From a virus (lineage: Duplodnaviria > Heunggongvirae > Uroviricota > Caudoviricetes), in IMG/VR virus record IMGVR_UViG_3300012665_001805: DNA of 64,000 nt; one strand, 5' to 3'. This document shows, piece by piece, positions 1 to 64,000 of this stretch. The stretch's first letter is position 1, and each line of letters begins with the position of its first letter. Below the pieces are notes generated by a model that had not been told where the DNA came from, ran no database searches, and saw only the letters and a program-made list of their open reading frames with translations. A program made the translations under genes and the position numbers.

Positions 1-54
1 CGACCTGCTTATCTTTAAATACGAGTTTTTCAAGGGTACAGGCCATGTTTTGCT

Positions 55-864
55 CTAGGCAGCCATGAATTCGGCTGCCGTTGCAAACAATTTTTGGTTG
101 ATTTCCATGTCTTGTTTGAAGTTCTTCACTTTACGTGCTTTACGAACTCTTGTTCCAATCATATATGTAAAATCTCCATCAATGATTTTCTCTTGAATCA
201 CATTAAATACTGACCATAAATCGGTACCTTTGTCTTCAGGACGTGTTGGCTCTAACAATTTATCCAAATCGATATTCACAGCCTCAATTTGTTCTTCTGT
301 GAAACGTGTTGCTAATGCTTTTTTAGCTAAATCTTGAGCTTGCTCATCAGTCAATTGGATTTGTTTCATTTTATTCATTGATTCAACTGTCAAAGGTAAT
401 TGCTCAACCATTGCTCGGATTTGTACTTGCAATTCCTCAAATGTGTAACCCATGTGACGCATTTTCACATCATTGAACTGCTCAGTTGAAATAACCAAAC
501 CATTCTCACATACCATTCGGAATAAACCCGCTGTAAATGTAAACGCGTTTTTACCATCGTTTGAATTTGTTAATAAGATTTGTGGAAATACTGTGTCTCC
601 GTCTGCACCATTGATGACTACATCATTGTTACGGAATACAACTAAATGTTTTTGGAATCCTTTTGTTGCATCTTTACGTGCTTTTACCTCTTTGGCATCA
701 ACTACACCCCAACCTAATTGCTCCATATCTTCAATCACTTTGAATGTTGGAATGTGGGTAAATTTGTCTGAAACCGTCGGAGCGGCTGTTTCTGTAAAAA
801 TTGACTTAGCGCGTTGCTTAACTTCATCTAATGTCAAAAAATTGTCTTGGCTTAAATCTAACAT
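55..864 (-). CDS. DUF932-like phage/plasmid protein (paralog A)
   Basis: 269 aa; paralogous to ORF 1684..2430 with shared motif G(L/M)FR(M/Q)VC(E/S)NG(L/M), reminiscent of DUF932-family proteins of phages/plasmids. Confidence 0.45.
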   Translation of the reverse strand: MLDLSQDNFLTLDEVKQRAKSIFTETAAPTVSDKFTHIPTFKVIEDMEQLGWGVVDAKEVKARKDATKGFQKHLVVFRNNDVVINGADGDTVFPQILLTNSNDGKNAFTFTAGLFRMVCENGLVISTEQFNDVKMRHMGYTFEELQVQIRAMVEQLPLTVESMNKMKQIQLTDEQAQDLAKKALATRFTEEQIEAVNIDLDKLLEPTRPEDKGTDLWSVFNVIQEKIIDGDFTYMIGTRVRKARKVKNFKQDMEINQKLFATAAEFMAA

Positions 865-894
865 AACTTTTCTTTTTTTCCTTATTTATACTTT

Positions 895-904
895 AATATA
901 CGAA
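895..904 (-). promoter_or_regulatory. promoter-like motif (minus sense TTCGTATATT)
   Basis: ~30 nt upstream of start of ORF 55..864. Confidence 0.45.
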
Positions 905-925
905 TTCTCTTTTACTTCTCCAAAT

Positions 926-1276
926 TTATTTTACAAAAAGCTGAACTAATAGTATGGCAAGTGCTAATCCTAAACAAATTAATGTTTTTGTTGTTAATGG
1001 TTCATTAAACACAGACCAACTCAATAAACTAAAAACTATTGCACCTATTGAAAATCCAATTAAACGTGACGGCCACATTTGTCCATCAAATGCCATAACC
1101 ATGTTTTTAACTGAGTACATGAATAACATTGAAATAGGTATTCCCATTAATACTGTTAACCAGTAGTGATTTTTAAACCACTCATACTTCATAGGGCCTT
1201 GTAATTGGAAGAATGTTGCTACTTGAGCTAAAAATCCAAAAAACATTCCTACCAATAACGCTCCTACATTTACCAT
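926..1276 (-). CDS. small integral membrane protein
   Basis: 116 aa, 3-4 hydrophobic helices. Confidence 0.35.
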   Translation of the reverse strand: MVNVGALLVGMFFGFLAQVATFFQLQGPMKYEWFKNHYWLTVLMGIPISMLFMYSVKNMVMAFDGQMWPSRLIGFSIGAIVFSLLSWSVFNEPLTTKTLICLGLALAILLVQLFVK

Positions 1277-1623
1277 TACTTATAAAATTTACTATCATCA
1301 ATTTCCAATTCAAACTCAAACGAGTCATCTTTGTAGTAATCATCTTCCTCTTCCTCCTCACTGAAGTCATCAAAGTCATCTTCATCGTCTCGGTACTCAG
1401 GTAACAATCCTAATTTCTCAATTAACCACCATGTTCTGTCTTTGTACAAATCGATTGATACACCTTCAATTTCCTCTACACCATTGTCCGTCAATTGGGC
1501 CAAGTGAGCAATCAAATCGCATGTTAAATTGTCCATCTCATCGATATCATAACCACCTGCTTTGAACTTTGATTTGATGTTTAAGAACTTTGTCTCAATA
1601 ATATTTTTTTCCTTTTTAGCCAT
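1276..1623 (-). CDS. acidic hypothetical protein (poly D/E C-terminal tail)
   Basis: 115 aa; C-terminus DDEDDFDDFSEEEEEDDYY; motif AATATACGAA on plus strand at 1651-1660 just upstream of start. Confidence 0.4.
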   Translation of the reverse strand: MAKKEKNIIETKFLNIKSKFKAGGYDIDEMDNLTCDLIAHLAQLTDNGVEEIEGVSIDLYKDRTWWLIEKLGLLPEYRDDEDDFDDFSEEEEEDDYYKDDSFEFELEIDDSKFYK

Positions 1624-1654
1624 AACTTTTATTTCTTATTTTATACATTTAATA

Positions 1655-1680
1655 TACGAAAGCCCTCTTACGAGGGCTAT
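1655..1680 (-). terminator. hairpin GCCCTC-TTAC-GAGGGC followed (minus sense) by TTTCGTATATT promoter-like motif
   Basis: perfect 6-bp GC stem at 1662-1677 between two minus-strand genes. Confidence 0.4.
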
Positions 1681-1683
1681 TCC

Positions 1684-2430
1684 TTAAGCAAAACTTTCAA
1701 CTAATGAAAACAGTTGTTGATTCAATCTGATATCTTCTTTCATGTTTGTAACATCATGTGTTAGGTTTTCCTGGATGCGATTGAATACAGTCCACAAATC
1801 ATTACTTTCATCTTCAACTCTATTAACTGCGAATAGATCATCAATATTGATTTTATCTAAATTATCATATCTCAAACGAGCTGCTTCAATAGCTAACTTA
1901 CGCATATCTTCAATTGATAATCCTTTATGTTTCATTTCATTTACTTCAGTTAGCAATTTATTTGCTTTACTATTCATTGAAGTAACAAAACGATCTAAAT
2001 CTCTATAGTTAATTTCAGTATGTTTGATTTTTTGTGATTCAGCTTGTTGATCAAATCTAATCATACCATTTGAACATACTTGACGGAACATACCTAAGCT
2101 CATTTGTAATGGTTGAGCTCCGTTACAGCTATTTGATAATGTAATTGAAGTAAACGCTTCGTGTTTACCTTGTTTGTTTTGTATAGCAAAATCAGGATGT
2201 TGTAGCTGAACATAGTTGTTTGATATTTTACGATTGCTACCTCGTTGTTCAGAAACTCCGCTTAATCTCCATCCTTCATCTTGTAGTTTTGTAACTAAAT
2301 CTAGTGTTGGGATATAAAATTCCTTTTGTTTAATACGTTGTACGTTTCGAATGTTATTGTTATCTAACGTGTTAGCAAATGCTATTGCTTTGTTTAAGTC
2401 ATTATCGACTTGAATAAATTTGTTTTTCAT
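1684..2430 (-). CDS. DUF932-like phage/plasmid protein (paralog B)
   Basis: 248 aa; shares GMFRQVCSNGMI core and overall collinearity with ORF 55..864. Confidence 0.45.
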   Translation of the reverse strand: MKNKFIQVDNDLNKAIAFANTLDNNNIRNVQRIKQKEFYIPTLDLVTKLQDEGWRLSGVSEQRGSNRKISNNYVQLQHPDFAIQNKQGKHEAFTSITLSNSCNGAQPLQMSLGMFRQVCSNGMIRFDQQAESQKIKHTEINYRDLDRFVTSMNSKANKLLTEVNEMKHKGLSIEDMRKLAIEAARLRYDNLDKINIDDLFAVNRVEDESNDLWTVFNRIQENLTHDVTNMKEDIRLNQQLFSLVESFA

Positions 2431-2632
2431 AACAGTTTTTATTTTTTATTAGTTGAATAAATAGGTTTAACATTACCTTTACTATCGATTGTATACGATA
2501 TAGGTTGTTTTAAATTGTTCGCTTTGTTGTAGCGACCTTTTGCAGTTGATTTACCTCCTGAACAGCTCATAATTTTATCCTTTTAAATATGATTGAATAT
2601 ACGAAAGGAGGATTGCTCCTCCTATTCATTTA

Positions 2633-3436
2633 TTATTCTTCTTCTTGATTAAAAGCGTAATGAACTCCGTCCTTGTAGATCGAAAAGTAGATTTTAAAAT
2701 CTTTATCGCAATCACGATTCTTTTCGAAATGCATTGATCGCTCTAAACCATCTCTACTACGCTCAACTTTACAAAACGCTTCCATCATGTGTTTCAATCG
2801 GTTTGATCCTGCAAATTCATCTGATTTAGTCATTTGCTGGATATTGATGAATGAAGTATAGTAATTTTGTTTGTTTTTACCTTTTTTAACTTCATCTTGC
2901 AATTTCAAAAACCATGATTCAGCTTGTTTTGATGTACCTCCGTTTTGATCTTTGTACATATCTAAAATCTCTGCGATTGAATCAACTGCGATTACATCAT
3001 ATCCTAAGCTGAATACGTGTTCAACTGTTTCTTTGATACTATCCATATGATCTTTCAAAAACAATGTTTGAACACAACCAAATGCAGGCATTCTTCGACA
3101 GTATTTGTAATGACCGATTTGATCCATTTCGCCTTGTACTAACAAGCATTTCAAACCTTGCATTGTAAACTTAGATAACATATCCATTACTAACGTTGAC
3201 TTACCTGAACCAGGACCACCTGCGATCATCATTGATGTACCTGGCATTAAACCACCATCAGTAGATAAAATCAAATCTACTTCAGTATTTGTTTTTAATG
3301 GTACGAATAATGATTCGTTGAATGATAAATCGTTACCTCTAAATAACTTTACTGATGCAGGGTTGAATGATGTTTCAACTTTTTGTTTTGCAGGACGACC
3401 TCTTTTCACTGTAATTTCTCTTTTTTCAATCTTCAT
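2633..3436 (-). CDS. RecA-superfamily ATPase (DnaB C-terminal/Sak4-like), N-terminal AT-hook-like KRGRPAK
   Basis: Walker A GGPGSGKST, Walker B hhhhD (VIAVDSIAE), 267 aa. Confidence 0.55.
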   Translation of the reverse strand: MKIEKREITVKRGRPAKQKVETSFNPASVKLFRGNDLSFNESLFVPLKTNTEVDLILSTDGGLMPGTSMMIAGGPGSGKSTLVMDMLSKFTMQGLKCLLVQGEMDQIGHYKYCRRMPAFGCVQTLFLKDHMDSIKETVEHVFSLGYDVIAVDSIAEILDMYKDQNGGTSKQAESWFLKLQDEVKKGKNKQNYYTSFINIQQMTKSDEFAGSNRLKHMMEAFCKVERSRDGLERSMHFEKNRDCDKDFKIYFSIYKDGVHYAFNQEEE

Positions 3437-3458
3437 AACTTTCCTTTTTATTTGCTTA

Positions 3459-3468
3459 AATATACGAA
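3459..3468 (-). promoter_or_regulatory. promoter-like motif (minus sense TTCGTATATTTAAGCAAATAAAAAG)
   Basis: 26-nt extended match to copy at 3748-3757; upstream of ORF 2633..3436. Confidence 0.5.
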
Positions 3469-3496
3469 CTTTTTCTTATTAAAACTATTCCTTTAC

Positions 3497-3730
3497 TTAA
3501 TGATTTCTACTCCATGCTTCAGCACCTGTAGTATTATCATGTTGAGGCCAATTGTGGTTAAACATTATGTTTGGATTATGATATGCCCAATAGTAAACGA
3601 TTGACAATATCAACCACAACCAAAACAAAATAAAATATTTACCAAATAAACCTCTTATAAACCATCTGATGAAAGAGATTGCTAGACCAAACAATAATAC
3701 ACCTTCTAATAATCTAAAAAATCCTTTCAT
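3497..3730 (-). CDS. small membrane protein
   Basis: 77 aa, two TM helices, W-rich; promoter-like motif at 3748-3757. Confidence 0.3.
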   Translation of the reverse strand: MKGFFRLLEGVLLFGLAISFIRWFIRGLFGKYFILFWLWLILSIVYYWAYHNPNIMFNHNWPQHDNTTGAEAWSRNH

Positions 3731-3747
3731 CCCTTTTTATTTGCTTA

Positions 3748-3757
3748 AATATACGAA
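3748..3757 (-). promoter_or_regulatory. promoter-like motif (TTCGTATATTTAAGCAAATAAAAAG)
   Basis: upstream of ORF 3497..3730. Confidence 0.5.
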
Positions 3758-3781
3758 ATTAATTTTACTACTCTTGTTCCT

Positions 3782-3991
3782 TTACAAATACTCTATCTCT
3801 AATTTGAATGTAGTTCCTTGTTGAATCATTCTTACTTGCTCTAAATTATTCAGTGGTTTAGCCGAATCAAAGTTATCACTGAAATCAGGGTAACCACCTA
3901 TTAAACCACAAAATACTTGGGCTAACTCATTCAACACTATAAATTCAGGTACTTTGGGTTCGCGTTTTTTCTTATCTACTAAATAACTCAT
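3782..3991 (-). CDS. hypothetical protein
   Basis: 69 aa ORF, minus strand in gene-dense context. Confidence 0.25.
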   Translation of the reverse strand: MSYLVDKKKREPKVPEFIVLNELAQVFCGLIGGYPDFSDNFDSAKPLNNLEQVRMIQQGTTFKLEIEYL

Positions 3992-4011
3992 TTTCTTAAT
4001 TTTGGATGAAC

Positions 4012-4040
4012 ATACAAAAGCCCCCTTGCGGGGGCTATTC
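4012..4040 (-). terminator. intrinsic terminator-like hairpin AGCCCCC-TTGC-GGGGGCT
   Basis: 7-bp GC stem, minus-sense followed by TTTTGTATG. Confidence 0.45.
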
Positions 4041-4063
4041 CTTTAGGCGAAAAGGATATATTT

Positions 4064-4300
4064 TTATTTTAACTCAATCTCTGAAACGTAGTAATCATGG
4101 TCTTCTTCGGAGTTTACTACATCATAAGATAATTCACAATCTAGTCTTACTGTATCTAGAATTAACATCTTTTTATTTGATATTTTATGATAAACTACAT
4201 CTCCTATTTTGAATTTATGTTTACCATGTTTTGTTACATCACAACCACAATCGCAGCTTGTTAGTAAAAATATACTCAGAATAATTACTACTAATTTCAT
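4064..4300 (-). CDS. lipoprotein
   Basis: signal peptide ending LLTSC (lipobox), 78 aa. Confidence 0.4.
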   Translation of the reverse strand: MKLVVIILSIFLLTSCDCGCDVTKHGKHKFKIGDVVYHKISNKKMLILDTVRLDCELSYDVVNSEEDHDYYVSEIELK

Positions 4301-4301
4301 A

Positions 4302-5249
4302 TTACTTTTTATTTAAGTTCAAAAACATTCCACTATTACCAGCAACTGTGGTTGGCAATTTTCCATCCCATGCTTGAGCTTTCAAATACTCAATATACAT
4401 TGGTGTGATTTGGTTTTGTTTAATCTTAATCGCTTGAGCAGCAGCATATGCATTAATGATCAATTCGGCTGAATCGGCACGAGCAACAGCTACTTTACGT
4501 TTACCCTCAGCAATCGCTGTTAAAGCTTGTTGTTCAGATGCTTCAGCTTGTTGAATCGCTTTAGTTTTGGCGATAATCGATTCTTGTAATGCCTCAGGTG
4601 GTGTGATATTAGTACGTAATTGAGACACATTAAACCATTTTGCTAATCGAATATTACACTCAGCAACAATAGATGCTTCAAATGCTTGACGATGTCCAAA
4701 GATACTATCAACTTCCCAAGTATTAGCTACGTCATTCACAGCTCCAATAATGGCATTTTTCAACCAACCTTGTTCAACTTGTTTAACATCTAAACGTAAA
4801 TTCACGAACATATCACCAATATTAGACTCTTTTAATGAGTAGTTGAATGTTGGTTTGATTGTAGCTGGGAATCCACCTTTAGTAATTACTTGTTGATCAT
4901 CGTACTCAATATGTTGTTGAAATGTAGGGAACTCTAACATTTGCTCAGTCCATGTGTTGTATACTACCCAACCTGTTTTGTATTGGTAATTTGTAACACC
5001 ACGTTGAGAACCAACTAAACTTACTTTGATACCTTTATAACCACTATCTACTTTTTCAATAGCAAATGGTTGAATTAATCCACCAATAATCGTTATTAGT
5101 AAGATAGCTACAACCTTTGTCACTAAAGACGAGTTCATCACTTCTCGATCATCACCCCAACGATCTTTTTTTACAACTGTTTTTTCTCCCTTAATGAAGG
5201 TTAAACCGGCAACAATTAAGCCTAATAGAATAATAATTCCTGTAATCAT
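4302..5249 (-). CDS. SPFH/band-7 (prohibitin/stomatin/HflC-like) membrane protein
   Basis: N-terminal TM helix, SPFH core, C-terminal Ala/Glu-rich coiled coil QQAEASEQQALTAIAEGKRKVAVARADSAE typical of HflK/C-flotillin family. Confidence 0.7.
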   Translation of the reverse strand: MITGIIILLGLIVAGLTFIKGEKTVVKKDRWGDDREVMNSSLVTKVVAILLITIIGGLIQPFAIEKVDSGYKGIKVSLVGSQRGVTNYQYKTGWVVYNTWTEQMLEFPTFQQHIEYDDQQVITKGGFPATIKPTFNYSLKESNIGDMFVNLRLDVKQVEQGWLKNAIIGAVNDVANTWEVDSIFGHRQAFEASIVAECNIRLAKWFNVSQLRTNITPPEALQESIIAKTKAIQQAEASEQQALTAIAEGKRKVAVARADSAELIINAYAAAQAIKIKQNQITPMYIEYLKAQAWDGKLPTTVAGNSGMFLNLNKK

Positions 5250-5261
5250 AACTTTTTTAAA

Positions 5262-5450
5262 TTAAATTAATTTATATAACATTTTACCTAACCGCATACT
5301 AACATAAAGCCATAATCCAGTTGCGGCAAGCTGGATATAACCATTTACTTCTCTACTTACTATATATTCGCCTAATAGTCCAGTAAGTATTCCGAATGAA
5401 AGAACAATTCCTGTGGCTTTCATTACTTTGTTTACGTGTTTATTTTTCAT
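5262..5450 (-). CDS. small membrane protein
   Basis: 62 aa, two TM helices; variant promoter motif AATATACAAA at 5459-5468. Confidence 0.3.
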   Translation of the reverse strand: MKNKHVNKVMKATGIVLSFGILTGLLGEYIVSREVNGYIQLAATGLWLYVSMRLGKMLYKLI

Positions 5451-5492
5451 TTCTCTTAATATACAAAACTTTTATTTAAATAACAAGTACTT

Positions 5493-5750
5493 TTAAAATC
5501 TTGCTAATGGATCTGATGGTGGAAGATTAATTGTTAATTCTCCTTTTGAGTTAAGTGCTTTCTCAATTGGTTTTACTTCAACTGATACTCCATTGATTTT
5601 GAATTGTCCACCTTGTTTGAGTAATTTTTTAAATAGGATTTCATGGCTTTCTTTCCATTCTTCACTTGCTTTGATGATAGTCGCTTTGTCGACTTCAACA
5701 CCATCAAATTTGATGATGATTCCTTTTCTGATTGATTGTGGTGATATCAT
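5493..5750 (-). CDS. hypothetical protein
   Basis: 85 aa. Confidence 0.3.
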   Translation of the reverse strand: MISPQSIRKGIIIKFDGVEVDKATIIKASEEWKESHEILFKKLLKQGGQFKINGVSVEVKPIEKALNSKGELTINLPPSDPLARF

Positions 5751-6016
5751 TTGCTTTCTATAACTTTAACTTGCTTAATTGCTCGTGTTGGGATTTGTAC
5801 TCGTTCATTGTTTGTTTTTCGAATATCAACTACACCTGAATCGTAGTATGTAATTCGGTTTGCTTCAAATGTAGTATTGTCTTCAAGAGTAACTACATAT
5901 GTTTCTTCAGATTCTCGTTTTATTATAAAAATAAGGGCGGATGATGTAAATAACATTACAAGCACAATAGATAATGGTTTTAATATTCTCATAATTTTTA
6001 TTTTTAATCCCACCAT
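5747..6016 (-). CDS. membrane-anchored hypothetical protein
   Basis: 89 aa, N-terminal TM. Confidence 0.3.
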   Translation of the reverse strand: MVGLKIKIMRILKPLSIVLVMLFTSSALIFIIKRESEETYVVTLEDNTTFEANRITYYDSGVVDIRKTNNERVQIPTRAIKQVKVIESK

Positions 6017-6543
6017 CCACTAATATTCTCTTCCATTATCTTAAATAGTAATTTACGAGAACGTTCTTGGTTGTTGCGGGCGATTTCTATTGCAATTCGG
6101 TGATTATCTTTATCTGTTTTGTCAATTAATTTATGTTGACGTCTATATTTGTAGAAATAGTCAATTAAATCATCTCGTGTGATGGTTGACTCCATCCTAA
6201 ACCATTTTTCAGTTTCATCAGTTGGAACAAACTCAATATCCTGGTCTAGATATTCCATGAATTCATACATGTATAGATCTTCTTGTTGGATACGAGCTAA
6301 ACGAGCACATAATAACATTTTTTCAGCATCACGTTTTGCTCTAGTATGCCAATCTCTATCACCAATATACTTGGCTTGTTTTTCCAATTTATGGATTAAC
6401 ACCTCATAGATAAATGTTTGATCCCAATCTCTATCTTTCCAAATAGTTGGAAACCAGTTCCATAGGTTTTTGACACCGTTGGCGAAATCTCTGTGGTAAT
6501 ATCTACCTTCAAATTTCCACCATAATTGAATTTTTTCTAACAT
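6004..6543 (-). CDS. hypothetical protein
   Basis: 179 aa, Trp/Tyr-rich. Confidence 0.3.
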   Translation of the reverse strand: MLEKIQLWWKFEGRYYHRDFANGVKNLWNWFPTIWKDRDWDQTFIYEVLIHKLEKQAKYIGDRDWHTRAKRDAEKMLLCARLARIQQEDLYMYEFMEYLDQDIEFVPTDETEKWFRMESTITRDDLIDYFYKYRRQHKLIDKTDKDNHRIAIEIARNNQERSRKLLFKIMEENISGWWD

Positions 6544-6553
6544 AACTATATTT

Positions 6554-7705
6554 TTAGTGACTATCTCCTACGTTGTGTTTTTCTCCGTAAATTAAATAGT
6601 CTGGGTTAATTACTTTAGCTACTTTGTTTCGTTCTCCACTTATATGTTTGATAACAATCCCTTCATGTGGTACTTTAGTTCCTTCAATGAAGTTGTTGAA
6701 TACAAACTTGTCTTGGATTTCTTGTGACCATGATCCTTTATATAGTACTTCTACATATGGTAACTCTATAATGTATTTAATTGTATATTTTGATGATAAT
6801 ACTTCTACATATTTTCCATTTTGTACTAAATCAAATCCAACAAATTCCATATCTTTCAAACCATATTCATAGTTCTTTTGGATACCTGCTCCATAAATTT
6901 CCCCATAAATGATGATACCTGATCCAATATCTTCTGGGTTGGAGTAGTTGGTAACAAAATCCCAAAGTTTTTCTTTGATCTTATATTTCTCAGCAATTGT
7001 TCTCCAAACATCAGTTGAGTAAAAACCTTGTGAGTCAGATCCTTTTTCAACGTTATGTGAACCATAAACATATTCATATTCTGCCCATTCATTACCAAAG
7101 AATCGTCTTACTTTATCCCATAAAGACAATTTACTTTTCTTTACAATACCATAACGAGCATTTGTACCATGGATTTTACGAGTAATCTCAATGTGATCTT
7201 CACTTGTAAACATTCCTGTAACATTTTTCAAGTTAGGGAACTTGTAATACACTCCAAAGTTTTGGTTTTGGTGGTATTTGAATTTACGGCCTGAAGCTAA
7301 TTGGATTTGTACTGTAGGTGGTTCATATTTGAAGATACCTAAAACTTCCATCAAATCTTCCCCTTCTTTCCAGTAATAACCAATGCCTGTAGCATATTGC
7401 TTTTTCATTTGAGGTAAGCTATTAAAAGGAATAATCAAACACTCAGAATAAACACCTCGTAATTTCACTGTTCTTACACGTTGACCTTTACGTAGATAAT
7501 TAGTTACTCCAATTGAATCTGATATTTCTTGAGGGATAACAGCATCTGTTGTTGCTACAACAACATACTCACCTACGGTGTATTCTCCTTTTTTAACAAT
7601 AGCATTCCAACCACCAACAACTGCTAATTCAATATTGTCAGCACCTTCAATTACTTTTACTTCTGTTACGATTCCTACGTAACATACACTATTATTATTT
7701 TCCAT
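6554..7705 (-). CDS. RNA ligase, Rnl2 family, with N-terminal tRNA-binding OB-fold (Trbp111/CsaA-like) domain
   Basis: motif I RKIHGTNARYGIV (T4 Rnl2 EKIHGTNF), motif IYGEIYGAGIQKNYEYG vs Rnl2 VFGEFAGPGIQKNVDYG; first ~110 aa fit the tRNA-binding OB pattern VGxVxEVxxIxGADxIxLxxVxGG...GxYVVVA. Confidence 0.75.
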   Translation of the reverse strand: MENNNSVCYVGIVTEVKVIEGADNIELAVVGGWNAIVKKGEYTVGEYVVVATTDAVIPQEISDSIGVTNYLRKGQRVRTVKLRGVYSECLIIPFNSLPQMKKQYATGIGYYWKEGEDLMEVLGIFKYEPPTVQIQLASGRKFKYHQNQNFGVYYKFPNLKNVTGMFTSEDHIEITRKIHGTNARYGIVKKSKLSLWDKVRRFFGNEWAEYEYVYGSHNVEKGSDSQGFYSTDVWRTIAEKYKIKEKLWDFVTNYSNPEDIGSGIIIYGEIYGAGIQKNYEYGLKDMEFVGFDLVQNGKYVEVLSSKYTIKYIIELPYVEVLYKGSWSQEIQDKFVFNNFIEGTKVPHEGIVIKHISGERNKVAKVINPDYLIYGEKHNVGDSH

Positions 7706-7714
7706 TTCTTACAA

Positions 7715-7912
7715 TTATTTTAAATTATTAAATGCTTCTGTTAATTTTGCATAAATAAAATCTATTTCTTCCTGAGATTCTATGGGGAATGACTCAGTTG
7801 TATCAATCTTTAATTCCATCCATCCTTCTGTGTGGTGTATTTCAATATCAATAAAATCATCACCTTTTTGAATTGAAAAGGCATCCATGTTCATTTTAAT
7901 TCCTGTAGACAT
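7715..7912 (-). CDS. hypothetical protein
   Basis: 65 aa acidic. Confidence 0.25.
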   Translation of the reverse strand: MSTGIKMNMDAFSIQKGDDFIDIEIHHTEGWMELKIDTTESFPIESQEEIDFIYAKLTEAFNNLK

Positions 7913-7915
7913 TTT

Positions 7916-8299
7916 TTATAATTTTATTTCAAATCGGTTTTTCATTTGTTCTAATTTATCTGCTGGTACTCCATGCTGGTTTACCCCCTCATGGCGATTT
8001 TCAACTACAATGGAATGTACTCGATAATCATACTGTTCAGCTAATTTATAATAAGCTTCCATTTCCCATTCTTGAGTGAATGTATTTGATACAACTACGT
8101 TATATCCCCGTTTCATCCAACCCTTAGCTTGAAATTGACACCACTCATGAGCTTGTTTAAGTTTAGTAGGATCAAATTGATAAATTCCATTCACCACAAA
8201 AAACTCATCTGCCTCAACATGTTGATTACATATCAGTTTAGCTAATGTTGATTTACCACTACCTGGTAGCCCGCGAAGTAAGATTAGTTCTTTTTTCAT
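7916..8299 (-). CDS. P-loop polynucleotide 5'-kinase-like protein (T4 Pnk kinase-domain-like)
   Basis: LLRGLPGSGKSTLAKL Walker A at N-terminus as in T4 Pnk (IGCPGSGKST); 127 aa; adjacent to RNA ligase. Confidence 0.55.
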   Translation of the reverse strand: MKKELILLRGLPGSGKSTLAKLICNQHVEADEFFVVNGIYQFDPTKLKQAHEWCQFQAKGWMKRGYNVVVSNTFTQEWEMEAYYKLAEQYDYRVHSIVVENRHEGVNQHGVPADKLEQMKNRFEIKL

Positions 8300-8334
8300 T
8301 TTAAAATAAATCGTTTAAATGTTCAGGTACAGTA

Positions 8335-8571
8335 TCAGCTATGTGCTTCTTCCAAAACCTCTTGATCATCCTCAATAATTTCTGCATCTTGTATAGTTTC
8401 TACAAATAAAAAATGTGTTTCATTTCGCAACACATGATCTACCTTTGGTAAACCATCTCTCCATATTTGTACACCTTCTAAATCAACTTTACCTTCTTTA
8501 TCTGTAAATAAAGAAATAGCGATTGTACGGTGAATTATATAGTATTTGTCGTTGTGTTTATAGAAACTCAT
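8335..8571 (-). CDS. hypothetical protein
   Basis: 78 aa. Confidence 0.25.
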   Translation of the reverse strand: MSFYKHNDKYYIIHRTIAISLFTDKEGKVDLEGVQIWRDGLPKVDHVLRNETHFLFVETIQDAEIIEDDQEVLEEAHS

Positions 8572-8861
8572 TTGATGTCGTATTGTTTTTTAAATGACTC
8601 AATAAACGATTCTCCTAATCCAATATCAACTATCTCAAAGTTAGATGGGATAAGTGGTTTACGTTTGGATGGGTTAATAATAGAATCAACACCATCTTCT
8701 GTTATTAACATATAATGTTTTTTACCTGTTGGTTTTTTATACACAACTACTGTTGGTATTTTCTTTTCAGCTGGTCTACCTTTATTTTCGTGTACATTCA
8801 TAGATTGTGTATGGGGGTAAAATGGTTTGAATTCGGTTATTTGAGTTGAAATAAAATACAC
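8568..8861 (-). CDS. hypothetical protein
   Basis: 97 aa. Confidence 0.25.
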   Translation of the reverse strand: MYFISTQITEFKPFYPHTQSMNVHENKGRPAEKKIPTVVVYKKPTGKKHYMLITEDGVDSIINPSKRKPLIPSNFEIVDIGLGESFIESFKKQYDIK

Positions 8862-9066
8862 TATCGTCTGTTGTTAGATATTCATTTGTGTATGCTATTG
8901 CATCCTGTTTCTCTCCATCAACTAATACTTTCCCTTCAATACGGTATTGGTAAAATTGAGAATATGCATCACAACTTGACTTATTTGGTCTACATGAAAA
9001 TAATAAAAAACCAATTGTAATACCTGCTAATAAATGTAAAATGTAGTAATAGATTTGTTTTTTCAT
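8782..9066 (-). CDS. lipoprotein
   Basis: signal peptide with LLFSC lipobox; promoter motif at 9108-9117. Confidence 0.35.
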   Translation of the reverse strand: MKKQIYYYILHLLAGITIGFLLFSCRPNKSSCDAYSQFYQYRIEGKVLVDGEKQDAIAYTNEYLTTDDSVFYFNSNNRIQTILPPYTIYECTRK

Positions 9067-9428
9067 AGTTTATATAATTCGTAAATACTATTTTCTGTTC
9101 TAAATTTAATATACGAAAGATCATCTGCTAAATCAAGGATTTCAGTAATTACTGTTGTTTGCCAAGTGAAGAAATGGTTAAATGGAGACATAAGTAATGA
9201 ACGACCAATTGCTGGTTCATCATGTTTTGCTTGGAAACGACCTTCATCATTCCATTCAAGCCAAATTATCGCTTTGGATTTTTTGTTTAATCCATCTCCT
9301 TCTCTAACTAATCTCCAATTAAATTCATTGTCAACTAAACCCATCAATTCAGCTTGTTGGGCATCCATTTCAAGTTCCCCGTTTTCATTCAGTGAAACTA
9401 ATGCTTTTGGTTGTACTCCTCCTATCAT
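9063..9428 (-). CDS. hypothetical protein
   Basis: 121 aa. Confidence 0.3.
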   Translation of the reverse strand: MIGGVQPKALVSLNENGELEMDAQQAELMGLVDNEFNWRLVREGDGLNKKSKAIIWLEWNDEGRFQAKHDEPAIGRSLLMSPFNHFFTWQTTVITEILDLADDLSYIKFRTENSIYELYKL

Positions 9429-9679
9429 TGTTCTTCTATATTATATAAACCTAATTCTTGATCTAATCTCATCATTTCGATGAGTGCTTGTTCGCGTTGC
9501 TCTTTTAAAGCGGCATCATAATCCTCTATACACATTGCTACTCTAATACCATCAATAGTACCAATTACTTCTTTATGAAGTCGATACTTGAATTGAAATG
9601 TTTTAAAGTTGATTTCAACTACTTTTTTATATGCATCTTGTCCCAAGACACGAATCATTACTGATTGTTTCATAACCAA
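9425..9679 (-). CDS. hypothetical protein
   Basis: 84 aa. Confidence 0.3.
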   Translation of the reverse strand: MVMKQSVMIRVLGQDAYKKVVEINFKTFQFKYRLHKEVIGTIDGIRVAMCIEDYDAALKEQREQALIEMMRLDQELGLYNIEEQ

Positions 9680-10377
9680 GTTATTTCATTTGTTATTGGA
9701 TCCCATTCAAATGTGAATGGTAAATTTGCATACATGTATCGTTCATTCAATACGGATGCATTAAAGAAATGTGTATGACCGTTGTAATAGTGACCATAAC
9801 CACCATGAACATGTCCAAATACGTGAATTTTTGGTTTAATTTCATCTATTCGATAACGCAACATTTCACATCCAACTCGTATGTTTTGTCCACCTGGGAT
9901 GTCTTGATAGCCAAATGGAGGTCCATGTGTTACTAAAATATCTGTATCAGTTGGGATAGCATCCCATTTTGCTTTTAATTCTTCTCCATTGCGAGGCAAA
10001 TTAAATGCCCAATTGAAAAATTCCGGTTGCCAAGGTGAACCATAGATTTTAGCAGTTTTTACATTTGGATCATGAGGATCACTATCTCCAACTACCATCC
10101 AATCATCCTGTAAATAATCAATTGTTTTATATCCAGTTAAGATACCTTGTGCCTCTTCTGGTTCATCTTCCATCCAACGATCATGGTTACCAGCAATCAG
10201 TACTTTGAAATCATAGGTAGATATTTTATCAAACCAATTGAAAAACTCCATTGCTTCCATTGGATTGTAACCCGAGTTCATAAAGTCACCAGCATGGATT
10301 AACAAATCACCTCCTGGTAAATCACCATTTAGTTGGTTGTGTTTTGTATGTGTATCTGAAATTAATGTAACCTTCAT
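9670..10377 (-). CDS. calcineurin-like metallophosphoesterase
   Basis: motifs D-x-H (ISDTHTKH), GDLLIHAGDF, GNHD, GHVHGG; 235 aa. Confidence 0.8.
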   Translation of the reverse strand: MKVTLISDTHTKHNQLNGDLPGGDLLIHAGDFMNSGYNPMEAMEFFNWFDKISTYDFKVLIAGNHDRWMEDEPEEAQGILTGYKTIDYLQDDWMVVGDSDPHDPNVKTAKIYGSPWQPEFFNWAFNLPRNGEELKAKWDAIPTDTDILVTHGPPFGYQDIPGGQNIRVGCEMLRYRIDEIKPKIHVFGHVHGGYGHYYNGHTHFFNASVLNERYMYANLPFTFEWDPITNEITWL

Positions 10378-10513
10378 TGTTTAATTTTTAGCTGAATATA
10401 AATGCAACTGTGGCTATTAATAGGAACCATCCTATAACAGTTAATGCTATTTTAAGATCATCTTTCATTTTTCCTTATTTTTAAATAAATATACGAAAGA
10501 GATATTGGAAATC

Positions 10514-10714
10514 CTACCCTAAAATTATTTGTTTTGCTAATTCTTTTTGTTTTTCATGTTTGTGCATGTTTTCCATTGTTTTAGAAACCATGTTTAAGTC
10601 ATCATTCATTGACTTAAGAATATCTTCCATATTAGAAATTTTTTCATACAGTTTCATAACTGAGTACATCAAGCCTGCTACAGCTAAACATAGTAATCCG
10701 ACGATAAGCATCAT
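10514..10714 (-). CDS. small membrane protein
   Basis: 66 aa, N-terminal TM. Confidence 0.3.
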   Translation of the reverse strand: MMLIVGLLCLAVAGLMYSVMKLYEKISNMEDILKSMNDDLNMVSKTMENMHKHEKQKELAKQIILG

Positions 10715-10735
10715 ATATTTGATTTTAAATGTAAC

Positions 10736-10790
10736 ATAAAAAACCCCTAGCAGTTTCTATTGATCAGATAGTCTTACTAGGGGGTGTTAG
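10736..10790 (-). terminator. intrinsic terminator closing the tRNA array (minus sense CCCCTAG...CTAGGGG + TTTTTT)
   Basis: 7-bp GC-rich stem with internal palindrome TGATCA, followed on minus strand by T6. Confidence 0.5.
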
Positions 10791-10986
10791 TGGTTATATG
10801 GGTGTTTATAGAGGTAACGCGTTTACACCTATAAATCTTCCCAACTTCCCAATAACGAGAAGACCATCCAAGTGAGCAGATCTAACGGGATGCCCGATGG
10901 TACTGAGCCTACGTTATCTCAACGCAGGGGGGCATTCCATAGCAACCGTATCACTATGGGGTTCCGTTAACATGTAACGGTGGAGG

Positions 10987-11060
10987 TGGCCCATCCTGGA
11001 CTCGAACCAGGGACTTTCACATTATGAGTGTGCTACTCTAACCAACTGAGTTAAAAGGCC
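10987..11060 (-). tRNA. tRNA-Met (anticodon CAT)
   Basis: minus-strand cloverleaf; T-arm CCCTGG-TTCGAGT-CCAGG; anticodon loop CTCATAA. Confidence 0.6.
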
Positions 11061-11191
11061 ATAACATAATACAAGCTCCCACCTACCTTCTTGTATTTTG
11101 AACTCAACTCTGCCAGCAGTTCACCCGGTGCCACGATACTTAACTATCTGCACTCCCTCTGACAATGTTAAGTTGCCGTATGAGCCAGTCG

Positions 11192-11290
11192 TAGTCAGGA
11201 CAGGACTCGAACCTGTATGAGCTACTTCAATTACCTTGTAGGCTCTCCACTACGGTGCTTGTAGCGTCTAACCAATTCCGCCACCTGACT
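11192..11290 (-). tRNA. type-II tRNA-like (Leu-like D-arm TGGCGGAATTGGTTAGACGC), anticodon arm unresolved; 99 nt, possibly interrupted/pseudo
   Basis: perfect 7-bp acceptor AGTCAGG/CCTGACT, T-arm ACAGG-TTCGAGT-CCTGT; GCTAC...GTAGC flank a 35-nt insert-like segment. Confidence 0.4.
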
Positions 11291-11426
11291 ATTTTAAAAA
11301 TTAACTTACTAATTATAACCTATGCACGCTTGAGTTACAATCCCATTTACCCCAGTGAAACATTCGTACCTATTTTCACCCTCCTTATTGCCTATGTTCT
11401 TTTTCAGCTCCTCGGTTAATTGTAGT

Positions 11427-11499
11427 AGCGGGGGCCAGACTCGAACTGGCGGTCTCTGGGTTATGAGCCCAGCGAGTGAAACCATCTCCTCCACCCCGC
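11427..11499 (-). tRNA. tRNA-fMet initiator (CAT)
   Basis: GCGGGGTGGAG...GGGCTCATAACCC...CCCCCGC; near-identical architecture to bacterial initiator tRNA incl. three G-C pairs in the anticodon stem. Confidence 0.75.
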
Positions 11500-11507
11500 T
11501 ATATTTG

Positions 11508-11578
11508 ATTCTCATGAAGGATTCGAACCTTCGTCTGCCCGCTCAACGCGACCCGACTTACCACTTGTCCAATGAGAA
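11508..11578 (-). tRNA. tRNA, anticodon ambiguous (loop CGTTGAG, TTG/Gln-like)
   Basis: acceptor TTCTCAT/ATGAGAA, T-arm GAAGG-TTCGAAT-CCTTC; anticodon stem imperfect. Confidence 0.4.
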
Positions 11579-11676
11579 AACTGTTACACACTTTCATCGG
11601 CAAATTACTAATGCATATCAGACCCTTATAGTATTGGAAGCACTTGCCGGTACTTCACTTTCCTACCCAGGTTTTG

Positions 11677-11748
11677 TATTCGGTACGGGGTTCGAACCCG
11701 TGCCTCTGCCGTGAAAGGGCAGCGTGTTAACCACTTCACTAACCGAAC
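11677..11748 (-). tRNA. tRNA-Glu (TTC)
   Basis: anticodon arm CTGCC-CTTTCAC-GGCAG; T-arm ACGGG-TTCGAAC-CCCGT. Confidence 0.65.
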
Positions 11749-11870
11749 ATAAAAAACATAATACTACTTTAATAACGTTTACCCAATTTTACGACTGCAC
11801 GCTTTACCTTGTTAGACCGTTTTTTGGGTAACGACCCCTAACACATCCTACCTACCCATATTATGTTTTG

Positions 11871-11942
11871 CGGTCCATGCGAGAATCGAACTCGCGGCAC
11901 CACCGTGACAGGGTGGTATGTTAGCCACTACACCAATGGACC
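11871..11942 (-). tRNA. tRNA-Asp (GTC)
   Basis: anticodon arm CCACC-CTGTCAC-GGTGG; acceptor GGTCCAT/ATGGACC. Confidence 0.65.
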
Positions 11943-11948
11943 AGTGTG

Positions 11949-12022
11949 TGGAGGATAACGGATTCGAACCGTTGACCCCTGCAGTGCAAGTGCAGTGCTC
12001 TAGCCAGCTGAGCTAATCCCCC
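11949..12022 (-). tRNA. tRNA-Ala (TGC) with G3-U70
   Basis: GGGGGATTAGCTCAGCTGGCTAGAGCA...CTGCA-CTTGCAC-TGCAG; G3:U70 identity pair present. Confidence 0.7.
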
Positions 12023-12114
12023 ATTTAGTCTTTTCCTTACCTCTTAACAGCTCACATTGCCCGTCCGGTGTTACTGCCGGATGCTTACCTCTATGAGGAG
12101 TAACTGTTACATTG

Positions 12115-12188
12115 AGCAGGCAGTGGGACTCGAACCCACAACCCTCGCCTTGGAAGGGCGACGCTCTAGCCAATTGAGCTATGCCTGC
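12115..12188 (-). tRNA. tRNA-Gly (TCC)
   Basis: acceptor GCAGGCA/TGCCTGC; anticodon arm TCGCC-CTTCCAA-GGCGA. Confidence 0.7.
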
Positions 12189-12194
12189 AATTTG

Positions 12195-12276
12195 TACACA
12201 AGGAGAGACTCGAACTCTCACGCCTTTCGGCACCGGATCCTAAGTCCGGCGTGACTACCAATTCCACCACTCGTGC
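12195..12276 (-). tRNA. tRNA-Leu (TAG), type II
   Basis: D-arm GTGGAATTGGTAGTCAC, anticodon arm CCGGA-CTTAGGA-TCCGG, variable hairpin GCC-GAAA-GGC. Confidence 0.65.
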
Positions 12277-12284
12277 ATTTTAAA

Positions 12285-12304
12285 TTTCCAATATGTCAAT
12301 GAAC
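12285..12304 (-). promoter_or_regulatory. conserved 20-nt element (minus sense GTTCATTGACATATTGGAAA) 8 nt upstream of tRNA-Leu 5' end
   Basis: second copy at 13894-13913, 9 nt upstream of tRNA-Gln; contains TTGACA. Confidence 0.4.
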
Positions 12305-12324
12305 TTTCTTTTCTTATAAATTCA

Positions 12325-12334
12325 ATATACGAAA
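12325..12334 (-). promoter_or_regulatory. promoter-like motif TTCGTATATT upstream of tRNA-Leu(TAG) sub-cluster
   Basis: AATATACGAA on plus strand, ~50 nt upstream of tRNA 5' end. Confidence 0.45.
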
Positions 12335-12361
12335 AATATATTGGAAAGCCAAGTTTTTATG

Positions 12362-12431
12362 AGCTCAAGGTAAGAATCGAACTTACTCTATAGGTTTTGC
12401 AGACCTACCGGCCTCCAAGACCATCCTGAGC
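12362..12431 (-). tRNA. tRNA-Cys (GCA)
   Basis: anticodon arm TAGGT-CTGCAAA-ACCTA; T-arm GTAAG-TTCGATT-CTTAC. Confidence 0.55.
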
Positions 12432-12437
12432 ATTGTG

Positions 12438-12510
12438 TGGACAGAGAGGGGTTCGAACCCCCGACGCTCGGCTCTTCAGGCCGACGCTCTACCAACTGAG
12501 CTACCTGTCC
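12438..12510 (-). tRNA. tRNA-Phe (GAA)
   Basis: D-arm TAGCTCAGTTGGTAGAGC; anticodon arm TCGGC-CTGAAGA-GCCGA. Confidence 0.7.
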
Positions 12511-12569
12511 TGGCCTTTTTTAGGGTTTTTAACTAGAACCCAAGGACGGAACGACCTATAAACTATTTG

Positions 12570-12641
12570 CGCGACCCCAAGGACTCGAACCCTGACCAAC
12601 GGATTTGGAATCCGTTATGCTACCAATTACACCAAAGAAGC
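12570..12641 (-). tRNA. tRNA-Trp (CCA)-like; acceptor stem does not pair as read (possible pseudo/aberrant)
   Basis: anticodon arm ACGGA-TTCCAAA-TCCGT and Trp-like D-arm GTGTAATTGGTAGCAT, T-loop TTCGAGT; 5' GCTTCTT vs 3' GGGTCGC mismatched. Confidence 0.35.
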
Positions 12642-12678
12642 AATTCATCCGACCTAGCTCGGATCACACATCGGATCG

Positions 12679-12751
12679 TACCCCCACAGAGATTCAAACT
12701 CCAATCTTCCCCTTAGAAGGGGGATGTTCTATTCAATTGAACTATAAGGGC
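12679..12751 (-). tRNA. tRNA-Arg (TCT)
   Basis: D-arm GTTC-AATTGAATA-GAAC; anticodon arm TCCCC-CTTCTAA-GGGGA; acceptor with three G-U pairs. Confidence 0.55.
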
Positions 12752-12756
12752 ATTTG

Positions 12757-12829
12757 TACCCTCAAAGTGACTCGAACACCTATCTCTCGGTTCGTAGCCG
12801 AGCGTTCTATCCATTGAACTATGTGGGCA
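12757..12829 (-). tRNA. tRNA-Arg (ACG)
   Basis: anticodon arm CTCGG-CTACGAA-CCGAG; D-arm TAGTTCAATGGATAGAAC. Confidence 0.6.
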
Positions 12830-12833
12830 GTTG

Positions 12834-12917
12834 TACCTCGAGCCGGGATCGAACCGGCACGCCCATACGAGCACAGGATTTTAAGTCCGGCGTGACTACC
12901 AATTCCACCACCGAGGC
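12834..12917 (-). tRNA. tRNA-Leu (TAA), type II
   Basis: Leu-like D-arm GTGGAATTGGTAGTCAC; anticodon loop CTTAAAA; long variable arm; T-arm GCCGG-TTCGATC-CCGGC. Confidence 0.6.
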
Positions 12918-12925
12918 ATTTGTTG

Positions 12926-12999
12926 GGTGTATGGTGAGATTTGAACCCACGACCTCTTGATTCACAATCAAGCACTCTTACCAACTGAGCTACATACAC
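12926..12999 (-). tRNA. tRNA-His (GTG)
   Basis: acceptor GTGTATG/CATACAC; anticodon arm CTTGA-TTGTGAA-TCAAG; T-loop TTCAAAT. Confidence 0.65.
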
Positions 13000-13001
13000 A
13001 G

Positions 13002-13073
13002 TACCGTATGTTGGGTTCGAACCAACCCAAAGCAGGATATGAGCCCACCTCGTCCACCTAGGACCTACGGTAT
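13002..13073 (-). tRNA. tRNA with CAT anticodon (elongator Met or Ile2/lysidine type)
   Basis: anticodon arm GTGGG-CTCATAT-CCTGC; T-arm GTTGG-TTCGAAC-CCAAC; third CAT tRNA in the array. Confidence 0.5.
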
Positions 13074-13077
13074 AAAG

Positions 13078-13162
13078 CGGAAAGCAGTGAACACGATCCA
13101 CATACCTTTCAGTACCACTCGCTTAGCAGGCGGTGACAGCACCCTGACTGCTTTACTTTCCA
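13078..13162 (-). tRNA. tRNA-Ser (GCT)-like, type II, non-canonical T-arm
   Basis: acceptor GGAAAGT/GCTTTCC, anticodon loop CTGCTAA, variable arm TACTGAAAGGTATG shared with tRNA-Ser(TGA); T-loop lacks TTCGA. Confidence 0.4.
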
Positions 13163-13167
13163 ATTGT

Positions 13168-13241
13168 GCGCTTAACTGGACTCGAACCAATAACCTTCCG
13201 CGTATCAGGCGGATGCTCTAACCAATTGAGCTATAAACGCA
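13168..13241 (-). tRNA. tRNA-Ile (GAT)
   Basis: anticodon arm TCCGC-CTGATAC-GCGGA; D-arm TAGCTCAATTGGTTAGAGC. Confidence 0.65.
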
Positions 13242-13247
13242 TTAAGC

Positions 13248-13318
13248 GGACCAGGGAGGGATCGAACCTCCGACCCAGCGATTAACAGTCGCTTGCTCTA
13301 CCTCTGAGCTACTGGTCC
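13248..13318 (-). tRNA. tRNA-Asn (GTT)
   Basis: acceptor GGACCAG/CTGGTCC; anticodon arm AGCGA-CTGTTAA-TCGCT. Confidence 0.7.
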
Positions 13319-13323
13319 AATTG

Positions 13324-13406
13324 TGGGGCTTGGTGGACTCGAACCACTCCCGATTAAGGACAGGATTTACAGTCCCGCTGCCGTATCCGAACGACTTTCA
13401 ATCCCC
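13324..13406 (-). tRNA. tRNA-Tyr (GTA), type II
   Basis: anticodon arm CGGGA-CTGTAAA-TCCTG; long variable arm; T-loop TTCGAGT. Confidence 0.55.
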
Positions 13407-13412
13407 TTTTTG

Positions 13413-13485
13413 TACACCCTCTAGGATTCGAACCTAGGACATTTTGCATGTAAAACAAACGCTCTACCAACTGAGCTAAAGGTGC
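13413..13485 (-). tRNA. tRNA-Val (TAC)
   Basis: D-arm TAGCTCAGTTGGTAGAGC; anticodon arm TTTGT-TTTACAT-GCAAA; T-arm CTAGG-TTCGAAT-CCTAG. Confidence 0.55.
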
Positions 13486-13490
13486 ATTTG

Positions 13491-13565
13491 TGATCCCGGT
13501 GGGGCTCGAACCCACGACTCCCTAATTAAAAGTTAGGTGCTCTAAACCAACTGAGCTACGAGATC
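13491..13565 (-). tRNA. tRNA-Lys (TTT)
   Basis: anticodon arm CCTAA-CTTTTAA-TTAGG; T-arm GTGGG-TTCGAGC-CCCAC. Confidence 0.7.
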
Positions 13566-13635
13566 TTTCTGTTTGCGACTCTTGTCGCTCTTATCACTTT
13601 CCATAATTTCTCGTTTTTTTATGGTGAATAAATAG

Positions 13636-13709
13636 TCTAAGTGGCAGGGCTCGAACCTGCGATCTCGTGGTCCCAAACCACGCGGATTACCAACTTTCCC
13701 ACACCTAGT
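13636..13709 (-). tRNA. tRNA-Pro (TGG)
   Basis: C1-G72 acceptor CTAGGTG/CACTTAG; anticodon arm CGTGG-TTTGGGA-CCACG. Confidence 0.65.
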
Positions 13710-13714
13710 TAAAA

Positions 13715-13800
13715 TGGCGGAAGGCGTAGGACTCGAACCCACAATACCTTTCAGTACTACTGCTTTTCAAGAGCAGCTCCTCATCCAGCCGGATGCCTTC
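13715..13800 (-). tRNA. tRNA-Ser (TGA), type II, CCA encoded
   Basis: acceptor GGAAGGC/GCCTTCC perfect, discriminator G then CCA; anticodon arm CTGCT-CTTGAAA-AGCAG; long variable arm. Confidence 0.65.
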
Positions 13801-13810
13801 CATTTTATTG

Positions 13811-13884
13811 ATCCCCCGGGAGGAGTCGAACCTCCAAACTCCACAGTCAAAGTGTGGTGACTTTGCCAATTCGTCTACAGGGGA
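13811..13884 (-). tRNA. tRNA-Gln (TTG)
   Basis: anticodon arm CCACA-CTTTGAC-TGTGG; T-arm GGAGG-TTCGACT-CCTCC. Confidence 0.55.
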
Positions 13885-13893
13885 ATTTATAGC

Positions 13894-13913
13894 TTTCCAA
13901 TATGTCAAAGAAC
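13894..13913 (-). promoter_or_regulatory. second copy of conserved 20-nt element (minus sense GTTCTTTGACATATTGGAAA) immediately upstream of tRNA-Gln
   Basis: 19/20 identical to 12285-12304. Confidence 0.4.
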
Positions 13914-13924
13914 GTTTTCTTCTG

Positions 13925-13996
13925 AGCTCCGTACCAGATTCGAACTGATTTCTCTTGATTACAAGTCAAGCGCATCGCCAACAATGCTTACAGAGC
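13925..13996 (-). tRNA. tRNA-Thr (TGT)
   Basis: anticodon arm CTTGA-CTTGTAA-TCAAG; T-arm ATCAG-TTCGAAT-CTGGT. Confidence 0.6.
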
Positions 13997-14020
13997 AATA
14001 AAATTTGTGGGATAAAATAA

Positions 14021-14052
14021 AAAAACCCGGATCTTGCGAACCCGGGTTATAT
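14021..14052 (-). terminator. intrinsic terminator upstream (minus sense) of tRNA array: CCCGGG-TTCGCAAGAT-CCGGG + T7
   Basis: plus strand AAAAAAACCCGGATCTTGCGAACCCGGG. Confidence 0.55.
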
Positions 14053-14417
14053 ATTTTGGTTGTTTTTACACAACTAACTTATCCCGGGTTTGAATATGCG
14101 CGGTTGTTTAACGTCAATATTATTATACGCAAAGCCACACACTGTTCCTTCAATCGTACTAAACGATCTAAGGGGCCAATTTGATATGTGTAACATTGTT
14201 TGCATTTGTATATTTTTATATTCGTTAATACGTATGTGTTTTTTCTTTATCTTCACAGAACATACGAAATTTTTTTTATCTCTCCACTCTTTTTTTAATA
14301 TTCTTGTCTTTTCTTTTAGAAACTGCTGTAATCCAGCTTACCCATTCCTTAACTTGCTCTACTCTTTGTTTTGAACTTATCTTACTCATCTTTTTATTTT
14401 TATTAAATTTACTAACT

Positions 14418-14876
14418 CTATTTCACTAATCCAAGCTCTTTTTCAATTTCTTTCATATGCTTGCATTTTTTATCTTTTGCTCTCCATCTACCAGGACAAT
14501 CACAAGTTAATCCTCTTGGGGTCATTTTTACAACATATGTACCACCTCCACTTGATGATTCAAACTTCCATGTTTGTGATGGTGGTTTTACTTCAGGTGA
14601 TTTCTCAACTACCTTTGGTCTATCATCTATTTCAATAATATCATCTAATGTTGTTTTAGGATGACATTCTACATGCGCTGGCATAATGACATATCGTTCT
14701 CCAAGTTTTGCAATTGCAACACATAAATAAGCATGTTTTTTTACTTTATACTTAAATGGTCTGCAATGACAAAATGTAATATTGTCACGTTTAGGATAAA
14801 TTTTAGCTTCATCGTTTGGTACTATACGGGTTTCTTTTCTCCCATCACCATATTCTATAATTAACTCCTTTAACAT
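14418..14876 (-). CDS. SWIM zinc-finger protein
   Basis: C-terminal CxC-x(n)-CxH: LTCDCPGRWRAKDKKCKHM; promoter motif at 14894-14903. Confidence 0.5.
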   Translation of the reverse strand: MLKELIIEYGDGRKETRIVPNDEAKIYPKRDNITFCHCRPFKYKVKKHAYLCVAIAKLGERYVIMPAHVECHPKTTLDDIIEIDDRPKVVEKSPEVKPPSQTWKFESSSGGGTYVVKMTPRGLTCDCPGRWRAKDKKCKHMKEIEKELGLVK

Positions 14877-14923
14877 AACCTTTTATTTGATTGAATATAC
14901 GAACAAAAGATCAGGTAGCCAAA

Positions 14924-15229
14924 TTATTTCTTTTTTGCTTTTAAGAAAGTTATTGCTTTAACTATTTCAGCACATCCCTCATACAACTCGTGTTTTTCAT
15001 ATATTGGTAAGTTATTTTCCAATGTAGTGACAAAATCTTGTCTATCCACGGTTATATCATATATTGTTTGTTCTTGTTCAACTAGGACTGAAAGGGCATG
15101 TAGATGTCTTTTTCTCCCTTTCAAGTTGTTTAAAATTGTTTCTACCAACGCTTTTGTGATTCTTAAATCTCGTTGGGAAACTAACTCTTCAAATTCATCA
15201 CTATCGAATACACTAATTTCTATTGCCAT
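14924..15229 (-). CDS. hypothetical protein
   Basis: 101 aa. Confidence 0.3.
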   Translation of the reverse strand: MAIEISVFDSDEFEELVSQRDLRITKALVETILNNLKGRKRHLHALSVLVEQEQTIYDITVDRQDFVTTLENNLPIYEKHELYEGCAEIVKAITFLKAKKK

Positions 15230-15400
15230 GTCAAAATAAATCTAAAAAGTTTGTATTTATATTCTTCGCCTTCAATTTACTAAATTTTTCGTCATTCTCC
15301 AACATCTTTGTCGCAAGCTTTGAAAGATGTTTCTCTTTTTGCTTGTCGTAATCACGAACTAATTTAGTATGCTTTTTCTTTTTCATTTCAATGATAAATA

Positions 15401-16054
15401 TTATTTCTTCCTTGAAACCAAAGAATATGGATCGTCTTCTACTTTTGTTTCCCACAACCCCAGTTCTTGTAACTTACGTTTTTGATAATCATCCATTTGA
15501 AAATCAACCATTTCAGTCGTTTTATAAACGGTTTGATGACCTTCCAACGACTCCATGTCACGTTCAGTAAACACGTTTCCTAAACGTATAAAATAGCAGT
15601 TATAACACGATAATTGACAATTTCCGTCACGATAGTTGTGTTTGTTACCATCTTTAAAGAACATGATTAAAGGTGTTTTACCATCTGATTCTCTTCGTTC
15701 TTCATAGCTACACCAATAACATTGTTCAATCATATGACCACCTTCAATTAACTTAAATTTAAGTTTTTCTGGGGTAAATGATGAGGCATCTGCTTTTCCA
15801 TTGACGATATCCTCAATTGCGGGGTGTTTTTTACCAAATGGGGCATTGCTCATAAACTTTGGAATACCCTTACCGCTTTGGTTTTTGTGTAAGTCAAATA
15901 ATGATACACCCGTTTCCTCATCCTTGTAGGCTTTCATAAACGGTTTCAAATGTTGGTATGAACAGTTTAAGTAACGAGCGGCCGCATAAATAGAGCGGGT
16001 TTGTTTCATTGCTCGTAGGCAATCCTCTTTTGATATGGGTTTTGGATGCGCCAT
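15401..16054 (-). CDS. HNH-type endonuclease-like protein (Cys-rich, N-terminal HTH-like)
   Basis: CYWCSYEERR...DGNKHNYRDGNCQLSCYNCYF resembles HNH zinc-finger core (CxxC...H-N...CxxC). Confidence 0.45.
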   Translation of the reverse strand: MAHPKPISKEDCLRAMKQTRSIYAAARYLNCSYQHLKPFMKAYKDEETGVSLFDLHKNQSGKGIPKFMSNAPFGKKHPAIEDIVNGKADASSFTPEKLKFKLIEGGHMIEQCYWCSYEERRESDGKTPLIMFFKDGNKHNYRDGNCQLSCYNCYFIRLGNVFTERDMESLEGHQTVYKTTEMVDFQMDDYQKRKLQELGLWETKVEDDPYSLVSRKK

Positions 16055-16057
16055 GTT

Positions 16058-16369
16058 TTATTCTAATCCATCAAGTAATGCATCATTCCATTCATTTCCT
16101 TCATCATCACCATCTGAATTTAATTCGGTTTTGTCTAAAGTATCAAATGATGCTTTTTGTTTGTTTAGTTTTTCAAAGCGATCAAACTCATCCGGTTCCA
16201 TAATTACCATATCTGTCCAAGTATGGTCTTTTTCACCATACATCATTGGTACTCCTCGTTTTGCTCCTGTTGTTGAACATTCAACACAAGTTTTTGCTGT
16301 TGGTAGTGCTTTTAAACGTAGTGGGTTGATTACCTCTCTACATCTTACACATTTTTTTTCTTCAATCAT
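16058..16369 (-). CDS. DksA/TraR-family C4 zinc-finger protein
   Basis: CVRCREVINPLRLKALPTAKTCVEC = CxxC-x17-CxxC. Confidence 0.5.
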   Translation of the reverse strand: MIEEKKCVRCREVINPLRLKALPTAKTCVECSTTGAKRGVPMMYGEKDHTWTDMVIMEPDEFDRFEKLNKQKASFDTLDKTELNSDGDDEGNEWNDALLDGLE

Positions 16370-16736
16370 ATTTTTTTATGAATTTATATAGTTGGGTTGG
16401 TGTTTTGATAACGTGTTTTTTACCATCTTCATCAACCAAAGGATAAACATCCCCATCTGGTGATATACTTTCAAACACCCACCACAAAATTATTTCTGTT
16501 TTCATCTCACCAAACACCTTAAACATTAACATTTTTATTGAAATGTAAAATGGATTTTCATTGGTTGATTTAATGCCTATAGCTTGTAGCATTGCTGCTG
16601 CTGCCTCAATTTGACATAACTGTTCTAGCAAACCCATAAAAAACTCTTCGTCTTTCTTTTTGGCCGATTTTGGACTCTCCTCTATGGTAACTTTAGAGCC
16701 CAACAATTCGTTTATTTTTTTAAATCTCTCTTCCAT
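16362..16736 (-). CDS. hypothetical protein
   Basis: 124 aa. Confidence 0.3.
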   Translation of the reverse strand: MEERFKKINELLGSKVTIEESPKSAKKKDEEFFMGLLEQLCQIEAAAAMLQAIGIKSTNENPFYISIKMLMFKVFGEMKTEIILWWVFESISPDGDVYPLVDEDGKKHVIKTPTQLYKFIKKYD

Positions 16737-16910
16737 TCCTCTACTGTAAATATTTTTAAAAACTCATTAACGGGCATTTGCTTGATATGTGCTGCTATCA
16801 AAATGGCATCCTCTAAATTGATTGCCTCTAGTTTACCGTGCGGTTCCTTGGTTTTGTCATCCGCGTTATAGTATATATATAGTCTCATTGGGTATGGTGT
16901 GTTAGCAAGC

Positions 16911-18083
16911 TTAATTTTTAATAAGCTCTTGTTGATATTCTATTAAACTAATTATCTCTATGGTAAATATGTCTAACTCAAATTTTCCTACCTCTCCACT
17001 TTCTTGTATAATGCTAGGCATTTGCATTAATAATTGGAAATTTTGTTGGGTCAATTGGTTAGCATCAAATTCAATTATAATGTCGTTTTCACTAATTGGG
17101 TCATTGTTATTTAAAGTAAATACTCGTTTTAATAAATTAAATGATGTATTTTCTTGTTCTCGATCTATATAAATATCAACTATATCTTGATTTTCAATAT
17201 AAATGCGATCACACCATGGTTCTAAAGCAGTTAATAATTGACCCGGGCAATTTTTTACCACGTAAGCAATGTTATATTTGGGTGCAACGATAGGTTCCAT
17301 TAAAGCGGTATGATTCACGTTTGAACCCCATTTACGAATAAATTCTAACGTAGATTTATCCATATCTTTTCTCCACTGTTCATGTCTTTCTTTATCACCA
17401 TCAAAACTACCTGCTCCTCTACCTGTTAAATGATATACTAATGAATTCCAAGGTTGAATAAATTCAAAACCATTTAATTTCATTCGATTAAATACATCCG
17501 AATCTTCTCTACACGAGTGCATAATTGGATCATGTCCACCCATTTCTAAGAATTCTTCTTTATACATCATCCAAGGGGCAAAAATACCATTTGTAATTTT
17601 ATCATCATCGGAATGTTCTTCTACATATTGATCAAATTCATCTTTTTTAAATTCTTCAGGATACATTCCAAAATCAATTAAGATTTTTTCTCCATTATTT
17701 GGGTGTAAAGGTGGTTCGATACGAGTAGCACATATTACTCTTTTTGATTTTAGATGATTATATGCTTTCCAATCTGCATTTTTACCTAACATCATATCAG
17801 CATGGAATATCATGAATACATCTGTTGTTGAATGTTCAATACAGTAATCATATGCTTTTCCAATTCCAAATAAACTTTCACCTAAATTTGGATTAACAAA
17901 ATATTTTAAATTATACTCATCTTTTACTTGCTCTAACCATTCAACTGTTCCATCTTCATCTGAATCAACGAAAACTATAATTTCATGGTCTTTTCTATAT
18001 GCATTTTCTCTAATAGAGGGGATACAAGTTTTAAGGTATCTTAAATTTGATTTACTGGGGATACAGAATGTTATTTGTTTCAT
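16911..18083 (-). CDS. family-2 (GT-A fold) glycosyltransferase
   Basis: N-terminal FCIPSKSNLRYLKTCIPSI...EIIVFVDSDEDGT typical GT2 signature; 390 aa. Confidence 0.6.
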   Translation of the reverse strand: MKQITFCIPSKSNLRYLKTCIPSIRENAYRKDHEIIVFVDSDEDGTVEWLEQVKDEYNLKYFVNPNLGESLFGIGKAYDYCIEHSTTDVFMIFHADMMLGKNADWKAYNHLKSKRVICATRIEPPLHPNNGEKILIDFGMYPEEFKKDEFDQYVEEHSDDDKITNGIFAPWMMYKEEFLEMGGHDPIMHSCREDSDVFNRMKLNGFEFIQPWNSLVYHLTGRGAGSFDGDKERHEQWRKDMDKSTLEFIRKWGSNVNHTALMEPIVAPKYNIAYVVKNCPGQLLTALEPWCDRIYIENQDIVDIYIDREQENTSFNLLKRVFTLNNNDPISENDIIIEFDANQLTQQNFQLLMQMPSIIQESGEVGKFELDIFTIEIISLIEYQQELIKN

Positions 18084-18757
18084 ATTTGAGAATAAGTTAT
18101 TTCTTGTTTAATAATGTTATATTTGTAAAGTAATTCTACCATTTCATCCCAAGGTTGTCTTGGAAAATGTGAATAATCTTGTCCTACTGGTTTAGTGTGG
18201 GTCATGATTATATCATCTATAATGGCGATTTTATCTTGAGGATAACCAAGTAAATGGGCCCATAAATAATCAAATCCCCAACTTGAATAATTTTCATCAA
18301 ATGTTTCGTATACTTTTAATAATGTATCCAAATTAAACATAGGTGCTAATACCTCTACAAAATTAGTATATCGTAATAAACTATTTTTAACAGGTTTAGT
18401 TATTTCATGAGACACATATCCATCCATTGATGGTTGACATATACTTAAATTTCTTTCTTTAGCAAAATCAAACAATCGATTTATTTCACTCGTAGATATT
18501 TTTACGTCATCATCAGGAAGCCAAATATGAGAATATTGTGAGATAAATTCTAAATTATCTTGAATGAATGCTTTAATAAGGGAAAATTTAGTTCCTTTAG
18601 CTGAGTATACGTGTGGGGTATATTTAAGATATGATATAGGAGTGTTAATGTCGTCTCCATAGTATAAGAATACTATATCAAAATTTGGTTCTTGTTGGAG
18701 CCATGTTTCACAAATAGATTTATCTCCTAAGGGTGATATGATTAAATATTTATCCAT
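18080..18757 (-). CDS. hypothetical protein in glycosylation island
   Basis: 225 aa, translationally coupled to flanking genes. Confidence 0.3.
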   Translation of the reverse strand: MDKYLIISPLGDKSICETWLQQEPNFDIVFLYYGDDINTPISYLKYTPHVYSAKGTKFSLIKAFIQDNLEFISQYSHIWLPDDDVKISTSEINRLFDFAKERNLSICQPSMDGYVSHEITKPVKNSLLRYTNFVEVLAPMFNLDTLLKVYETFDENYSSWGFDYLWAHLLGYPQDKIAIIDDIIMTHTKPVGQDYSHFPRQPWDEMVELLYKYNIIKQEITYSQI

Positions 18758-18759
18758 TC

Positions 18760-19551
18760 TTAAATTTCTATGATTTGACTTTCAGGGTATGGAAAATGAC
18801 ATATTCCTTCAATCATTATGTTTTTATGACTACAGTCATGTATAACGTTATCCTTTATAACTTGAAGAAGTATACGATATTTTTCTAATGGAATCAAGTG
18901 TAATTTTGATAAATCATTTCTTTCTACACAATTTTTTAATAAATCCTCACATGACCATCCTTTAATATACTCCCATATTCTTCCATTATAATCAGGAATG
19001 GTTTGAATATATTCATAGGTTTCATCTAAAAATGTTTTATCATTAAGAAAATCTGTTTTAGATACATTAATGAAATAAAAATTTGTTTGTGGATAAAATG
19101 CTTCCTCAATAATTCGTTCAAAATCAAAATCAAAAGGAACCATACCACCATATCCAACTCCATTCATATAATAAAAATCAGCATCACCAACTTCTTTTTC
19201 TAAAATAGAATCTTGAAAAACAACATCATTTGCTCCTTTACAAAGCCATTCTTCATTGTTTTCTTTACACCAATCAAAAATCAAATTATCTAGATCAGTA
19301 TAACCATGGTTATGACCTCGATTTAATTCTGAGTCTATTATGATGCAATCAGGAAAATATTTTTTCCATAATTTAGAATTTTCATTTTGAAATGGTAAAC
19401 CATAATTAGTAGCTACAGCAATTTGTTTAAATTCCTTTAAAACAGGTAAATTATAGAGAATATATGATTCTAACAAATCAATATCATCTTGAGATTTAAT
19501 GTACCCTATTGTACCATAAACCGATTTATTTATTAATTCCTTTAAGAGCAT
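18760..19551 (-). CDS. hypothetical protein in glycosylation island
   Basis: 263 aa. Confidence 0.3.
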   Translation of the reverse strand: MLLKELINKSVYGTIGYIKSQDDIDLLESYILYNLPVLKEFKQIAVATNYGLPFQNENSKLWKKYFPDCIIIDSELNRGHNHGYTDLDNLIFDWCKENNEEWLCKGANDVVFQDSILEKEVGDADFYYMNGVGYGGMVPFDFDFERIIEEAFYPQTNFYFINVSKTDFLNDKTFLDETYEYIQTIPDYNGRIWEYIKGWSCEDLLKNCVERNDLSKLHLIPLEKYRILLQVIKDNVIHDCSHKNIMIEGICHFPYPESQIIEI

Positions 19552-20272
19552 CGTTTAATTTATTTACATTCATTGTTGTATTTCCAGGGGTTTCTGGTGT
19601 TCTAAATGCTACCTCTACTGGAGTGGTTTGGGAAGCTAATTCAAATATGGTTTTTGGTTTAGTCCCTATATTGAATAGTCCAGTATTATTATTTTTTACT
19701 AATTGGATAATAAAATTAGACATAACATCTACATAATCAAAATTACCTGTTTGATCAATCCAAGCTTTATTATATGGGAATGGATTTGGTTTATGTGTTC
19801 CTCTACAAATTAGGTAATTATTTGATTTTAATTCAATATACGCATCACCTAATAATTTAGTATATGAATACCAGTTATTACCATGGATTGGAATATCATT
19901 TTCTGATGCTTCATTTATTGAATTGGTGTAAACATAATCTGTGGATACATGAACTAACTTAATATTCCATAGGTTACAAAAATCAGTTAAATCAGCTATA
20001 CCTTTATAATTTACATTCCAATGTTCTTCTTTACTATTTGAGTAAGTATTTGTATTAGCTATACAATTTAGTATAACATTATATTTAAAAGAAACAGCTA
20101 CTCCATCAAATACATCCATAAAATAATGGAAAAACTTATCGGGTTGGGTTATATCAAATCCATTTTCTTTCCTTGATATAATATCCCAACCCGTTTGTTT
20201 TTGGATTTCTGTTCCTAATAACCCGTTTCCTAAAATTACTACATTCATCCTTCCGAAAATACTTCTATACAA
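19526..20272 (-). CDS. NAD(P)-dependent sugar-nucleotide reductase/epimerase (RmlD-like)
   Basis: N-terminal Rossmann VVILGNGLLG; catalytic YxxxK (YSYTKLLGD). Confidence 0.5.
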   Translation of the reverse strand: MYRSIFGRMNVVILGNGLLGTEIQKQTGWDIISRKENGFDITQPDKFFHYFMDVFDGVAVSFKYNVILNCIANTNTYSNSKEEHWNVNYKGIADLTDFCNLWNIKLVHVSTDYVYTNSINEASENDIPIHGNNWYSYTKLLGDAYIELKSNNYLICRGTHKPNPFPYNKAWIDQTGNFDYVDVMSNFIIQLVKNNNTGLFNIGTKPKTIFELASQTTPVEVAFRTPETPGNTTMNVNKLNDALKGINK

Positions 20273-20446
20273 AGTACATTTTTATCATTTATTAAAATCA
20301 TTCTACCATCTTCAGTAGTTAACTTAGTAAATTGACCTTGTTTGATATACTCAGATCTAATATTTTCAAAGGTTCGTTTTTCACCACCTACAAAGTGGAT
20401 TATTTGAGTTACTACTTTACCTTGTTTTTTAATACTAGATTGTAAA

Positions 20447-21739
20447 TCAGTCATTTTTAAAGTTTTTAATAACAGATTCAATATAATCAAATACCTCTTG
20501 TGTATAGTGAGGAGCAGCTCCAATAAAGAATACTTTATCCAATACTTTATTTGCTTCAGGGTATTTTGATGAATCATCTAAGAAACTATATCCTGGGTGT
20601 AATAAGATGTTACCTGCAAAATAATTTCTTGTTTGGATTTTATTGTCTTCTAGGAATTGAACTAATTTATGTTTTAATCCTTCTTCCTCACAGATGAATG
20701 GTGTTCCAAACCAACATGGATCAGCTTTATCCAATGTTTTAGGTACTCTAAGTCCTGGGATATTGTATGTGAATATTTTTTCTAATGTTTCTTTAGATGT
20801 TTTACGATTAGCTTCAATTTCATCTAATTTTTTCAATTGTTCTATTCCAATAGCACCTTGTAAATCTAATGGTTTTAAGTTATAACCCATCTCAGAGAAA
20901 ACATATTTGTGATCAATGATACCGTCATATGAATCTAACCATTTATCAAATCGTTTACCACAGGTACCACATGATAATAAGTTAGCAGCACCTACACAGT
21001 AACAATCTCTACCCCACCAAGAAATACTAACCATTAATTTCTTTAATGCTTCATCATTGGTACAAACCATTCCTCCTTCACCTGTTGAAATGTGGTGAGC
21101 TGGGTAGAATGAATTGGAGAATGCTACATAATATTCGTTTAAATATTTACCATCCCATTTAGAACCTAAACTATCACAGTTATCTCCTACTAACAAGATG
21201 TTATATTTTTCAGCAATAGCTAATAAACGATCAAAATCCGGTGGATTACCTAATACAGGTGAAACAAAAATTGCTTTAGTTTTTGGTGTGATTTTTTGTT
21301 CAAGTAAATCTAAATCAAAATTTAACGTTTCCCATTCAATATCAATGAATACAGGCTTAAGTCTATGTTGGTGGATTACTGAAATTGTAGTTGCAAATCC
21401 TACAGGAGATACAATGATCTCATCATCATCTTCCCAATTAAATCGGCGTTTTAAGGCGGCTATAAGCACTAAATTGGCTGATGAACCGGAATTTACCATG
21501 TGAGAATATTTGGTATTGAATCGTTTTCCGAATTGTCTTTCAAATTTAAATACGCTTTCTCCAGTTGTAATCCATCTACCATTCAAGAATGAATCCATTG
21601 CGGCTTCAGTTTCTTTATTGTCCCAATAAGGACCAGAATAATAAATAGGGGTTTCACCCGGTTTAAATGTTTTGGCATTGTAAATGTATGGGGATACATG
21701 ATTGCCTACTAATGATTGGATGTTTTCTTTTGAAATCAT
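20447..21739 (-). CDS. DegT/DnrJ/EryC1-family PLP-dependent sugar aminotransferase or 3-dehydratase (RfbH/E1-like)
   Basis: 430 aa; MVNSGSSANLVLIAA, PLP-lysine region, length typical of CDP-6-deoxy-hexulose 3-dehydrase. Confidence 0.75.
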   Translation of the reverse strand: MISKENIQSLVGNHVSPYIYNAKTFKPGETPIYYSGPYWDNKETEAAMDSFLNGRWITTGESVFKFERQFGKRFNTKYSHMVNSGSSANLVLIAALKRRFNWEDDDEIIVSPVGFATTISVIHQHRLKPVFIDIEWETLNFDLDLLEQKITPKTKAIFVSPVLGNPPDFDRLLAIAEKYNILLVGDNCDSLGSKWDGKYLNEYYVAFSNSFYPAHHISTGEGGMVCTNDEALKKLMVSISWWGRDCYCVGAANLLSCGTCGKRFDKWLDSYDGIIDHKYVFSEMGYNLKPLDLQGAIGIEQLKKLDEIEANRKTSKETLEKIFTYNIPGLRVPKTLDKADPCWFGTPFICEEEGLKHKLVQFLEDNKIQTRNYFAGNILLHPGYSFLDDSSKYPEANKVLDKVFFIGAAPHYTQEVFDYIESVIKNFKND

Positions 21740-22605
21740 ATTTTAGATAATATATAGTTTGCTAAATTTTTAGTTGTTAAATTGTTTTTAGTATAATCAA
21801 ATAACTCATTTAATATAATAAAATATTTTTGCTCATCAAAGTTCCCTGCTAAATCTTTAGCTTCTAATAATAATTCCTTAGGCAAATTAGCTAATGTATT
21901 TTTAGGGCAATCTTCTAAACCAACGAAATAAGGAATACAATAATTTCCTAAAATTTCATAGTGTCTCATACAGTCCCACCCTGCTTTTTTCATAGTAACT
22001 CCATAATAAGATTTTTGGTAATCTTCAAAATATGGTTGTTCAGATTTAAAGACATAAGTTTCAGGTTGTCCAGGGATGCATGTAGCGTAGTCTTGTGTTT
22101 TGTTTAAATTAGGGATAGCTAATTTATCAGTTGGGATACCGAATGTGATAGGTAATAAATTTTTATGATCTTCTATTAACTCACGTTTAAAATATAAATG
22201 TTTGTGGTATAAAGGATCTAAATCGGATTCATCATTACCATCAATTAGTATAACTTTATTTGCGGGGTAATGTTTGGAAACTAGATCATAATAGTTTTTA
22301 CAACGTTTAATAGCACCATAAATGATTAAATCATAGTATTGGTCTTTGATTTTTTCTTCAATGTTAGTTCTATCAATATTATTATCTCCAATTAACCAAA
22401 ATGCAGTCATTCCACCCCATAAATTTTGTGTAGGTATTTTACCTTCATATTCTTTATAAAGTGAAACTATTGGAGTACTATCTACTACATCATCACCAAA
22501 TAATTCTCTCAATCCATAAAATACAAGATCGTTTTGATAATCGTTAATAAATCCACCACTAGCTCTAGCTATATCAATGTGATTTGTTATATATAATATT
22601 TTCAT
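21736..22605 (-). CDS. hypothetical protein in glycosylation island
   Basis: 289 aa. Confidence 0.3.
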   Translation of the reverse strand: MKILYITNHIDIARASGGFINDYQNDLVFYGLRELFGDDVVDSTPIVSLYKEYEGKIPTQNLWGGMTAFWLIGDNNIDRTNIEEKIKDQYYDLIIYGAIKRCKNYYDLVSKHYPANKVILIDGNDESDLDPLYHKHLYFKRELIEDHKNLLPITFGIPTDKLAIPNLNKTQDYATCIPGQPETYVFKSEQPYFEDYQKSYYGVTMKKAGWDCMRHYEILGNYCIPYFVGLEDCPKNTLANLPKELLLEAKDLAGNFDEQKYFIILNELFDYTKNNLTTKNLANYILSKI

Positions 22606-22606
22606 A

Positions 22607-23827
22607 TTAAGCTAATTTGAACTTTGGGAATGTTTTAAGATATTCATTTAATACCTTGTCTTCTAATTCTTGATCAATATATGGATTATGATTTTCACTA
22701 GTATAAAGCATTTCTAAAACTGATTTTAGTCTATACTGGATCATTTCTTCTTCATCAATATTTGGGTTGATGTCCATTTGGGTGATTCGTTCTTTCCAAA
22801 ATAGAGGAATTTCATCTAAAGTAAATTTATAATCTGCTCCTAATACATTTGAAGCATAATAATATTCACTTTTTGGATTAATGTTAACCCATCCTTCTTT
22901 TCTGTCATCATATCCATATCTTATTTGAATATTTTTTTCAAAGAATCCTTTTGGAATATCTAATGAAGGGGCTTGATCATTAGTTATACCATGATAAAAA
23001 TATCCATCATAATGTCTAGCTATTTCTCTATAAGGTATAACAATTTTTTGTTGTGGGGTAGGAATATTTAACAATTTATTTCTAATGAAATTTAAATCGG
23101 TAATACCCACTCCATCGATTCTAGGAAGTTCAATATGTCCTGTTTTAAATAAATTAGGAGGATAAAATTTTAAAGCATCATCCCAATTTCCTGTGCAAAA
23201 CCAATCTTCATATAGTTTTTTAGAAATAATATGAATACTATCATAACAATACCCCTCATAAGATACATAATTTTCTTCTAGTTTATAATTTATATTATAA
23301 AACATAGGAGCAACATCTCTATGTGTGTTTGTTGGACCTGCTTTTGCATTTCTCATAAACTCAGACCAATGACTTAAGGATAAAGTTACATAATCATGGG
23401 AATTATCTTCTTTTAATGATGTTAATATACGCTCAAGATATTCTGTTGAATAATCCATCAATACATGATCATGACTACAATAACAATGAACATAATCATC
23501 ATTAATTAATTCATATGTTTCGATCCAGTCTTGTTGAGTAACATTTCGGATATGAGAAAAATATAGGTCAAAATCTTTAAATTCTTCTCTTACATATTTT
23601 TCAAATTCTTCTTTAATTTCTTCAGAAGTATATTCGTCATCCAATTGAGCTTTAATAATAACGCGTTTCCAAGGATATGCTTTAGCAAAACTAGATAAAG
23701 TGTATTTTAATATATCAAGTTTATTATCCTGGATTAGATTACCTCTATCTTGGCTTACTCCATTTGCTTCCCAAGAACCTCCAGTAGCTGATTTATTAGT
23801 TATAAAAGTGTTTACTAAGAGAATCAT
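22607..23827 (-). CDS. hypothetical protein in glycosylation island
   Basis: 406 aa. Confidence 0.3.
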   Translation of the reverse strand: MILLVNTFITNKSATGGSWEANGVSQDRGNLIQDNKLDILKYTLSSFAKAYPWKRVIIKAQLDDEYTSEEIKEEFEKYVREEFKDFDLYFSHIRNVTQQDWIETYELINDDYVHCYCSHDHVLMDYSTEYLERILTSLKEDNSHDYVTLSLSHWSEFMRNAKAGPTNTHRDVAPMFYNINYKLEENYVSYEGYCYDSIHIISKKLYEDWFCTGNWDDALKFYPPNLFKTGHIELPRIDGVGITDLNFIRNKLLNIPTPQQKIVIPYREIARHYDGYFYHGITNDQAPSLDIPKGFFEKNIQIRYGYDDRKEGWVNINPKSEYYYASNVLGADYKFTLDEIPLFWKERITQMDINPNIDEEEMIQYRLKSVLEMLYTSENHNPYIDQELEDKVLNEYLKTFPKFKLA

Positions 23828-23828
23828 T

Positions 23829-24188
23829 TTAAATGTTTATATTTTTTATACCTGTATTTCTTTCTAAATTTATAGCGAATGCTGTTTCTTTTCCATCTGG
23901 TTTAAGATCATTAACTAAATAACGAGCTCCTCCACCTACACCCATGATTAATTGGTCATAGAATATCCCAGCATGTCTTAATTGTTTTTCAGTAACTTTC
24001 CTCATAGATTCTTTTCTTCCAGTAAGAAGAATAATATTATAACCTTTTCGTTCCCATTCAGATAATTTTGAAATAGTACAATCTAATAAAGTCATTTTAT
24101 GGGACGGCAATGTTGCTATTGGTGGTGGGGTATGGGTAACTAAAGTTCCATCAATATCACAAATAATTGTTTTAGGTCTCGTATCCAT
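23829..24188 (-). CDS. HAD-superfamily phosphatase (small, GmhB-like)
   Basis: motif I IICDIDGTLV; 119 aa. Confidence 0.55.
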   Translation of the reverse strand: MDTRPKTIICDIDGTLVTHTPPPIATLPSHKMTLLDCTISKLSEWERKGYNIILLTGRKESMRKVTEKQLRHAGIFYDQLIMGVGGGARYLVNDLKPDGKETAFAINLERNTGIKNINI

Positions 24189-25324
24189 TAAATAAATGTT
24201 ATGTTTGGATTAATATTATTTAAAATATCTTGTTTAATTTCTTCATTATATACTCCTGCTCTTAAAATTACTAATGCTTTTGGAACATCTTTTAAGATTT
24301 TAGGTGATTGAGAAATTAATCTAGTACCATAAAGGCGTTTATTTTCTTTTTTAGAATCATTATCTAATAAACACACTACATTAGAAATATCTAAACCGAA
24401 TGAAATTAAATATTGAGTAAAAACATGAGCCCCAAATACATAAATTGGCATAGATGAATTAGAAATTATATTATTTAAATTATTAACATCGGCAACATGA
24501 GAGTTAATGTAATCTGTAAAGATAGTCTTATTTAGGTCGTATAAATGTTCAGGTAATTCAACTGTTTTAGATTTAGTTGTTTTTTTAGCACAATAAAAGA
24601 TACTATGATCATTTTTAAAATATGATTTTTCTACTAATTCAAAACCGTACTTAGCCAACATATATTCAATATAAGGTTCAGTAAAATATATAGTATGCTC
24701 AAAATTAATACAATTAGTATATTTATTTTTTAACATAACTTCCATATTAGGAACCGAAAATATCAAATTATTCCCTTTCTTCATAAATGAAGATTTATGA
24801 CTTATAAATTCATCCGGGTTATAAACGTGTTCTAAAACGTGAGAGTGGATAACAGTATCAAATTTTTCTTTAGAAGTAAAATTATTATCAAAGAAACCTT
24901 GAATTACATTAACTGGGATATTTTCAGGGATAATAGGATTTGGTTCTATGATGGTCCATTTTAGGTTTGGATTTGTTTGGAGACATTTTTGGGCTAAAAT
25001 ACCATGTAATCCTCCAATTTCTAAAATATTAGTTCCATCAAATTTATTTACAAAATCAGCAAATGCTTGATGGTGTTCGTCCCAAGCTTTTCCTACTGTA
25101 CCCGATCCATGTTCTGAATTATATACTACATCTAATGGTAATAAGGGATTAAGTTGGATAGCTCCTGAGTTTTTACTAATTTTCCAACTCATATCAAATA
25201 GGATATCATCTTTGGGAGCAGAATCAACACATCCCATGAATACTGGGAAATTTGGGAATGTATGTAAATCTTCTAAATCGTTATTATCTAAAATAACATC
25301 ATTATTTCTATTTATAGAGTTCAT
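24188..25324 (-). CDS. class I SAM-dependent methyltransferase (sugar C/O-methyltransferase-like)
   Basis: motif I ILEIGGLHGILAQ; 378 aa with extra C-terminal domain as in NDP-hexose C-methyltransferases. Confidence 0.45.
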   Translation of the reverse strand: MNSINRNNDVILDNNDLEDLHTFPNFPVFMGCVDSAPKDDILFDMSWKISKNSGAIQLNPLLPLDVVYNSEHGSGTVGKAWDEHHQAFADFVNKFDGTNILEIGGLHGILAQKCLQTNPNLKWTIIEPNPIIPENIPVNVIQGFFDNNFTSKEKFDTVIHSHVLEHVYNPDEFISHKSSFMKKGNNLIFSVPNMEVMLKNKYTNCINFEHTIYFTEPYIEYMLAKYGFELVEKSYFKNDHSIFYCAKKTTKSKTVELPEHLYDLNKTIFTDYINSHVADVNNLNNIISNSSMPIYVFGAHVFTQYLISFGLDISNVVCLLDNDSKKENKRLYGTRLISQSPKILKDVPKALVILRAGVYNEEIKQDILNNINPNITFI

Positions 25325-26282
25325 TTAATTTATTTTTTATATTATTTTTAATTTTGTAATCTATTCCTAAAAAATTCATTTTAATATGCTCTATAAAATC
25401 AGGATGAGATAAAACATAATGACCACAGATTTTTATTAAATCTATCTTTTGAGTGAATGGATCAAAATCAGCATTTACCCATTTTTCCCATTTTTTAGAT
25501 TCATAACATATATTAAAAAATGTCTCTAACATTTCAGGATCCTTGATTTCATCCAAATATGTTTGGGTTTCTATTAATCCAAATTCAGGGGCAATATTAA
25601 TAGCATCTAATCCTAAATCAAATTTTTCTTTAATAACGGATACAGGAATATAATCACCATTGTGTTCTTTAGATAATAAGTTATGTTTTTTAGCAACATT
25701 TACCATATCGATTAAACGCTGGCTATCATAATGACCTGTTTGGTTAGTTCCTTTTAATGAAGTACCTGATTGGATTACTAGGAATTTAATTTTGGAGAAT
25801 AATTCTTCTCCTAATTTATCTTTTAAATCATTAACTAAATTATCTAATTCTTCAACCTCAAAACGACGAATTGCTTCTTCTGTACCAACTTCATACAATA
25901 AATCACTATTAAGAGCATCACAATGTTTAATCATGTTAATAGTATATTCTAATCCATCTTCATACTTAGGATATTTTTTCCATGGGTCTATATGAATCAA
26001 ATCTAGATATTTACTATCTACACTTAGAGAATTATAACCATCATCTTCTACTTTTCCTTGTCCTGGACCTGAGTGGTCTCTTTGTAGGGGGATATTTTTG
26101 GATTTGGATTTAACATATTCTGAAAATTCAGAAGTGGACCAATTATGAACATATCCTCGAGTTGATTCTACTTGTCTCCGAGATGGAATCAAGCCTATAC
26201 TATTATTGGTTTCATTACAGAACTCTATAATAGTATCTACAACATTTTTAGACATGGGACCTATAAAAATTTTTGGTGTCAT
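25308..26282 (-). CDS. GatZ/KbaZ-like (tagatose-bisphosphate aldolase accessory-family) protein, tentative
   Basis: N-terminal pattern IFIGPMSKNVVDTIIEF...LIPSRRQVES similar to GatZ N-terminus; weak. Confidence 0.3.
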   Translation of the reverse strand: MTPKIFIGPMSKNVVDTIIEFCNETNNSIGLIPSRRQVESTRGYVHNWSTSEFSEYVKSKSKNIPLQRDHSGPGQGKVEDDGYNSLSVDSKYLDLIHIDPWKKYPKYEDGLEYTINMIKHCDALNSDLLYEVGTEEAIRRFEVEELDNLVNDLKDKLGEELFSKIKFLVIQSGTSLKGTNQTGHYDSQRLIDMVNVAKKHNLLSKEHNGDYIPVSVIKEKFDLGLDAINIAPEFGLIETQTYLDEIKDPEMLETFFNICYESKKWEKWVNADFDPFTQKIDLIKICGHYVLSHPDFIEHIKMNFLGIDYKIKNNIKNKLNELYK

Positions 26283-27820
26283 GATTTTAAGTTTTTGTAT
26301 AAATTATATTTACCGAAATTAAATAAAAATGTACTAAATGGATATTCATGAAGTGGAGCCATATTTATCCAAACTATAGAAGTAAGAACTTTTACTTTTC
26401 TCAAATCAAAATTATTATTCTCTATGAAGGAATGTAAAACTCCTCTACATTCATTTAATTTACTATTTATTAGAATATAACAATCCTCTTTTGAGGATCC
26501 AAATAAGTTTTTATTTACTATATCATGATTGATAGTTAAATTGTGATTTAATTTAGCTAAATCATAGTATAAATCTCCAACTTCTAAATCATTAGCAAAA
26601 TCTTGTCTCCAATCTATAAGTTTAAATCCATCTTGGGTTTCAATAACGTTATCTAAAATAAAATCACCGTGGAATTGGGATGGAATACCATCACATAACC
26701 AATCAATATTTATCTGATCAATTAAATCATATATTGAAGGGATTAATTCACCATTAATGTATTCTGGTTTATCATTATCTGAATTAAGGTATTGATGGAT
26801 TCGTTTTTTGGTTTTAGAGATATAGAAATCATAACATTTGGTTTGAAAATCTACATCCTCTTTTTTAACCCATAAATTATCAGATGACCAATTTAAAAAT
26901 GTTATAAATTTACTTCTATTAACAGATTTAGAAAATAAATTTCCTTCTGCTTTTTTATATTTGTAAAAATTTTCAGTTGAACCTATCATATCAGGTACTA
27001 AACCTTTTAACTTATTAGCTCGAGTTACTCTATTGTTATTAATTGTTGAATTAGAGAAAAATTTAATTACAAAATCATCAAAGAAAAATATAGATTCATC
27101 TACTTTATCTAAAACTTCAATACTAGAATGAAATGCTTTTCTGGTTTTACTTAGTTCGGATGTGTTTCCGATATCAAACCAATTAGATCCATTTGTTTTT
27201 CTATTAGTAAATTTAACTTCAGACAACATATTATTTATAGCATGTACATCTGAGGTGTCTTCATGTCCACTATAAATAAGTTTTTCAAGTTGATAGAAGA
27301 ATAATTCAAAATCTTTTATTCCGGCTATTCCAACATATGAAAAATCAAAATTTAATTCACCTTTTTCATTTATCTTGATTAACTTATCAGCATCTAAATG
27401 TAATGTTCTGTATTGGGCTGAATCTTCTTTATGTGAACTCACAACATAATTGTAAGATGGATATTCAGGATGATAATTAGTCATTATCGTATCTGAAGCA
27501 TGGAACATAAATGGGGAGTTTATATAGTGTTTGCATTGTAGGAGAGAATATCCTAAACTACTACCTTCACCTTTATATTTATCTATTTCAACAAATGTAA
27601 AATTTCTATCAGGGTAAGCTAATTCAATAAATTGTTTAACATGAGATCCAAAATGTCCTAAAGTTATAATAAATTGAGTATTAACGGGGTAAGACTCAAT
27701 AATATAGGATATTGCGGGTTTGTCTGTTACTCTGATTAAGCATTTATTAGTATAATCTGTTAGTTGCCCTAATCTGCTACCTAAACCACTTGTTGTGATT
27801 AATACTTTATACTCTTCCAT
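26279..27820 (-). CDS. bifunctional sugar-phosphate nucleotidyltransferase / kinase (LicC-LicA-like)
   Basis: N-terminal TSGLGSRLG (GxGxRL NTP-transferase motif); C-terminal HGDFILDNVI..DW (APH/choline-kinase Brenner motif). Confidence 0.7.
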   Translation of the reverse strand: MEEYKVLITTSGLGSRLGQLTDYTNKCLIRVTDKPAISYIIESYPVNTQFIITLGHFGSHVKQFIELAYPDRNFTFVEIDKYKGEGSSLGYSLLQCKHYINSPFMFHASDTIMTNYHPEYPSYNYVVSSHKEDSAQYRTLHLDADKLIKINEKGELNFDFSYVGIAGIKDFELFFYQLEKLIYSGHEDTSDVHAINNMLSEVKFTNRKTNGSNWFDIGNTSELSKTRKAFHSSIEVLDKVDESIFFFDDFVIKFFSNSTINNNRVTRANKLKGLVPDMIGSTENFYKYKKAEGNLFSKSVNRSKFITFLNWSSDNLWVKKEDVDFQTKCYDFYISKTKKRIHQYLNSDNDKPEYINGELIPSIYDLIDQINIDWLCDGIPSQFHGDFILDNVIETQDGFKLIDWRQDFANDLEVGDLYYDLAKLNHNLTINHDIVNKNLFGSSKEDCYILINSKLNECRGVLHSFIENNNFDLRKVKVLTSIVWINMAPLHEYPFSTFLFNFGKYNLYKNLKS

Positions 27821-28151
27821 AGTTATCTTCTAATCGTACAATATCATCTTCTCCAAAATACTCACCTAATTGAACTTCAATAAAGATTAAATCTTCAATT
27901 CCTGTATTTTTGATTTGGTGTTTAGCTTTTAAAGGGATATTTATGATTGATCCTAAAGAAATTGGAAATATTTCATCATCCAATTTAAGTTCTCCACTAC
28001 CTTGGATTATAACCCAAACTTCTTTCCTTTTAAAATGATATTGATAACTAGGAGCTTGACCTGGTTTAATAATAATTTGTTTGACTTTACATAATGGGCT
28101 ATCTAATAAATTTTCAAATTCGCCCCAAGGTCTTTGTTCTTTATAATTCAT
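27807..28151 (-). CDS. cupin-fold protein (sugar isomerase/epimerase-like)
   Basis: 114 aa small barrel, G-x5-H-x-H-like pattern (YQYHFKRKEVWVIIQGSG). Confidence 0.45.
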   Translation of the reverse strand: MNYKEQRPWGEFENLLDSPLCKVKQIIIKPGQAPSYQYHFKRKEVWVIIQGSGELKLDDEIFPISLGSIINIPLKAKHQIKNTGIEDLIFIEVQLGEYFGEDDIVRLEDNYGRV

Positions 28152-28771
28152 AACGTATTGTAATAACTGTTTTGTTTTTCTTGTTTGTCTATTGTTTTTG
28201 GATGATATAAAGCAAAATATTCTACATCTGGTAACATAGTATATGTTTTAAATCCATCTAATCGCTCATGTACTTTATTTACCCATTTGATTTCGGGTAC
28301 ATTTCTCCAAATACGCCATTGAAAATCAGGCCAATTAACCCATCCAGTATCGGTTACATTCCATCCCCATTTTGCGATATGTTCGGGAGTTAAACCTTCA
28401 ACTGTATTTACTCGAGGAACTAGATAAATGTCCATTTCAGGATTAAGTTCTATAATTTCGGGTAATGCTTGAATTAAATCTTCTGATGGGTATTCATCAG
28501 CATCGATTTGAAAGATATAATCCCCATTGCACAGACTGGTTAATTTATTTTTCCAGTCTGCGAAATGTTTCTCAAATTTTCCTTTATGCCATACAAATTC
28601 TCCATTTGTAGAATGTGAACGAAGGAAGGCCTCGATTTCAGGATCACCATTTGCTTCATCATATAAAATCACTATATTGTCTTGTATACGTTTGTGATTA
28701 AGCAAAAAATGCACTAAACGTTGAATTTCTTTAAATTCATTACAGACTGTGATGGCATAACTTATTTTCAT
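28148..28771 (-). CDS. family-2-like glycosyltransferase
   Basis: ITVCNE...ILYDEANGD and DxD (QIDADEY). Confidence 0.5.
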   Translation of the reverse strand: MKISYAITVCNEFKEIQRLVHFLLNHKRIQDNIVILYDEANGDPEIEAFLRSHSTNGEFVWHKGKFEKHFADWKNKLTSLCNGDYIFQIDADEYPSEDLIQALPEIIELNPEMDIYLVPRVNTVEGLTPEHIAKWGWNVTDTGWVNWPDFQWRIWRNVPEIKWVNKVHERLDGFKTYTMLPDVEYFALYHPKTIDKQEKQNSYYNTL

Positions 28772-28776
28772 ATATC

Positions 28777-29241
28777 TTATTCAGGTAATATCCCAATATA
28801 TGAAAGAGCATCCATATAATCACGTTCTTCAAACGTTTTCATATTCTTCATATCCATTTTATATTTCATGAATTCTCCAGGTTTGCCGGGGATTGGATGT
28901 TTTTTCTGGTCTTTTTTAGGGATTTCGATTGCTCTAACAGCAGCCCATCTCCAATTTAAAGCATTTGTACCGTTAGCAAATACCATACCTTTATCTTCAA
29001 CATTAATAGTATTTGGTAACCAAATCAATCCTGTTTTAGTATCAGTCCAAGCTAAATCTTTATACAACTCAGGTAATGTTTCCATTTGTTGTTTATAGAA
29101 TTCATGGTCTTCAGTCATAAATGAGTTAGTCCAGAATCCACATGAAATACTCATGTAAGTGTAAATTTCAGGGGCAACTTGTACTTTATAGCACAAGTCA
29201 CCTCCAGATTTAGGGCAATTTATAATTTCTTCGTGTTGCAT
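28777..29241 (-). CDS. hypothetical protein
   Basis: 154 aa. Confidence 0.3.
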   Translation of the reverse strand: MQHEEIINCPKSGGDLCYKVQVAPEIYTYMSISCGFWTNSFMTEDHEFYKQQMETLPELYKDLAWTDTKTGLIWLPNTINVEDKGMVFANGTNALNWRWAAVRAIEIPKKDQKKHPIPGKPGEFMKYKMDMKNMKTFEERDYMDALSYIGILPE

Positions 29242-30530
29242 TATTCTACTGGTTTTAGTTTTGGTAGTTCAATTTTTTTCAATTTAGGTAATTGCAATTG
29301 AACTTGTTTTGGAAATTCAGGAATTTTATTTGTAAATACTTCATCCAATTTAGCTTTCATAGCTTCAAATGAGAATTTAGTTCTACTTTGGAAACCTTGA
29401 CGCTTTGCATTGTCAGTATAGTTTTTATAATTTTCAAATACATCTTTTAAGTAATGACCTACATTTCCATGATCTACACTAAACCATTCTGCATCTGCTA
29501 ATAACATATTATTTGCAGCTGATGGGTGTACTTTAGTCAGTATACCTGGTAGAAGTGTTACAAATTCTGGGTTTAAGTAATCTGTATGACCACTCCAATT
29601 TGTTGTAATTAGTGGTTTGTTTGTTAATGAGAACTCAAGTAATGGTCGACCAAATCCTTCTCCTTTAGTTAAGTTAATCATTGCTTTAACCTTAGAGTGA
29701 TTATAAATCTCATTCATCTCAGCATCAGTAAATTCACCATGTAACAAATATACATTTGGTAAGTTGTTTGAATTAACTGTATCTTTAATCATTTGGATAC
29801 GTCTAATCAATTCATCTCTATCCATATAAGACGAACCTACTTGTGATGTTTTTAGGATTAATGCTGGTTTTTTGCTTTTATTTTTAAACGTTTCATAAAA
29901 CGCTTTTACCAACAAACCTACATTTTTTCTATCTTCACCTAATTGTCCTTGCATCCAGTGACCTACAAACAAATAAGCAAATTCTTCTTTTACATTAGAT
30001 AAATCAAATGTTGATTTTACTGGTTTATATACATCCGTATTAGCACCTTCAAAAATAACTTCACCATCACCTTTCCATTCAATATATCCTACTGTTTGGT
30101 TTGTTTGTTGATCACGTTTTTCAAATTTACTATCTTTTAATACTTTAATAGTATGTTCAGATGAACCTAAAATCAAATTCATACGTTCACAACCTTCAAC
30201 CCATTCTGCAGGGGCAATTGTTGTTTCAATACCTGCGGTACATCCAATGTTATATTTTCCAATTGGTTGGAATTCATTTGGAACTGTAATCTGCATCCAA
30301 ATTTCTGGTTGGGATGGTAATTGTGGGGAACTTAATAAATGTTTTACTAAAAATTCCCATTCAGGATTATCTTTAATAAATCCTTTAGGAGTAGCACCCC
30401 ATCGTTGAGGTAAAACTTTTACTTCATATTTATCTAATTCAATAATCGCTTTAACGATATCGCGAGAACGTGCTCCATAACCTGAATAGGTATCAATGGG
30501 GCAGCTTATTACAAAAGTTGGTTTACTCAT
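29241..30530 (-). CDS. GT-B fold glycosyltransferase (GT4-like)
   Basis: C-terminal TKGEGFGRPLLEFSLTNKPLITTNWSG = E-x7-E GT4 motif. Confidence 0.7.
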   Translation of the reverse strand: MSKPTFVISCPIDTYSGYGARSRDIVKAIIELDKYEVKVLPQRWGATPKGFIKDNPEWEFLVKHLLSSPQLPSQPEIWMQITVPNEFQPIGKYNIGCTAGIETTIAPAEWVEGCERMNLILGSSEHTIKVLKDSKFEKRDQQTNQTVGYIEWKGDGEVIFEGANTDVYKPVKSTFDLSNVKEEFAYLFVGHWMQGQLGEDRKNVGLLVKAFYETFKNKSKKPALILKTSQVGSSYMDRDELIRRIQMIKDTVNSNNLPNVYLLHGEFTDAEMNEIYNHSKVKAMINLTKGEGFGRPLLEFSLTNKPLITTNWSGHTDYLNPEFVTLLPGILTKVHPSAANNMLLADAEWFSVDHGNVGHYLKDVFENYKNYTDNAKRQGFQSRTKFSFEAMKAKLDEVFTNKIPEFPKQVQLQLPKLKKIELPKLKPVE

Positions 30531-30539
30531 AACTATTTT

Positions 30540-31979
30540 TTAATATACAAATTTGTGATTAATTGTTGGTTCTTTAACGTCATTAACGTTGATTAACTCA
30601 TATTTTTCTCGCGGAATCCACGTGTTAAATAATTGATCTATCGCCATAATTGCTTTAATTCCCATATCTTCTGCTGTAAAACCTACGTCATTAATAGCCC
30701 AATGTCTACCTGTTTGACCAAGTTCTTTACGTTCTGCTCTATCCAAAGCATATACTTTACCAATTTGAACAGCTGCATCTTCTGCATTACATCTATCGTC
30801 CCAAATATATGGAGTTTTAGGAGAACCTTGCATTGAACGGTTAGTTGGGAATACTGGGAATGCCCATACACCATGATTTTTATATCGTCCTGTATGGTTT
30901 GAAGGGATTTCTGGAGTTGGTGTGTACCAATTTCCAAATTCATCTTCAAATCCCATTTGATCTTGCATACCACCTGTTACGTTAGCGATAATAACAGTTC
31001 CTGCTAAAATTGCTTCTGTTAATGATAGACCCCATCCTTCATTTGATGTTAATAAGATTTGAGCATCTGCAATATTATACAATTGATTCAATTGTTTAGT
31101 ATCTAATTTATTTTGAGAGAAATAAATAGCATTTGGGTAATCAGGGAATAATACTTTACGTACTGCTTCTAAATCAGTTCCATGTTCACTTACTATCTCA
31201 GTATGCATAATCATAGCACATTTAGCTGCTTTTTCTTTAGGTAATGTATCTAAGAAAATTTTAAAGGCAAGCATTGTATCAGGAATTTGTTTACGTCTGA
31301 TGTTTCTTGAATTGAAAAATACAACAAAATCTTTTTCTTTACCTCCAAATAAAGTAGATTTGAATTGCTCAAGTTCTTTCAATTCATCTTCTTTTTCAAT
31401 TGGGTAATACATTTCATGATTTAAACCATGGGGAACGTATTCAATGATTTTTTTACCTCGTTTTTCATCCAAAACCAATTCATTGATTAATCGTGTTTGT
31501 TTTGAAATTGCTAACAATGCATCACATGACTCATAAAATGCTTTGTTATACAATGGAGCTGGGTAGTCATCCCAAATATTTAAATAAATAATTGGTGTTG
31601 TTTTTCTAATTTCATTTTCAATCATGAATAACCACTCAAAGTATCTTGGATCTGTAATCAACATGATTGCATCTGGTTTTTCCAATTCAATCAATTGTCT
31701 AATTAAATCAGCATCACCATATCCATCTACTGGGTATAAAAATACAGATGAATCTTCTAATCCTGTATTAGTGTTGGTATCTCCACTTAAATCAAAACGT
31801 TTACCTTTCTCAGGGTGATTTATTGCTCCAGCAACGTTTACCCAATTAAAATGTTGGGCTGTGTTTAAAACTAATTCGCGTGCTACAGTCGCTACACCTG
31901 AGTGTACTCGAATATCATCACAAATTAATAGGATTTTTTTCCTCTCATTCTGAGGTAGGTACTTAAAACTTGAATTCAT
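30540..31979 (-). CDS. GT-B fold glycosyltransferase (GT4-like)
   Basis: TSNEGWGLSLTEAILAGTVIIANVTGG. Confidence 0.65.
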   Translation of the reverse strand: MNSSFKYLPQNERKKILLICDDIRVHSGVATVARELVLNTAQHFNWVNVAGAINHPEKGKRFDLSGDTNTNTGLEDSSVFLYPVDGYGDADLIRQLIELEKPDAIMLITDPRYFEWLFMIENEIRKTTPIIYLNIWDDYPAPLYNKAFYESCDALLAISKQTRLINELVLDEKRGKKIIEYVPHGLNHEMYYPIEKEDELKELEQFKSTLFGGKEKDFVVFFNSRNIRRKQIPDTMLAFKIFLDTLPKEKAAKCAMIMHTEIVSEHGTDLEAVRKVLFPDYPNAIYFSQNKLDTKQLNQLYNIADAQILLTSNEGWGLSLTEAILAGTVIIANVTGGMQDQMGFEDEFGNWYTPTPEIPSNHTGRYKNHGVWAFPVFPTNRSMQGSPKTPYIWDDRCNAEDAAVQIGKVYALDRAERKELGQTGRHWAINDVGFTAEDMGIKAIMAIDQLFNTWIPREKYELINVNDVKEPTINHKFVY

Positions 31980-32012
31980 ATAACTATTTTAATTTTTAAT
32001 TAATGTAAGAAA

Positions 32013-32210
32013 TTAATCTTCGGTTTCCAAACTTAAATCACTGTGGTTGTGAACTTGTTTTCTAAAATCTTCGTTTGTTAAATAAAGGTGAACTGCTCGT
32101 TCAGATAATTTTTGGAAGCTAAATTTACGTTTTATGCATTCCACTTTAAACTGCTCAAATAGATCTTTATCTAATTTAACAGATGTTAATTGTTGGTTTT
32201 TTTCACTCAT
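32013..32210 (-). CDS. hypothetical protein
   Basis: 65 aa. Confidence 0.25.
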   Translation of the reverse strand: MSEKNQQLTSVKLDKDLFEQFKVECIKRKFSFQKLSERAVHLYLTNEDFRKQVHNHSDLSLETED

Positions 32211-32253
32211 GGTATATATTTATATTATTATCGGATATACATATATGAGGATC

Positions 32254-33189
32254 TTAATAAGTCGCAGAACATAAATGAGTTTTGTGAAAAGGACACCATT
32301 TGCATTTATCTGATGGGGTTGGTTGGTGGTCAACGTTTTTATGGCCATTTCTATCAAACGCATTTTCTACAAACTCTTCTATTGATTTGGATACTTTATT
32401 CAATTTTACTTTACCTGATGCAGGTTTGTATAATTGGATGCGTCTAATCACAAAATCTTCACTTTCGTATAGTTTACGTTTTACAATCATAAACTCAATT
32501 TCTATATTGTCTATTGGGTGATTGTATATTTCAGAGAAATATTTTTTGTATAGGACAAGTTGGAATTGTTTTTGTTCATCCGATTTTTCTCGTTTAGTCC
32601 AACCTGATTTACTTGTTTTGATGTCTATAATCTTGATTGTGTTAGTTGGTTCATGATACATTACTATATCAAGGTATCCTTGAAATAACACATTATATAA
32701 TTTAGGATGAGGGTGTAAAGATAGAGGCAACTCAACTCCAACTAAATGCCAACCGCGTTTAGAAAAGTACTTCCCTCTATCTTTAGCTAACTCTCGAATG
32801 ATAGAAACTCCATCTTCATAAAAGTCACTTAATTCCTCTGGTTTTACAAAGTGTTGTTTATTATTTGCTTTGTATTGTTTTTTATATTCCTCACGTAATG
32901 CCTCTTGAAGCATTTCTGAAGTGTTTAGTCTATCAGCTTCAGCTCCACTTTTTTCATACATTGTGGTTAGGTAGGTTTGGATTACCTCATGTAATGCGGT
33001 TCCAAAAACAGTATGAATGGATGAGGTAAATTGTTTATGTCCCTCTCTGTATTGAAGTGACCATTTTTTAGGACACTCATTGAACATAGATAACTGTGAG
33101 TATGACACAAGTTTTTGAGATGCGAAATCAATTTGAGGTAATTGTTTGCTTTTGATTTCCTTCAATAAGGGAGGTAACTTCTTTTTCAT
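32254..33189 (-). CDS. PD-(D/E)xK nuclease with Cas4/RecB-like cysteine cluster
   Basis: GYLDIVMY...IIDIKTSK (D...D/E-x-K) and CPKKW ... CKWCPFHKTHLC four-Cys arrangement. Confidence 0.6.
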   Translation of the reverse strand: MKKKLPPLLKEIKSKQLPQIDFASQKLVSYSQLSMFNECPKKWSLQYREGHKQFTSSIHTVFGTALHEVIQTYLTTMYEKSGAEADRLNTSEMLQEALREEYKKQYKANNKQHFVKPEELSDFYEDGVSIIRELAKDRGKYFSKRGWHLVGVELPLSLHPHPKLYNVLFQGYLDIVMYHEPTNTIKIIDIKTSKSGWTKREKSDEQKQFQLVLYKKYFSEIYNHPIDNIEIEFMIVKRKLYESEDFVIRRIQLYKPASGKVKLNKVSKSIEEFVENAFDRNGHKNVDHQPTPSDKCKWCPFHKTHLCSATY

Positions 33190-33221
33190 TGTCTAAATGT
33201 ACAAAACTTTTTTTAATTTTC

Positions 33222-33290
33222 CAAGGAAAAAGAAACCCCCACGATAGCGACGTTGGGGGTTTCGCCGTTACAGTTTTGTAACGGTCCTAA
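33222..33290 (-). terminator. tandem-hairpin intrinsic terminator
   Basis: minus sense CCGTTACA-AAAC-TGTAACGG then GAAACCCCCA...TGGGGGTTTC followed by TTTTT. Confidence 0.6.
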
Positions 33291-33293
33291 ATA

Positions 33294-33527
33294 TTATTTA
33301 ATGATACCTGCTCTTACTTGCATCATTCGAATTTCATCAATGTTTTCTTGAGACCCAATAATTGAATCATAATCATCCATTGTTAATGTTTTACCTGAAG
33401 AAGCTAATGAAATAATGTTTTCTGCTACATCATGTAAATCCATGTCTGTTTGAGCATCTTCTCTAGCATATTCGAGTAAACGAATAAACAAAGGAACATC
33501 TACTGAAATTATATCTTTTGGGTTCAT
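33294..33527 (-). CDS. hypothetical protein
   Basis: 77 aa. Confidence 0.3.
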   Translation of the reverse strand: MNPKDIISVDVPLFIRLLEYAREDAQTDMDLHDVAENIISLASSGKTLTMDDYDSIIGSQENIDEIRMMQVRAGIIK

Positions 33528-33528
33528 A

Positions 33529-33870
33529 TTAGTAGTTGTTTGATTCTTCTACATCTTCACCTTCTTCAACTTCTTCACCTTCTTTGATTTCCTCTTCTTC
33601 TTCCTCGTTGATATCTTTAATGTCGTCTCTTTCTCGGTTAGGTTTTACTTCGTAACGCTCACCTAAGAAATGCTCAAATGCCATTTCGTAATCTGTTTTA
33701 TCACGTGGTGGGATTTGGTTGATAGCTCCAATTCCAACAATTCCTCCGATCATTGATTCATTTAAAGATGCTTTATCTGCTTCTTCAATTTCTTTATTGA
33801 TAACAGCTTGATATTCACTTTCAGTGATTACACCTGCTAACATTTGCATACGTAATTGTTCTTTTGTCAT
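33529..33870 (-). CDS. acidic hypothetical protein
   Basis: 113 aa, C-terminal EEEEEEIKEGEEVEEGEDVEE. Confidence 0.35.
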   Translation of the reverse strand: MTKEQLRMQMLAGVITESEYQAVINKEIEEADKASLNESMIGGIVGIGAINQIPPRDKTDYEMAFEHFLGERYEVKPNRERDDIKDINEEEEEEIKEGEEVEEGEDVEESNNY

Positions 33871-33892
33871 TTTGAGTATTTTATTATAAATA

Positions 33893-34153
33893 TTATAAAC
33901 CTTTTGTTTCTACGGTTTTTTTCAGTTTTTCCAAATACAATATGGCATCCATATGTTCTTGTTTAGCATGTTCAATCCATTCTAAAATAGATAAATCTTC
34001 ACGATCTAAATCTGTGTTGTATTTTTGTTTTCCAAATGCTGCTCTATCAACAAATTGGTCTATAATAGAATCTACAATAGAATCGGTTCTTTTAATTGTT
34101 CGAGTAAGTAGTGATTCAAATTTTGGTCTTCCGACATCTGTGTTTCTGGTCAT
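33893..34153 (-). CDS. hypothetical protein
   Basis: 86 aa. Confidence 0.3.
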   Translation of the reverse strand: MTRNTDVGRPKFESLLTRTIKRTDSIVDSIIDQFVDRAAFGKQKYNTDLDREDLSILEWIEHAKQEHMDAILYLEKLKKTVETKGL

Positions 34154-34581
34154 TGTTTTAATAGCTTTTCGGTTTCTTTCTCATCGACACCCATTTTCCA
34201 AAGAATATCCCTTAAACCGTATATTCTTAAAATGTCAATATATTCTTCGGCTTCGCCTAAACCGCATTCAAAATATTTTGCTACGTACTCTACTAACGTT
34301 GCAGGCTGTTTCTTGTTTCTTGACTTGATGTATTTCAAGAAAACCTTAGTTTTTGGGATCATTTCTCTATAAATTGTATATGTTTGTTGTTTGTTCTCGT
34401 AAGGTAGAGTTTGAACAAAATTAGCTAATTCAACATAATTTATATTCATAGATACATATCGATGTATCATGTAAGAATTCCATTTATCCCAAGAATCCTC
34501 TGAAATGTTTTCAATAGGTGTTTTATAGAGGGTGATCTCATTCAACCACCCCCAAATATCTTTTATCTGTTTCTTAGACAT
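34150..34581 (-). CDS. hypothetical protein
   Basis: 143 aa. Confidence 0.3.
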   Translation of the reverse strand: MSKKQIKDIWGWLNEITLYKTPIENISEDSWDKWNSYMIHRYVSMNINYVELANFVQTLPYENKQQTYTIYREMIPKTKVFLKYIKSRNKKQPATLVEYVAKYFECGLGEAEEYIDILRIYGLRDILWKMGVDEKETEKLLKQ

Positions 34582-34819
34582 CTAAAGTAATATCTTTATA
34601 TTCATCACGAATATCCTTCGGAAGTGAATCTACTAAGATTTTTTTAGATTCCAAATCATAGAATACAGGAATAGGCATAAGCATATCTTCATCTGATCCC
34701 ATTAAAAATTTAGATACTTTACGGATCACTACTGCTTGTCCGAATAATTTACCTCCATCATGTCCTTCTACTGATGTAGTGTTTTTGAAATCAATGTTCA
34801 ATTGTGGTTGTTCTTGCAT
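34574..34819 (-). CDS. hypothetical protein
   Basis: 81 aa. Confidence 0.3.
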   Translation of the reverse strand: MQEQPQLNIDFKNTTSVEGHDGGKLFGQAVVIRKVSKFLMGSDEDMLMPIPVFYDLESKKILVDSLPKDIRDEYKDITLDV

Positions 34820-35028
34820 TTGTTTTATTTATTTGTTTAACTTATCTTTTCTATATTCATAAAAGTCGTGAATGAATCCTGCTGCTACAATTAAATTCAT
34901 TCCCATAGACATTATTACTTCATGTATATCAGCATAAATGGTTGTCATTAAGTGGATATGTCCTATTGTCCAAAAAGGTACGGCTAAATTTTGTGATACC
35001 CACGAGAGACTGTATTTGAAGAAATATT

Positions 35029-35937
35029 TCATAGTACTTCTAATATTTTAGCAATTGCACTCATCACATTAATTTCTTTATCAATTCGGAAATTTGCTTG
35101 ATACAAATGCTCGTTTAAAATAATTGCGATTGATCCTTCCTTACCAGGAGCGTATTTGGGAGCGTATTCAAATAAGTTACGGTATAGTTCCTCAAAATCC
35201 TTAACGTTTGAATCTGCTATAATCTGTCTAATAGTAAGCCATTTTTTACCACCTGCTAGCTCTTTCAATACATCTTTGATGTAGTTGTTTGAGGTCAAAA
35301 CTGTTCCATCAAGTACAACAGCATCATCCTTTACAGACATTTGAATTACATTCAACATCTTTCTCATGTCAGGGTAATACTGTAGAATCAATGATTTGAT
35401 GTCTTCTTGTTCGTATGACAAATCTAATTGATCAGCTAAAATCCAAGTTAAATGGTTGTACACATCCATTTTTGTTGGTGGTACAATCTTAAGTACCTGA
35501 CAACGTGATTGGAGTGGATCAATAATTCGCTCAATAAAGTTACAAGTTAAGATAAATCGAGTTGAGCGAGAAAAGGTTTCAATTACATTTCGAAGAGCGG
35601 CTTGTCCCTGAATTGTGATGAAATCTGCTTCATCTAGGATTACTACTTTAACACCTTTCCAAGATGCAGCACTAGCGAATCCCTTTACTTTCTCTCGAAT
35701 AGTATCGATTCCATTTTCATCAGATGCGTTTATATAAAGATAATCGCAGTCTAGATTTTTAACGATAATTTTTGCTAGGGTAGTTTTACCTGTACCTGCA
35801 GGACCATAAAAGATAAAGTTTTGGATATCACCTTGGTCTAGGTACTTTTGTATTGTCTCTTTAATGTTTTCGTTACCAACATAGTATTGTAGTTCGGTAG
35901 GACGAAAACGTTCTACATATAACGTATTTTCTTTCAT
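35029..35937 (-). CDS. clamp-loader AAA+ ATPase (RFC small-subunit/T4 gp44-like)
   Basis: Walker A YGPAGTGKTT, Walker B ILDEAD, SRC-like SRSTRFILTCN...LQSRC; start probably at internal Met (MKENTLY) because a terminator hairpin overlaps the upstream Met. Confidence 0.8.
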   Translation of the reverse strand: MKENTLYVERFRPTELQYYVGNENIKETIQKYLDQGDIQNFIFYGPAGTGKTTLAKIIVKNLDCDYLYINASDENGIDTIREKVKGFASAASWKGVKVVILDEADFITIQGQAALRNVIETFSRSTRFILTCNFIERIIDPLQSRCQVLKIVPPTKMDVYNHLTWILADQLDLSYEQEDIKSLILQYYPDMRKMLNVIQMSVKDDAVVLDGTVLTSNNYIKDVLKELAGGKKWLTIRQIIADSNVKDFEELYRNLFEYAPKYAPGKEGSIAIILNEHLYQANFRIDKEINVMSAIAKILEVL

Positions 35938-35949
35938 AACCTTAATATA

Positions 35950-35975
35950 CAAAAAAAGCTTGCACTAGGCAAGCT
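35950..35975 (-). terminator. hairpin AGCTTGC-ACTAG-GCAAGCT + T7 (minus sense), followed by TATATTAAGG promoter-like motif
   Basis: perfect 7-bp stem then T-run on minus strand. Confidence 0.5.
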
Positions 35976-35981
35976 CTTTAT

Positions 35982-36335
35982 TTAAATATTTTTTGCTCTA
36001 TAATAAGCTTTTTCTAGGGGATTTGAATTTCTACCTGCATCACCTACTGCAACTTGATACATCGGGTCATTCATTAATTCATCCATCATTGCTTTTACTT
36101 TAGCTAGATAAGCAGGGTATGCTTCTGAAATTTTAATCAATTCTGCTTTTTCTTCTGGGGTGTCAAAGAAACGGGATAAATTTCCTCTACCTTCTGCTTC
36201 TAACTCGTCTGCAAGTTCTTGGGTAAATAAACCAACTTGAGAGATCATTTGTCCTGCTGTATCATAAAGTACATATCCTGCAGCTTCGTTTAGCTTGTTT
36301 TCAGCTAAGTATTTTTTTAAATCGAAATTATCCAT
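35982..36335 (-). CDS. hypothetical protein
   Basis: 117 aa. Confidence 0.3.
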   Translation of the reverse strand: MDNFDLKKYLAENKLNEAAGYVLYDTAGQMISQVGLFTQELADELEAEGRGNLSRFFDTPEEKAELIKISEAYPAYLAKVKAMMDELMNDPMYQVAVGDAGRNSNPLEKAYYRAKNI

Positions 36336-37294
36336 TATAGTCCTGCTAATTTTTTCATTCTATATAAATCAAAGTCAAAATCCATTTCTTCTTTTAATGT
36401 TGCTTTTTTTACTAGAAGTTTTTGCCTTTGGTCTTTTGAAATACCTGTTACTACTAATTTATATTGAATTCCATCTTCTGTTTTAGATGATTCAGTTTCG
36501 TATTTTGCTGTTGGAACATCTCCAATTTCTTTTTGGAATGTTTTACGGATTTTATCAATTTTATCTAAACTATCAGCTGTTACAGACAATGGTGGTACTG
36601 TTTCTGCTTTTGGTTTTTCTACTGTTTTTGGTGCTTCACCTCCATCTTGTTCAACATCTACTAAAGTATATTCAACTTTAGCATTATCCATAATTGTTTT
36701 CAATACTTTAGACAAATATGGTTTTGTTTTGTATGGATTTTCAAGTGTTGAAGGGAAAATGATTTTACCATCTTTTACTACATAGTGAATATCTTGCTCC
36801 AATTTACCACCGTATTTTTTCAAATTATCTGGGGTTTTCATTGGGTAGTAATTTTTTCCGTATGTACCAACTAAACTTTTTGGAAGTGATTTACCTGAAA
36901 GTGTGAATAAATAGTCATTTAAGCTACCATCATTTCCTTCTGCTTGCCATCTTTCAAATCCAGATTCTGCTTCTTTTTCAGTTGCAGCCCATGCTTCAGG
37001 TACTCTATTTTTAATATCAATTATCTTGAATGCTTTTTCGTCTTCTGAACGAGAATCCCAATCTTTCCAAGCAGCTCCAGCTTTTTGAGCAGGAATTGAT
37101 GGTCCAAATGCTTTTACAATTGCTTTAGGGTCACGCATATTCTGCGCGTAAATACCGTAATTAGCGGTATTGTTCAAAGCATCAAGTGCCGCGTTTACAT
37201 CGGTTGGTTGAACAGCAAGATCGTAATTGACCTTCATTTGCTTCATTCCATCTTCGTCACCTTCGATTTCGCGTAATATATCTGTTAATTTCAT
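36335..37294 (-). CDS. hypothetical protein (replication-module)
   Basis: 319 aa, Lys/Glu-rich. Confidence 0.3.
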   Translation of the reverse strand: MKLTDILREIEGDEDGMKQMKVNYDLAVQPTDVNAALDALNNTANYGIYAQNMRDPKAIVKAFGPSIPAQKAGAAWKDWDSRSEDEKAFKIIDIKNRVPEAWAATEKEAESGFERWQAEGNDGSLNDYLFTLSGKSLPKSLVGTYGKNYYPMKTPDNLKKYGGKLEQDIHYVVKDGKIIFPSTLENPYKTKPYLSKVLKTIMDNAKVEYTLVDVEQDGGEAPKTVEKPKAETVPPLSVTADSLDKIDKIRKTFQKEIGDVPTAKYETESSKTEDGIQYKLVVTGISKDQRQKLLVKKATLKEEMDFDFDLYRMKKLAGL

Positions 37295-37316
37295 TTAAAG
37301 TACTTTATTATACATA

Positions 37317-37565
37317 TTAGTAATCTCCGTAGATGTTGTATCGCTTAGGTGGTTCCGGTTTTTTATTTTCGGTTCGTATAACATATACTTTACTATCTAA
37401 AGGAGCTAAACGGAATTCTGCTTTTTCTTGGTTTTTTTCAAACCATGCCTCTAAAACACTAGTAAGTGAATTATATACTGTTTTGGTATCATCACCAACA
37501 AGCACCCAGTTATCACCAGGTGCTTGTCTATTAGCGATTAATTCATTGTATTCTACTTGTTCCAT
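37317..37565 (-). CDS. hypothetical protein
   Basis: 82 aa. Confidence 0.3.
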   Translation of the reverse strand: MEQVEYNELIANRQAPGDNWVLVGDDTKTVYNSLTSVLEAWFEKNQEKAEFRLAPLDSKVYVIRTENKKPEPPKRYNIYGDY

Positions 37566-37566
37566 A

Positions 37567-39204
37567 TTACATCATTCCAGCCATCATAGAAGGATCAAAT
37601 CCACCTTCTTTTTTGTCTTCTGGAGTATCAACAATGGTACATTCTGTTAATAGAATTGTTCCTGCAATTGAAGCAGCATTCATAAGTGCATTTTTAGTTA
37701 CTTTATGTGGATCGATAATACCTGCTTCTTTCATATTAACGATAGATTCTGTTTTGATATTATAACCACTCCATGTTCCATCGGTTTTACCAATTTCCAT
37801 ATTGATTGGATACATATCACGCTCATCATATCCTGCGTTATGTAAAATTGTTTCAAATGGTTTACCACATGCTTTGTAAACTAATTTTTTACCATATTTG
37901 AAATCATCTGATTCAGATTTTGAATAAGTAATTCCTTCACGTGCATATAATAAAGCTGAACCCCCACCTGGTACAATACCATCTTCTAAGGCACATTGTG
38001 TAGCATGTAAAGCATCGTCTACACGGTCTTTTTTCTCTTTCATTTCAGTTTCAGTGTTTCCACCTACATGAACTAAAGCAACTCCACCCGCAAATTTAGA
38101 TAAACGTTCTTGCAATTTTTCTGATTCAAATGGAGTAGCAGCTTTCTCAATTTGTGAAGTAAGTTCTTCAGCACGTTTTGAAATTGATTCTTCACTACCA
38201 TTACCATCAACAATTGTTGTTTGTTCTTTAGTAACTGTTACTGTTCGAGCTTCACCAAACCATTCCCAATTGAATTTATCCAATTTCATAGCTTTGTCTT
38301 TATCAAACACAGTACCACCAGTTAAGATAGCAATATCTTCAAGAATCAATTTTCTACGCTCACCAAAGTCAGGTGCTTTAACAGCACATACTTTTAATGT
38401 ACCTCGCATTTTATTTACAATAAGTGTTGCTAATGCTTCACCATCGATATCTTCTGCAATGATTAATAAGGATTTACCTTTTTGAGATACACCTTCTAAG
38501 ATAGGTAATAATTCTTTTACTTGTGTAAAACGGTGATCAGCAATTAAGATGTAAGCATCCGTTAACAATGTTGACATATTGTTATTATTTGTAACAAAGT
38601 ATGGAGATTTATAACCTCTGTCAAATTGCATACCTTCTACAACTTCTAAATATGTTTCGTCTGTTTTAGATTCTTCAATATAAACTACACCTTCACGTCC
38701 TACTTTTTCCATAGCACGAGAGATCAATTTACCTACTTCAGGATCATTATTTGCTGAGATAGTAGCAATTTGTTCTAGTTGTTCTTCGGATGAAATTTTT
38801 TCTGAATTGTCTTTAAGTACTTTAAGTACTTCTTTTACTCCAGCATCAATTCCACGTTTGATTTCAACTGCATTCGCTCCTTCATTTAATTTGGTTAAAC
38901 CACCTTTAACTAATTCACGAGCTAATAAAGTAGATGTTGTTGTACCATCTCCAGCATGATCAGCTGTTTTAATAGCGGCTTGTTTTACCATTTGAGCACC
39001 TAAATCCTCAATTGGATCTTCCAATGAAGCAATTTGTTTTGCTACAGATACACCGTCTTTTGTTGAAACAACCATTCCATTCTCAATATACACAACATTA
39101 CGTCCGTTTGGACCTAAAGTTGCTACTACCGCGTCTGCTAAAGTATCAATACCTTTAACTAATTTTTTTCGAGCTTCTGCTCCAAATTCAATTCTCTTAC
39201 TCAT
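37567..39204 (-). CDS. groEL: chaperonin GroEL (Cpn60)
   Basis: 545 aa; canonical GroEL motifs incl. ATP site DGTTT, LEDGIVPGGG, C-terminal GGM-like tail (MMAGMM). Confidence 0.95.
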   Translation of the reverse strand: MSKRIEFGAEARKKLVKGIDTLADAVVATLGPNGRNVVYIENGMVVSTKDGVSVAKQIASLEDPIEDLGAQMVKQAAIKTADHAGDGTTTSTLLARELVKGGLTKLNEGANAVEIKRGIDAGVKEVLKVLKDNSEKISSEEQLEQIATISANNDPEVGKLISRAMEKVGREGVVYIEESKTDETYLEVVEGMQFDRGYKSPYFVTNNNNMSTLLTDAYILIADHRFTQVKELLPILEGVSQKGKSLLIIAEDIDGEALATLIVNKMRGTLKVCAVKAPDFGERRKLILEDIAILTGGTVFDKDKAMKLDKFNWEWFGEARTVTVTKEQTTIVDGNGSEESISKRAEELTSQIEKAATPFESEKLQERLSKFAGGVALVHVGGNTETEMKEKKDRVDDALHATQCALEDGIVPGGGSALLYAREGITYSKSESDDFKYGKKLVYKACGKPFETILHNAGYDERDMYPINMEIGKTDGTWSGYNIKTESIVNMKEAGIIDPHKVTKNALMNAASIAGTILLTECTIVDTPEDKKEGGFDPSMMAGMM

Positions 39205-39502
39205 TCTCGTCTGTTGTTATAGTTGCTAAAATTTGTTGTTCAGATCCAACATAAAATTCATCTCCATTAAATTGTAATTTAGTGAATCCCATTGTAGGTA
39301 ATACTACGATATCTCCTACTTTTGTTTCTGTTGGGATAAATTCTCCTGTTACAGTATGTTTACCTGGGCCTACTGAAACCACTTCTCCTTGTTCATTTCT
39401 GTCTTTACCTGCATCAGGTACTACAATTGACCCGTACATTGTTTCTTCAGTCTCTAAAGGTTTAACAATAACCGCGTCAAATTTTGCATTTAACTTTCTC
39501 AT
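39197..39502 (-). CDS. groES: co-chaperonin GroES (Cpn10)
   Basis: 101 aa immediately upstream of and overlapping groEL; mobile-loop-like segment, beta-barrel pattern. Confidence 0.8.
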   Translation of the reverse strand: MRKLNAKFDAVIVKPLETEETMYGSIVVPDAGKDRNEQGEVVSVGPGKHTVTGEFIPTETKVGDIVVLPTMGFTKLQFNGDEFYVGSEQQILATITTDENE

Positions 39503-39855
39503 AATTCTACTTTATTTAACATTGTTTCTAATCCGTCTTTAACAGTATTCCAAGTACCAATATAATCCTGAATGGATTCATATTCTGCTTGGTTTTGATA
39601 AAATTTTTCTTTGGCTACACGATTTAACGCGTTTTTGAATGAGGTATAATAACCTACTACTTTTTCAGTTTCTTTACCTGTTGCTTTCTTACCAGCAAAT
39701 CCTCTAGTGGATGTTGATCTTTCTACAACGGTAAAATTAGATGAATCTTTGACAATATAAAATGGTTCCATAGATGGATCCTTAATTGTACATAAATTGG
39801 ATTGTGTGTCATTCTCGTCTCTAGCGGGACGACCGCGTCGTTTGGTTTCTTCCAT
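39499..39855 (-). CDS. hypothetical protein
   Basis: 118 aa; promoter motif at 39890-39899. Confidence 0.3.
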   Translation of the reverse strand: MEETKRRGRPARDENDTQSNLCTIKDPSMEPFYIVKDSSNFTVVERSTSTRGFAGKKATGKETEKVVGYYTSFKNALNRVAKEKFYQNQAEYESIQDYIGTWNTVKDGLETMLNKVEL

Positions 39856-39889
39856 AACTAATTTTAAATTTATAACTATAATATACGAA

Positions 39890-39899
39890 AACTTATTTG
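39890..39899 (-). promoter_or_regulatory. promoter-like motif TTCGTATATT
   Basis: 35 nt upstream of ORF 39499..39855 (upstream of groES-groEL). Confidence 0.45.
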
Positions 39900-39923
39900 A
39901 ATTTCCTAATTCTATTATACATA

Positions 39924-40658
39924 CTAGAAAGCACTTTCTTCTTTACGAACCATGTAATATTCGCTTGTAGTATCTTCTGATTTGAATTCAAGTTTCATTA
40001 GGCCTTGGTAACTTAAGTATAGGGTACCACTTTCTAGATCTTTATTTGCTTGAAATATATTTTTAAATATATCTGAATTAAATGGGATTTCGGCTTTCTC
40101 TGGTTTAATTTTACCATACATTTGGTAGGTAATCTTGTTGTTGTGGCCTTGCTCATCTCCAAATGTGAATACACACATATCATCATCGTTCAAATCTTTA
40201 TCAACAGATACTGTTAATAGACCAACTCCTGCTAAAGCGGATTTTGCTTTAACTAGATTGTCGACATTTTCTTTCTCAAGTGGAAGTACAGCATCCCATT
40301 CAGGTTCACTTACAGCACCTACTTTACCAATTAGTAAAGGATCAGCTAATGCATAAGTTAAGTTGAATGAGGCATCAGCAAATTTCATTTTGGTATAAAC
40401 CGATTTACCTTTCTCTAACTCAAACATTAATTCACCTTGAGTGATACCTAATAGGTTCAATAGTTTTTTGGTATCGAAAATAGCTAATTCACTATCCTCA
40501 ATATCAATATTGTTGTGAGTGATTTTACCTATTACCTCTTTTGAAATTGACATAAAGTCAATTGTAAGGGTTTTGTCTTTGATTTTCCACTTGACGGACT
40601 CGTTTTCGCCCAAGTAGTATTTGTTTATAACGCTTTGTAGAACTAATTTATTTACCAT
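39924..40658 (-). CDS. putative DNA polymerase sliding clamp (gp45-like)
   Basis: 244 aa acidic protein between DNA polymerase and clamp loader; weak collinearity with T4 gp45. Confidence 0.4.
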   Translation of the reverse strand: MVNKLVLQSVINKYYLGENESVKWKIKDKTLTIDFMSISKEVIGKITHNNIDIEDSELAIFDTKKLLNLLGITQGELMFELEKGKSVYTKMKFADASFNLTYALADPLLIGKVGAVSEPEWDAVLPLEKENVDNLVKAKSALAGVGLLTVSVDKDLNDDDMCVFTFGDEQGHNNKITYQMYGKIKPEKAEIPFNSDIFKNIFQANKDLESGTLYLSYQGLMKLEFKSEDTTSEYYMVRKEESAF

Positions 40659-40690
40659 ATTATAAATGTATGAAATATTTTTTAATTATC

Positions 40691-43420
40691 CTAGTTGAAT
40701 GTAAAGAACTTTGCTTTAAACGGGTTCAAATTGAAATCCCAACCAATATCATTGTATACGGTTTCTAATTTGTTTCGCATTACACTATCAAATAAACCAT
40801 CTCTATCAATATATTTGTTGATTAATTCAGTAATGTCATCTGGATCATTGTAGCCGTTGTATCCTATAGCATCAATCTGGTATGGGTTTGGTTTTAGATT
40901 GGCTATATACATTTTGTCTCCAATTGTAAATTCAGGGTATTTGACATTAAGTTTCTTGTATCTCAAGAAATCATTGTATCTAATAGCTGCTTTAGTGTTT
41001 ACTGGGCATTTCAATTTTAGTTTAGTAAACAATTCACCTGCCATAGGTCTACGTTCAATATATTCACCCATTTTTTTCAATCCAGTTGGTTTCAATAGCT
41101 TAATCCATTCAATTTCACCTACCATTTGTTTGAATTCCATTACGTCTTTATCTATTTCGGTTTTGGGTTTACCAAATAGGATATTTTTGATCAGGTTTTC
41201 TCCAAAGTTTCTAAATAGAGGTGGGAAGTTGGATTTCATAATATCTAATCCCTTCATCTCTAATTCCTCGATTTCAACACCTTCTTTATTTACAATATAC
41301 ATTGCATAACGGCGTTTACCAGACCAATACGCTTTTTCAGCGATTACCTCTTGTTTGAGTACAAAGTGGTGTGCTTCGGTCATATTAAACAGATCTTGCG
41401 ATATATTGTTTAGATTATCGTTTGCTACTTGTTGTAGTTCCTCAGTCAAGACAAGCAATCGTTTAATTTTCTCTTCACGATCATCATATTTTAAATCTGG
41501 GTTTCTGTGTTTTAACAAGTCCGTTAGTTCCATATAAAGTGAATCGGTATCAGAGGCGATTACAAATGTTCTAGGGTCAATATCTAATTGTTCTGAAATG
41601 TAGTCGTTTACAAATGCAATAGATTCTTTAGTAAGTCTCTGTCCGCTATTGGTAATGGCTGCAGAGCATATTTTGAATCCATCTGTAAAACGCCATGAAT
41701 TAATTGCATACGTACCATATAATGCGTTTTGAAGGATTTTGAATGCCATTTGATACAAGTCATACAATTTGTAGTTTACCCAATCCTCTGATTTACCTGC
41801 TGTTTTCTTAAGTGCTCTATAGTGCTCTCGTTTATCGAACCAATCCTCTAGTACCTCACAAGCTATACTCTTTTGATCCGTTCTATAAAATGCTCCACTG
41901 GCTGAGATAGTCCAATTATTATCTTCAATTAATTTGATTAAAGCACCTACAGCTATTTTAGCATCTTTTAGAGCATAAGTAGATTTGACTAGTTTTTGTA
42001 TATGTAGTTTTTCCTCGGGGTCAAGTTTCTTTAACTGCTCGAGTGAATTATATTGCTCGTAATTGTTTTTTGTAACAATTCTACCTACTAGTGTTTCAAC
42101 ACCCAAATTCAATGATTTGATAATTGAAGGATATAGTGAGGTAAAGTCAAGGTCACTTACATCTGAATATAAGCCAGGGATAGGATCAAGTAAATAACCA
42201 CCTGCGTAACTATCTTTTTTACGGATTGTTTTAGGGTAACGATTTAGATATTTTCCGGACATTGTTTTTACTACAATATTGTCTTTCTCAAAGCTATATA
42301 CAGTACCTTCAATTGTTGGAGTACCTCGTTGATGTATAACGTGATCACCGAGTTCAAGCTCTCTAATGGATGGATTCGTTGTAGTTGGCTTGTTTGGTGC
42401 AATAATATTCTTACGTTTTAAATACGTTAAAATCGCTCCCTCATTCAATGCTGTATTGTAATAGATGGATTCATATGGTGTATGACATAAATGGGAAATC
42501 AAAATAGTCAATTCAATGAACTTTAATTTCTCCTCTAATACCTCAATGATCTCAACATCTCGAATGTTATAGTCAATAAACTTAATTGGGTCTTCTTTAA
42601 ATAAAGTGTCTAAGCTACCATTATACTCAATTTTACCTAACTTAGCATATTTCAAACCAATATCACCTAATTTATATGATGGTTCTTCCTTAGCAATATA
42701 TTTTTTTAACAGCAACATATAATCCAAACTGTTAACAAGTCCAATTCTAATTGGATCGTTTGGTTGAGATAATGTTTCTGTAATTTTACCTACTGGGGAT
42801 AAGCGGTATACTTCATCTCCTAAACGTTTTTGGATTCTATAATACAAATATGGGATATCGAAGAAATCACTATTATAACCTGCAACGATTGTAGGATCCA
42901 TTTGTTCCCATTTGCTTAAGAACTTACGTAATAAAGTGTTTTCATCAGGACAAGATACAATGACTTTACCATCTTGATTCATATCCTCAATCGCACCTGC
43001 TTTATCTAAGATAAAACATATTTTTTCCTTAGTGGAAACATCAATTAAAGCAATAGCTGTAACCTCAGCATTTGCTTCTCTAATTGTTTGTGGTGTAAGG
43101 GCTCCTAGGATTTCGATCTCAATATCCAGATAAACTGTATTGTGATATGAAGGCATATCATCTGATTGGTAATATAGATCTCTTAAGATTACTAGTTCAC
43201 GATCAATATCCTTTTCATAAATTGTAGGATCTTTTCTATCATATTTGCCTTGGAATGGAGAACATCTATCACCAAATAGTGTTTCAAATTCTCCATCCTC
43301 ATCGAGCTTATATAGGGTAGGCCAATATTGGAATTTGTGTATTCCTTTTTTATCGTCCCGTAGATAGTAATGGTACTGATCTTCACCTGGTAACCTGTTA
43401 TAGAAAACAGATTGGTACAT
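40691..43420 (-). CDS. family B DNA polymerase with 3'-5' exonuclease domain
   Basis: Exo I YLDIEIE, motif A DFTSLYPSII, motif C IASDTDSLY; 909 aa. Confidence 0.95.
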   Translation of the reverse strand: MYQSVFYNRLPGEDQYHYYLRDDKKGIHKFQYWPTLYKLDEDGEFETLFGDRCSPFQGKYDRKDPTIYEKDIDRELVILRDLYYQSDDMPSYHNTVYLDIEIEILGALTPQTIREANAEVTAIALIDVSTKEKICFILDKAGAIEDMNQDGKVIVSCPDENTLLRKFLSKWEQMDPTIVAGYNSDFFDIPYLYYRIQKRLGDEVYRLSPVGKITETLSQPNDPIRIGLVNSLDYMLLLKKYIAKEEPSYKLGDIGLKYAKLGKIEYNGSLDTLFKEDPIKFIDYNIRDVEIIEVLEEKLKFIELTILISHLCHTPYESIYYNTALNEGAILTYLKRKNIIAPNKPTTTNPSIRELELGDHVIHQRGTPTIEGTVYSFEKDNIVVKTMSGKYLNRYPKTIRKKDSYAGGYLLDPIPGLYSDVSDLDFTSLYPSIIKSLNLGVETLVGRIVTKNNYEQYNSLEQLKKLDPEEKLHIQKLVKSTYALKDAKIAVGALIKLIEDNNWTISASGAFYRTDQKSIACEVLEDWFDKREHYRALKKTAGKSEDWVNYKLYDLYQMAFKILQNALYGTYAINSWRFTDGFKICSAAITNSGQRLTKESIAFVNDYISEQLDIDPRTFVIASDTDSLYMELTDLLKHRNPDLKYDDREEKIKRLLVLTEELQQVANDNLNNISQDLFNMTEAHHFVLKQEVIAEKAYWSGKRRYAMYIVNKEGVEIEELEMKGLDIMKSNFPPLFRNFGENLIKNILFGKPKTEIDKDVMEFKQMVGEIEWIKLLKPTGLKKMGEYIERRPMAGELFTKLKLKCPVNTKAAIRYNDFLRYKKLNVKYPEFTIGDKMYIANLKPNPYQIDAIGYNGYNDPDDITELINKYIDRDGLFDSVMRNKLETVYNDIGWDFNLNPFKAKFFTFN

Positions 43421-43435
43421 AACTTTTATTTTAAA

Positions 43436-43711
43436 TTATTTTTTACGTGTTGTAGTCTTTTTAGGGATAACTACTTCCTCTACAGTTGGTTCTTCAACTA
43501 CTACTTCTTCTACTACCTCTACAGTTGGTTCTTCAATAATTACTTCTTCTACTACCTCTACAGTTGGTTCTTCAACTACTACTTCTTCAGTAGGAAATAA
43601 AGATGCTTCTAATTCATTAAGTAAATTCATAGTTTCAGTATACTTAATATTTGGTTGGGACCAATAAGTAGCATGTTTTAAACTAGCTATAATTTCTTGT
43701 GGTGTTCTCAT
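43436..43711 (-). CDS. acidic repeat protein (EEPTVEVVEEV repeats)
   Basis: three tandem 16-aa repeats encoded by ~48-bp DNA repeats. Confidence 0.45.
   Translation of the reverse strand: MRTPQEIIASLKHATYWSQPNIKYTETMNLLNELEASLFPTEEVVVEEPTVEVVEEVIIEEPTVEVVEEVVVEEPTVEEVVIPKKTTTRKK
43455..43600. repeat. tandem direct repeat, ~48-bp unit x3
   Basis: ctacagttggttcttcaa(c/t)(t/a)a(c/t)tacttcttctactacct repeated. Confidence 0.7.
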
Positions 43712-43713
43712 AA

Positions 43714-44394
43714 TTATTTATTTAAAAATTGTGTTAGATTTGGTCTAAAGTAATTAATGTTTTTCATTACCTTTCTGTCACGCGTTCTATAGACGATATA
43801 ATATCTACCAACCTTCTCATAGTGACATGCTTCCTCTTGCTCGGAAGAACGTACTCTAACGGTTTCTTGTGCCTCTTCTTCGCTTGTACAAGCTTTGCTA
43901 AGATTGGACGCTTGTACTTCTTGATACGCGGGCCATACTTTATTCTTAAGACCATGTAGCATAGCACCGTTACCCAATGAAACATAGGTAATGTCACATA
44001 GAGCATCAAGAACTTCAACAATGTTTCCCGTTTCACAAGCGTGTTTGTATTCTTCAAGTTCTTCCAAAATAAAATTATAGACAAACATCCACTCCTTCTC
44101 ATCGGGAATGACCGGGGTATAATTATTTGGTTTCCCCATAATTGCATTAAATTCTTCAACTTCTGATACAAATGGAACATAGGCGTCTTTCATTTGGGAG
44201 ATTTCTTGATTTAATCGAGACCATTCTTTAGTTACATCATTTCCAAGTTCAATTTTAGACATCATAGAAAGATCTACTACTTGACTTGTTAATAAATTAA
44301 TTAACTCTGTTTGTTTTTGTTCTAGGGTCATAGGGATTGCTTTTTTAGCTAGGAATGGAAGTATTTTATTTTTATATGCTTTAAAAGTTCTCAT
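43714..44394 (-). CDS. MazG-like nucleoside triphosphate pyrophosphohydrolase (all-alpha NTP-PPase)
   Basis: EELEEYKHA ... EVLDALCDI E-x2-E ... D metal-binding pattern. Confidence 0.5.
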   Translation of the reverse strand: MRTFKAYKNKILPFLAKKAIPMTLEQKQTELINLLTSQVVDLSMMSKIELGNDVTKEWSRLNQEISQMKDAYVPFVSEVEEFNAIMGKPNNYTPVIPDEKEWMFVYNFILEELEEYKHACETGNIVEVLDALCDITYVSLGNGAMLHGLKNKVWPAYQEVQASNLSKACTSEEEAQETVRVRSSEQEEACHYEKVGRYYIVYRTRDRKVMKNINYFRPNLTQFLNK

Positions 44395-45089
44395 ATCTGA
44401 TGTCCTCCATTATTAATTTTTAATGAATCAAAGAATTCTTTACGTGCTTGATTATTATTTTCCATAAACACACCTGATGCTTTAGTTGTAACCATTGAAG
44501 CACCTTGGTGTTTAACACCTCTACAAGATACACAATTGTGGGTTGCTACTACTGTAACAATTACACCTCTGTTTTTCTCACAAATTTTATCTACTGCTTG
44601 GTGAATAGCTGCTGTTAATTGTTCTTGGATAGCACCTCTACGACCAAAATGTTCTACAATTCGGTTCAATTTAGATAATCCAATTACTCGACCTTCATCT
44701 CCAACGATATAACCAATATGAACTACTCCTCCAATTGTTTGGTGGTGGTGAGAACACATTGAAGTTAATGGGATGTTTCTCTCAATTACGATACCATTAT
44801 ATCCGTCTGAAGGAAATGAAGTAATATCTGACATTGCTGTATATCTACCTGAAAATAAATCGAATACATAAGCTTTAGCTACACGTCTAGGTGTATTATC
44901 GGAGTTTGGATCGTTTTCCCAATCAACACCTAATGCTGTAAGGAATTCACCATACGCTTTTTCAGCTTTATCAACCATTTCCCATTTTTGTTCTTCGGTA
45001 AGGGGGAACCCAGGTGCAACTCCATTCGCGAAACCTGTTTTAACACACTCTAAATCAGTGTGGTTTTTTCTACGTTTGTTTTCTGACAT
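44391..45089 (-). CDS. folE: GTP cyclohydrolase I (FolE)
   Basis: SMCSHHHQ (cf. SMCEHHL), VIGLSKLNRIVE, HQAV...RGV motifs. Confidence 0.9.
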   Translation of the reverse strand: MSENKRRKNHTDLECVKTGFANGVAPGFPLTEEQKWEMVDKAEKAYGEFLTALGVDWENDPNSDNTPRRVAKAYVFDLFSGRYTAMSDITSFPSDGYNGIVIERNIPLTSMCSHHHQTIGGVVHIGYIVGDEGRVIGLSKLNRIVEHFGRRGAIQEQLTAAIHQAVDKICEKNRGVIVTVVATHNCVSCRGVKHQGASMVTTKASGVFMENNNQARKEFFDSLKINNGGHQI

Positions 45090-45345
45090 ATAACTTAATT
45101 AATTTATGTATTTAATGTATGAAGGATATTTGGGGTATCCAAGTTAAAATGAGGGGAGCGAATCAAAATCAATAATCTAGTCCGGGTTCAAAGAGATTTA
45201 AATTTATTGAAATGCGCGAGGATTGATGTTTTGAGTTTTTGAATTTTGATTGGGCGTACCTTATCATCATCACTTATCCGCTATGTGGCTCATAGTTGAA
45301 TTGTAAGAACATCGAAAATCAATTTCTCATCACTCCCTACTCAAA

Positions 45346-45774
45346 TTAAATTTGTGTTGTTGCGTTATGAACGTCCAACTCAGCTTGAATTTCTTCAATT
45401 CTTGCTTCTAATGTTTGCACCATCGTATCAAGTTGGGCAATATTAATTTCTACTTCTTTTACAGATACTACTGAGCTGTATCGTGCTTCAGATTTTCCTT
45501 CTTCCGTTGGAATTTTTCTTAATTCCTTGATACGGTTTTTTAACTCAGCCATACGGAAAATCTTATCGTATACCGGAGCGTTTGCTAGATGGATTTTAGT
45601 TTTTAACTCTGTTAACTCTAAAGTTAACTCAACTGCTTTATCCAATGCTGCTTGCACCGAATAACGTCTAATATTCCCTTCTTCTTGGGAATTAAATTTT
45701 TGTGCAATTTGGTATTGCTTTTTTAGTTCAATAACTAATTTGTTTTTTTGCTTTAATGCTTGAGATACATTCAT
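45346..45774 (-). CDS. coiled-coil hypothetical protein
   Basis: 142 aa heptad-rich. Confidence 0.3.
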   Translation of the reverse strand: MNVSQALKQKNKLVIELKKQYQIAQKFNSQEEGNIRRYSVQAALDKAVELTLELTELKTKIHLANAPVYDKIFRMAELKNRIKELRKIPTEEGKSEARYSSVVSVKEVEINIAQLDTMVQTLEARIEEIQAELDVHNATTQI

Positions 45775-45822
45775 GACTTTTATTTTTGTTATAATATACT
45801 AAATTTATTTACATTATCCAAG

Positions 45823-46317
45823 TTAGAGTGCGTAAATATAATCTAAATTACGCTCTTTTTTATTGTTATCCATCCCATAACCTACTACCCATTCATCTTG
45901 AATTATGAAACCATAATGTAAAGGATAATCAGGTATTGGAGAGATATCTCTAGTTAATAAAGTAACTACTTCTATTGTCTTAGGGTTGAAACTAGATAAA
46001 TGATTTACAATAGAATCTAAAGTAGTTCCAGAATCATAAAAATCATCTACTACATATACCGTTTTTCCTTCAATATCTGCTTCAATATCTTTTGTAATGT
46101 GAACTACACCTTGATCTTGACCATTATATGATTTAGCTCTCATAAAATCAAATTCAACATCTGTTGACATGTTTCTTACTAAATCACTAAAGAACATAAC
46201 TCCACCATTTAATACACAAATCATTACAACATCATCATTTTCAGTGTGTTTAAAATCAATGGTGTGAGCCATTTCTGTTACTTTATCTTGGATTTGTTTA
46301 GATGTAAATAAAATCAT
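45823..46317 (-). CDS. hypoxanthine/guanine phosphoribosyltransferase-like PRTase
   Basis: PRPP motif VYVVDDFYDSGTTL; C-terminal WVVGYGMD...RNLDYIY (cf. Hpt FVVGYGLDYAERYRNLPYI). Confidence 0.8.
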   Translation of the reverse strand: MILFTSKQIQDKVTEMAHTIDFKHTENDDVVMICVLNGGVMFFSDLVRNMSTDVEFDFMRAKSYNGQDQGVVHITKDIEADIEGKTVYVVDDFYDSGTTLDSIVNHLSSFNPKTIEVVTLLTRDISPIPDYPLHYGFIIQDEWVVGYGMDNNKKERNLDYIYAL

Positions 46318-47099
46318 TATACTCCTCTTTTTGTATCAAATGCAATAATATGATCTCTACCTGTCATATTGTATCCTTTTTCAGCACACATATCAAATAC
46401 AAGTGGATACATTTTAATTAATTCCTCTCTAGTATCTCCTGCTGGCATGATATAGGTTTTATCTTTAGGGATCTCTAGAAATTGTCTAATATCTTCAATT
46501 TCATTTAGATTTTCCTCTGTACCATCCCATACTGGTTTAAAGTGGTAATCTGTGTGAAAGTCGATCATCGCAGCCATTGCACTCAAGTTCATTCTCAACT
46601 TGTTGTGTTGGTTGACCATCTTTTGATCCGTGATTGCACCCGATGGTGTAGGAGTACCCACAACGGGTACACTATTACTAAACTTAGGACTAAGAGATAT
46701 AAGCCCAATAGGATAGTCAGTGTCAAGAAAATGCGACCCTTCAGTTTCAATAGTGATAAGAATACCTCTTTCATGAGCAAAATGTGTCAATTCGTTAACC
46801 AATTTTGGATGCATTGTAGGTGAACCTCCAGTTAACATCATTTCTTTGATGTGTGGATTTTCATCATAAATTTTGATGATATCATTAAAGGTAAACGTAC
46901 CTTTTTCTGGGTGGATACTTGTGTACCAAGAATCACACCATCCGCCTTCACCAAAGAAGCAACGGTGAGTACAACCTGTTGTGCGAACTGCAATCGTTGG
47001 ACGTCCAAAACGAGATCCCTCACTTTGAACGCAACGATATAGTTCTATAATAGGTAAAACTTTGTTATAATCTTCTATTCTTCCTAAAGTAGATTCCAT
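46317..47099 (-). CDS. queE: 7-carboxy-7-deazaguanine synthase (QueE, radical SAM)
   Basis: PIIELYRCVQSEGSRFGRPTIAVRTTGCTHRC...WCDS aligns with B. subtilis QueE N-terminus; unusual Cx3Cx7C spacing. Confidence 0.7.
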   Translation of the reverse strand: MESTLGRIEDYNKVLPIIELYRCVQSEGSRFGRPTIAVRTTGCTHRCFFGEGGWCDSWYTSIHPEKGTFTFNDIIKIYDENPHIKEMMLTGGSPTMHPKLVNELTHFAHERGILITIETEGSHFLDTDYPIGLISLSPKFSNSVPVVGTPTPSGAITDQKMVNQHNKLRMNLSAMAAMIDFHTDYHFKPVWDGTEENLNEIEDIRQFLEIPKDKTYIMPAGDTREELIKMYPLVFDMCAEKGYNMTGRDHIIAFDTKRGV

Positions 47100-47332
47100 T
47101 TTTCTTTTACTTGTGCTTCTGTTAAAACTCCGATTGACTTGTCTGCTTCTTGTCCGTCTTTCAAGAAAACTAACATTGGTACGCTTCGTACGCTATATTG
47201 AGCAGATAATGTTGGATTTTCATCCACGTTGATGAAACGTACAGGCATTGAATTACTTACGCGTTCCATAATAGGTTTGAAATTTCTGCATGGTCCACAC
47301 CATGGGGCACTAAAATAAAGAATTTCTTTCAT
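47084..47332 (-). CDS. thioredoxin
   Basis: WCGPC active site, 82 aa. Confidence 0.85.
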   Translation of the reverse strand: MKEILYFSAPWCGPCRNFKPIMERVSNSMPVRFINVDENPTLSAQYSVRSVPMLVFLKDGQEADKSIGVLTEAQVKEKWNLL

Positions 47333-47389
47333 TTTGTTAAAATATATGTAAATTTAATATCACCAAATGTAGTGGTGGAAATATAATAA

Positions 47390-47866
47390 TTATCCTTCAT
47401 AAATACTAGAGTTATTGTCGTTTTCGAAACATTCTACTTTGATTACTCGGCAACGTCCCGCGTCTGTTTTAGATAGTACTTCATTAAAATGATCAAATAC
47501 TAACTTAGCACATGATTCTGCGCCCATTTTGTCCATTACTCGAAGTGCACATAAACCTTCCATTGCTGCTGATTCGAAAAAGTCTAAGTATGGATCATCC
47601 TTCTCGATCAACAATGTGTGATCCCACATATAGTTCATCCAAGATTTCAAACCATTACCTTTAGGTGCATCTTTGAACCCACCGTAATCAACGATCCAGT
47701 TCATGTCATCTAATTGATTTTCCTCTAGTGGTTCGTTTGAAGCAAACCATACTTTGAATTTCAAAGCATAACCATGTAACAATTCACAATGTGAGTGAGA
47801 TGCTCTCCATTGTCTAAGTGCTACTGAATAATTTTCAAATAATTTTGTACTAATATATCTACCCAT
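47390..47866 (-). CDS. queD: 6-carboxy-5,6,7,8-tetrahydropterin synthase (QueD)
   Basis: SHSHCELLHGY (cf. E. coli HKCGRLHGH), WDHTLL (cf. LDHHYL). Confidence 0.7.
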   Translation of the reverse strand: MGRYISTKLFENYSVALRQWRASHSHCELLHGYALKFKVWFASNEPLEENQLDDMNWIVDYGGFKDAPKGNGLKSWMNYMWDHTLLIEKDDPYLDFFESAAMEGLCALRVMDKMGAESCAKLVFDHFNEVLSKTDAGRCRVIKVECFENDNNSSIYEG

Positions 47867-47867
47867 T

Positions 47868-48128
47868 TTAATTTATTTTATCGTAAGTTAATTCAAAGAT
47901 ATCAGGTTTACACGGATAAAATTCTCCTTTAACACCTTTAATAACATAATCGTTCCAAGAAAGTTCCATATCTCCTTCTAAAGTTCTTATAAAGTGGTAT
48001 AATGCTTCACCATCAGCTGAAGGGGTTACTATTAGGTTATTACCTAACATTTCATATACTTTTTCAATGTTATCAGATACGAATTGGATCGCTTCAATTT
48101 CAACTGGTTTTTTTCTGTATCTACCCAT
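47868..48128 (-). CDS. hypothetical protein
   Basis: 86 aa. Confidence 0.3.
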   Translation of the reverse strand: MGRYRKKPVEIEAIQFVSDNIEKVYEMLGNNLIVTPSADGEALYHFIRTLEGDMELSWNDYVIKGVKGEFYPCKPDIFELTYDKIN

Positions 48129-48299
48129 TTTTCTTTGTTGTTTTAGGTTTTTTAATTTCTGTATCTATATCGGTTAATTCGATAGTTACGTACTCGGGGA
48201 AGAACATATTTAATCCTACCCCGGTACAAATTTTAATGGTTCTTTTCTTTGCCATAACTTTTTGGTGTAATTCCCAGTTTATAATGCTTTTATCTTGCA

Positions 48300-48653
48300 T
48301 TATAGAGTAACTGTAAAAATTTGTTTGATAACAATTTCATTTGCTTCATATTTGTTATCTAATTTTTTAGCTACAGCAAAATCAATTGATACTCCTGGTT
48401 TATCTTCAATCCACATTTCTGTGATAAATTCGGAAGATTTAATTCCGTTGTGTTTATTGCGTGTTACTTTGAATACTGCTACTTTTACTTGTTGATTCAT
48501 GCTTGTTCCGTTATTATTTAATGTTAAACCTCCGTAAATGGTTGTTCCTGTTGTTAATGTTGTTCCTGATGTGTAATCGCCATTGAACATTCCGTTAAAT
48601 GATGTCGATGGGGTTGCACCTAGTGCTGTGTGTGTTGTTGGTGTGTTAAACAT
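48300..48653 (-). CDS. hypothetical protein, Thr/Gly-rich N-terminus
   Basis: 117 aa; no Cys, so not QueF. Confidence 0.3.
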   Translation of the reverse strand: MFNTPTTHTALGATPSTSFNGMFNGDYTSGTTLTTGTTIYGGLTLNNNGTSMNQQVKVAVFKVTRNKHNGIKSSEFITEMWIEDKPGVSIDFAVAKKLDNKYEANEIVIKQIFTVTL

Positions 48654-48656
48654 ATT

Positions 48657-49556
48657 TTAATTATTATGAGTTTCTAATACTTTTGTTACTTCTTCTACTA
48701 CATGTTCCCATGTTACGGGGCCATTCTCGTTTGCATACTTTGCAGGATCAGGACGACCTAATTTAATAAAGGCCTCTACACGCTCCACGGAACTTGCTGA
48801 TTTGTAATCAGAATACCATTCACCGAATTTAGTTCTAAGTGTTTCTTCTACTCGAGATGAAGCAGGTGCATATTCAATATAAATTGGTTTGTAAGATGTA
48901 TTTGTACGTGAATATACTTCCTCGAATTTAAGACCTAATTTATTACATAATCCTTCTCCATCTTGTAAGATAGTAAATTTATCACCTTCAAGATATGGTG
49001 TAAAGTAACCTACTTTTTCAGAACCCCAATTTCCAATTCTGAATGCTGCATCATCGGCATCACGGAATTCTTGTCTGCAATCTGGATAAATAGCATGATC
49101 ACCAGCGTGAATACCCATTGCAATATCACATTGTTCACCTGTTTTATCAGCGATTGAAAGTGCAACTGCTTGAGTAATTGAAGCAAAGATTTTGTTACGA
49201 TTAGGAACAACTGTTGCTTTCATATTTTCTTCAGCATAATGTCCTTCAGGTACTTCATCTCCACCTGTTACTAGTGCTGAATTAAGCAGATCTACTAGTC
49301 CATTTAATTGGATTTGGCGGTAGTTAACATGAGGGTATACTTCAATAAACCCATCAGGAAGTTTATTATGCGCATACATTCGTGTAGGATTATCATTTAA
49401 ATAATCTACTAATGATTGAGCGCGTTCAAGCTCAACTCTATGTTTTTGACCATAGTCAAAACTCAATGCTGTTACTGTATCGTACTCTTTCAAGCAACGA
49501 AGTAACAATGTAGAGGAGTCCATCCCTCCGCTAAGACTAACTACTACGTGTTTCAT
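48657..49556 (-). CDS. queC: 7-cyano-7-deazaguanine synthase-like PP-loop ATPase (QueC-like, extended C-terminus)
   Basis: N-terminal VVSLSGGMDSST PP-loop; 299 aa vs ~230 typical, lacks obvious C-terminal Zn Cys cluster. Confidence 0.7.
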   Translation of the reverse strand: MKHVVVSLSGGMDSSTLLLRCLKEYDTVTALSFDYGQKHRVELERAQSLVDYLNDNPTRMYAHNKLPDGFIEVYPHVNYRQIQLNGLVDLLNSALVTGGDEVPEGHYAEENMKATVVPNRNKIFASITQAVALSIADKTGEQCDIAMGIHAGDHAIYPDCRQEFRDADDAAFRIGNWGSEKVGYFTPYLEGDKFTILQDGEGLCNKLGLKFEEVYSRTNTSYKPIYIEYAPASSRVEETLRTKFGEWYSDYKSASSVERVEAFIKLGRPDPAKYANENGPVTWEHVVEEVTKVLETHNN

Positions 49557-49565
49557 ATTTTTTTA

Positions 49566-49817
49566 TTAAAATGGTAAATCATCATCTTCTAGTACTTTTG
49601 TACTCCAGTCAATTTCACCAGGTAAATCATCTGCTGGTCTAAAATAGAAATCCAAGAAATCTTTAGGGTATAAATGTACTGTACCTGTATATTTTGGATT
49701 TGAAATTTCTCTGTTTTGTGGTTTGATACCACCTTTATAAGCTGCCTGTGCAACTTCACCACCTAGTTCTTTACCTGCTGGTTTTCCTAGATAATCATAT
49801 AAACTTAAATATTCCAT
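49566..49817 (-). CDS. hypothetical protein
   Basis: 83 aa. Confidence 0.3.
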   Translation of the reverse strand: MEYLSLYDYLGKPAGKELGGEVAQAAYKGGIKPQNREISNPKYTGTVHLYPKDFLDFYFRPADDLPGEIDWSTKVLEDDDLPF

Positions 49818-49864
49818 AACTTTTTATTTGTATAAATATAATAAAAGAAAATATGGACTCCAAA

Positions 49865-50662
49865 TTAGAGCCCATTTATTTCACGAAACATACTAACATT
49901 CCAATCAATAAGATCTTCATTAATGAAATCAATACTTACATCTTGGTATTTATTCATATTTGCAATTGGTTTCATATGTAATCCCATTTTTGTATAAGGC
50001 ATTTCACCAATTGCAGCCATAATTGGATTTGATGTATCAATTGATTCAATACAAGGAATATTTTTATACATTCCAAATTCAATAGGTGATGCAGTTCCAA
50101 GCAAATGTACTCGATCATGTTGAGTTAACATTTTATCTTTATATAAACCACTCAAAACCATGTAACGACCAATTGCTTTACCCAAATCTACATTTGGATG
50201 CGGGCACATTTCACTATGGTAGTATTCAGCACCATATGAAAATGCAATTTTCTTGTATCCAAAATCACGATATGCTTGAACACATAAAAGTGCTTCATGT
50301 GATGATTTTGCTTGCACTACAGCTACTTTAATGGTATTGGATGGCATTTCAACACCTGCCCATTGTTTTGCATTTCTAACTGAAGAGGCATAATCTTCCC
50401 ATACATCTGGTACGATGAATTCGTTTGGTTTGATTTCATTTACCCAATGCATTAGGCGTTCTGAATTATAGGCTTCACCTAGTTCATGTAATGAATTATC
50501 CATTACAATATATCGTCCCATTTTCTTTGATTCATAGAAGAAATTACGGTATTCTTCATTTTCATCCATTAAGTGAGGTAAACAATAATCATAATCATTG
50601 AAAGCTCTACTCTGTTCTAAGAGGCAAAATGGTACCTCGTGGCTAATTTTTACTTTTTTCAT
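49865..50662 (-). CDS. tRNA-guanine-transglycosylase-superfamily protein, DpdA-like (candidate DNA 7-deazaguanine transglycosylase)
   Basis: 265 aa; VMDNSLHEL and RVHLLGTASP resemble TGT DSGG and HLxGxG motifs; heads the deazaguanine cluster. Confidence 0.5.
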   Translation of the reverse strand: MKKVKISHEVPFCLLEQSRAFNDYDYCLPHLMDENEEYRNFFYESKKMGRYIVMDNSLHELGEAYNSERLMHWVNEIKPNEFIVPDVWEDYASSVRNAKQWAGVEMPSNTIKVAVVQAKSSHEALLCVQAYRDFGYKKIAFSYGAEYYHSEMCPHPNVDLGKAIGRYMVLSGLYKDKMLTQHDRVHLLGTASPIEFGMYKNIPCIESIDTSNPIMAAIGEMPYTKMGLHMKPIANMNKYQDVSIDFINEDLIDWNVSMFREINGL

Positions 50663-50949
50663 GCTTCTGCGTATGCGTGTTCTTTTACTTCTGTCATTAA
50701 TGTTTCAGGATCTGCAAATCGTTGGGCATCATATCCAATCCAACGCATTCCCATTTTAGTGGTACCTTCATTTACGATACCTCTAATAATATAAACTCGT
50801 TGATCTAACGCATTTATATATTCCGATTCAACTTCATATTCTTTTCCTTTGATAACCTTAGCACCTTCAGGTAACCTACTATCATTTATACAAACAACTA
50901 CTTTCATATCAATCTGGGTTATAGTTATAAACTTTGTTAGCATATCCAT
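50659..50949 (-). CDS. hypothetical protein
   Basis: 96 aa. Confidence 0.3.
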   Translation of the reverse strand: MDMLTKFITITQIDMKVVVCINDSRLPEGAKVIKGKEYEVESEYINALDQRVYIIRGIVNEGTTKMGMRWIGYDAQRFADPETLMTEVKEHAYAEA

Positions 50950-51424
50950 TTACACAAGGACGTCCTGTATTGTATTCTCCAAATACTAATTTCCAATTAC
51001 CTCGCAAATTGTATAATCTTCTAAGTAATTTCATTGAAGTATACACATTATATTTAATGTCTGTACGTAATTTTTCCTTAGATACCATATCTTTGTTGAT
51101 ATAACGTGCAGTGGAAACCATTACTTGCATTGGTCCTACAGCTCCTGCACAAGATGTTTGAGCATGATTGTATTTCCAGTGGAAAGGACCTTTATATCCT
51201 GTTTCTGTATTTGCAATACCCAATGCATATCTCAACGGAATATTAAATGTATCAGCGTATGCTTTAATGTACTTATACATTTGCAATGATGGTGGTGATC
51301 CTTGATCGATACTATCCGGAATGCGCACTTCTTGAGTTGCTTCAACTTCCGGTTTAGTAACGGTGAAAGTGGTAACAGCAACCGCTCCTACCACAATCCC
51401 GACTTTAATACTATTTACCAGCAT
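50909..51424 (-). CDS. lytic transglycosylase (SLT domain), membrane-anchored
   Basis: N-terminal TM; ETGYKG...SCAGAVGPMQV matches SLT E-S-...AGA-G-MQ motif. Confidence 0.6.
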   Translation of the reverse strand: MLVNSIKVGIVVGAVAVTTFTVTKPEVEATQEVRIPDSIDQGSPPSLQMYKYIKAYADTFNIPLRYALGIANTETGYKGPFHWKYNHAQTSCAGAVGPMQVMVSTARYINKDMVSKEKLRTDIKYNVYTSMKLLRRLYNLRGNWKLVFGEYNTGRPCVNGYANKVYNYNPD

Positions 51425-51731
51425 TTGCTACTTCTTGGTGAATACGATTTGCATACATTCCAAAAATGGTTTGACCAATTTGATCTGAGTATACAATATA
51501 TTTTCCTGTTGCACGCTCAATCATGATCAATTCATTTGATTCATTGACAGCAATTGAAATTTCCTCAGGTGAAAATGCATGTGCATATGGGTTTTCTACT
51601 TTAGTATCTTCTTTTTGAGATGCTTGATACATTCCTCCTAACTTAAACATTGATGTTCCTACAGCAACTACAATAATTACATTCATTGCTGGCTTAAGTG
51701 TTTTAGCGATTGCTTCTTTTGTGATTTTCAT
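51411..51731 (-). CDS. membrane hypothetical protein
   Basis: 106 aa. Confidence 0.3.
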   Translation of the reverse strand: MKITKEAIAKTLKPAMNVIIVVAVGTSMFKLGGMYQASQKEDTKVENPYAHAFSPEEISIAVNESNELIMIERATGKYIVYSDQIGQTIFGMYANRIHQEVANAGK

Positions 51732-51750
51732 AACTTTTATTTTTAGGGAT

Positions 51751-51990
51751 TTATTTATTTTTCTTTACTGATTTTTTGATCTCATTATAGATATGCAACT
51801 CTGATTCAAATGTATTACCTTCGAATAGTGGTTGTTCAGTTAGTCTACCATGTTCAGTAGATGTACCATCGGGATTGATAGTTTTAGAAATTCGAATTCG
51901 TTTAGATGGTTCAGTAGGTTTTTTACAAAGCAAACCTAAACGTCTCAAAAATGACTTAAATTTTGTTTTTGTTTTTTTTCTAAATGTCAT
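51751..51990 (-). CDS. hypothetical basic protein
   Basis: 79 aa; promoter motif at 52011-52020. Confidence 0.3.
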   Translation of the reverse strand: MTFRKKTKTKFKSFLRRLGLLCKKPTEPSKRIRISKTINPDGTSTEHGRLTEQPLFEGNTFESELHIYNEIKKSVKKNK

Positions 51991-52010
51991 AACTCTTATT
52001 TTATAAGTGA

Positions 52011-52020
52011 AATATACGAA
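52011..52020 (-). promoter_or_regulatory. promoter-like motif TTCGTATATT
   Basis: ~20 nt upstream of ORF 51751..51990. Confidence 0.45.
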
Positions 52021-52028
52021 TAAAAATA

Positions 52029-52466
52029 TTATTTTCCAAGTTCTCCTTTAGTTTTTTCTAATAAAAGATTACGGATTCGTTCTTTTGCTTTCTCTCCTAA
52101 TGGTATTGAATTTCCACCTTCATCAATTTGAACAAAGGTAATATTTGTTTTCAGTACAAGATCTTGCTTACCTGTATAAACATTATGTGCTCTTGCCTCC
52201 ATATAAAGAGTCATAGAAGTATTACCTACTTTTACGGGATATCCATAAATTTTTAATAGTTGGGATTCTTTAGCAGGACGCTCAAAATTACATTGATCAA
52301 TTGATACTGTTACCATTCTTGGTGTATCACATAATTGCATTGAATAACCTGCAGCTGAAGCATCTATCCAGCTTAGTAGTTTACCGCCAAATAAGTTACC
52401 ATGAAAACCTAAATCGCTTTTTTTAATTGGGTGTGTGTTTAATAATTCCATTCTGTTTTTATCCAT
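52029..52466 (-). CDS. hotdog-fold acyl-CoA thioesterase (YbgC/4HBT-like)
   Basis: 145 aa; HGNLFGGKLLSWIDASAA pattern. Confidence 0.55.
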   Translation of the reverse strand: MDKNRMELLNTHPIKKSDLGFHGNLFGGKLLSWIDASAAGYSMQLCDTPRMVTVSIDQCNFERPAKESQLLKIYGYPVKVGNTSMTLYMEARAHNVYTGKQDLVLKTNITFVQIDEGGNSIPLGEKAKERIRNLLLEKTKGELGK

Positions 52467-52834
52467 TTATTGTCGTAATTATATTTAAAGCTTCCTATAT
52501 ATTGTTTATTCCATTCATTTGGGTTAATTAAAGATAAAAAAACTTTATCATCATTCCCACAGTAAAGGTGATAAATTTCACCAATTACCGGTTCGAAACT
52601 AAATTTTGATTGATAAACCAAATCGTTCCAATTATATTCATCAATTAGTTTTTGATATTCTGCTTTTAATTCATCAAATTTTGATTGAAATTGTTTATTA
52701 ACTTTGTTAACTCTAATTTGTTTCCAAGCATCAATATTATCAACAATAATTGATGGAGCACCTACATTTGATCCATAAGGTAATATGTTGGGGTTATCAG
52801 CAACATTATCTGGTTTTTTATCAGTCATACTCAA
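52439..52834 (-). CDS. hypothetical protein
   Basis: 131 aa. Confidence 0.3.
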   Translation of the reverse strand: MSMTDKKPDNVADNPNILPYGSNVGAPSIIVDNIDAWKQIRVNKVNKQFQSKFDELKAEYQKLIDEYNWNDLVYQSKFSFEPVIGEIYHLYCGNDDKVFLSLINPNEWNKQYIGSFKYNYDNKWIKTEWNY

Positions 52835-53931
52835 TTGGATAGTGGTGCTTTAATATGTGGGTGTGATTCGTAATTGTTCATTGTAAAAAAGTCGGGTCTA
52901 AACTTTTCTATTTTTTCATCAAATGGAATAGGACCAACTAATTCTTCATCCATTAAGTAATGATATTCATCTAAACACCAAAGTTCAGGTAATTTCATTG
53001 GCTCTCTTGTGATTTGTTCTTTAGCTTGTTCAATATGATTTGAATATAAATGAACATCACCTAAATTTCCAATTAATTCATCAGGTATCATATTGACTTC
53101 TTTTGCTAAGATTGTAAGTAATAATCCATAAGAAGCAATGTTGAATGGTAAACCTAAGAATGTATCTACACTTCGTTGGTTCCACATTAGAGAGATTGCT
53201 CGTTTAGGAGTTGACTCTTTCCATATTTCCTCTAAAAAATAATTTTGTTTCAATTTAGTATACTCATCAGTATTTTTTTTAACCCAATTTATTCGTTCTT
53301 CCCAAGTCAATTCTCTTGTATAAACTTGAAATCCATAATGACAAGGTGGGAGAGTCATTTGGTCTAACTCACCTACATTCCAAGCATTGACCATCAATCG
53401 TCTTGAGTCTGGGTTGGTTTTAAGGTCGTTGATTATGTTTTGGATTTGGTCTATGCCGGCCAATCCTTCAAATTCTCTTTCTGAACTATTCCAATCTCTC
53501 CATTGCTTACCATAAATTGGACCTAAATCACCAAACTCTTTTTCATGCCACTTATCTAAACAAATTGCCTTAGCTAACTCCTCCTGTGTAAGCTTTCTAG
53601 GTACCTCAAATGGTGTAGTTTTACTCATATGCTCATACCACTTTTCAAACGCTTTATAAGCATCACCATCCCAAATATGGCAATTATTTTCAACTAAATA
53701 CTTAATATTTGTATCGCCACGCAAGAACCAAATCAATTCGGTTGCAATTGTTTTAAATGGCATTTTTTTGGTTGTTAGTAAAGGAAACCCCTCAGACATC
53801 TTGTGTCTAATTTGTCTCCCAAATACTGAGATAGTACCTGTTCCAGTTCTATCTTGTTTTTGGACTCCATTGTCTAGGATATCCTTTAGAAGTCTAAGGT
53901 AATCATGTTCTATATTGTTTACAAGTCCCAT
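52831..53931 (-). CDS. thyA: thymidylate synthase ThyA homolog with two ~45-aa insertions
   Basis: DRTGTGT, ELIWFLRGDTN, PPCHYGFQVY (catalytic Cys), DTFLGLPFNIASY (Asn retained), GDVHLYSNH; 366 aa vs 264. Confidence 0.85.
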   Translation of the reverse strand: MGLVNNIEHDYLRLLKDILDNGVQKQDRTGTGTISVFGRQIRHKMSEGFPLLTTKKMPFKTIATELIWFLRGDTNIKYLVENNCHIWDGDAYKAFEKWYEHMSKTTPFEVPRKLTQEELAKAICLDKWHEKEFGDLGPIYGKQWRDWNSSEREFEGLAGIDQIQNIINDLKTNPDSRRLMVNAWNVGELDQMTLPPCHYGFQVYTRELTWEERINWVKKNTDEYTKLKQNYFLEEIWKESTPKRAISLMWNQRSVDTFLGLPFNIASYGLLLTILAKEVNMIPDELIGNLGDVHLYSNHIEQAKEQITREPMKLPELWCLDEYHYLMDEELVGPIPFDEKIEKFRPDFFTMNNYESHPHIKAPLSN

Positions 53932-54101
53932 ATACTTTTTCTTTTATGTTTAAATCTTTTTAATATCAACCCCAACATCAAGAATATCTTCTGTAGTTTC
54001 CTCTTCATCACTTAATTCTTTTTTGAATTGGTACCAAGAGGGATTAGGTAAACCACTATAATGGTCCCACAATTCCTCCTCTATTAAATCAACTTTACTC
54101 A

Positions 54102-54326
54102 TTAATTAATTTTTTCAAAACGATAAATTGGGTATCCTGATGTTTTTGCTTCTCCAACTTGTTCATGCCATTCATTATACGGACGAGCATGAAAACCTCC
54201 AAATGACATTGATTTATATATTACAAGTATTTCATTTGTATCAGTGTGATTACACATTGCTACAATTTCGTATTGACCACCTTTATAGTGTTGCCATTTT
54301 TCTCCGGGTTTTGGGTATTGATTCAT
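54102..54326 (-). CDS. hypothetical protein
   Basis: 74 aa. Confidence 0.3.
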   Translation of the reverse strand: MNQYPKPGEKWQHYKGGQYEIVAMCNHTDTNEILVIYKSMSFGGFHARPYNEWHEQVGEAKTSGYPIYRFEKIN

Positions 54327-54754
54327 TTTAAACTATCTGCTATTAATTGTTTATATTTTGTTGTTGACCAACCGTGATCTCTGTTGAGATATTTGATTGG
54401 AAGTTTTAGATCATCGCCTGTAAATGATTTTCCAATGTAATCATCTCCTAAGAATCTAATAACTTCGGCATTATTACCTTCATATAGATGTGTTGTTTCA
54501 AAGTGTTTTAGAAAATTATACAACTCTTTTTCATACGTGTATGTTAGGATATGATCAATTTGATTTAGGGAACCTAAAATATCTAAACGATCTTCTACAC
54601 TTAATACGGGTTTACATTTTTCAGGTCTTTCAATTGTGGGATCAGACTGTAAAAAGACTGATATTTCATCACATTGATCCATCATTTCATCAAACATTTT
54701 AATATATCCTGGGTGGATACAATCAAAACTTCCGGCTATAAGTCCTATTTTCAT
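54323..54754 (-). CDS. cytidylyltransferase-family nucleotidyltransferase (TagD/RfaE-II-like)
   Basis: GSFDCIHPGYIKMF = G-x-FD-x2-H-x-GH motif. Confidence 0.6.
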   Translation of the reverse strand: MKIGLIAGSFDCIHPGYIKMFDEMMDQCDEISVFLQSDPTIERPEKCKPVLSVEDRLDILGSLNQIDHILTYTYEKELYNFLKHFETTHLYEGNNAEVIRFLGDDYIGKSFTGDDLKLPIKYLNRDHGWSTTKYKQLIADSLK

Positions 54755-55335
54755 TTGTTCTTTTTTGGTCTACCACGTTTTACTTGTAAAACTCTAGGTA
54801 GAGGTTGGTTTAATACTTTTTTAGGGCGTCCACGCATGTCTTTACGGTTTGAAGCAGGAGTTTTGTGAAAAAATTCTTCTGCATAATAGTAAAAACTTAA
54901 AATATCGCCTGACCATCTAAGAAATGCTTCTTCGAGTTCTTCTTTGGTAATATTGTATTCAGATATAAACGCATCATATAAAGCAGATATACGATTATTT
55001 TCTTCCTTCTCAAAGTCTTCCATTAATTTTTTGTGACGCATGAAATCAACACCAGCAATTTCTAATTGGTAACGAGTTTCGTGTTTGGTAAAATCAAGTT
55101 TGTCTTTAGCAACATAAAGTGCATATTGTGCTTGCCAAAAATATGAAGATGGGTTGAAATCACCATTTAGGATACGGTCTTTGAGCAAAGCACGTTTACC
55201 TAATGGAACAACTTTGTCTGTGTGAGTTCTCCACCACATGAATCTATTGTAGTTGAGGGGTTGGAGCTTTTTGATATGCTCCATAACTGTTTCTCTACTG
55301 TGGCGAATGCAATTTTCTTTGATAAATGCGTACAT
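54751..55335 (-). CDS. hypothetical protein with C-terminal AT-hook-like GRPKK repeats
   Basis: GRPKKVL...RGRPKKNK. Confidence 0.35.
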   Translation of the reverse strand: MYAFIKENCIRHSRETVMEHIKKLQPLNYNRFMWWRTHTDKVVPLGKRALLKDRILNGDFNPSSYFWQAQYALYVAKDKLDFTKHETRYQLEIAGVDFMRHKKLMEDFEKEENNRISALYDAFISEYNITKEELEEAFLRWSGDILSFYYYAEEFFHKTPASNRKDMRGRPKKVLNQPLPRVLQVKRGRPKKNK

Positions 55336-55362
55336 AACCTTTATTTTCCGTAAATATAAAAA

Positions 55363-55379
55363 GGCTCCCTTAGGGAGCC
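55363..55379. terminator. bidirectional hairpin GGCTCCC-TTA-GGGAGCC with T-runs on both sides
   Basis: plus-strand T7 after stem and minus-sense T5. Confidence 0.5.
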
Positions 55380-55407
55380 TAGTTTTTTTGGAAAAGTTTG
55401 TTTTTTA

Positions 55408-55740
55408 TTAACCAATATTGTAAGTACAATCTGGTTGTTTAACTTCTAAATCAGATTTTACATATTGATCTAAAGAATCGATCAATGCTGAGTATGGGTT
55501 TTCCATTGATGATGTTGGAAGGATATTTAAATCAATATTATTGTAATAGATATTATCTACTTGATAATATTCTTGATTTGATGGAACTGGGTACGGGAGA
55601 CTACCTGAAATAGGGAGAACTACTTGTGCTTGAAGGTTTAAAATATTAGCATATGGTAAAGTTGGAATCATTAAGATTTCTGGGTTAATAGCATATGTAC
55701 CATTTGTAAGTTTGAAAGACCCTGTTACTTGTAAAGACAT
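55408..55740 (-). CDS. hypothetical protein
   Basis: 110 aa. Confidence 0.3.
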   Translation of the reverse strand: MSLQVTGSFKLTNGTYAINPEILMIPTLPYANILNLQAQVVLPISGSLPYPVPSNQEYYQVDNIYYNNIDLNILPTSSMENPYSALIDSLDQYVKSDLEVKQPDCTYNIG

Positions 55741-55779
55741 AATTTTATTTGTTAATTAATATTTGATGACATATATAAA

Positions 55780-55796
55780 GGCCCCTTTAAGGGGCC
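55780..55796. terminator. bidirectional hairpin GGCCCCTT-TAA-GGGGCC flanked by T-runs
   Basis: plus-strand T8 follows. Confidence 0.5.
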
Positions 55797-55819
55797 TAGT
55801 TTTTTTTATAAGAAATTAA

Positions 55820-56410
55820 TTACTTAATATCAGTTGATTCAATCAATGTGTAAGTAAATGATTTACCATGAATAGCTGCTGCTTTACGAGCGATAACCAT
55901 GAATGCTTCAAAATCAGATGCTTTTTTAAATACTTGGCATCCTTCAGACCAGTTTTCTACATAAGTAGAATCGGCACCTGCTTTATGAATGTTAATTCCA
56001 AATACACCTTCAGCAATTTTAGTTTCATCGTAAGTCATATCACGATTTGCATCACGATAAACTTTAACTGGCTTAGCTTGTTTTAAAGCTTCATATTTTC
56101 CTTGGTGTAAACCTAGGGTATGTGAACCTCTATATTGACCTTCAACTAAACGAGCAACACCTGCTGCGTTATGATATTCTTTAACCCCTTTTTTACCTGG
56201 GTCTGTTGTACAAGGCCATTGAGCGAATTTCTTTTCACCACCTTCTTTGTAAGAAACAGTTATTGTATCATCAAATACATTTGTTACTGTTTGTCCTGTT
56301 GCAGAGTTTCTAACTCCTACGATATTAACATCGAAGTCTTTTTCGCCATCAAACCAAGCGTATCCTTTAGCTTTTACAGCTGTTTCAATTTGTTCTCTTG
56401 TATATGCCAT
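55820..56410 (-). CDS. hypothetical protein (possible cell-wall peptidase; weak)
   Basis: 196 aa; IHKAGAD loosely resembles M15 SxHxxGxAxD. Confidence 0.25.
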   Translation of the reverse strand: MAYTREQIETAVKAKGYAWFDGEKDFDVNIVGVRNSATGQTVTNVFDDTITVSYKEGGEKKFAQWPCTTDPGKKGVKEYHNAAGVARLVEGQYRGSHTLGLHQGKYEALKQAKPVKVYRDANRDMTYDETKIAEGVFGINIHKAGADSTYVENWSEGCQVFKKASDFEAFMVIARKAAAIHGKSFTYTLIESTDIK

Positions 56411-56415
56411 TTTAT

Positions 56416-57174
56416 TTATATGTTATCATATGGAATTCCTTCTCCATCATCTATAGTAATATTAGGATACATTTTAGTTAAAATATCCATAATGTTATTA
56501 ATTGTTGTTAAACGTTGTTGTTCTATTGTTAATCCTGTTTGTTTTGTGTATTCAATTGCAGGGTTTAAAGTACCTTTTTGAAATTCTAAAATACGTGTAA
56601 TTATTTTTCTAAATGTATCGGGTTCATAGGATTGTCCTTTTTCTACAGTAATATCTAAATTACTTTTAATATCCGCTTCATATTGAGCTTTTGTTTCTAA
56701 AAACTTAAGTTCTTGTTCTTTATATTTAGAGATTAATGTTTTTAAATCGGTTGGTTTATCCGCAATATATTGTGGGGTAAATGATCCATTTTTAGATAAG
56801 TAATCATATCCTCTAAATGAAAATTTTTCTGGCCATTCTAATTTATCTAAATTTACTGTGGTTATATAGGAAGCATGTGGGTCTAAAGCTAAAGAATTAA
56901 GTATTAATCTAAGACCTACGGTATAATTTTTACCATATTTTTCTTTAAATAAATAAATTAATTTCTGGTTTGCTTCAAATAATTTAGATAAATCAACTAA
57001 TATCTGTCCATTACCATCAGTTGTATATTTAACATCTCCTATTACATCGGATGTAAAATTAAGGGTTCCTTCAGAAAATGCAGCAAAACTAACAGATATA
57101 ATAACTGGTAGGTTTTCGATTGGATCAGATGAATTATTATCTATATATTCAAAAAGGATTGTGTTATTATCCAT
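56416..57174 (-). CDS. hypothetical protein
   Basis: 252 aa. Confidence 0.3.
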   Translation of the reverse strand: MDNNTILFEYIDNNSSDPIENLPVIISVSFAAFSEGTLNFTSDVIGDVKYTTDGNGQILVDLSKLFEANQKLIYLFKEKYGKNYTVGLRLILNSLALDPHASYITTVNLDKLEWPEKFSFRGYDYLSKNGSFTPQYIADKPTDLKTLISKYKEQELKFLETKAQYEADIKSNLDITVEKGQSYEPDTFRKIITRILEFQKGTLNPAIEYTKQTGLTIEQQRLTTINNIMDILTKMYPNITIDDGEGIPYDNI

Positions 57175-57178
57175 AGTT

Positions 57179-57790
57179 TTATTTTACGTATTCGTAATAT
57201 TTTTTAGTTTTTGAATTGCGATCTTCTAAACCGTGAGTACCTCCGTTGATACGTTTTGTCAATTCTAGAATAGCAGCATCATTGATTCCTTTATCACAAA
57301 TAGCCCACAATTTATTTCTTTCAAAGAAGAACATTGCTGATTCAAAGGCGTATTTTGTAGCTACTAGATCAGGATTAGTAACAACTTCATCTGTACCTAA
57401 ATACTTTGCAAATGCTTCGTAATTAGCTTTACCAGTTAATTGTAATGCACCACGACCTCTATATTTCCAACCATCACCCGAAGCTTCGTTTCCGTTACCC
57501 ATACGATCTGCATAAACACGATTAGCAATTTTTTCAGGTTGACGAGCATAAGATTCTTCTAGGGTTCCCGGGAAATATTTTCCAAAGATACCTTGCAAAC
57601 CTTGTGCTGAATAGTTTAGGTTTTCACTAAATGCTTTAAAACCACCTGTTTCATGTGATGTTTGTGCAAAGAAGTGTGCTGCACGTACAGGTGTTAATTT
57701 CAATAACGCCATTCCGGCTTTCATTGTACCTGGTCCAAAAGCGCCGTCCGCGGCTACTCCTGCTCTTTCTTGTAAACTTTTTAAACTCAT
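57179..57790 (-). CDS. endolysin, glycoside hydrolase family 19 (chitinase-like lysozyme)
   Basis: FFAQTSHETGG and YRGRGALQLTG..NY GH19 signatures. Confidence 0.85.
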   Translation of the reverse strand: MSLKSLQERAGVAADGAFGPGTMKAGMALLKLTPVRAAHFFAQTSHETGGFKAFSENLNYSAQGLQGIFGKYFPGTLEESYARQPEKIANRVYADRMGNGNEASGDGWKYRGRGALQLTGKANYEAFAKYLGTDEVVTNPDLVATKYAFESAMFFFERNKLWAICDKGINDAAILELTKRINGGTHGLEDRNSKTKKYYEYVK

Positions 57791-58102
57791 TTATTCCTCC
57801 TCGTTTTTATCATTTTTTTTATTAATCCATTTATCAACAGAAGCAATTCCAAATGAACCTAAAACAACTACCATAAAACCATCAAAGATAAATTTGTTGA
57901 TTAATAATGGTTTACCATAAGCTCCAGTAATTAGATCTACTGCCAAAGCAATCACTAGCATAAAGAATGCAATAAAACCAACTACTGATTTTTCGTTGAT
58001 TGTGTTGTTGTCATCAAACAACTGTCTAAAAAATTTTCTCATAATGTTTCTTTTATTATAAATATTAATGATTCGAATAAAATTCGATTTGTTTGGTTGC
58101 AT
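57791..58102 (-). CDS. holin candidate (small membrane protein adjacent to endolysin)
   Basis: 103 aa, two TM helices, charged C-terminus. Confidence 0.4.
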   Translation of the reverse strand: MQPNKSNFIRIINIYNKRNIMRKFFRQLFDDNNTINEKSVVGFIAFFMLVIALAVDLITGAYGKPLLINKFIFDGFMVVVLGSFGIASVDKWINKKNDKNEEE

Positions 58103-58514
58103 GGTTTACCAGCCAAGGTTCTATATTAGGAATTTTTAATAACATTTCTAATTCATAAGTGTAACATACTACCTCTTCATAACTTTCAGGCATTAGTAAC
58201 TTATTTTTTAAAATATATAAATGTAGAGATTCATGTACTAAAGTAGCAGCTAAATCATTTATATTTCCCGCTATCATTTCTTTTTGAGAAATTAATATTG
58301 TAGTTCCGTTTTCAGTAGTTGAAAATGGTAAAAGTGAATAACTGATATGTTCACAGTTTTCAATTAGTAAGGTATATTTTTCTGGGTCGTATTGTTTTAC
58401 AACTTCTATTGCTTGTTCAATTTTATTTTTCCATCCATCACCTACATCATCTATTTTGATTTGGGTGAATGAAAAAAATGGTATAAAACTAAGGCATACG
58501 ATTAATAGCTTCAT
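58065..58514 (-). CDS. secreted protein with HExxH (putative metallopeptidase)
   Basis: signal peptide; VHESLHLY. Confidence 0.35.
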   Translation of the reverse strand: MKLLIVCLSFIPFFSFTQIKIDDVGDGWKNKIEQAIEVVKQYDPEKYTLLIENCEHISYSLLPFSTTENGTTILISQKEMIAGNINDLAATLVHESLHLYILKNKLLMPESYEEVVCYTYELEMLLKIPNIEPWLVNHATKQIEFYSNH

Positions 58515-58938
58515 TTATGGCTTTTTTTAGAGAGTTAGATACTGTCATTTTTTCAAATGGAATAGTACCTTCTTTTACTTCAATCATTACTGCTGTAATT
58601 TCTGTTTCAGATTCACCTATACCTTCATATTTGGCTCCTTTGTAATGTAAGCGAACTCCAACTTGAGTAATTACATTTGATTTTTCTATACCTGCTATTC
58701 GTAATGTGTTTTTTGGAATACCAAAATAGTATATTTCAATTTTAATAGGTTCACCAGTTTCATCTAAACAATATTTTTCAGATAATATATCTTCAGCAAT
58801 TTGTTTAATACCAAAGCGAATATCTCGTGTACCTAGTTCTCTAAGTTTTGCGGTTACAAACACAGTATCTACATAAACACATTGTTGTGCAGCTAATGTA
58901 AGTGGGAATAAAAATAACGCAAGTAATAGTTTTTTCAT
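58489..58938 (-). CDS. secreted/lipo-protein
   Basis: signal peptide MKKLLLALFLFPLTLAAQQC. Confidence 0.35.
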   Translation of the reverse strand: MKKLLLALFLFPLTLAAQQCVYVDTVFVTAKLRELGTRDIRFGIKQIAEDILSEKYCLDETGEPIKIEIYYFGIPKNTLRIAGIEKSNVITQVGVRLHYKGAKYEGIGESETEITAVMIEVKEGTIPFEKMTVSNSLKKAINEAINRMP

Positions 58939-58941
58939 AAT

Positions 58942-59748
58942 TTAAAATTTAAGTGTTGATCCAATTAATATATTGTGCATAAGACCCCATTTTGGAGTAG
59001 TGTTCATATTACCTCTATAGGTTAAATTTAATTTAAAACGTTTTGATAATTTAATTCCTACACAATTTCCAACTACTGCATTGAAAGTAGATGATGAACT
59101 GAAGAAGTTCATTCCTATATCATAATAAGGAGAACACATTGTAATATAAGCTTCAGGGCGTATGTCAATTCTATTTGAAAGTTTAAATTCCTTTTGTGTC
59201 AACAATACTAAATATGGTACAGCTACGAAATAAGCATCTTTATCTGTACTTTTTCCATTAGCAACAATCCCAACGCCAATCTGAGCACCTAAGGTAAACT
59301 CTTTAATTTTTTTAGGTTCCCATACTCTAGTAACAGACATTCCAGTATTAAGTGCCATAGCCATTCTACCAAAATTTATATGATAGTACCATTTTTCTCG
59401 TCTATAATAAAAGGAATATGATTGTTGTGATAAATCAAAAGTTAATACTGCATTAGCACCAAAACCTTTACCAAAAGTAATACTACTCCAGTTTAAACTA
59501 GTACCTGGTCTAAATGTAAATGTTTCATAAGTAGGACTTCCTACTAAAGCAAAATCTGCTGAGTTTAGGATTTGGTTTGGTTTAATAATAGATCCACCTC
59601 CAAATGATCTAGATTGGGCCCCCATAATACTGTTTTGGGTTGTACCAAAATCTTCTTGAGCAGTAGGTGGTGATGGGGCAGGTGGTGGGGGAGCAGTTTG
59701 TCCAAATAACATGATTGGGAAAAACAAAATTAAAAATAAATTTTTCAT
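58942..59748 (-). CDS. secreted protein, Pro-rich N-terminus, beta-rich (outer-membrane-like)
   Basis: signal peptide, PPPPAPSPP, alternating hydrophobic pattern, C-terminal F. Confidence 0.35.
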   Translation of the reverse strand: MKNLFLILFFPIMLFGQTAPPPPAPSPPTAQEDFGTTQNSIMGAQSRSFGGGSIIKPNQILNSADFALVGSPTYETFTFRPGTSLNWSSITFGKGFGANAVLTFDLSQQSYSFYYRREKWYYHINFGRMAMALNTGMSVTRVWEPKKIKEFTLGAQIGVGIVANGKSTDKDAYFVAVPYLVLLTQKEFKLSNRIDIRPEAYITMCSPYYDIGMNFFSSSSTFNAVVGNCVGIKLSKRFKLNLTYRGNMNTTPKWGLMHNILIGSTLKF

Positions 59749-59749
59749 A

Positions 59750-60787
59750 TCAATAAGTTACTTGCCCCTTATACCCAGGAGCGATTAAATAATAGTTTCC
59801 TGTTGTGGTACCACTTACAGGTGTGTTAATTGTAATTGAACTTACACCAGGTATAGTTGAACGTAAGTCGGTTGTACCTGTTGTTAAAGAGGTATACTGT
59901 GTTGGAGTAAATATTCTAGATGAGTAAGGGTATGTTGCTAATCCATTTTGTTTTAAATTAATAAAAATAGCATCAGATACACTTATTCTTCCATCATTGT
60001 TTGTATCATATTGTATCCAATGTATGCTTTTTCTTATTGTATTACCTAATACGTTATCTGTTACACCTCTAAGATCTGTTATAGTATGGGATGTTATTGG
60101 GGTAGGAGCATCTATTTGAATGTACCATTCAGTAGCGGGGTTAGTTGATTGAGAAAATGAATAATATCCTAATGAATTTGTATAAACAGTTTGGTGTAGG
60201 ACCCATGGTGTAAAAGTTACTATATAATTAAACTCGATGACATAGGGTAATGATTGATTGTTTGGTAAGTCATTCCATTTACCCCCACCAACAAATTGAA
60301 TATAATCCTCATTACCTGCATTATTTGGTTCACCTGGGTTCCATGAACTATAGGAGTAAGTCTCTCCAGTTACCCAACGCCAAACACCTTCAGTAACTTC
60401 ATCTGTTAAACCAATCCATCCACTTGGCCATAAGCTATATATAAAATTATTTTCGGCAGCAGAAGTTACAGTTACTAAATAACCCCCCATGTTTGAACAA
60501 GCAGTTCTTGCATCTGTCCAAAAAGCACTTCCCGTTGAGCGATAATATGAGTGTCCGTTATAATTTTGTTGGGATGTAAATCCGGTTAATGTTGGAGTAG
60601 TACGTTTATACAATTTAACAGGTACATTTACAGCACCTGTACCATCAGCATTTCGAATATATCCAGAATATGTAAATGTTTGAGCAAACAAGTTACATGA
60701 AGATAATATAAAAAATATTATTGCCCAACCATTAATCTTGTTCCACATGTTACTGTATAATTTAGGGTTGAGTTGCCTAAAGACCAA
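59750..60787 (-). CDS. secreted C-type lectin domain protein with dockerin/EF-hand-like Ca-binding motif
   Basis: signal/anchor; WTDARTACSNMGGYLVTVTSAAENNF...WIGLTD...GVWRWVTG...WNPGEPNN...WNDLPN = canonical CTLD; DTNNDGRISVSDAIFI dockerin-like. Confidence 0.6.
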   Translation of the reverse strand: MVFRQLNPKLYSNMWNKINGWAIIFFILSSCNLFAQTFTYSGYIRNADGTGAVNVPVKLYKRTTPTLTGFTSQQNYNGHSYYRSTGSAFWTDARTACSNMGGYLVTVTSAAENNFIYSLWPSGWIGLTDEVTEGVWRWVTGETYSYSSWNPGEPNNAGNEDYIQFVGGGKWNDLPNNQSLPYVIEFNYIVTFTPWVLHQTVYTNSLGYYSFSQSTNPATEWYIQIDAPTPITSHTITDLRGVTDNVLGNTIRKSIHWIQYDTNNDGRISVSDAIFINLKQNGLATYPYSSRIFTPTQYTSLTTGTTDLRSTIPGVSSITINTPVSGTTTGNYYLIAPGYKGQVTY

Positions 60788-62268
60788 GCACCACCCGCGT
60801 TTATGTTAAATTTAAATTTCTTAGTTATCCCTATATTAACTCCAATACTAGGAATCATTACATATGGGGATTGCATTACTATATCATTATAATAACTTAC
60901 GTAAGGTGAATAAACCATCAAATCCGTAAATTTGATATCTAATCGTTTACCTACTTTTAAATCATACATACCTCCTGCTATTACAGCAGTACCTAAAAAC
61001 TGTGTTCTAAAAACAGCACCATATGATACTGTTGCCATATAAATGACTTTAAGATTTTTTACTTTTTGGAATGAAAACATTTGACCACCTGAAATGGTTC
61101 CATAAAGAGAACCAGTCCCTTCAAATCCAACAGTTGCTGTTGCTGAAAGTATAGTGACTGCTTTGGGTTTCATCCAGGCATAGAATCCTGTAATGTTTGG
61201 GCCTTTTAATGCGGAAGTATAGTCACCTAATACACCCCAACTGCGTTTACCATCCCAGCGTAAAGAAGTATAACCACCAGTTACTTTTAAACCAGTAGTT
61301 ACCTCAGAGTCTTTGAAATTAAATCCAACAAAGTCACTTGATGCTACAACAGATGGTTTTCCGCCTTCTTTACTTTTTGAGCTACCGGATGTTGTTGTAG
61401 ATCCTCTAATAGTATTTGTACTACCTCCAGTTATATTTGTTTTGCCGCTTTCTTCTTGCGGGGTCTGTACTTCTTGCGTTTCGGTTTGACTACCTTCTCC
61501 GCCACTACCGTTTCCTGAAGTACCACCTTGGGTGCTGCTTCCTTCTGTGCTGCTGCTTGTTCCAGTGCTAGTACTTCCTTCTGTAGTTGGTTCTGTAGTT
61601 GTGCTACTAGAAGAGCCGCTTGTGGGTTCGGTGCTTGAACTACTTGTTCCTGTTTCTGTTCCAGTGCTTGACGTAGTTCCTCCATTTTCTCCGCTTCCGG
61701 TACCTGTGGTTGTTTGACCTCCTGTTGTTGTTTGTGGTGACGTTTGTACGTTCGTAGGTGTACTGCTTGTTCCGTTAGATTCCACCCCGCTATTGCCGCT
61801 AGTGCTATTATTACTATTAGTGCTATTATTGTTCCCATTTTTTTCGTTTTTATTATTTGTATTATTATTTGTACTTCCTGCTACAGTTGTAGTTGCTCCT
61901 CCTAAAATATTTGTTGAACCAGCTAAATCAGCTATTGCTGAAAGTGAGTTTAGTATACCAATTGTGTTTAATACGGTTGATTGGCTTACATTCACTGCAG
62001 TTGATACACCAACTATTTGAGCACAAGGTGAAATATTTTGGTATTGAGCTAATACTTGGTTGGCCCAGTTTTCAAATGTTCCATTTTGGAAATCAATTCC
62101 TGTAAATGAAGATGTCTCTCCATAATATGAAACTGCTATACTTCCATTTACGGGGACACTTAATGATTTCAATACCCCTGTGCAAGGATCTGTATAACTA
62201 TAAATATATGATTGAGCACTCAATGTGAGTCCCAAAAAACATGTCAATATAAGTACTACTAGTTTCAA
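60718..62268 (-). CDS. secreted protein with long Ser/Thr/Gly-rich linker and C-terminal beta-rich domain
   Basis: signal peptide MKLVVLILTCFLGLTLSAQS; ~170-aa S/T/G/N low-complexity region; alternating beta pattern at C-terminus. Confidence 0.5.
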   Translation of the reverse strand: MKLVVLILTCFLGLTLSAQSYIYSYTDPCTGVLKSLSVPVNGSIAVSYYGETSSFTGIDFQNGTFENWANQVLAQYQNISPCAQIVGVSTAVNVSQSTVLNTIGILNSLSAIADLAGSTNILGGATTTVAGSTNNNTNNKNEKNGNNNSTNSNNSTSGNSGVESNGTSSTPTNVQTSPQTTTGGQTTTGTGSGENGGTTSSTGTETGTSSSSTEPTSGSSSSTTTEPTTEGSTSTGTSSSTEGSSTQGGTSGNGSGGEGSQTETQEVQTPQEESGKTNITGGSTNTIRGSTTTSGSSKSKEGGKPSVVASSDFVGFNFKDSEVTTGLKVTGGYTSLRWDGKRSWGVLGDYTSALKGPNITGFYAWMKPKAVTILSATATVGFEGTGSLYGTISGGQMFSFQKVKNLKVIYMATVSYGAVFRTQFLGTAVIAGGMYDLKVGKRLDIKFTDLMVYSPYVSYYNDIVMQSPYVMIPSIGVNIGITKKFKFNINAGGAWSLGNSTLNYTVTCGTRLMVGQ

Positions 62269-63002
62269 CTTTTGAATACACCTTTAGAGATTAGTCTTGA
62301 GACAACCCTAGAAGATGCAGTTTCTAATGCTTTTTTAGTAGTAATACCTATAGTGGATTGGTTAAATTTAACTTCTTCAGCCATATCATCTAAAATAGAT
62401 GACATTTTAACTGTATTAGCTTCACCTAAACCTGATCCAACGATAATTTGTCCTGTTTCGGCGTCTACAAATTTAATTTGTAATCCTAAACGTGTGGTCT
62501 GTGTTACCGTGGTTTTACCGTCTAATTTAACTATTTCGTCCTCTGAAACTGAAAAATCATAAATTTCAATATACACGAAATATTTTGCTAAGACAACGTT
62601 TCCTTTAACTTCTATTTTATTTGATGAAATTCCCTTATCAGATGCTTTATCTTGGGCAATCATCCTTTGTTTAATATCTTCTTTTTCTTCAGTAAATGTA
62701 AATCTTCCAGTATATTCAAGATATTCAATTACTATATTCGTTACACCTAAACCAACTCGTTTGTCTTTTAGCTCAGGATACATTTCGTACAATTCAGCGT
62801 TTATACCAATTTTAAGTAATTGAATTGGCACTTGAATTGTATCGGTATAATTGGATACTACTTCCAATGATTGTTTTTTCTCAAAGTCTGCTTGATATTG
62901 TTCTGTTTTAACAGTCCCAATACCTCCTTGAGGAGGTTGAGCTTGGGCCGTTTTACAAGAAAACAGCCCTAACATCAATAATATGCATAAAAATCTTACC
63001 AT
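62265..63002 (-). CDS. lipoprotein
   Basis: signal peptide with LFSC lipobox. Confidence 0.4.
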   Translation of the reverse strand: MVRFLCILLMLGLFSCKTAQAQPPQGGIGTVKTEQYQADFEKKQSLEVVSNYTDTIQVPIQLLKIGINAELYEMYPELKDKRVGLGVTNIVIEYLEYTGRFTFTEEKEDIKQRMIAQDKASDKGISSNKIEVKGNVVLAKYFVYIEIYDFSVSEDEIVKLDGKTTVTQTTRLGLQIKFVDAETGQIIVGSGLGEANTVKMSSILDDMAEEVKFNQSTIGITTKKALETASSRVVSRLISKGVFKS

Positions 63003-63316
63003 GATTCTTCTTGTGGTTTTTGAACCGGTGCAGCTGGTTGGGATGGTTTTTCAATTACTCGTTCGCGAATTACTGTTCCTCCTCCATTTTCAACTTTTTG
63101 TTTGTTTTCTTGGTTTTGTTGAACATTAACAATTACAGGAGCTGCAGAAGCTGCAGGTTGTTCTGTTTTTGTTTCTTCTTTAGGTTCTTCAGCATGACCT
63201 CCAAATAAAATTGTTGATAACCATACACCACCACCTGTAATAACTGTAGTAAGTGTTCCGATAATTGTTTTTTTCATTCCTGACCAAGTACCGTCGTTGT
63301 GTGTTTCTTCTGACAT
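62996..63316 (-). CDS. membrane protein with Pro/Gln-rich tail
   Basis: 106 aa, TM helices. Confidence 0.3.
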   Translation of the reverse strand: MSEETHNDGTWSGMKKTIIGTLTTVITGGGVWLSTILFGGHAEEPKEETKTEQPAASAAPVIVNVQQNQENKQKVENGGGTVIRERVIEKPSQPAAPVQKPQEESW

Positions 63317-63319
63317 AGA

Positions 63320-64000
63320 TTATTGTTTAATTAATTTATTATAAATAGTAGTTTCGTTATCTAAAGATAAATTTACTACATACATTCCCGGAGCTAATTT
63401 ACCTAAATCTTTTACATATGTAAATTGTCCTGATGGTAGTTCACCTTCTAGGATTGTAATTATTTTTCTACCTTGTAAATCATAAATTGCTAAATGTGCT
63501 TTTGTATCAATATTTACATTAAAAGTAATAGCAACATCATCTAATACTGGATTGGGGTTAACTTCAATTGTATTTGGAGCAATCAATTTACCATTTACTG
63601 ATTTTAATACTTGTAATATTCCGTTTGTTGGAGTAATTTCAAGATCTTTTGCGTAAGTATCTCCTGCAAATTTATCAGTTGTATAAAGTGGACTTTCAGC
63701 CCAATCGTTTTGTGGTTGTTTAGCTAAAAATTGTAATGTAATTACCTCACTACCATCTTGTAATAAATTGTTATTTGTTGGATCATATCCACCCCATTTA
63801 ATTTCGTCGTTGTTTGGGTTGATATATGTTAACCACTTCATTACGTTCGAAGTAGAATATGCACTTTTAAATTCAAGTACTGTTGGATCATATTTTAATC
63901 CAAATTGTAATGAATTTAATGTTTTTCCATTTGTAAATACTTTTACAGGAATATTAACTAAATTTCCAGCATCTACAGCTAAACGAGGTACGTTTACTTC
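63320..64000 (-). CDS. T9SS (Por) C-terminal sorting domain protein, 5'-partial (continues beyond window)
   Basis: C-terminal ~80 aa NPNPVLDDVAITFNV...AIYDLQGRKIITIL...GMYVVNLSLDNETTIYNKLIKQ fits T9SS CTD; reading frame stays open upstream of the annotated Met to the window edge. Confidence 0.6.
   Translation of the reverse strand, partial: EVNVPRLAVDAGNLVNIPVKVFTNGKTLNSLQFGLKYDPTVLEFKSAYSTSNVMKWLTYINPNNDEIKWGGYDPTNNNLLQDGSEVITLQFLAKQPQNDWAESPLYTTDKFAGDTYAKDLEITPTNGILQVLKSVNGKLIAPNTIEVNPNPVLDDVAITFNVNIDTKAHLAIYDLQGRKIITILEGELPSGQFTYVKDLGKLAPGMYVVNLSLDNETTIYNKLIKQ

What the first reader, a model, noticed from the sequence alone, without database searches (positions are those of the whole stretch)
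58065..64000. Block of signal-peptide proteins after the lysis cassette, including a canonical C-type lectin domain, a dockerin-like motif and a T9SS C-terminal sorting domain
Downstream of the GH19 endolysin/holin, seven consecutive ORFs start with signal peptides or lipoboxes. ORF 59750-60787 carries a textbook CTLD (WIGLTD...EPNN...WND), which is rare outside metazoa, followed by DTNNDGRISVSDAIFI (dockerin/EF-hand-like). ORF 63320-64000 ends with a Por/T9SS C-terminal domain (...NLSLDNETTIYNKLIKQ) and continues beyond the window. ORF 60718-62268 has a ~170-aa S/T/G-rich linker. Phage-encoded T9SS cargo or adhesin-like proteins would be unusual and could mediate host-surface remodelling. Alternatively this is where phage DNA meets host DNA.
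Basis: partly seen in the sequence, partly recalled or inferred. Interest (0 to 1): 0.65.

Follow-up and report, generated by a model that had tools for sequence, protein, structure and literature searches.

The report
Phage module of exported envelope proteins
A large phage of Flavobacterium-type bacteria carries a conserved run of genes for exported proteins (a sugar-binding lectin, a surface anchor that uses the host's type IX secretion system, and a curli-channel-like lipoprotein) packed directly in front of its cell-bursting genes; the DNA is phage, not host, and the block most likely re-dresses the infected cell's envelope, though no function has been tested.

Summary
Window 58065-64000 (all genes on the minus strand) encodes eight consecutive exported or membrane proteins. 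They include a canonical C-type lectin domain (Pfam 63 bits; EPN/WND calcium site intact but only 1 of 4 canonical cysteines). They also include a protein ending in a T9SS type-A sorting domain that runs off the window.

The phage/host junction alternative is refuted. Near-identical contigs continue into ribonucleotide reductase, DnaB, an exonuclease, RecA-like and gp32 genes. Codon usage is continuous with the rest of the window. The same module sits inside the cultured lytic Flavobacterium phage immuto and about 70 viral contigs.

The dockerin call is only sub-threshold. However, one ~107-residue dockerin-like module is shared by exactly two protein families: the cohesin/sorting-domain protein and the lectin.

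In relatives the lectin head is swapped for LamG, PA14 or pentaxin domains.

Function is inferred: envelope and surface remodelling linked to lysis. Phage csgG and phage T9SS cargo both have precedents, so I rate this a new variant of a known kind.

The parts
63320..64000 (-). 3' part (226 codons plus stop) of a gene that is about 633 aa in close relatives. Its order there is signal peptide, N-domain, beta-sandwich, dockerin-like module, cohesin, T9SS type-A C-terminal sorting domain. In the window the cohesin is about 63620-63997 and the sorting domain about 63323-63559.
   Evidence: The frame is open to base 64000. Cohesin 31.3 bits and Por_Secre_tail 37.9 bits; TIGR04183 41.6 bits. The full-length 633-aa form is seen in L069-L074. 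Across the family, Por_Secre_tail is found in 28 of 30 members and Cohesin in 26 of 30.
62996..63316 (-). 106-aa membrane protein. It has a short N-terminus, one transmembrane helix (about residues 17-39), a Pro/Glu/Lys/Gln-rich spacer and a conserved C-terminal ...EESW. Its gene overlaps the next gene by 7 nt.
   Evidence: Sequence. Homolog of immuto gp16. Present in 60 of 68 loci. Family consensus. No Pfam, PHROG or PADLOC family.
62265..63002 (-). 245-aa divergent CsgG-family protein with a lipobox (LFSC). It is the most conserved protein of the neighbourhood.
   Evidence: 21 of 35 diverse homologs hit Pfam CsgG, best E=1.9e-17. The family profile hits E. coli CsgG in PDB at E=8.6e-4. hhalign gives 93.9% probability over 226 columns. 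The AF2 model has pLDDT 78. Its Foldseek top hits are CsgG 4uv3/4uv2 at E=2.7e-8. It is 68% identical to immuto gp17, against 62.5% for the RNR large subunit.
60718..62268 (-). 516-aa exported protein. It has a signal peptide, a conserved N-domain with two Cys (about 61894-62211), a 174-aa S/T/G/N-rich variable linker (about 61372-61893) and a conserved all-beta C-domain (about 60721-61371).
   Evidence: Alignment A2. Composition. Homolog of immuto gp18. The AF2 model is poor, pLDDT 38.7, so the fold is unresolved. No family or PDB match.
59750..60748 (-). 332-aa secreted lectin. It has a signal peptide, a beta-sandwich interrupted by a canonical CTLD (about 60239-60520) and a dockerin-like C-terminal module (EF-hand loop DTNNDGRISVSD at about 59963-60082). 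An alternative TTG start lies at 60787.
   Evidence: Lectin_C E=3.9e-17. PDB CTLDs down to E=1.6e-24. Only one Cys in the mature domain. Its C-terminal module is homologous to that of the 633-aa protein: hhalign 99.1%, E=7.5e-19. Relatives call the gene at 332 aa.
58942..59748 (-). 268-aa accessory exported protein. It has a signal peptide, a Pro-rich stretch and a beta-rich domain ending ...STLKF. It may be an outer-membrane beta-barrel.
   Evidence: It is absent from the 96%-identical relative L069 and present in only 3-4 loci. No family match. It shows only weak similarity to the 516-aa C-domain: hhalign 24%.
58489..58938 (-). 149-aa secreted truncated paralog of the CsgG-like protein (homolog of immuto gp19).
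   Evidence: hhalign against the CsgG-like family gives 97.6% probability, E=3.4e-12, over 115 columns. Present in about 55 of 68 loci.
58065..58514 (-). 149-aa secreted protein with a conserved HESxH...EE motif, a putative small zincin-type metallopeptidase.
   Evidence: Family consensus. Present in 41 of 68 loci. The only database hit is a weak PHROG of unknown function.
57791..58042 (-). Holin-like 83-aa protein with two transmembrane helices and a charged C-terminus. It lies 22 nt after the block and directly abuts the GH19 gene.
   Evidence: Sequence. In more than 30 related loci this gene sits inside the module, between the 106-aa membrane-protein gene and the CsgG-like gene. No family match, so 'holin' is inferred.
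57179..57790 (-). GH19-type endolysin.
   Evidence: Glyco_hydro_19 E=1.2e-10. PHROG 181 endolysin E=7.5e-64. Found within about 5 kb of the module in 39 of 68 loci.

Best explanation
The block is a conserved envelope-targeted gene module of immuto-like myophages that infect Flavobacterium-type Bacteroidota. It is embedded in the phage genome between the replication and nucleotide-metabolism genes and the holin-like and endolysin genes, and it is probably co-transcribed with the latter.

All of its products leave the cytoplasm through the host Sec pathway. I propose two sub-assemblies.

(1) A surface-display pair. The cohesin protein carrying a T9SS type-A sorting domain is taken across the outer membrane by the host T9SS and left on, or released from, the cell surface. 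The lectin and the N-terminal half of the cohesin protein share one dockerin-like module, which docks on that cohesin. The infected cell or its debris is thereby decorated with an exchangeable glycan-binding head: a CTLD here, and LamG, PA14 or pentaxin domains in relatives. The likely benefit is masking of surface glycan receptors (superinfection exclusion, or avoiding loss of progeny on debris), or alternatively cell-to-cell adhesion.

(2) A trans-envelope assembly. It consists of a CsgG-family outer-membrane lipoprotein, its truncated paralog, a membrane-anchored Pro-rich spacer protein, and a 516-aa protein with a long disordered linker and a beta-rich C-domain. Its tight linkage to the holin-like gene suggests a role in outer-membrane permeabilisation or in the timing of lysis.

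What is shown: phage location, conservation and synteny, domain identities, export signals, the shared docking-like module and the head swapping. What is inferred: cohesin-module binding, surface display, any channel activity, and the biological benefit.
For: Phage-internal location.
- L069 is 96% identical to the window over 59733-64000. It continues upstream into RNR large and small subunits, DnaB, a 5'-3' exonuclease, RecA-like and gp32 genes.
- The same gene order is found in the cultured lytic phage immuto.
- Codon usage of the block matches the rest of the window: RSCU r=0.954, against 0.967±0.014 for random gene sets.

Conservation.
- 67 IMG/VR loci carry the CsgG-like gene.
- Neighbours in the 68 loci searched (67 IMG/VR plus immuto): cohesin/sorting-domain gene 61, 106-aa membrane-protein gene 60, 516-aa gene 62, lectin 56, truncated CsgG paralog about 55, HExxH gene 41, GH19 39, holin-like gene 35.
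- The CsgG-like protein has 5945 homologs at E<=1e-3.
- In 185,579 species-representative genomes, a back-translated peptide-pattern scan (so close relatives only) found it on only 5 MAG contigs. At least three of these carry further module genes and four carry the GH19 endolysin gene.

Domains and export.
- Domain identities.
- Signal peptides.

Docking module.
- hhalign gives 99.1% probability, E=7.5e-19.
- An HMM of this module hits only the 633-aa/gp14 family and the lectin family: 128 ORFs and nothing else.
- Dockerin_1 is the recurrent weak Pfam hit, in 15 of 30 and 24 of 45 members, best E=7.8e-5.
- Immuto gp14 (module) and gp15 (cohesin plus sorting domain) are separate genes, whereas they are one fused 633-aa protein in 63 of 67 family ORFs found in the loci. 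This is a Rosetta-stone hint that the two parts interact.

Head swapping: Lectin_C in 38 of 45, Laminin_G_3 in 12 of 45, plus PA14, pentaxin and GEVED.

Linkage to lysis.
- Genes are packed or overlapping from 63320 to the GH19 gene.
- The holin-like gene is embedded in the module in more than 30 loci.
- The first strong terminator-like hairpin downstream lies at 55797-55779.

Precedent: phage csgG clusters have been proposed to act in lysis timing or 'sibling capture' (PMC9004378, PMC7029224).
Against: - No experiment or structural model supports binding between the cohesin and the dockerin-like module. Dockerin_1 stays below Pfam's cut-off and the first calcium loop is degenerate.
- The lectin has no T9SS sorting domain, so its route across the outer membrane is unexplained.
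- The window CsgG-like protein does not itself hit Pfam CsgG.
- Only Tyr-Pro of the E. coli constriction loop is conserved, and the two hairpin regions that form the barrel in E. coli are shorter and charged.
- Distant homologs of this CsgG-like domain are fused to Ser/Thr kinases or caspases, so the domain need not be a channel.
- No csgA, csgB, csgE or csgF was detected.
- In immuto the module is not next to a lysin gene.
- The 516-aa protein could not be modelled (pLDDT 38.7).
- Expression timing is unknown.
Confidence: 0.4

Rival explanations
1. Boundary between a prophage and host chromosome: the exported proteins are host genes next to an attachment site.
For: Domains such as the T9SS sorting domain, cohesin and CsgG are typical of bacterial chromosomes. 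The block lies at the window edge, and GC rises slightly to 0.37 at 60-63 kb.
Against: A 96%-identical relative continues into phage replication genes. The same block lies inside the 160-kb genome of the lytic phage immuto. Codon usage is continuous, and the GC rise is explained by the S/T/G-rich linker. Close homologs occur only on viral contigs or on MAG contigs, at least three of which carry further module genes and four the GH19 endolysin gene. No integrase or attachment site was seen in the extended loci.
Confidence: 0.02
2. A lysis accessory. The membrane-anchored 106-aa protein and the CsgG-like outer-membrane lipoprotein (with its paralog and the 516-aa protein) form the outer-membrane-disruption step, acting as a spanin-like or pore-type device for these Bacteroidota phages. 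The lectin and cohesin genes are unrelated passengers.
For: The 106-aa membrane-protein gene overlaps the lipoprotein gene. The holin-like gene lies between them in more than 30 loci, and GH19 lies within about 5 kb in 39 of 68 loci. No recognisable spanin pair was noticed beside the endolysin. Phage CsgG was proposed as a lysis-timing pore in Melnitz (PMC9004378).
Against: o-Spanins are small and fast-evolving, whereas this lipoprotein is a 245-aa globular CsgG fold and the most conserved protein locally. The spacer of the 106-aa protein is Pro-rich rather than an obvious coiled coil. Immuto keeps the module away from its lysin. The lectin and cohesin genes co-occur with it almost universally, in 56-61 of 68 loci, which argues for one functional unit.
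Confidence: 0.2
3. A curli-like (type VIII) secretion system. The CsgG-like protein forms an oligomeric outer-membrane channel that exports an unfolded phage substrate, for example the S/T/G-rich 516-aa protein, to build a fibre or coat that aggregates host cells ('sibling capture').
For: CsgG family and fold. A lipobox in 47 of 78 members. The adjacent gene encodes a protein with a 174-aa disordered region. The idea was proposed for pelagimyophage curli clusters (PMC7029224).
Against: No CsgA/B-like repeats and no CsgE or CsgF. Constriction residues N55 and F56 are not conserved, and the hairpin regions are shortened. The CsgG-like domain also occurs as a periplasmic module of kinases and caspases. 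The linker of the 516-aa protein varies in length and sequence, as a spacer would and an amyloid core would not.
Confidence: 0.12
4. Virion-associated decoration or adhesin proteins: the lectin and cohesin proteins bind glycans on behalf of the phage particle, for example for adsorption or adherence.
For: Lectin-fold and Ig-like domains are common on phage particles (PMC9853417). The head domain is swapped among relatives, as receptor-binding proteins often are.
Against: Every protein has a Sec signal peptide, and one has a T9SS sorting domain. This removes them from the cytoplasm, where tailed-phage particles assemble. The genes lie in the replication and lysis region, not in the structural module.
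Confidence: 0.06

Closest known systems
Flavobacterium phage vB_FspM_immuto (Immutovirus immuto, MW353175) genes immuto26A_13 to _19
   Same: Homologous, syntenic module: lectin (55% aa identity), gp14/gp15 (cohesin plus sorting domain), gp16 (membrane protein), gp17 (CsgG-like, 68%), gp18 (516-aa type) and gp19 (truncated CsgG paralog). It has the same upstream replication and RNR genes.
   Different: In immuto the lectin gene comes first. The dockerin-like protein and the cohesin/sorting-domain protein are separate genes. gp17 lacks the lipobox cysteine. A secreted EndoG-type nuclease is present. The module is not adjacent to a lysin. Only 'lectin C-type' and 'cohesin' are annotated, and I found no published analysis of the module in the library searched.
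Curli-like csgG/csgF clusters of pelagimyophages and Methylophilales phage Melnitz (PMC7029224, PMC9004378)
   Same: A CsgG-family gene carried by T4-like aquatic myophages, lying between the replication and structural regions. No csgA or csgB is present, the function is unknown, and links to lysis have been discussed.
   Different: Those clusters are close to proteobacterial CsgG and are accompanied by CsgF. Here CsgG is so divergent that Pfam misses it in the window protein, and no CsgF is present. The partners are instead a truncated paralog, a membrane-anchored spacer protein, a cohesin/T9SS protein and a lectin. The hosts are Bacteroidota.
Phage-encoded T9SS cargo in 'Cryophage' (PMC7468147)
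   Same: Phage genes ending in a T9SS type-A sorting domain, presumed to hijack the host T9SS. The cargo is variable between phage variants, and a PA14 domain also appears there.
   Different: The Cryophage cargos are glycoside hydrolases or PA14 proteins that each carry their own sorting domain. Here a single cohesin protein carries the sorting domain, and the variable glycan-binding heads carry a dockerin-like module instead.
Non-cellulosomal cohesin-dockerin pairs (from my own knowledge of cellulosome biology, not tested here)
   Same: A cohesin domain above Pfam threshold. A partner module with an EF-hand-type calcium loop (DxNxDGxIxxxD) and flanking helices, in dockerin order.
   Different: The dockerin match is sub-threshold and only one calcium loop is canonical. 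The modules occur in a virus and are attached to lectins, not enzymes. Binding is untested.
Metazoan calcium-dependent C-type lectins (mannose receptor, DC-SIGN, MBP)
   Same: WIGL core and EPN...E...WND calcium site-2 ligands. phmmer E down to 1.6e-24.
   Different: Only 1 of the 4 canonical cysteines is kept, so neither conserved disulfide can form. The domain is inserted in a bacterial-type beta-sandwich and followed by a dockerin-like module. It differs from the non-canonical C-type-lectin fold of Bordetella phage Mtd (my own knowledge).
Receptor-masking and superinfection-exclusion proteins such as T5 Llp (my own knowledge)
   Same: Phage-encoded exported proteins acting at the envelope of the infected cell.
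   Different: There is no homology. The analogy is functional only and untested.

Membership tests
C-type lectin-like domain (Pfam PF00059) | Profile score above the curated cut-off | tested here: met
   63.4 bits against 22.6, E=3.9e-17. 38 of 45 proteins at this position of the module match.
C-type lectin-like domain (Pfam PF00059) | Calcium site-2 / sugar-binding ligands (EPN, E, WND) and the WIGL core | tested here: met
   The sequence reads WIGLTD...GEPNNAGNED...KWND, aligned to mannose receptor CTLDs. Sugar binding itself was not tested.
C-type lectin-like domain (Pfam PF00059) | Four conserved cysteines forming two disulfides | tested here: not met
   Only the first cysteine (ACSNMGG) is present. 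The others align to Tyr, Asn and Ile/Val.
T9SS type-A cargo | C-terminal sorting domain above cut-off, at the extreme C-terminus | tested here: met
   TIGR04183 41.6 bits against 23. PF18962 37.9 bits against 27. The domain ends 2 residues before the stop. 28 of 30 family members match.
T9SS type-A cargo | N-terminal Sec signal peptide | tested here: met
   The N-terminus is not in the window. The 96%-identical L069 protein starts MKNLLLSLLLLVVTFNLFGQ. 73 of 76 family members look signal-peptide-like.
T9SS type-A cargo | The host has a T9SS, and the cargo is secreted and processed by it | not testable with these tools
   A host is known only for immuto (Flavobacterium sp. LMO8). That Flavobacterium has a T9SS is my own knowledge.
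Cohesin (PF00963) | Profile score above cut-off | tested here: met
   31.3 bits against 24.1. 26 of 30 members match, best E=9.5e-14.
Dockerin type I (PF00404) | Profile score above cut-off | tested here: not met
   13.8 bits (lectin) and 18.3 bits (633-aa protein) against 22.9. It is a recurrent weak hit in 39 of 75 members, best E=7.8e-5.
Dockerin type I (PF00404) | Duplicated segment with two calcium-binding loops | tested here: not met
   One canonical loop (DTNNDGRISVSD; DVNGSNNITISD). The upstream loop keeps only the Ile and the final Asp, by reading the sequences.
CsgG (PF03783), curli secretion channel | Sequence and fold homology to CsgG | tested here: met
   The window protein alone gives no Pfam hit. 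However, 21 of 35 homologs hit CsgG, the profile hits PDB CsgG at E=8.6e-4, hhalign gives 93.9% and Foldseek gives E=2.7e-8 with TM about 0.5.
CsgG (PF03783), curli secretion channel | Lipoprotein signal (lipobox cysteine) | tested here: met
   LFSC in the window protein. A lipobox in 47 of 78 family members, but absent in immuto gp17.
CsgG (PF03783), curli secretion channel | Constriction loop (Tyr51, Asn55, Phe56) and two membrane-spanning hairpins | tested here: inconclusive
   Tyr-Pro is conserved, while Asn and Phe are not. The hairpin regions are about 6 and about 8-11 residues shorter and are charged. No oligomer model could be run.
CsgG (PF03783), curli secretion channel | Partner genes csgA, csgB, csgE, csgF | tested here: not met
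   No Pfam or NCBIfam hit to any curli partner among the block proteins.
Two-component spanin | Adjacent or overlapping genes for a membrane-anchored periplasmic protein and an outer-membrane lipoprotein, next to the endolysin | tested here: met
   62996-63316 overlaps 62265-63002 by 7 nt. The holin-like gene or GH19 lies nearby or between them.
Two-component spanin | Small, poorly conserved lipoprotein and a coiled-coil partner | tested here: not met
   The lipoprotein is a 245-aa CsgG fold and the best-conserved local protein. The partner's spacer is Pro/Glu/Lys/Gln-rich. Coiled-coil propensity was not computed.
Prophage-host junction | Host genes, an integrase or an attachment site at the boundary | tested here: not met
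   Phage replication genes follow in relatives. Codon usage is continuous.

The most novel reading that the evidence does not exclude
These phages encode a self-contained surface-display system. A T9SS-anchored cohesin acts as a scaffold that captures interchangeable lectin heads (CTLD, LamG, PA14, pentaxin) through a viral dockerin-like module, a cellulosome-style architecture repurposed by a virus for glycan binding. The system is coupled to a CsgG-family trans-envelope complex that takes part in lysis of Bacteroidota, for which no spanin-type device is known.
Probability: 0.2. Interest if true: 0.8.

Novelty: new variant of a known kind. Interest (0 to 1): 0.55.

Why it matters
The module is abundant. 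The CsgG-like protein alone has 5945 homologs at E<=1e-3, on viral contigs of up to about 290 kb. One family member can be grown in the laboratory (immuto on Flavobacterium sp. LMO8), so the ideas are directly testable.

If the model holds, three things would follow:
- It would show a virus using the host type IX secretion system, together with a cohesin-docking pair, to rebuild the infected cell's surface with swappable lectins.
- It would give a first handle on what phage CsgG-like genes do, which has been an open question since they were seen in pelagimyophages.
- It could bear on how phages of Bacteroidota breach the outer membrane.

If it does not hold, this is still a well-delimited, widely conserved set of phage accessory genes of unknown function.

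Tried and rejected
1. N-domain of the 633-aa protein as a second cohesin: hhalign gives 0.3% probability, so rejected.
2. Structure of the 516-aa protein: AF2 pLDDT is 38.7, which is unusable, so no fold search was run on it. Its profile finds nothing meaningful in PDB.
3. 516-aa C-domain compared with the 268-aa protein: only 24% probability, not accepted.
4. N-domain of the 516-aa protein compared with the CsgG-like proteins: no similarity.
5. PHROGs and PADLOC give no family for any block protein, apart from one weak PHROG of unknown function. There is therefore no link to known defence systems.
6. A genome-collection scan with the broad alignment A1 failed for lack of conserved stretches. 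It was repeated with the narrower alignment A3.
7. The sigma-70 promoter scan is uninformative: 41 sites found against 48.5 expected. Bacteroidota promoters also differ from this consensus.
8. Inspection of the region upstream of the first module gene across loci showed different neighbours and no single convincing shared promoter motif, so expression timing is left open.
9. The alternative-frame ORF 61431-61838 inside the 516-aa gene is treated as spurious. It lies in the low-complexity region and is not called in relatives.
10. The literature search for the original immuto description found no paper in the held library.

Full report
WHAT IS IN THE WINDOW. The window is a low-GC (about 32%) phage-like genome. 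Essentially all long ORFs are on the minus strand, and 25 tRNA genes cluster at 10985-13996.

In 58065-64000 there are eight consecutive minus-strand genes, transcribed from 64000 downwards:
- 63320-64000, open at the window end
- 62996-63316
- 62265-63002
- 60718-62268
- 59750-60748
- 58942-59748
- 58489-58938
- 58065-58514

They are followed after 22 nt by a holin-like gene encoding two transmembrane helices (57791-58042), which directly abuts a GH19 endolysin gene (57179-57790). The block is therefore upstream of the lysis genes in the direction of transcription, not downstream as the finding says.

CHECK OF THE OBSERVATION. Six proteins start with cleavable signal peptides that end in a small residue followed by Gln. 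From my own knowledge, this is the pattern described for signal peptidase I substrates of Bacteroidota. One of the six also has a lipobox.
- 62996-63316 has a signal-anchor helix instead.
- The N-terminus of the eighth lies outside the window but is a signal peptide in relatives.
- With one heuristic, such signal peptides occur nowhere else in the 64 kb.

Domain calls:
- The CTLD is real: Lectin_C at 63.4 bits, E=3.9e-17. The best PDB relatives are mannose receptor, CD23 and DC-SIGN, at E down to 1.6e-24.
- WIGL, EPN, a following acidic residue and WND are all present.
- Only the first of the four canonical cysteines is kept.
- The T9SS type-A sorting domain passes both curated cut-offs.
- The dockerin call does not pass: 13.8 bits against 22.9.
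- The linker of the 516-aa protein is 174 aa and 78% S/T/G/N.

- (a) A cohesin domain (31.3 bits, cut-off 24.1) lies directly before the sorting domain.
- (b) The 245-aa lipoprotein is a divergent CsgG-family member. It has no Pfam hit itself.
  - 21 of 35 diverse homologs hit Pfam CsgG, best E=1.9e-17.
  - The family profile finds E. coli CsgG in PDB at E=8.6e-4.
  - hhalign gives 93.9% probability over 226 columns.
  - An AF2 model (pLDDT 78) has CsgG as its top Foldseek hits in PDB (E=2.7e-8; then PelC, FlgT and LptE).
  - It also finds a phage CsgG in the viral structure library.
- (c) The 149-aa protein at 58489-58938 is a truncated paralog of the CsgG-like protein (hhalign 97.6%, E=3.4e-12).
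- (d) The 149-aa protein at 58065-58514 carries a conserved HESxH...EE motif.

PHAGE OR HOST? The only megablast match to GenBank phages is inside the CsgG-like gene: 78% nucleotide identity to Flavobacterium phage immuto, a cultured lytic 160-kb myovirus.

Immuto has the homologous genes gp13-gp19 in a row: lectin, dockerin-like protein, cohesin plus sorting domain, membrane protein, CsgG-like protein, 516-aa type and truncated paralog. They lie directly after gp32, a recombinase, an exonuclease, DnaB, RNR and two nucleases.

Contigs that encode the identical CsgG-like protein, such as L069 (96% nucleotide identity to the window over 59733-64000), show two things:
- The gene cut by the window end is 633 aa.
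- It is preceded by RNR large and small subunits, DnaB, a 5'-3' exonuclease, RecA-like and gp32 genes.

Further evidence:
- Codon usage of the block is like the rest of the window: RSCU r=0.954, against 0.967±0.014 for random gene sets. GC3 is 0.18 against 0.21.
- Among 185,579 species-representative genomes, a back-translated peptide-pattern scan (which reaches close relatives only) found the CsgG-like protein on only five MAG contigs. At least three of these carry further module genes and four carry the GH19 endolysin gene.

The junction hypothesis is therefore refuted.

A CONSERVED MODULE. One viral-contig scan returned 67 loci. Gene order is largely conserved:
1. 633-aa cohesin/sorting-domain protein
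2. 106-aa membrane protein
3. the holin-like gene, in more than 30 loci
4. CsgG-like protein
5. 516-aa protein
6. lectin
7. a signal-peptide EndoG-type nuclease, in 26 loci
8. truncated CsgG paralog
9. HExxH protein

GH19 lies within about 5 kb in 39 of the 68 loci searched. The 268-aa ORF of the window is an accessory insertion: it is absent from L069 and present in only 3-4 loci.

Between the window lineage and immuto, the CsgG-like protein (68% identity) is better conserved than the RNR large subunit (62.5%), DnaB (56%) or gp32 (38%). It has 5945 homologs at E<=1e-3 but only 240 clusters at 50% identity. Among 50,697 GenBank phage records, only the immuto phages carry the lectin, the 633-aa protein or the CsgG-like protein.

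THE DOCKING-LIKE MODULE AND THE SWAPPABLE HEAD. About 107 aligned residues comprising the EF-hand-like loop and what follows are homologous between the 633-aa protein and the lectin (hhalign 99.1%, E=7.5e-19).
- An HMM of this module hits only these two families in all loci: 128 ORFs.
- Dockerin_1 is its recurrent but sub-threshold Pfam match, in 15 of 30 and 24 of 45 members, best E=7.8e-5.
- Only the second calcium loop is canonical.
- In immuto the module-bearing protein (gp14) and the cohesin/sorting-domain protein (gp15) are separate. In 63 of 67 family ORFs found in the loci they are fused.
- At the lectin position, the head domain differs among phages: Lectin_C in 38 of 45, Laminin_G_3 in 12 of 45, plus PA14, pentaxin, GEVED and Ig_7.

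All of these are glycan-binding folds, which points to selection on ligand specificity.

MECHANISM. Steps that are shown: export signals, domain identities, module conservation, linkage to lysis genes and head swapping.

Steps that are inferred:
- (i) The cohesin protein is exported by Sec and then by the host T9SS to the cell surface.
- (ii) The dockerin-like modules bind the cohesin, so that lectin heads are displayed on infected cells or on debris.
- (iii) The benefit is receptor masking or superinfection exclusion, or alternatively adhesion.
- (iv) The CsgG-like lipoprotein, its paralog, the membrane-anchored Pro-rich protein and the 516-aa protein form a trans-envelope assembly connected with lysis.

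The weak points are as follows. The lectin lacks a sorting domain. Only Tyr-Pro of the E. coli CsgG constriction loop is kept, and the hairpin regions are shorter. Distant homologs of the domain are fused to kinases or caspases. No curli partners are present. The 516-aa protein could not be modelled.

No strong terminator-like hairpin occurs on the coding strand between the block and 55797-55779, which is compatible with co-transcription with the holin-like and GH19 genes. Promoters and expression timing could not be resolved.

COMPARISON WITH WHAT IS KNOWN.
- Phage csgG (with csgF) clusters are known in pelagimyophages and in Melnitz. Their function is unknown, and speculation covers pores, lysis timing and 'sibling capture' (PMC7029224, PMC9004378).
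- Phage-encoded T9SS cargo was reported once, in 'Cryophage', where it was called a unique occurrence (PMC7468147).
- C-type-lectin folds in phages are otherwise discussed as hypervariable receptor-binding domains (PMC9853417). The domain here is a canonical calcium-site CTLD on a secreted protein.
- The immuto record labels its lectin and cohesin genes, but I found no analysis of the module.

VERDICT. The object is a conserved phage module for exported envelope proteins, built from known domain types in a combination not described in the sources I could search. I rate it a new variant of a known kind, with interest 0.55. Confidence is high (about 0.95) that it is a phage-internal conserved module, and about 0.4 for the specific two-assembly mechanism.

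Noticed in passing
window 10985-13996: An array of 25 tRNA genes on the minus strand covering most amino acids. It forms a GC-rich island (0.48 against about 0.32).
   Followed up: no
window 58065-58514: A small secreted protein with a conserved HESxH...EE motif (zincin-like), present in 41 of 68 related loci. No family is assigned.
   Followed up: partly
window 58942-59748: The 268-aa gene (signal peptide, Pro-rich stretch, beta-rich domain ending ...STLKF) is an insertion relative to the 96%-identical relative L069. It occurs in only 3-4 loci.
   Followed up: partly
L001 15649-16227 (immuto gp12) and 26 other loci: A DNA/RNA non-specific endonuclease (Endonuclease_NS, E=1e-25) with a signal peptide sits inside the module in many relatives. 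The window lacks it.
   Followed up: partly
L074 5275-6984; alignment A5: At the lectin position, relatives carry other glycan-binding heads (Laminin_G_3, PA14, pentaxin, GEVED, Ig_7) on the same dockerin-like module.
   Followed up: partly
window 62555-62918: This is the only stretch of the queried region (window 56000-64000) with megablast-level DNA similarity to any GenBank phage (78% to immuto); a second query, window 30000-48000, found nothing. It lies inside the CsgG-like gene, whose protein is better conserved than ribonucleotide reductase.
   Followed up: yes
window 52831-53931: The thymidylate synthase is 366 aa, but the match spans a 266-position Pfam model. This implies an insertion of about 100 residues. 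Relatives have 332-368 aa.
   Followed up: no
window 55362-55380 and 55779-55797: Two strong GC-rich hairpins with T-runs on both strands. They are the first terminator-like sites downstream of the block and the lysis genes.
   Followed up: no
window 55820-56410: A 196-aa protein with no family match is very highly conserved (up to 95%). It travels with the GH19 gene in 24 of 68 loci.
   Followed up: no
window 61431-61838: An alternative-frame 135-aa ORF inside the low-complexity part of the 516-aa gene. It is probably spurious.
   Followed up: no
P0205, P0227, P0217, P0221, P0235: Distant homologs of the CsgG-like domain are fused to Ser/Thr protein kinase or caspase (Peptidase_C14) domains.
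   Followed up: partly
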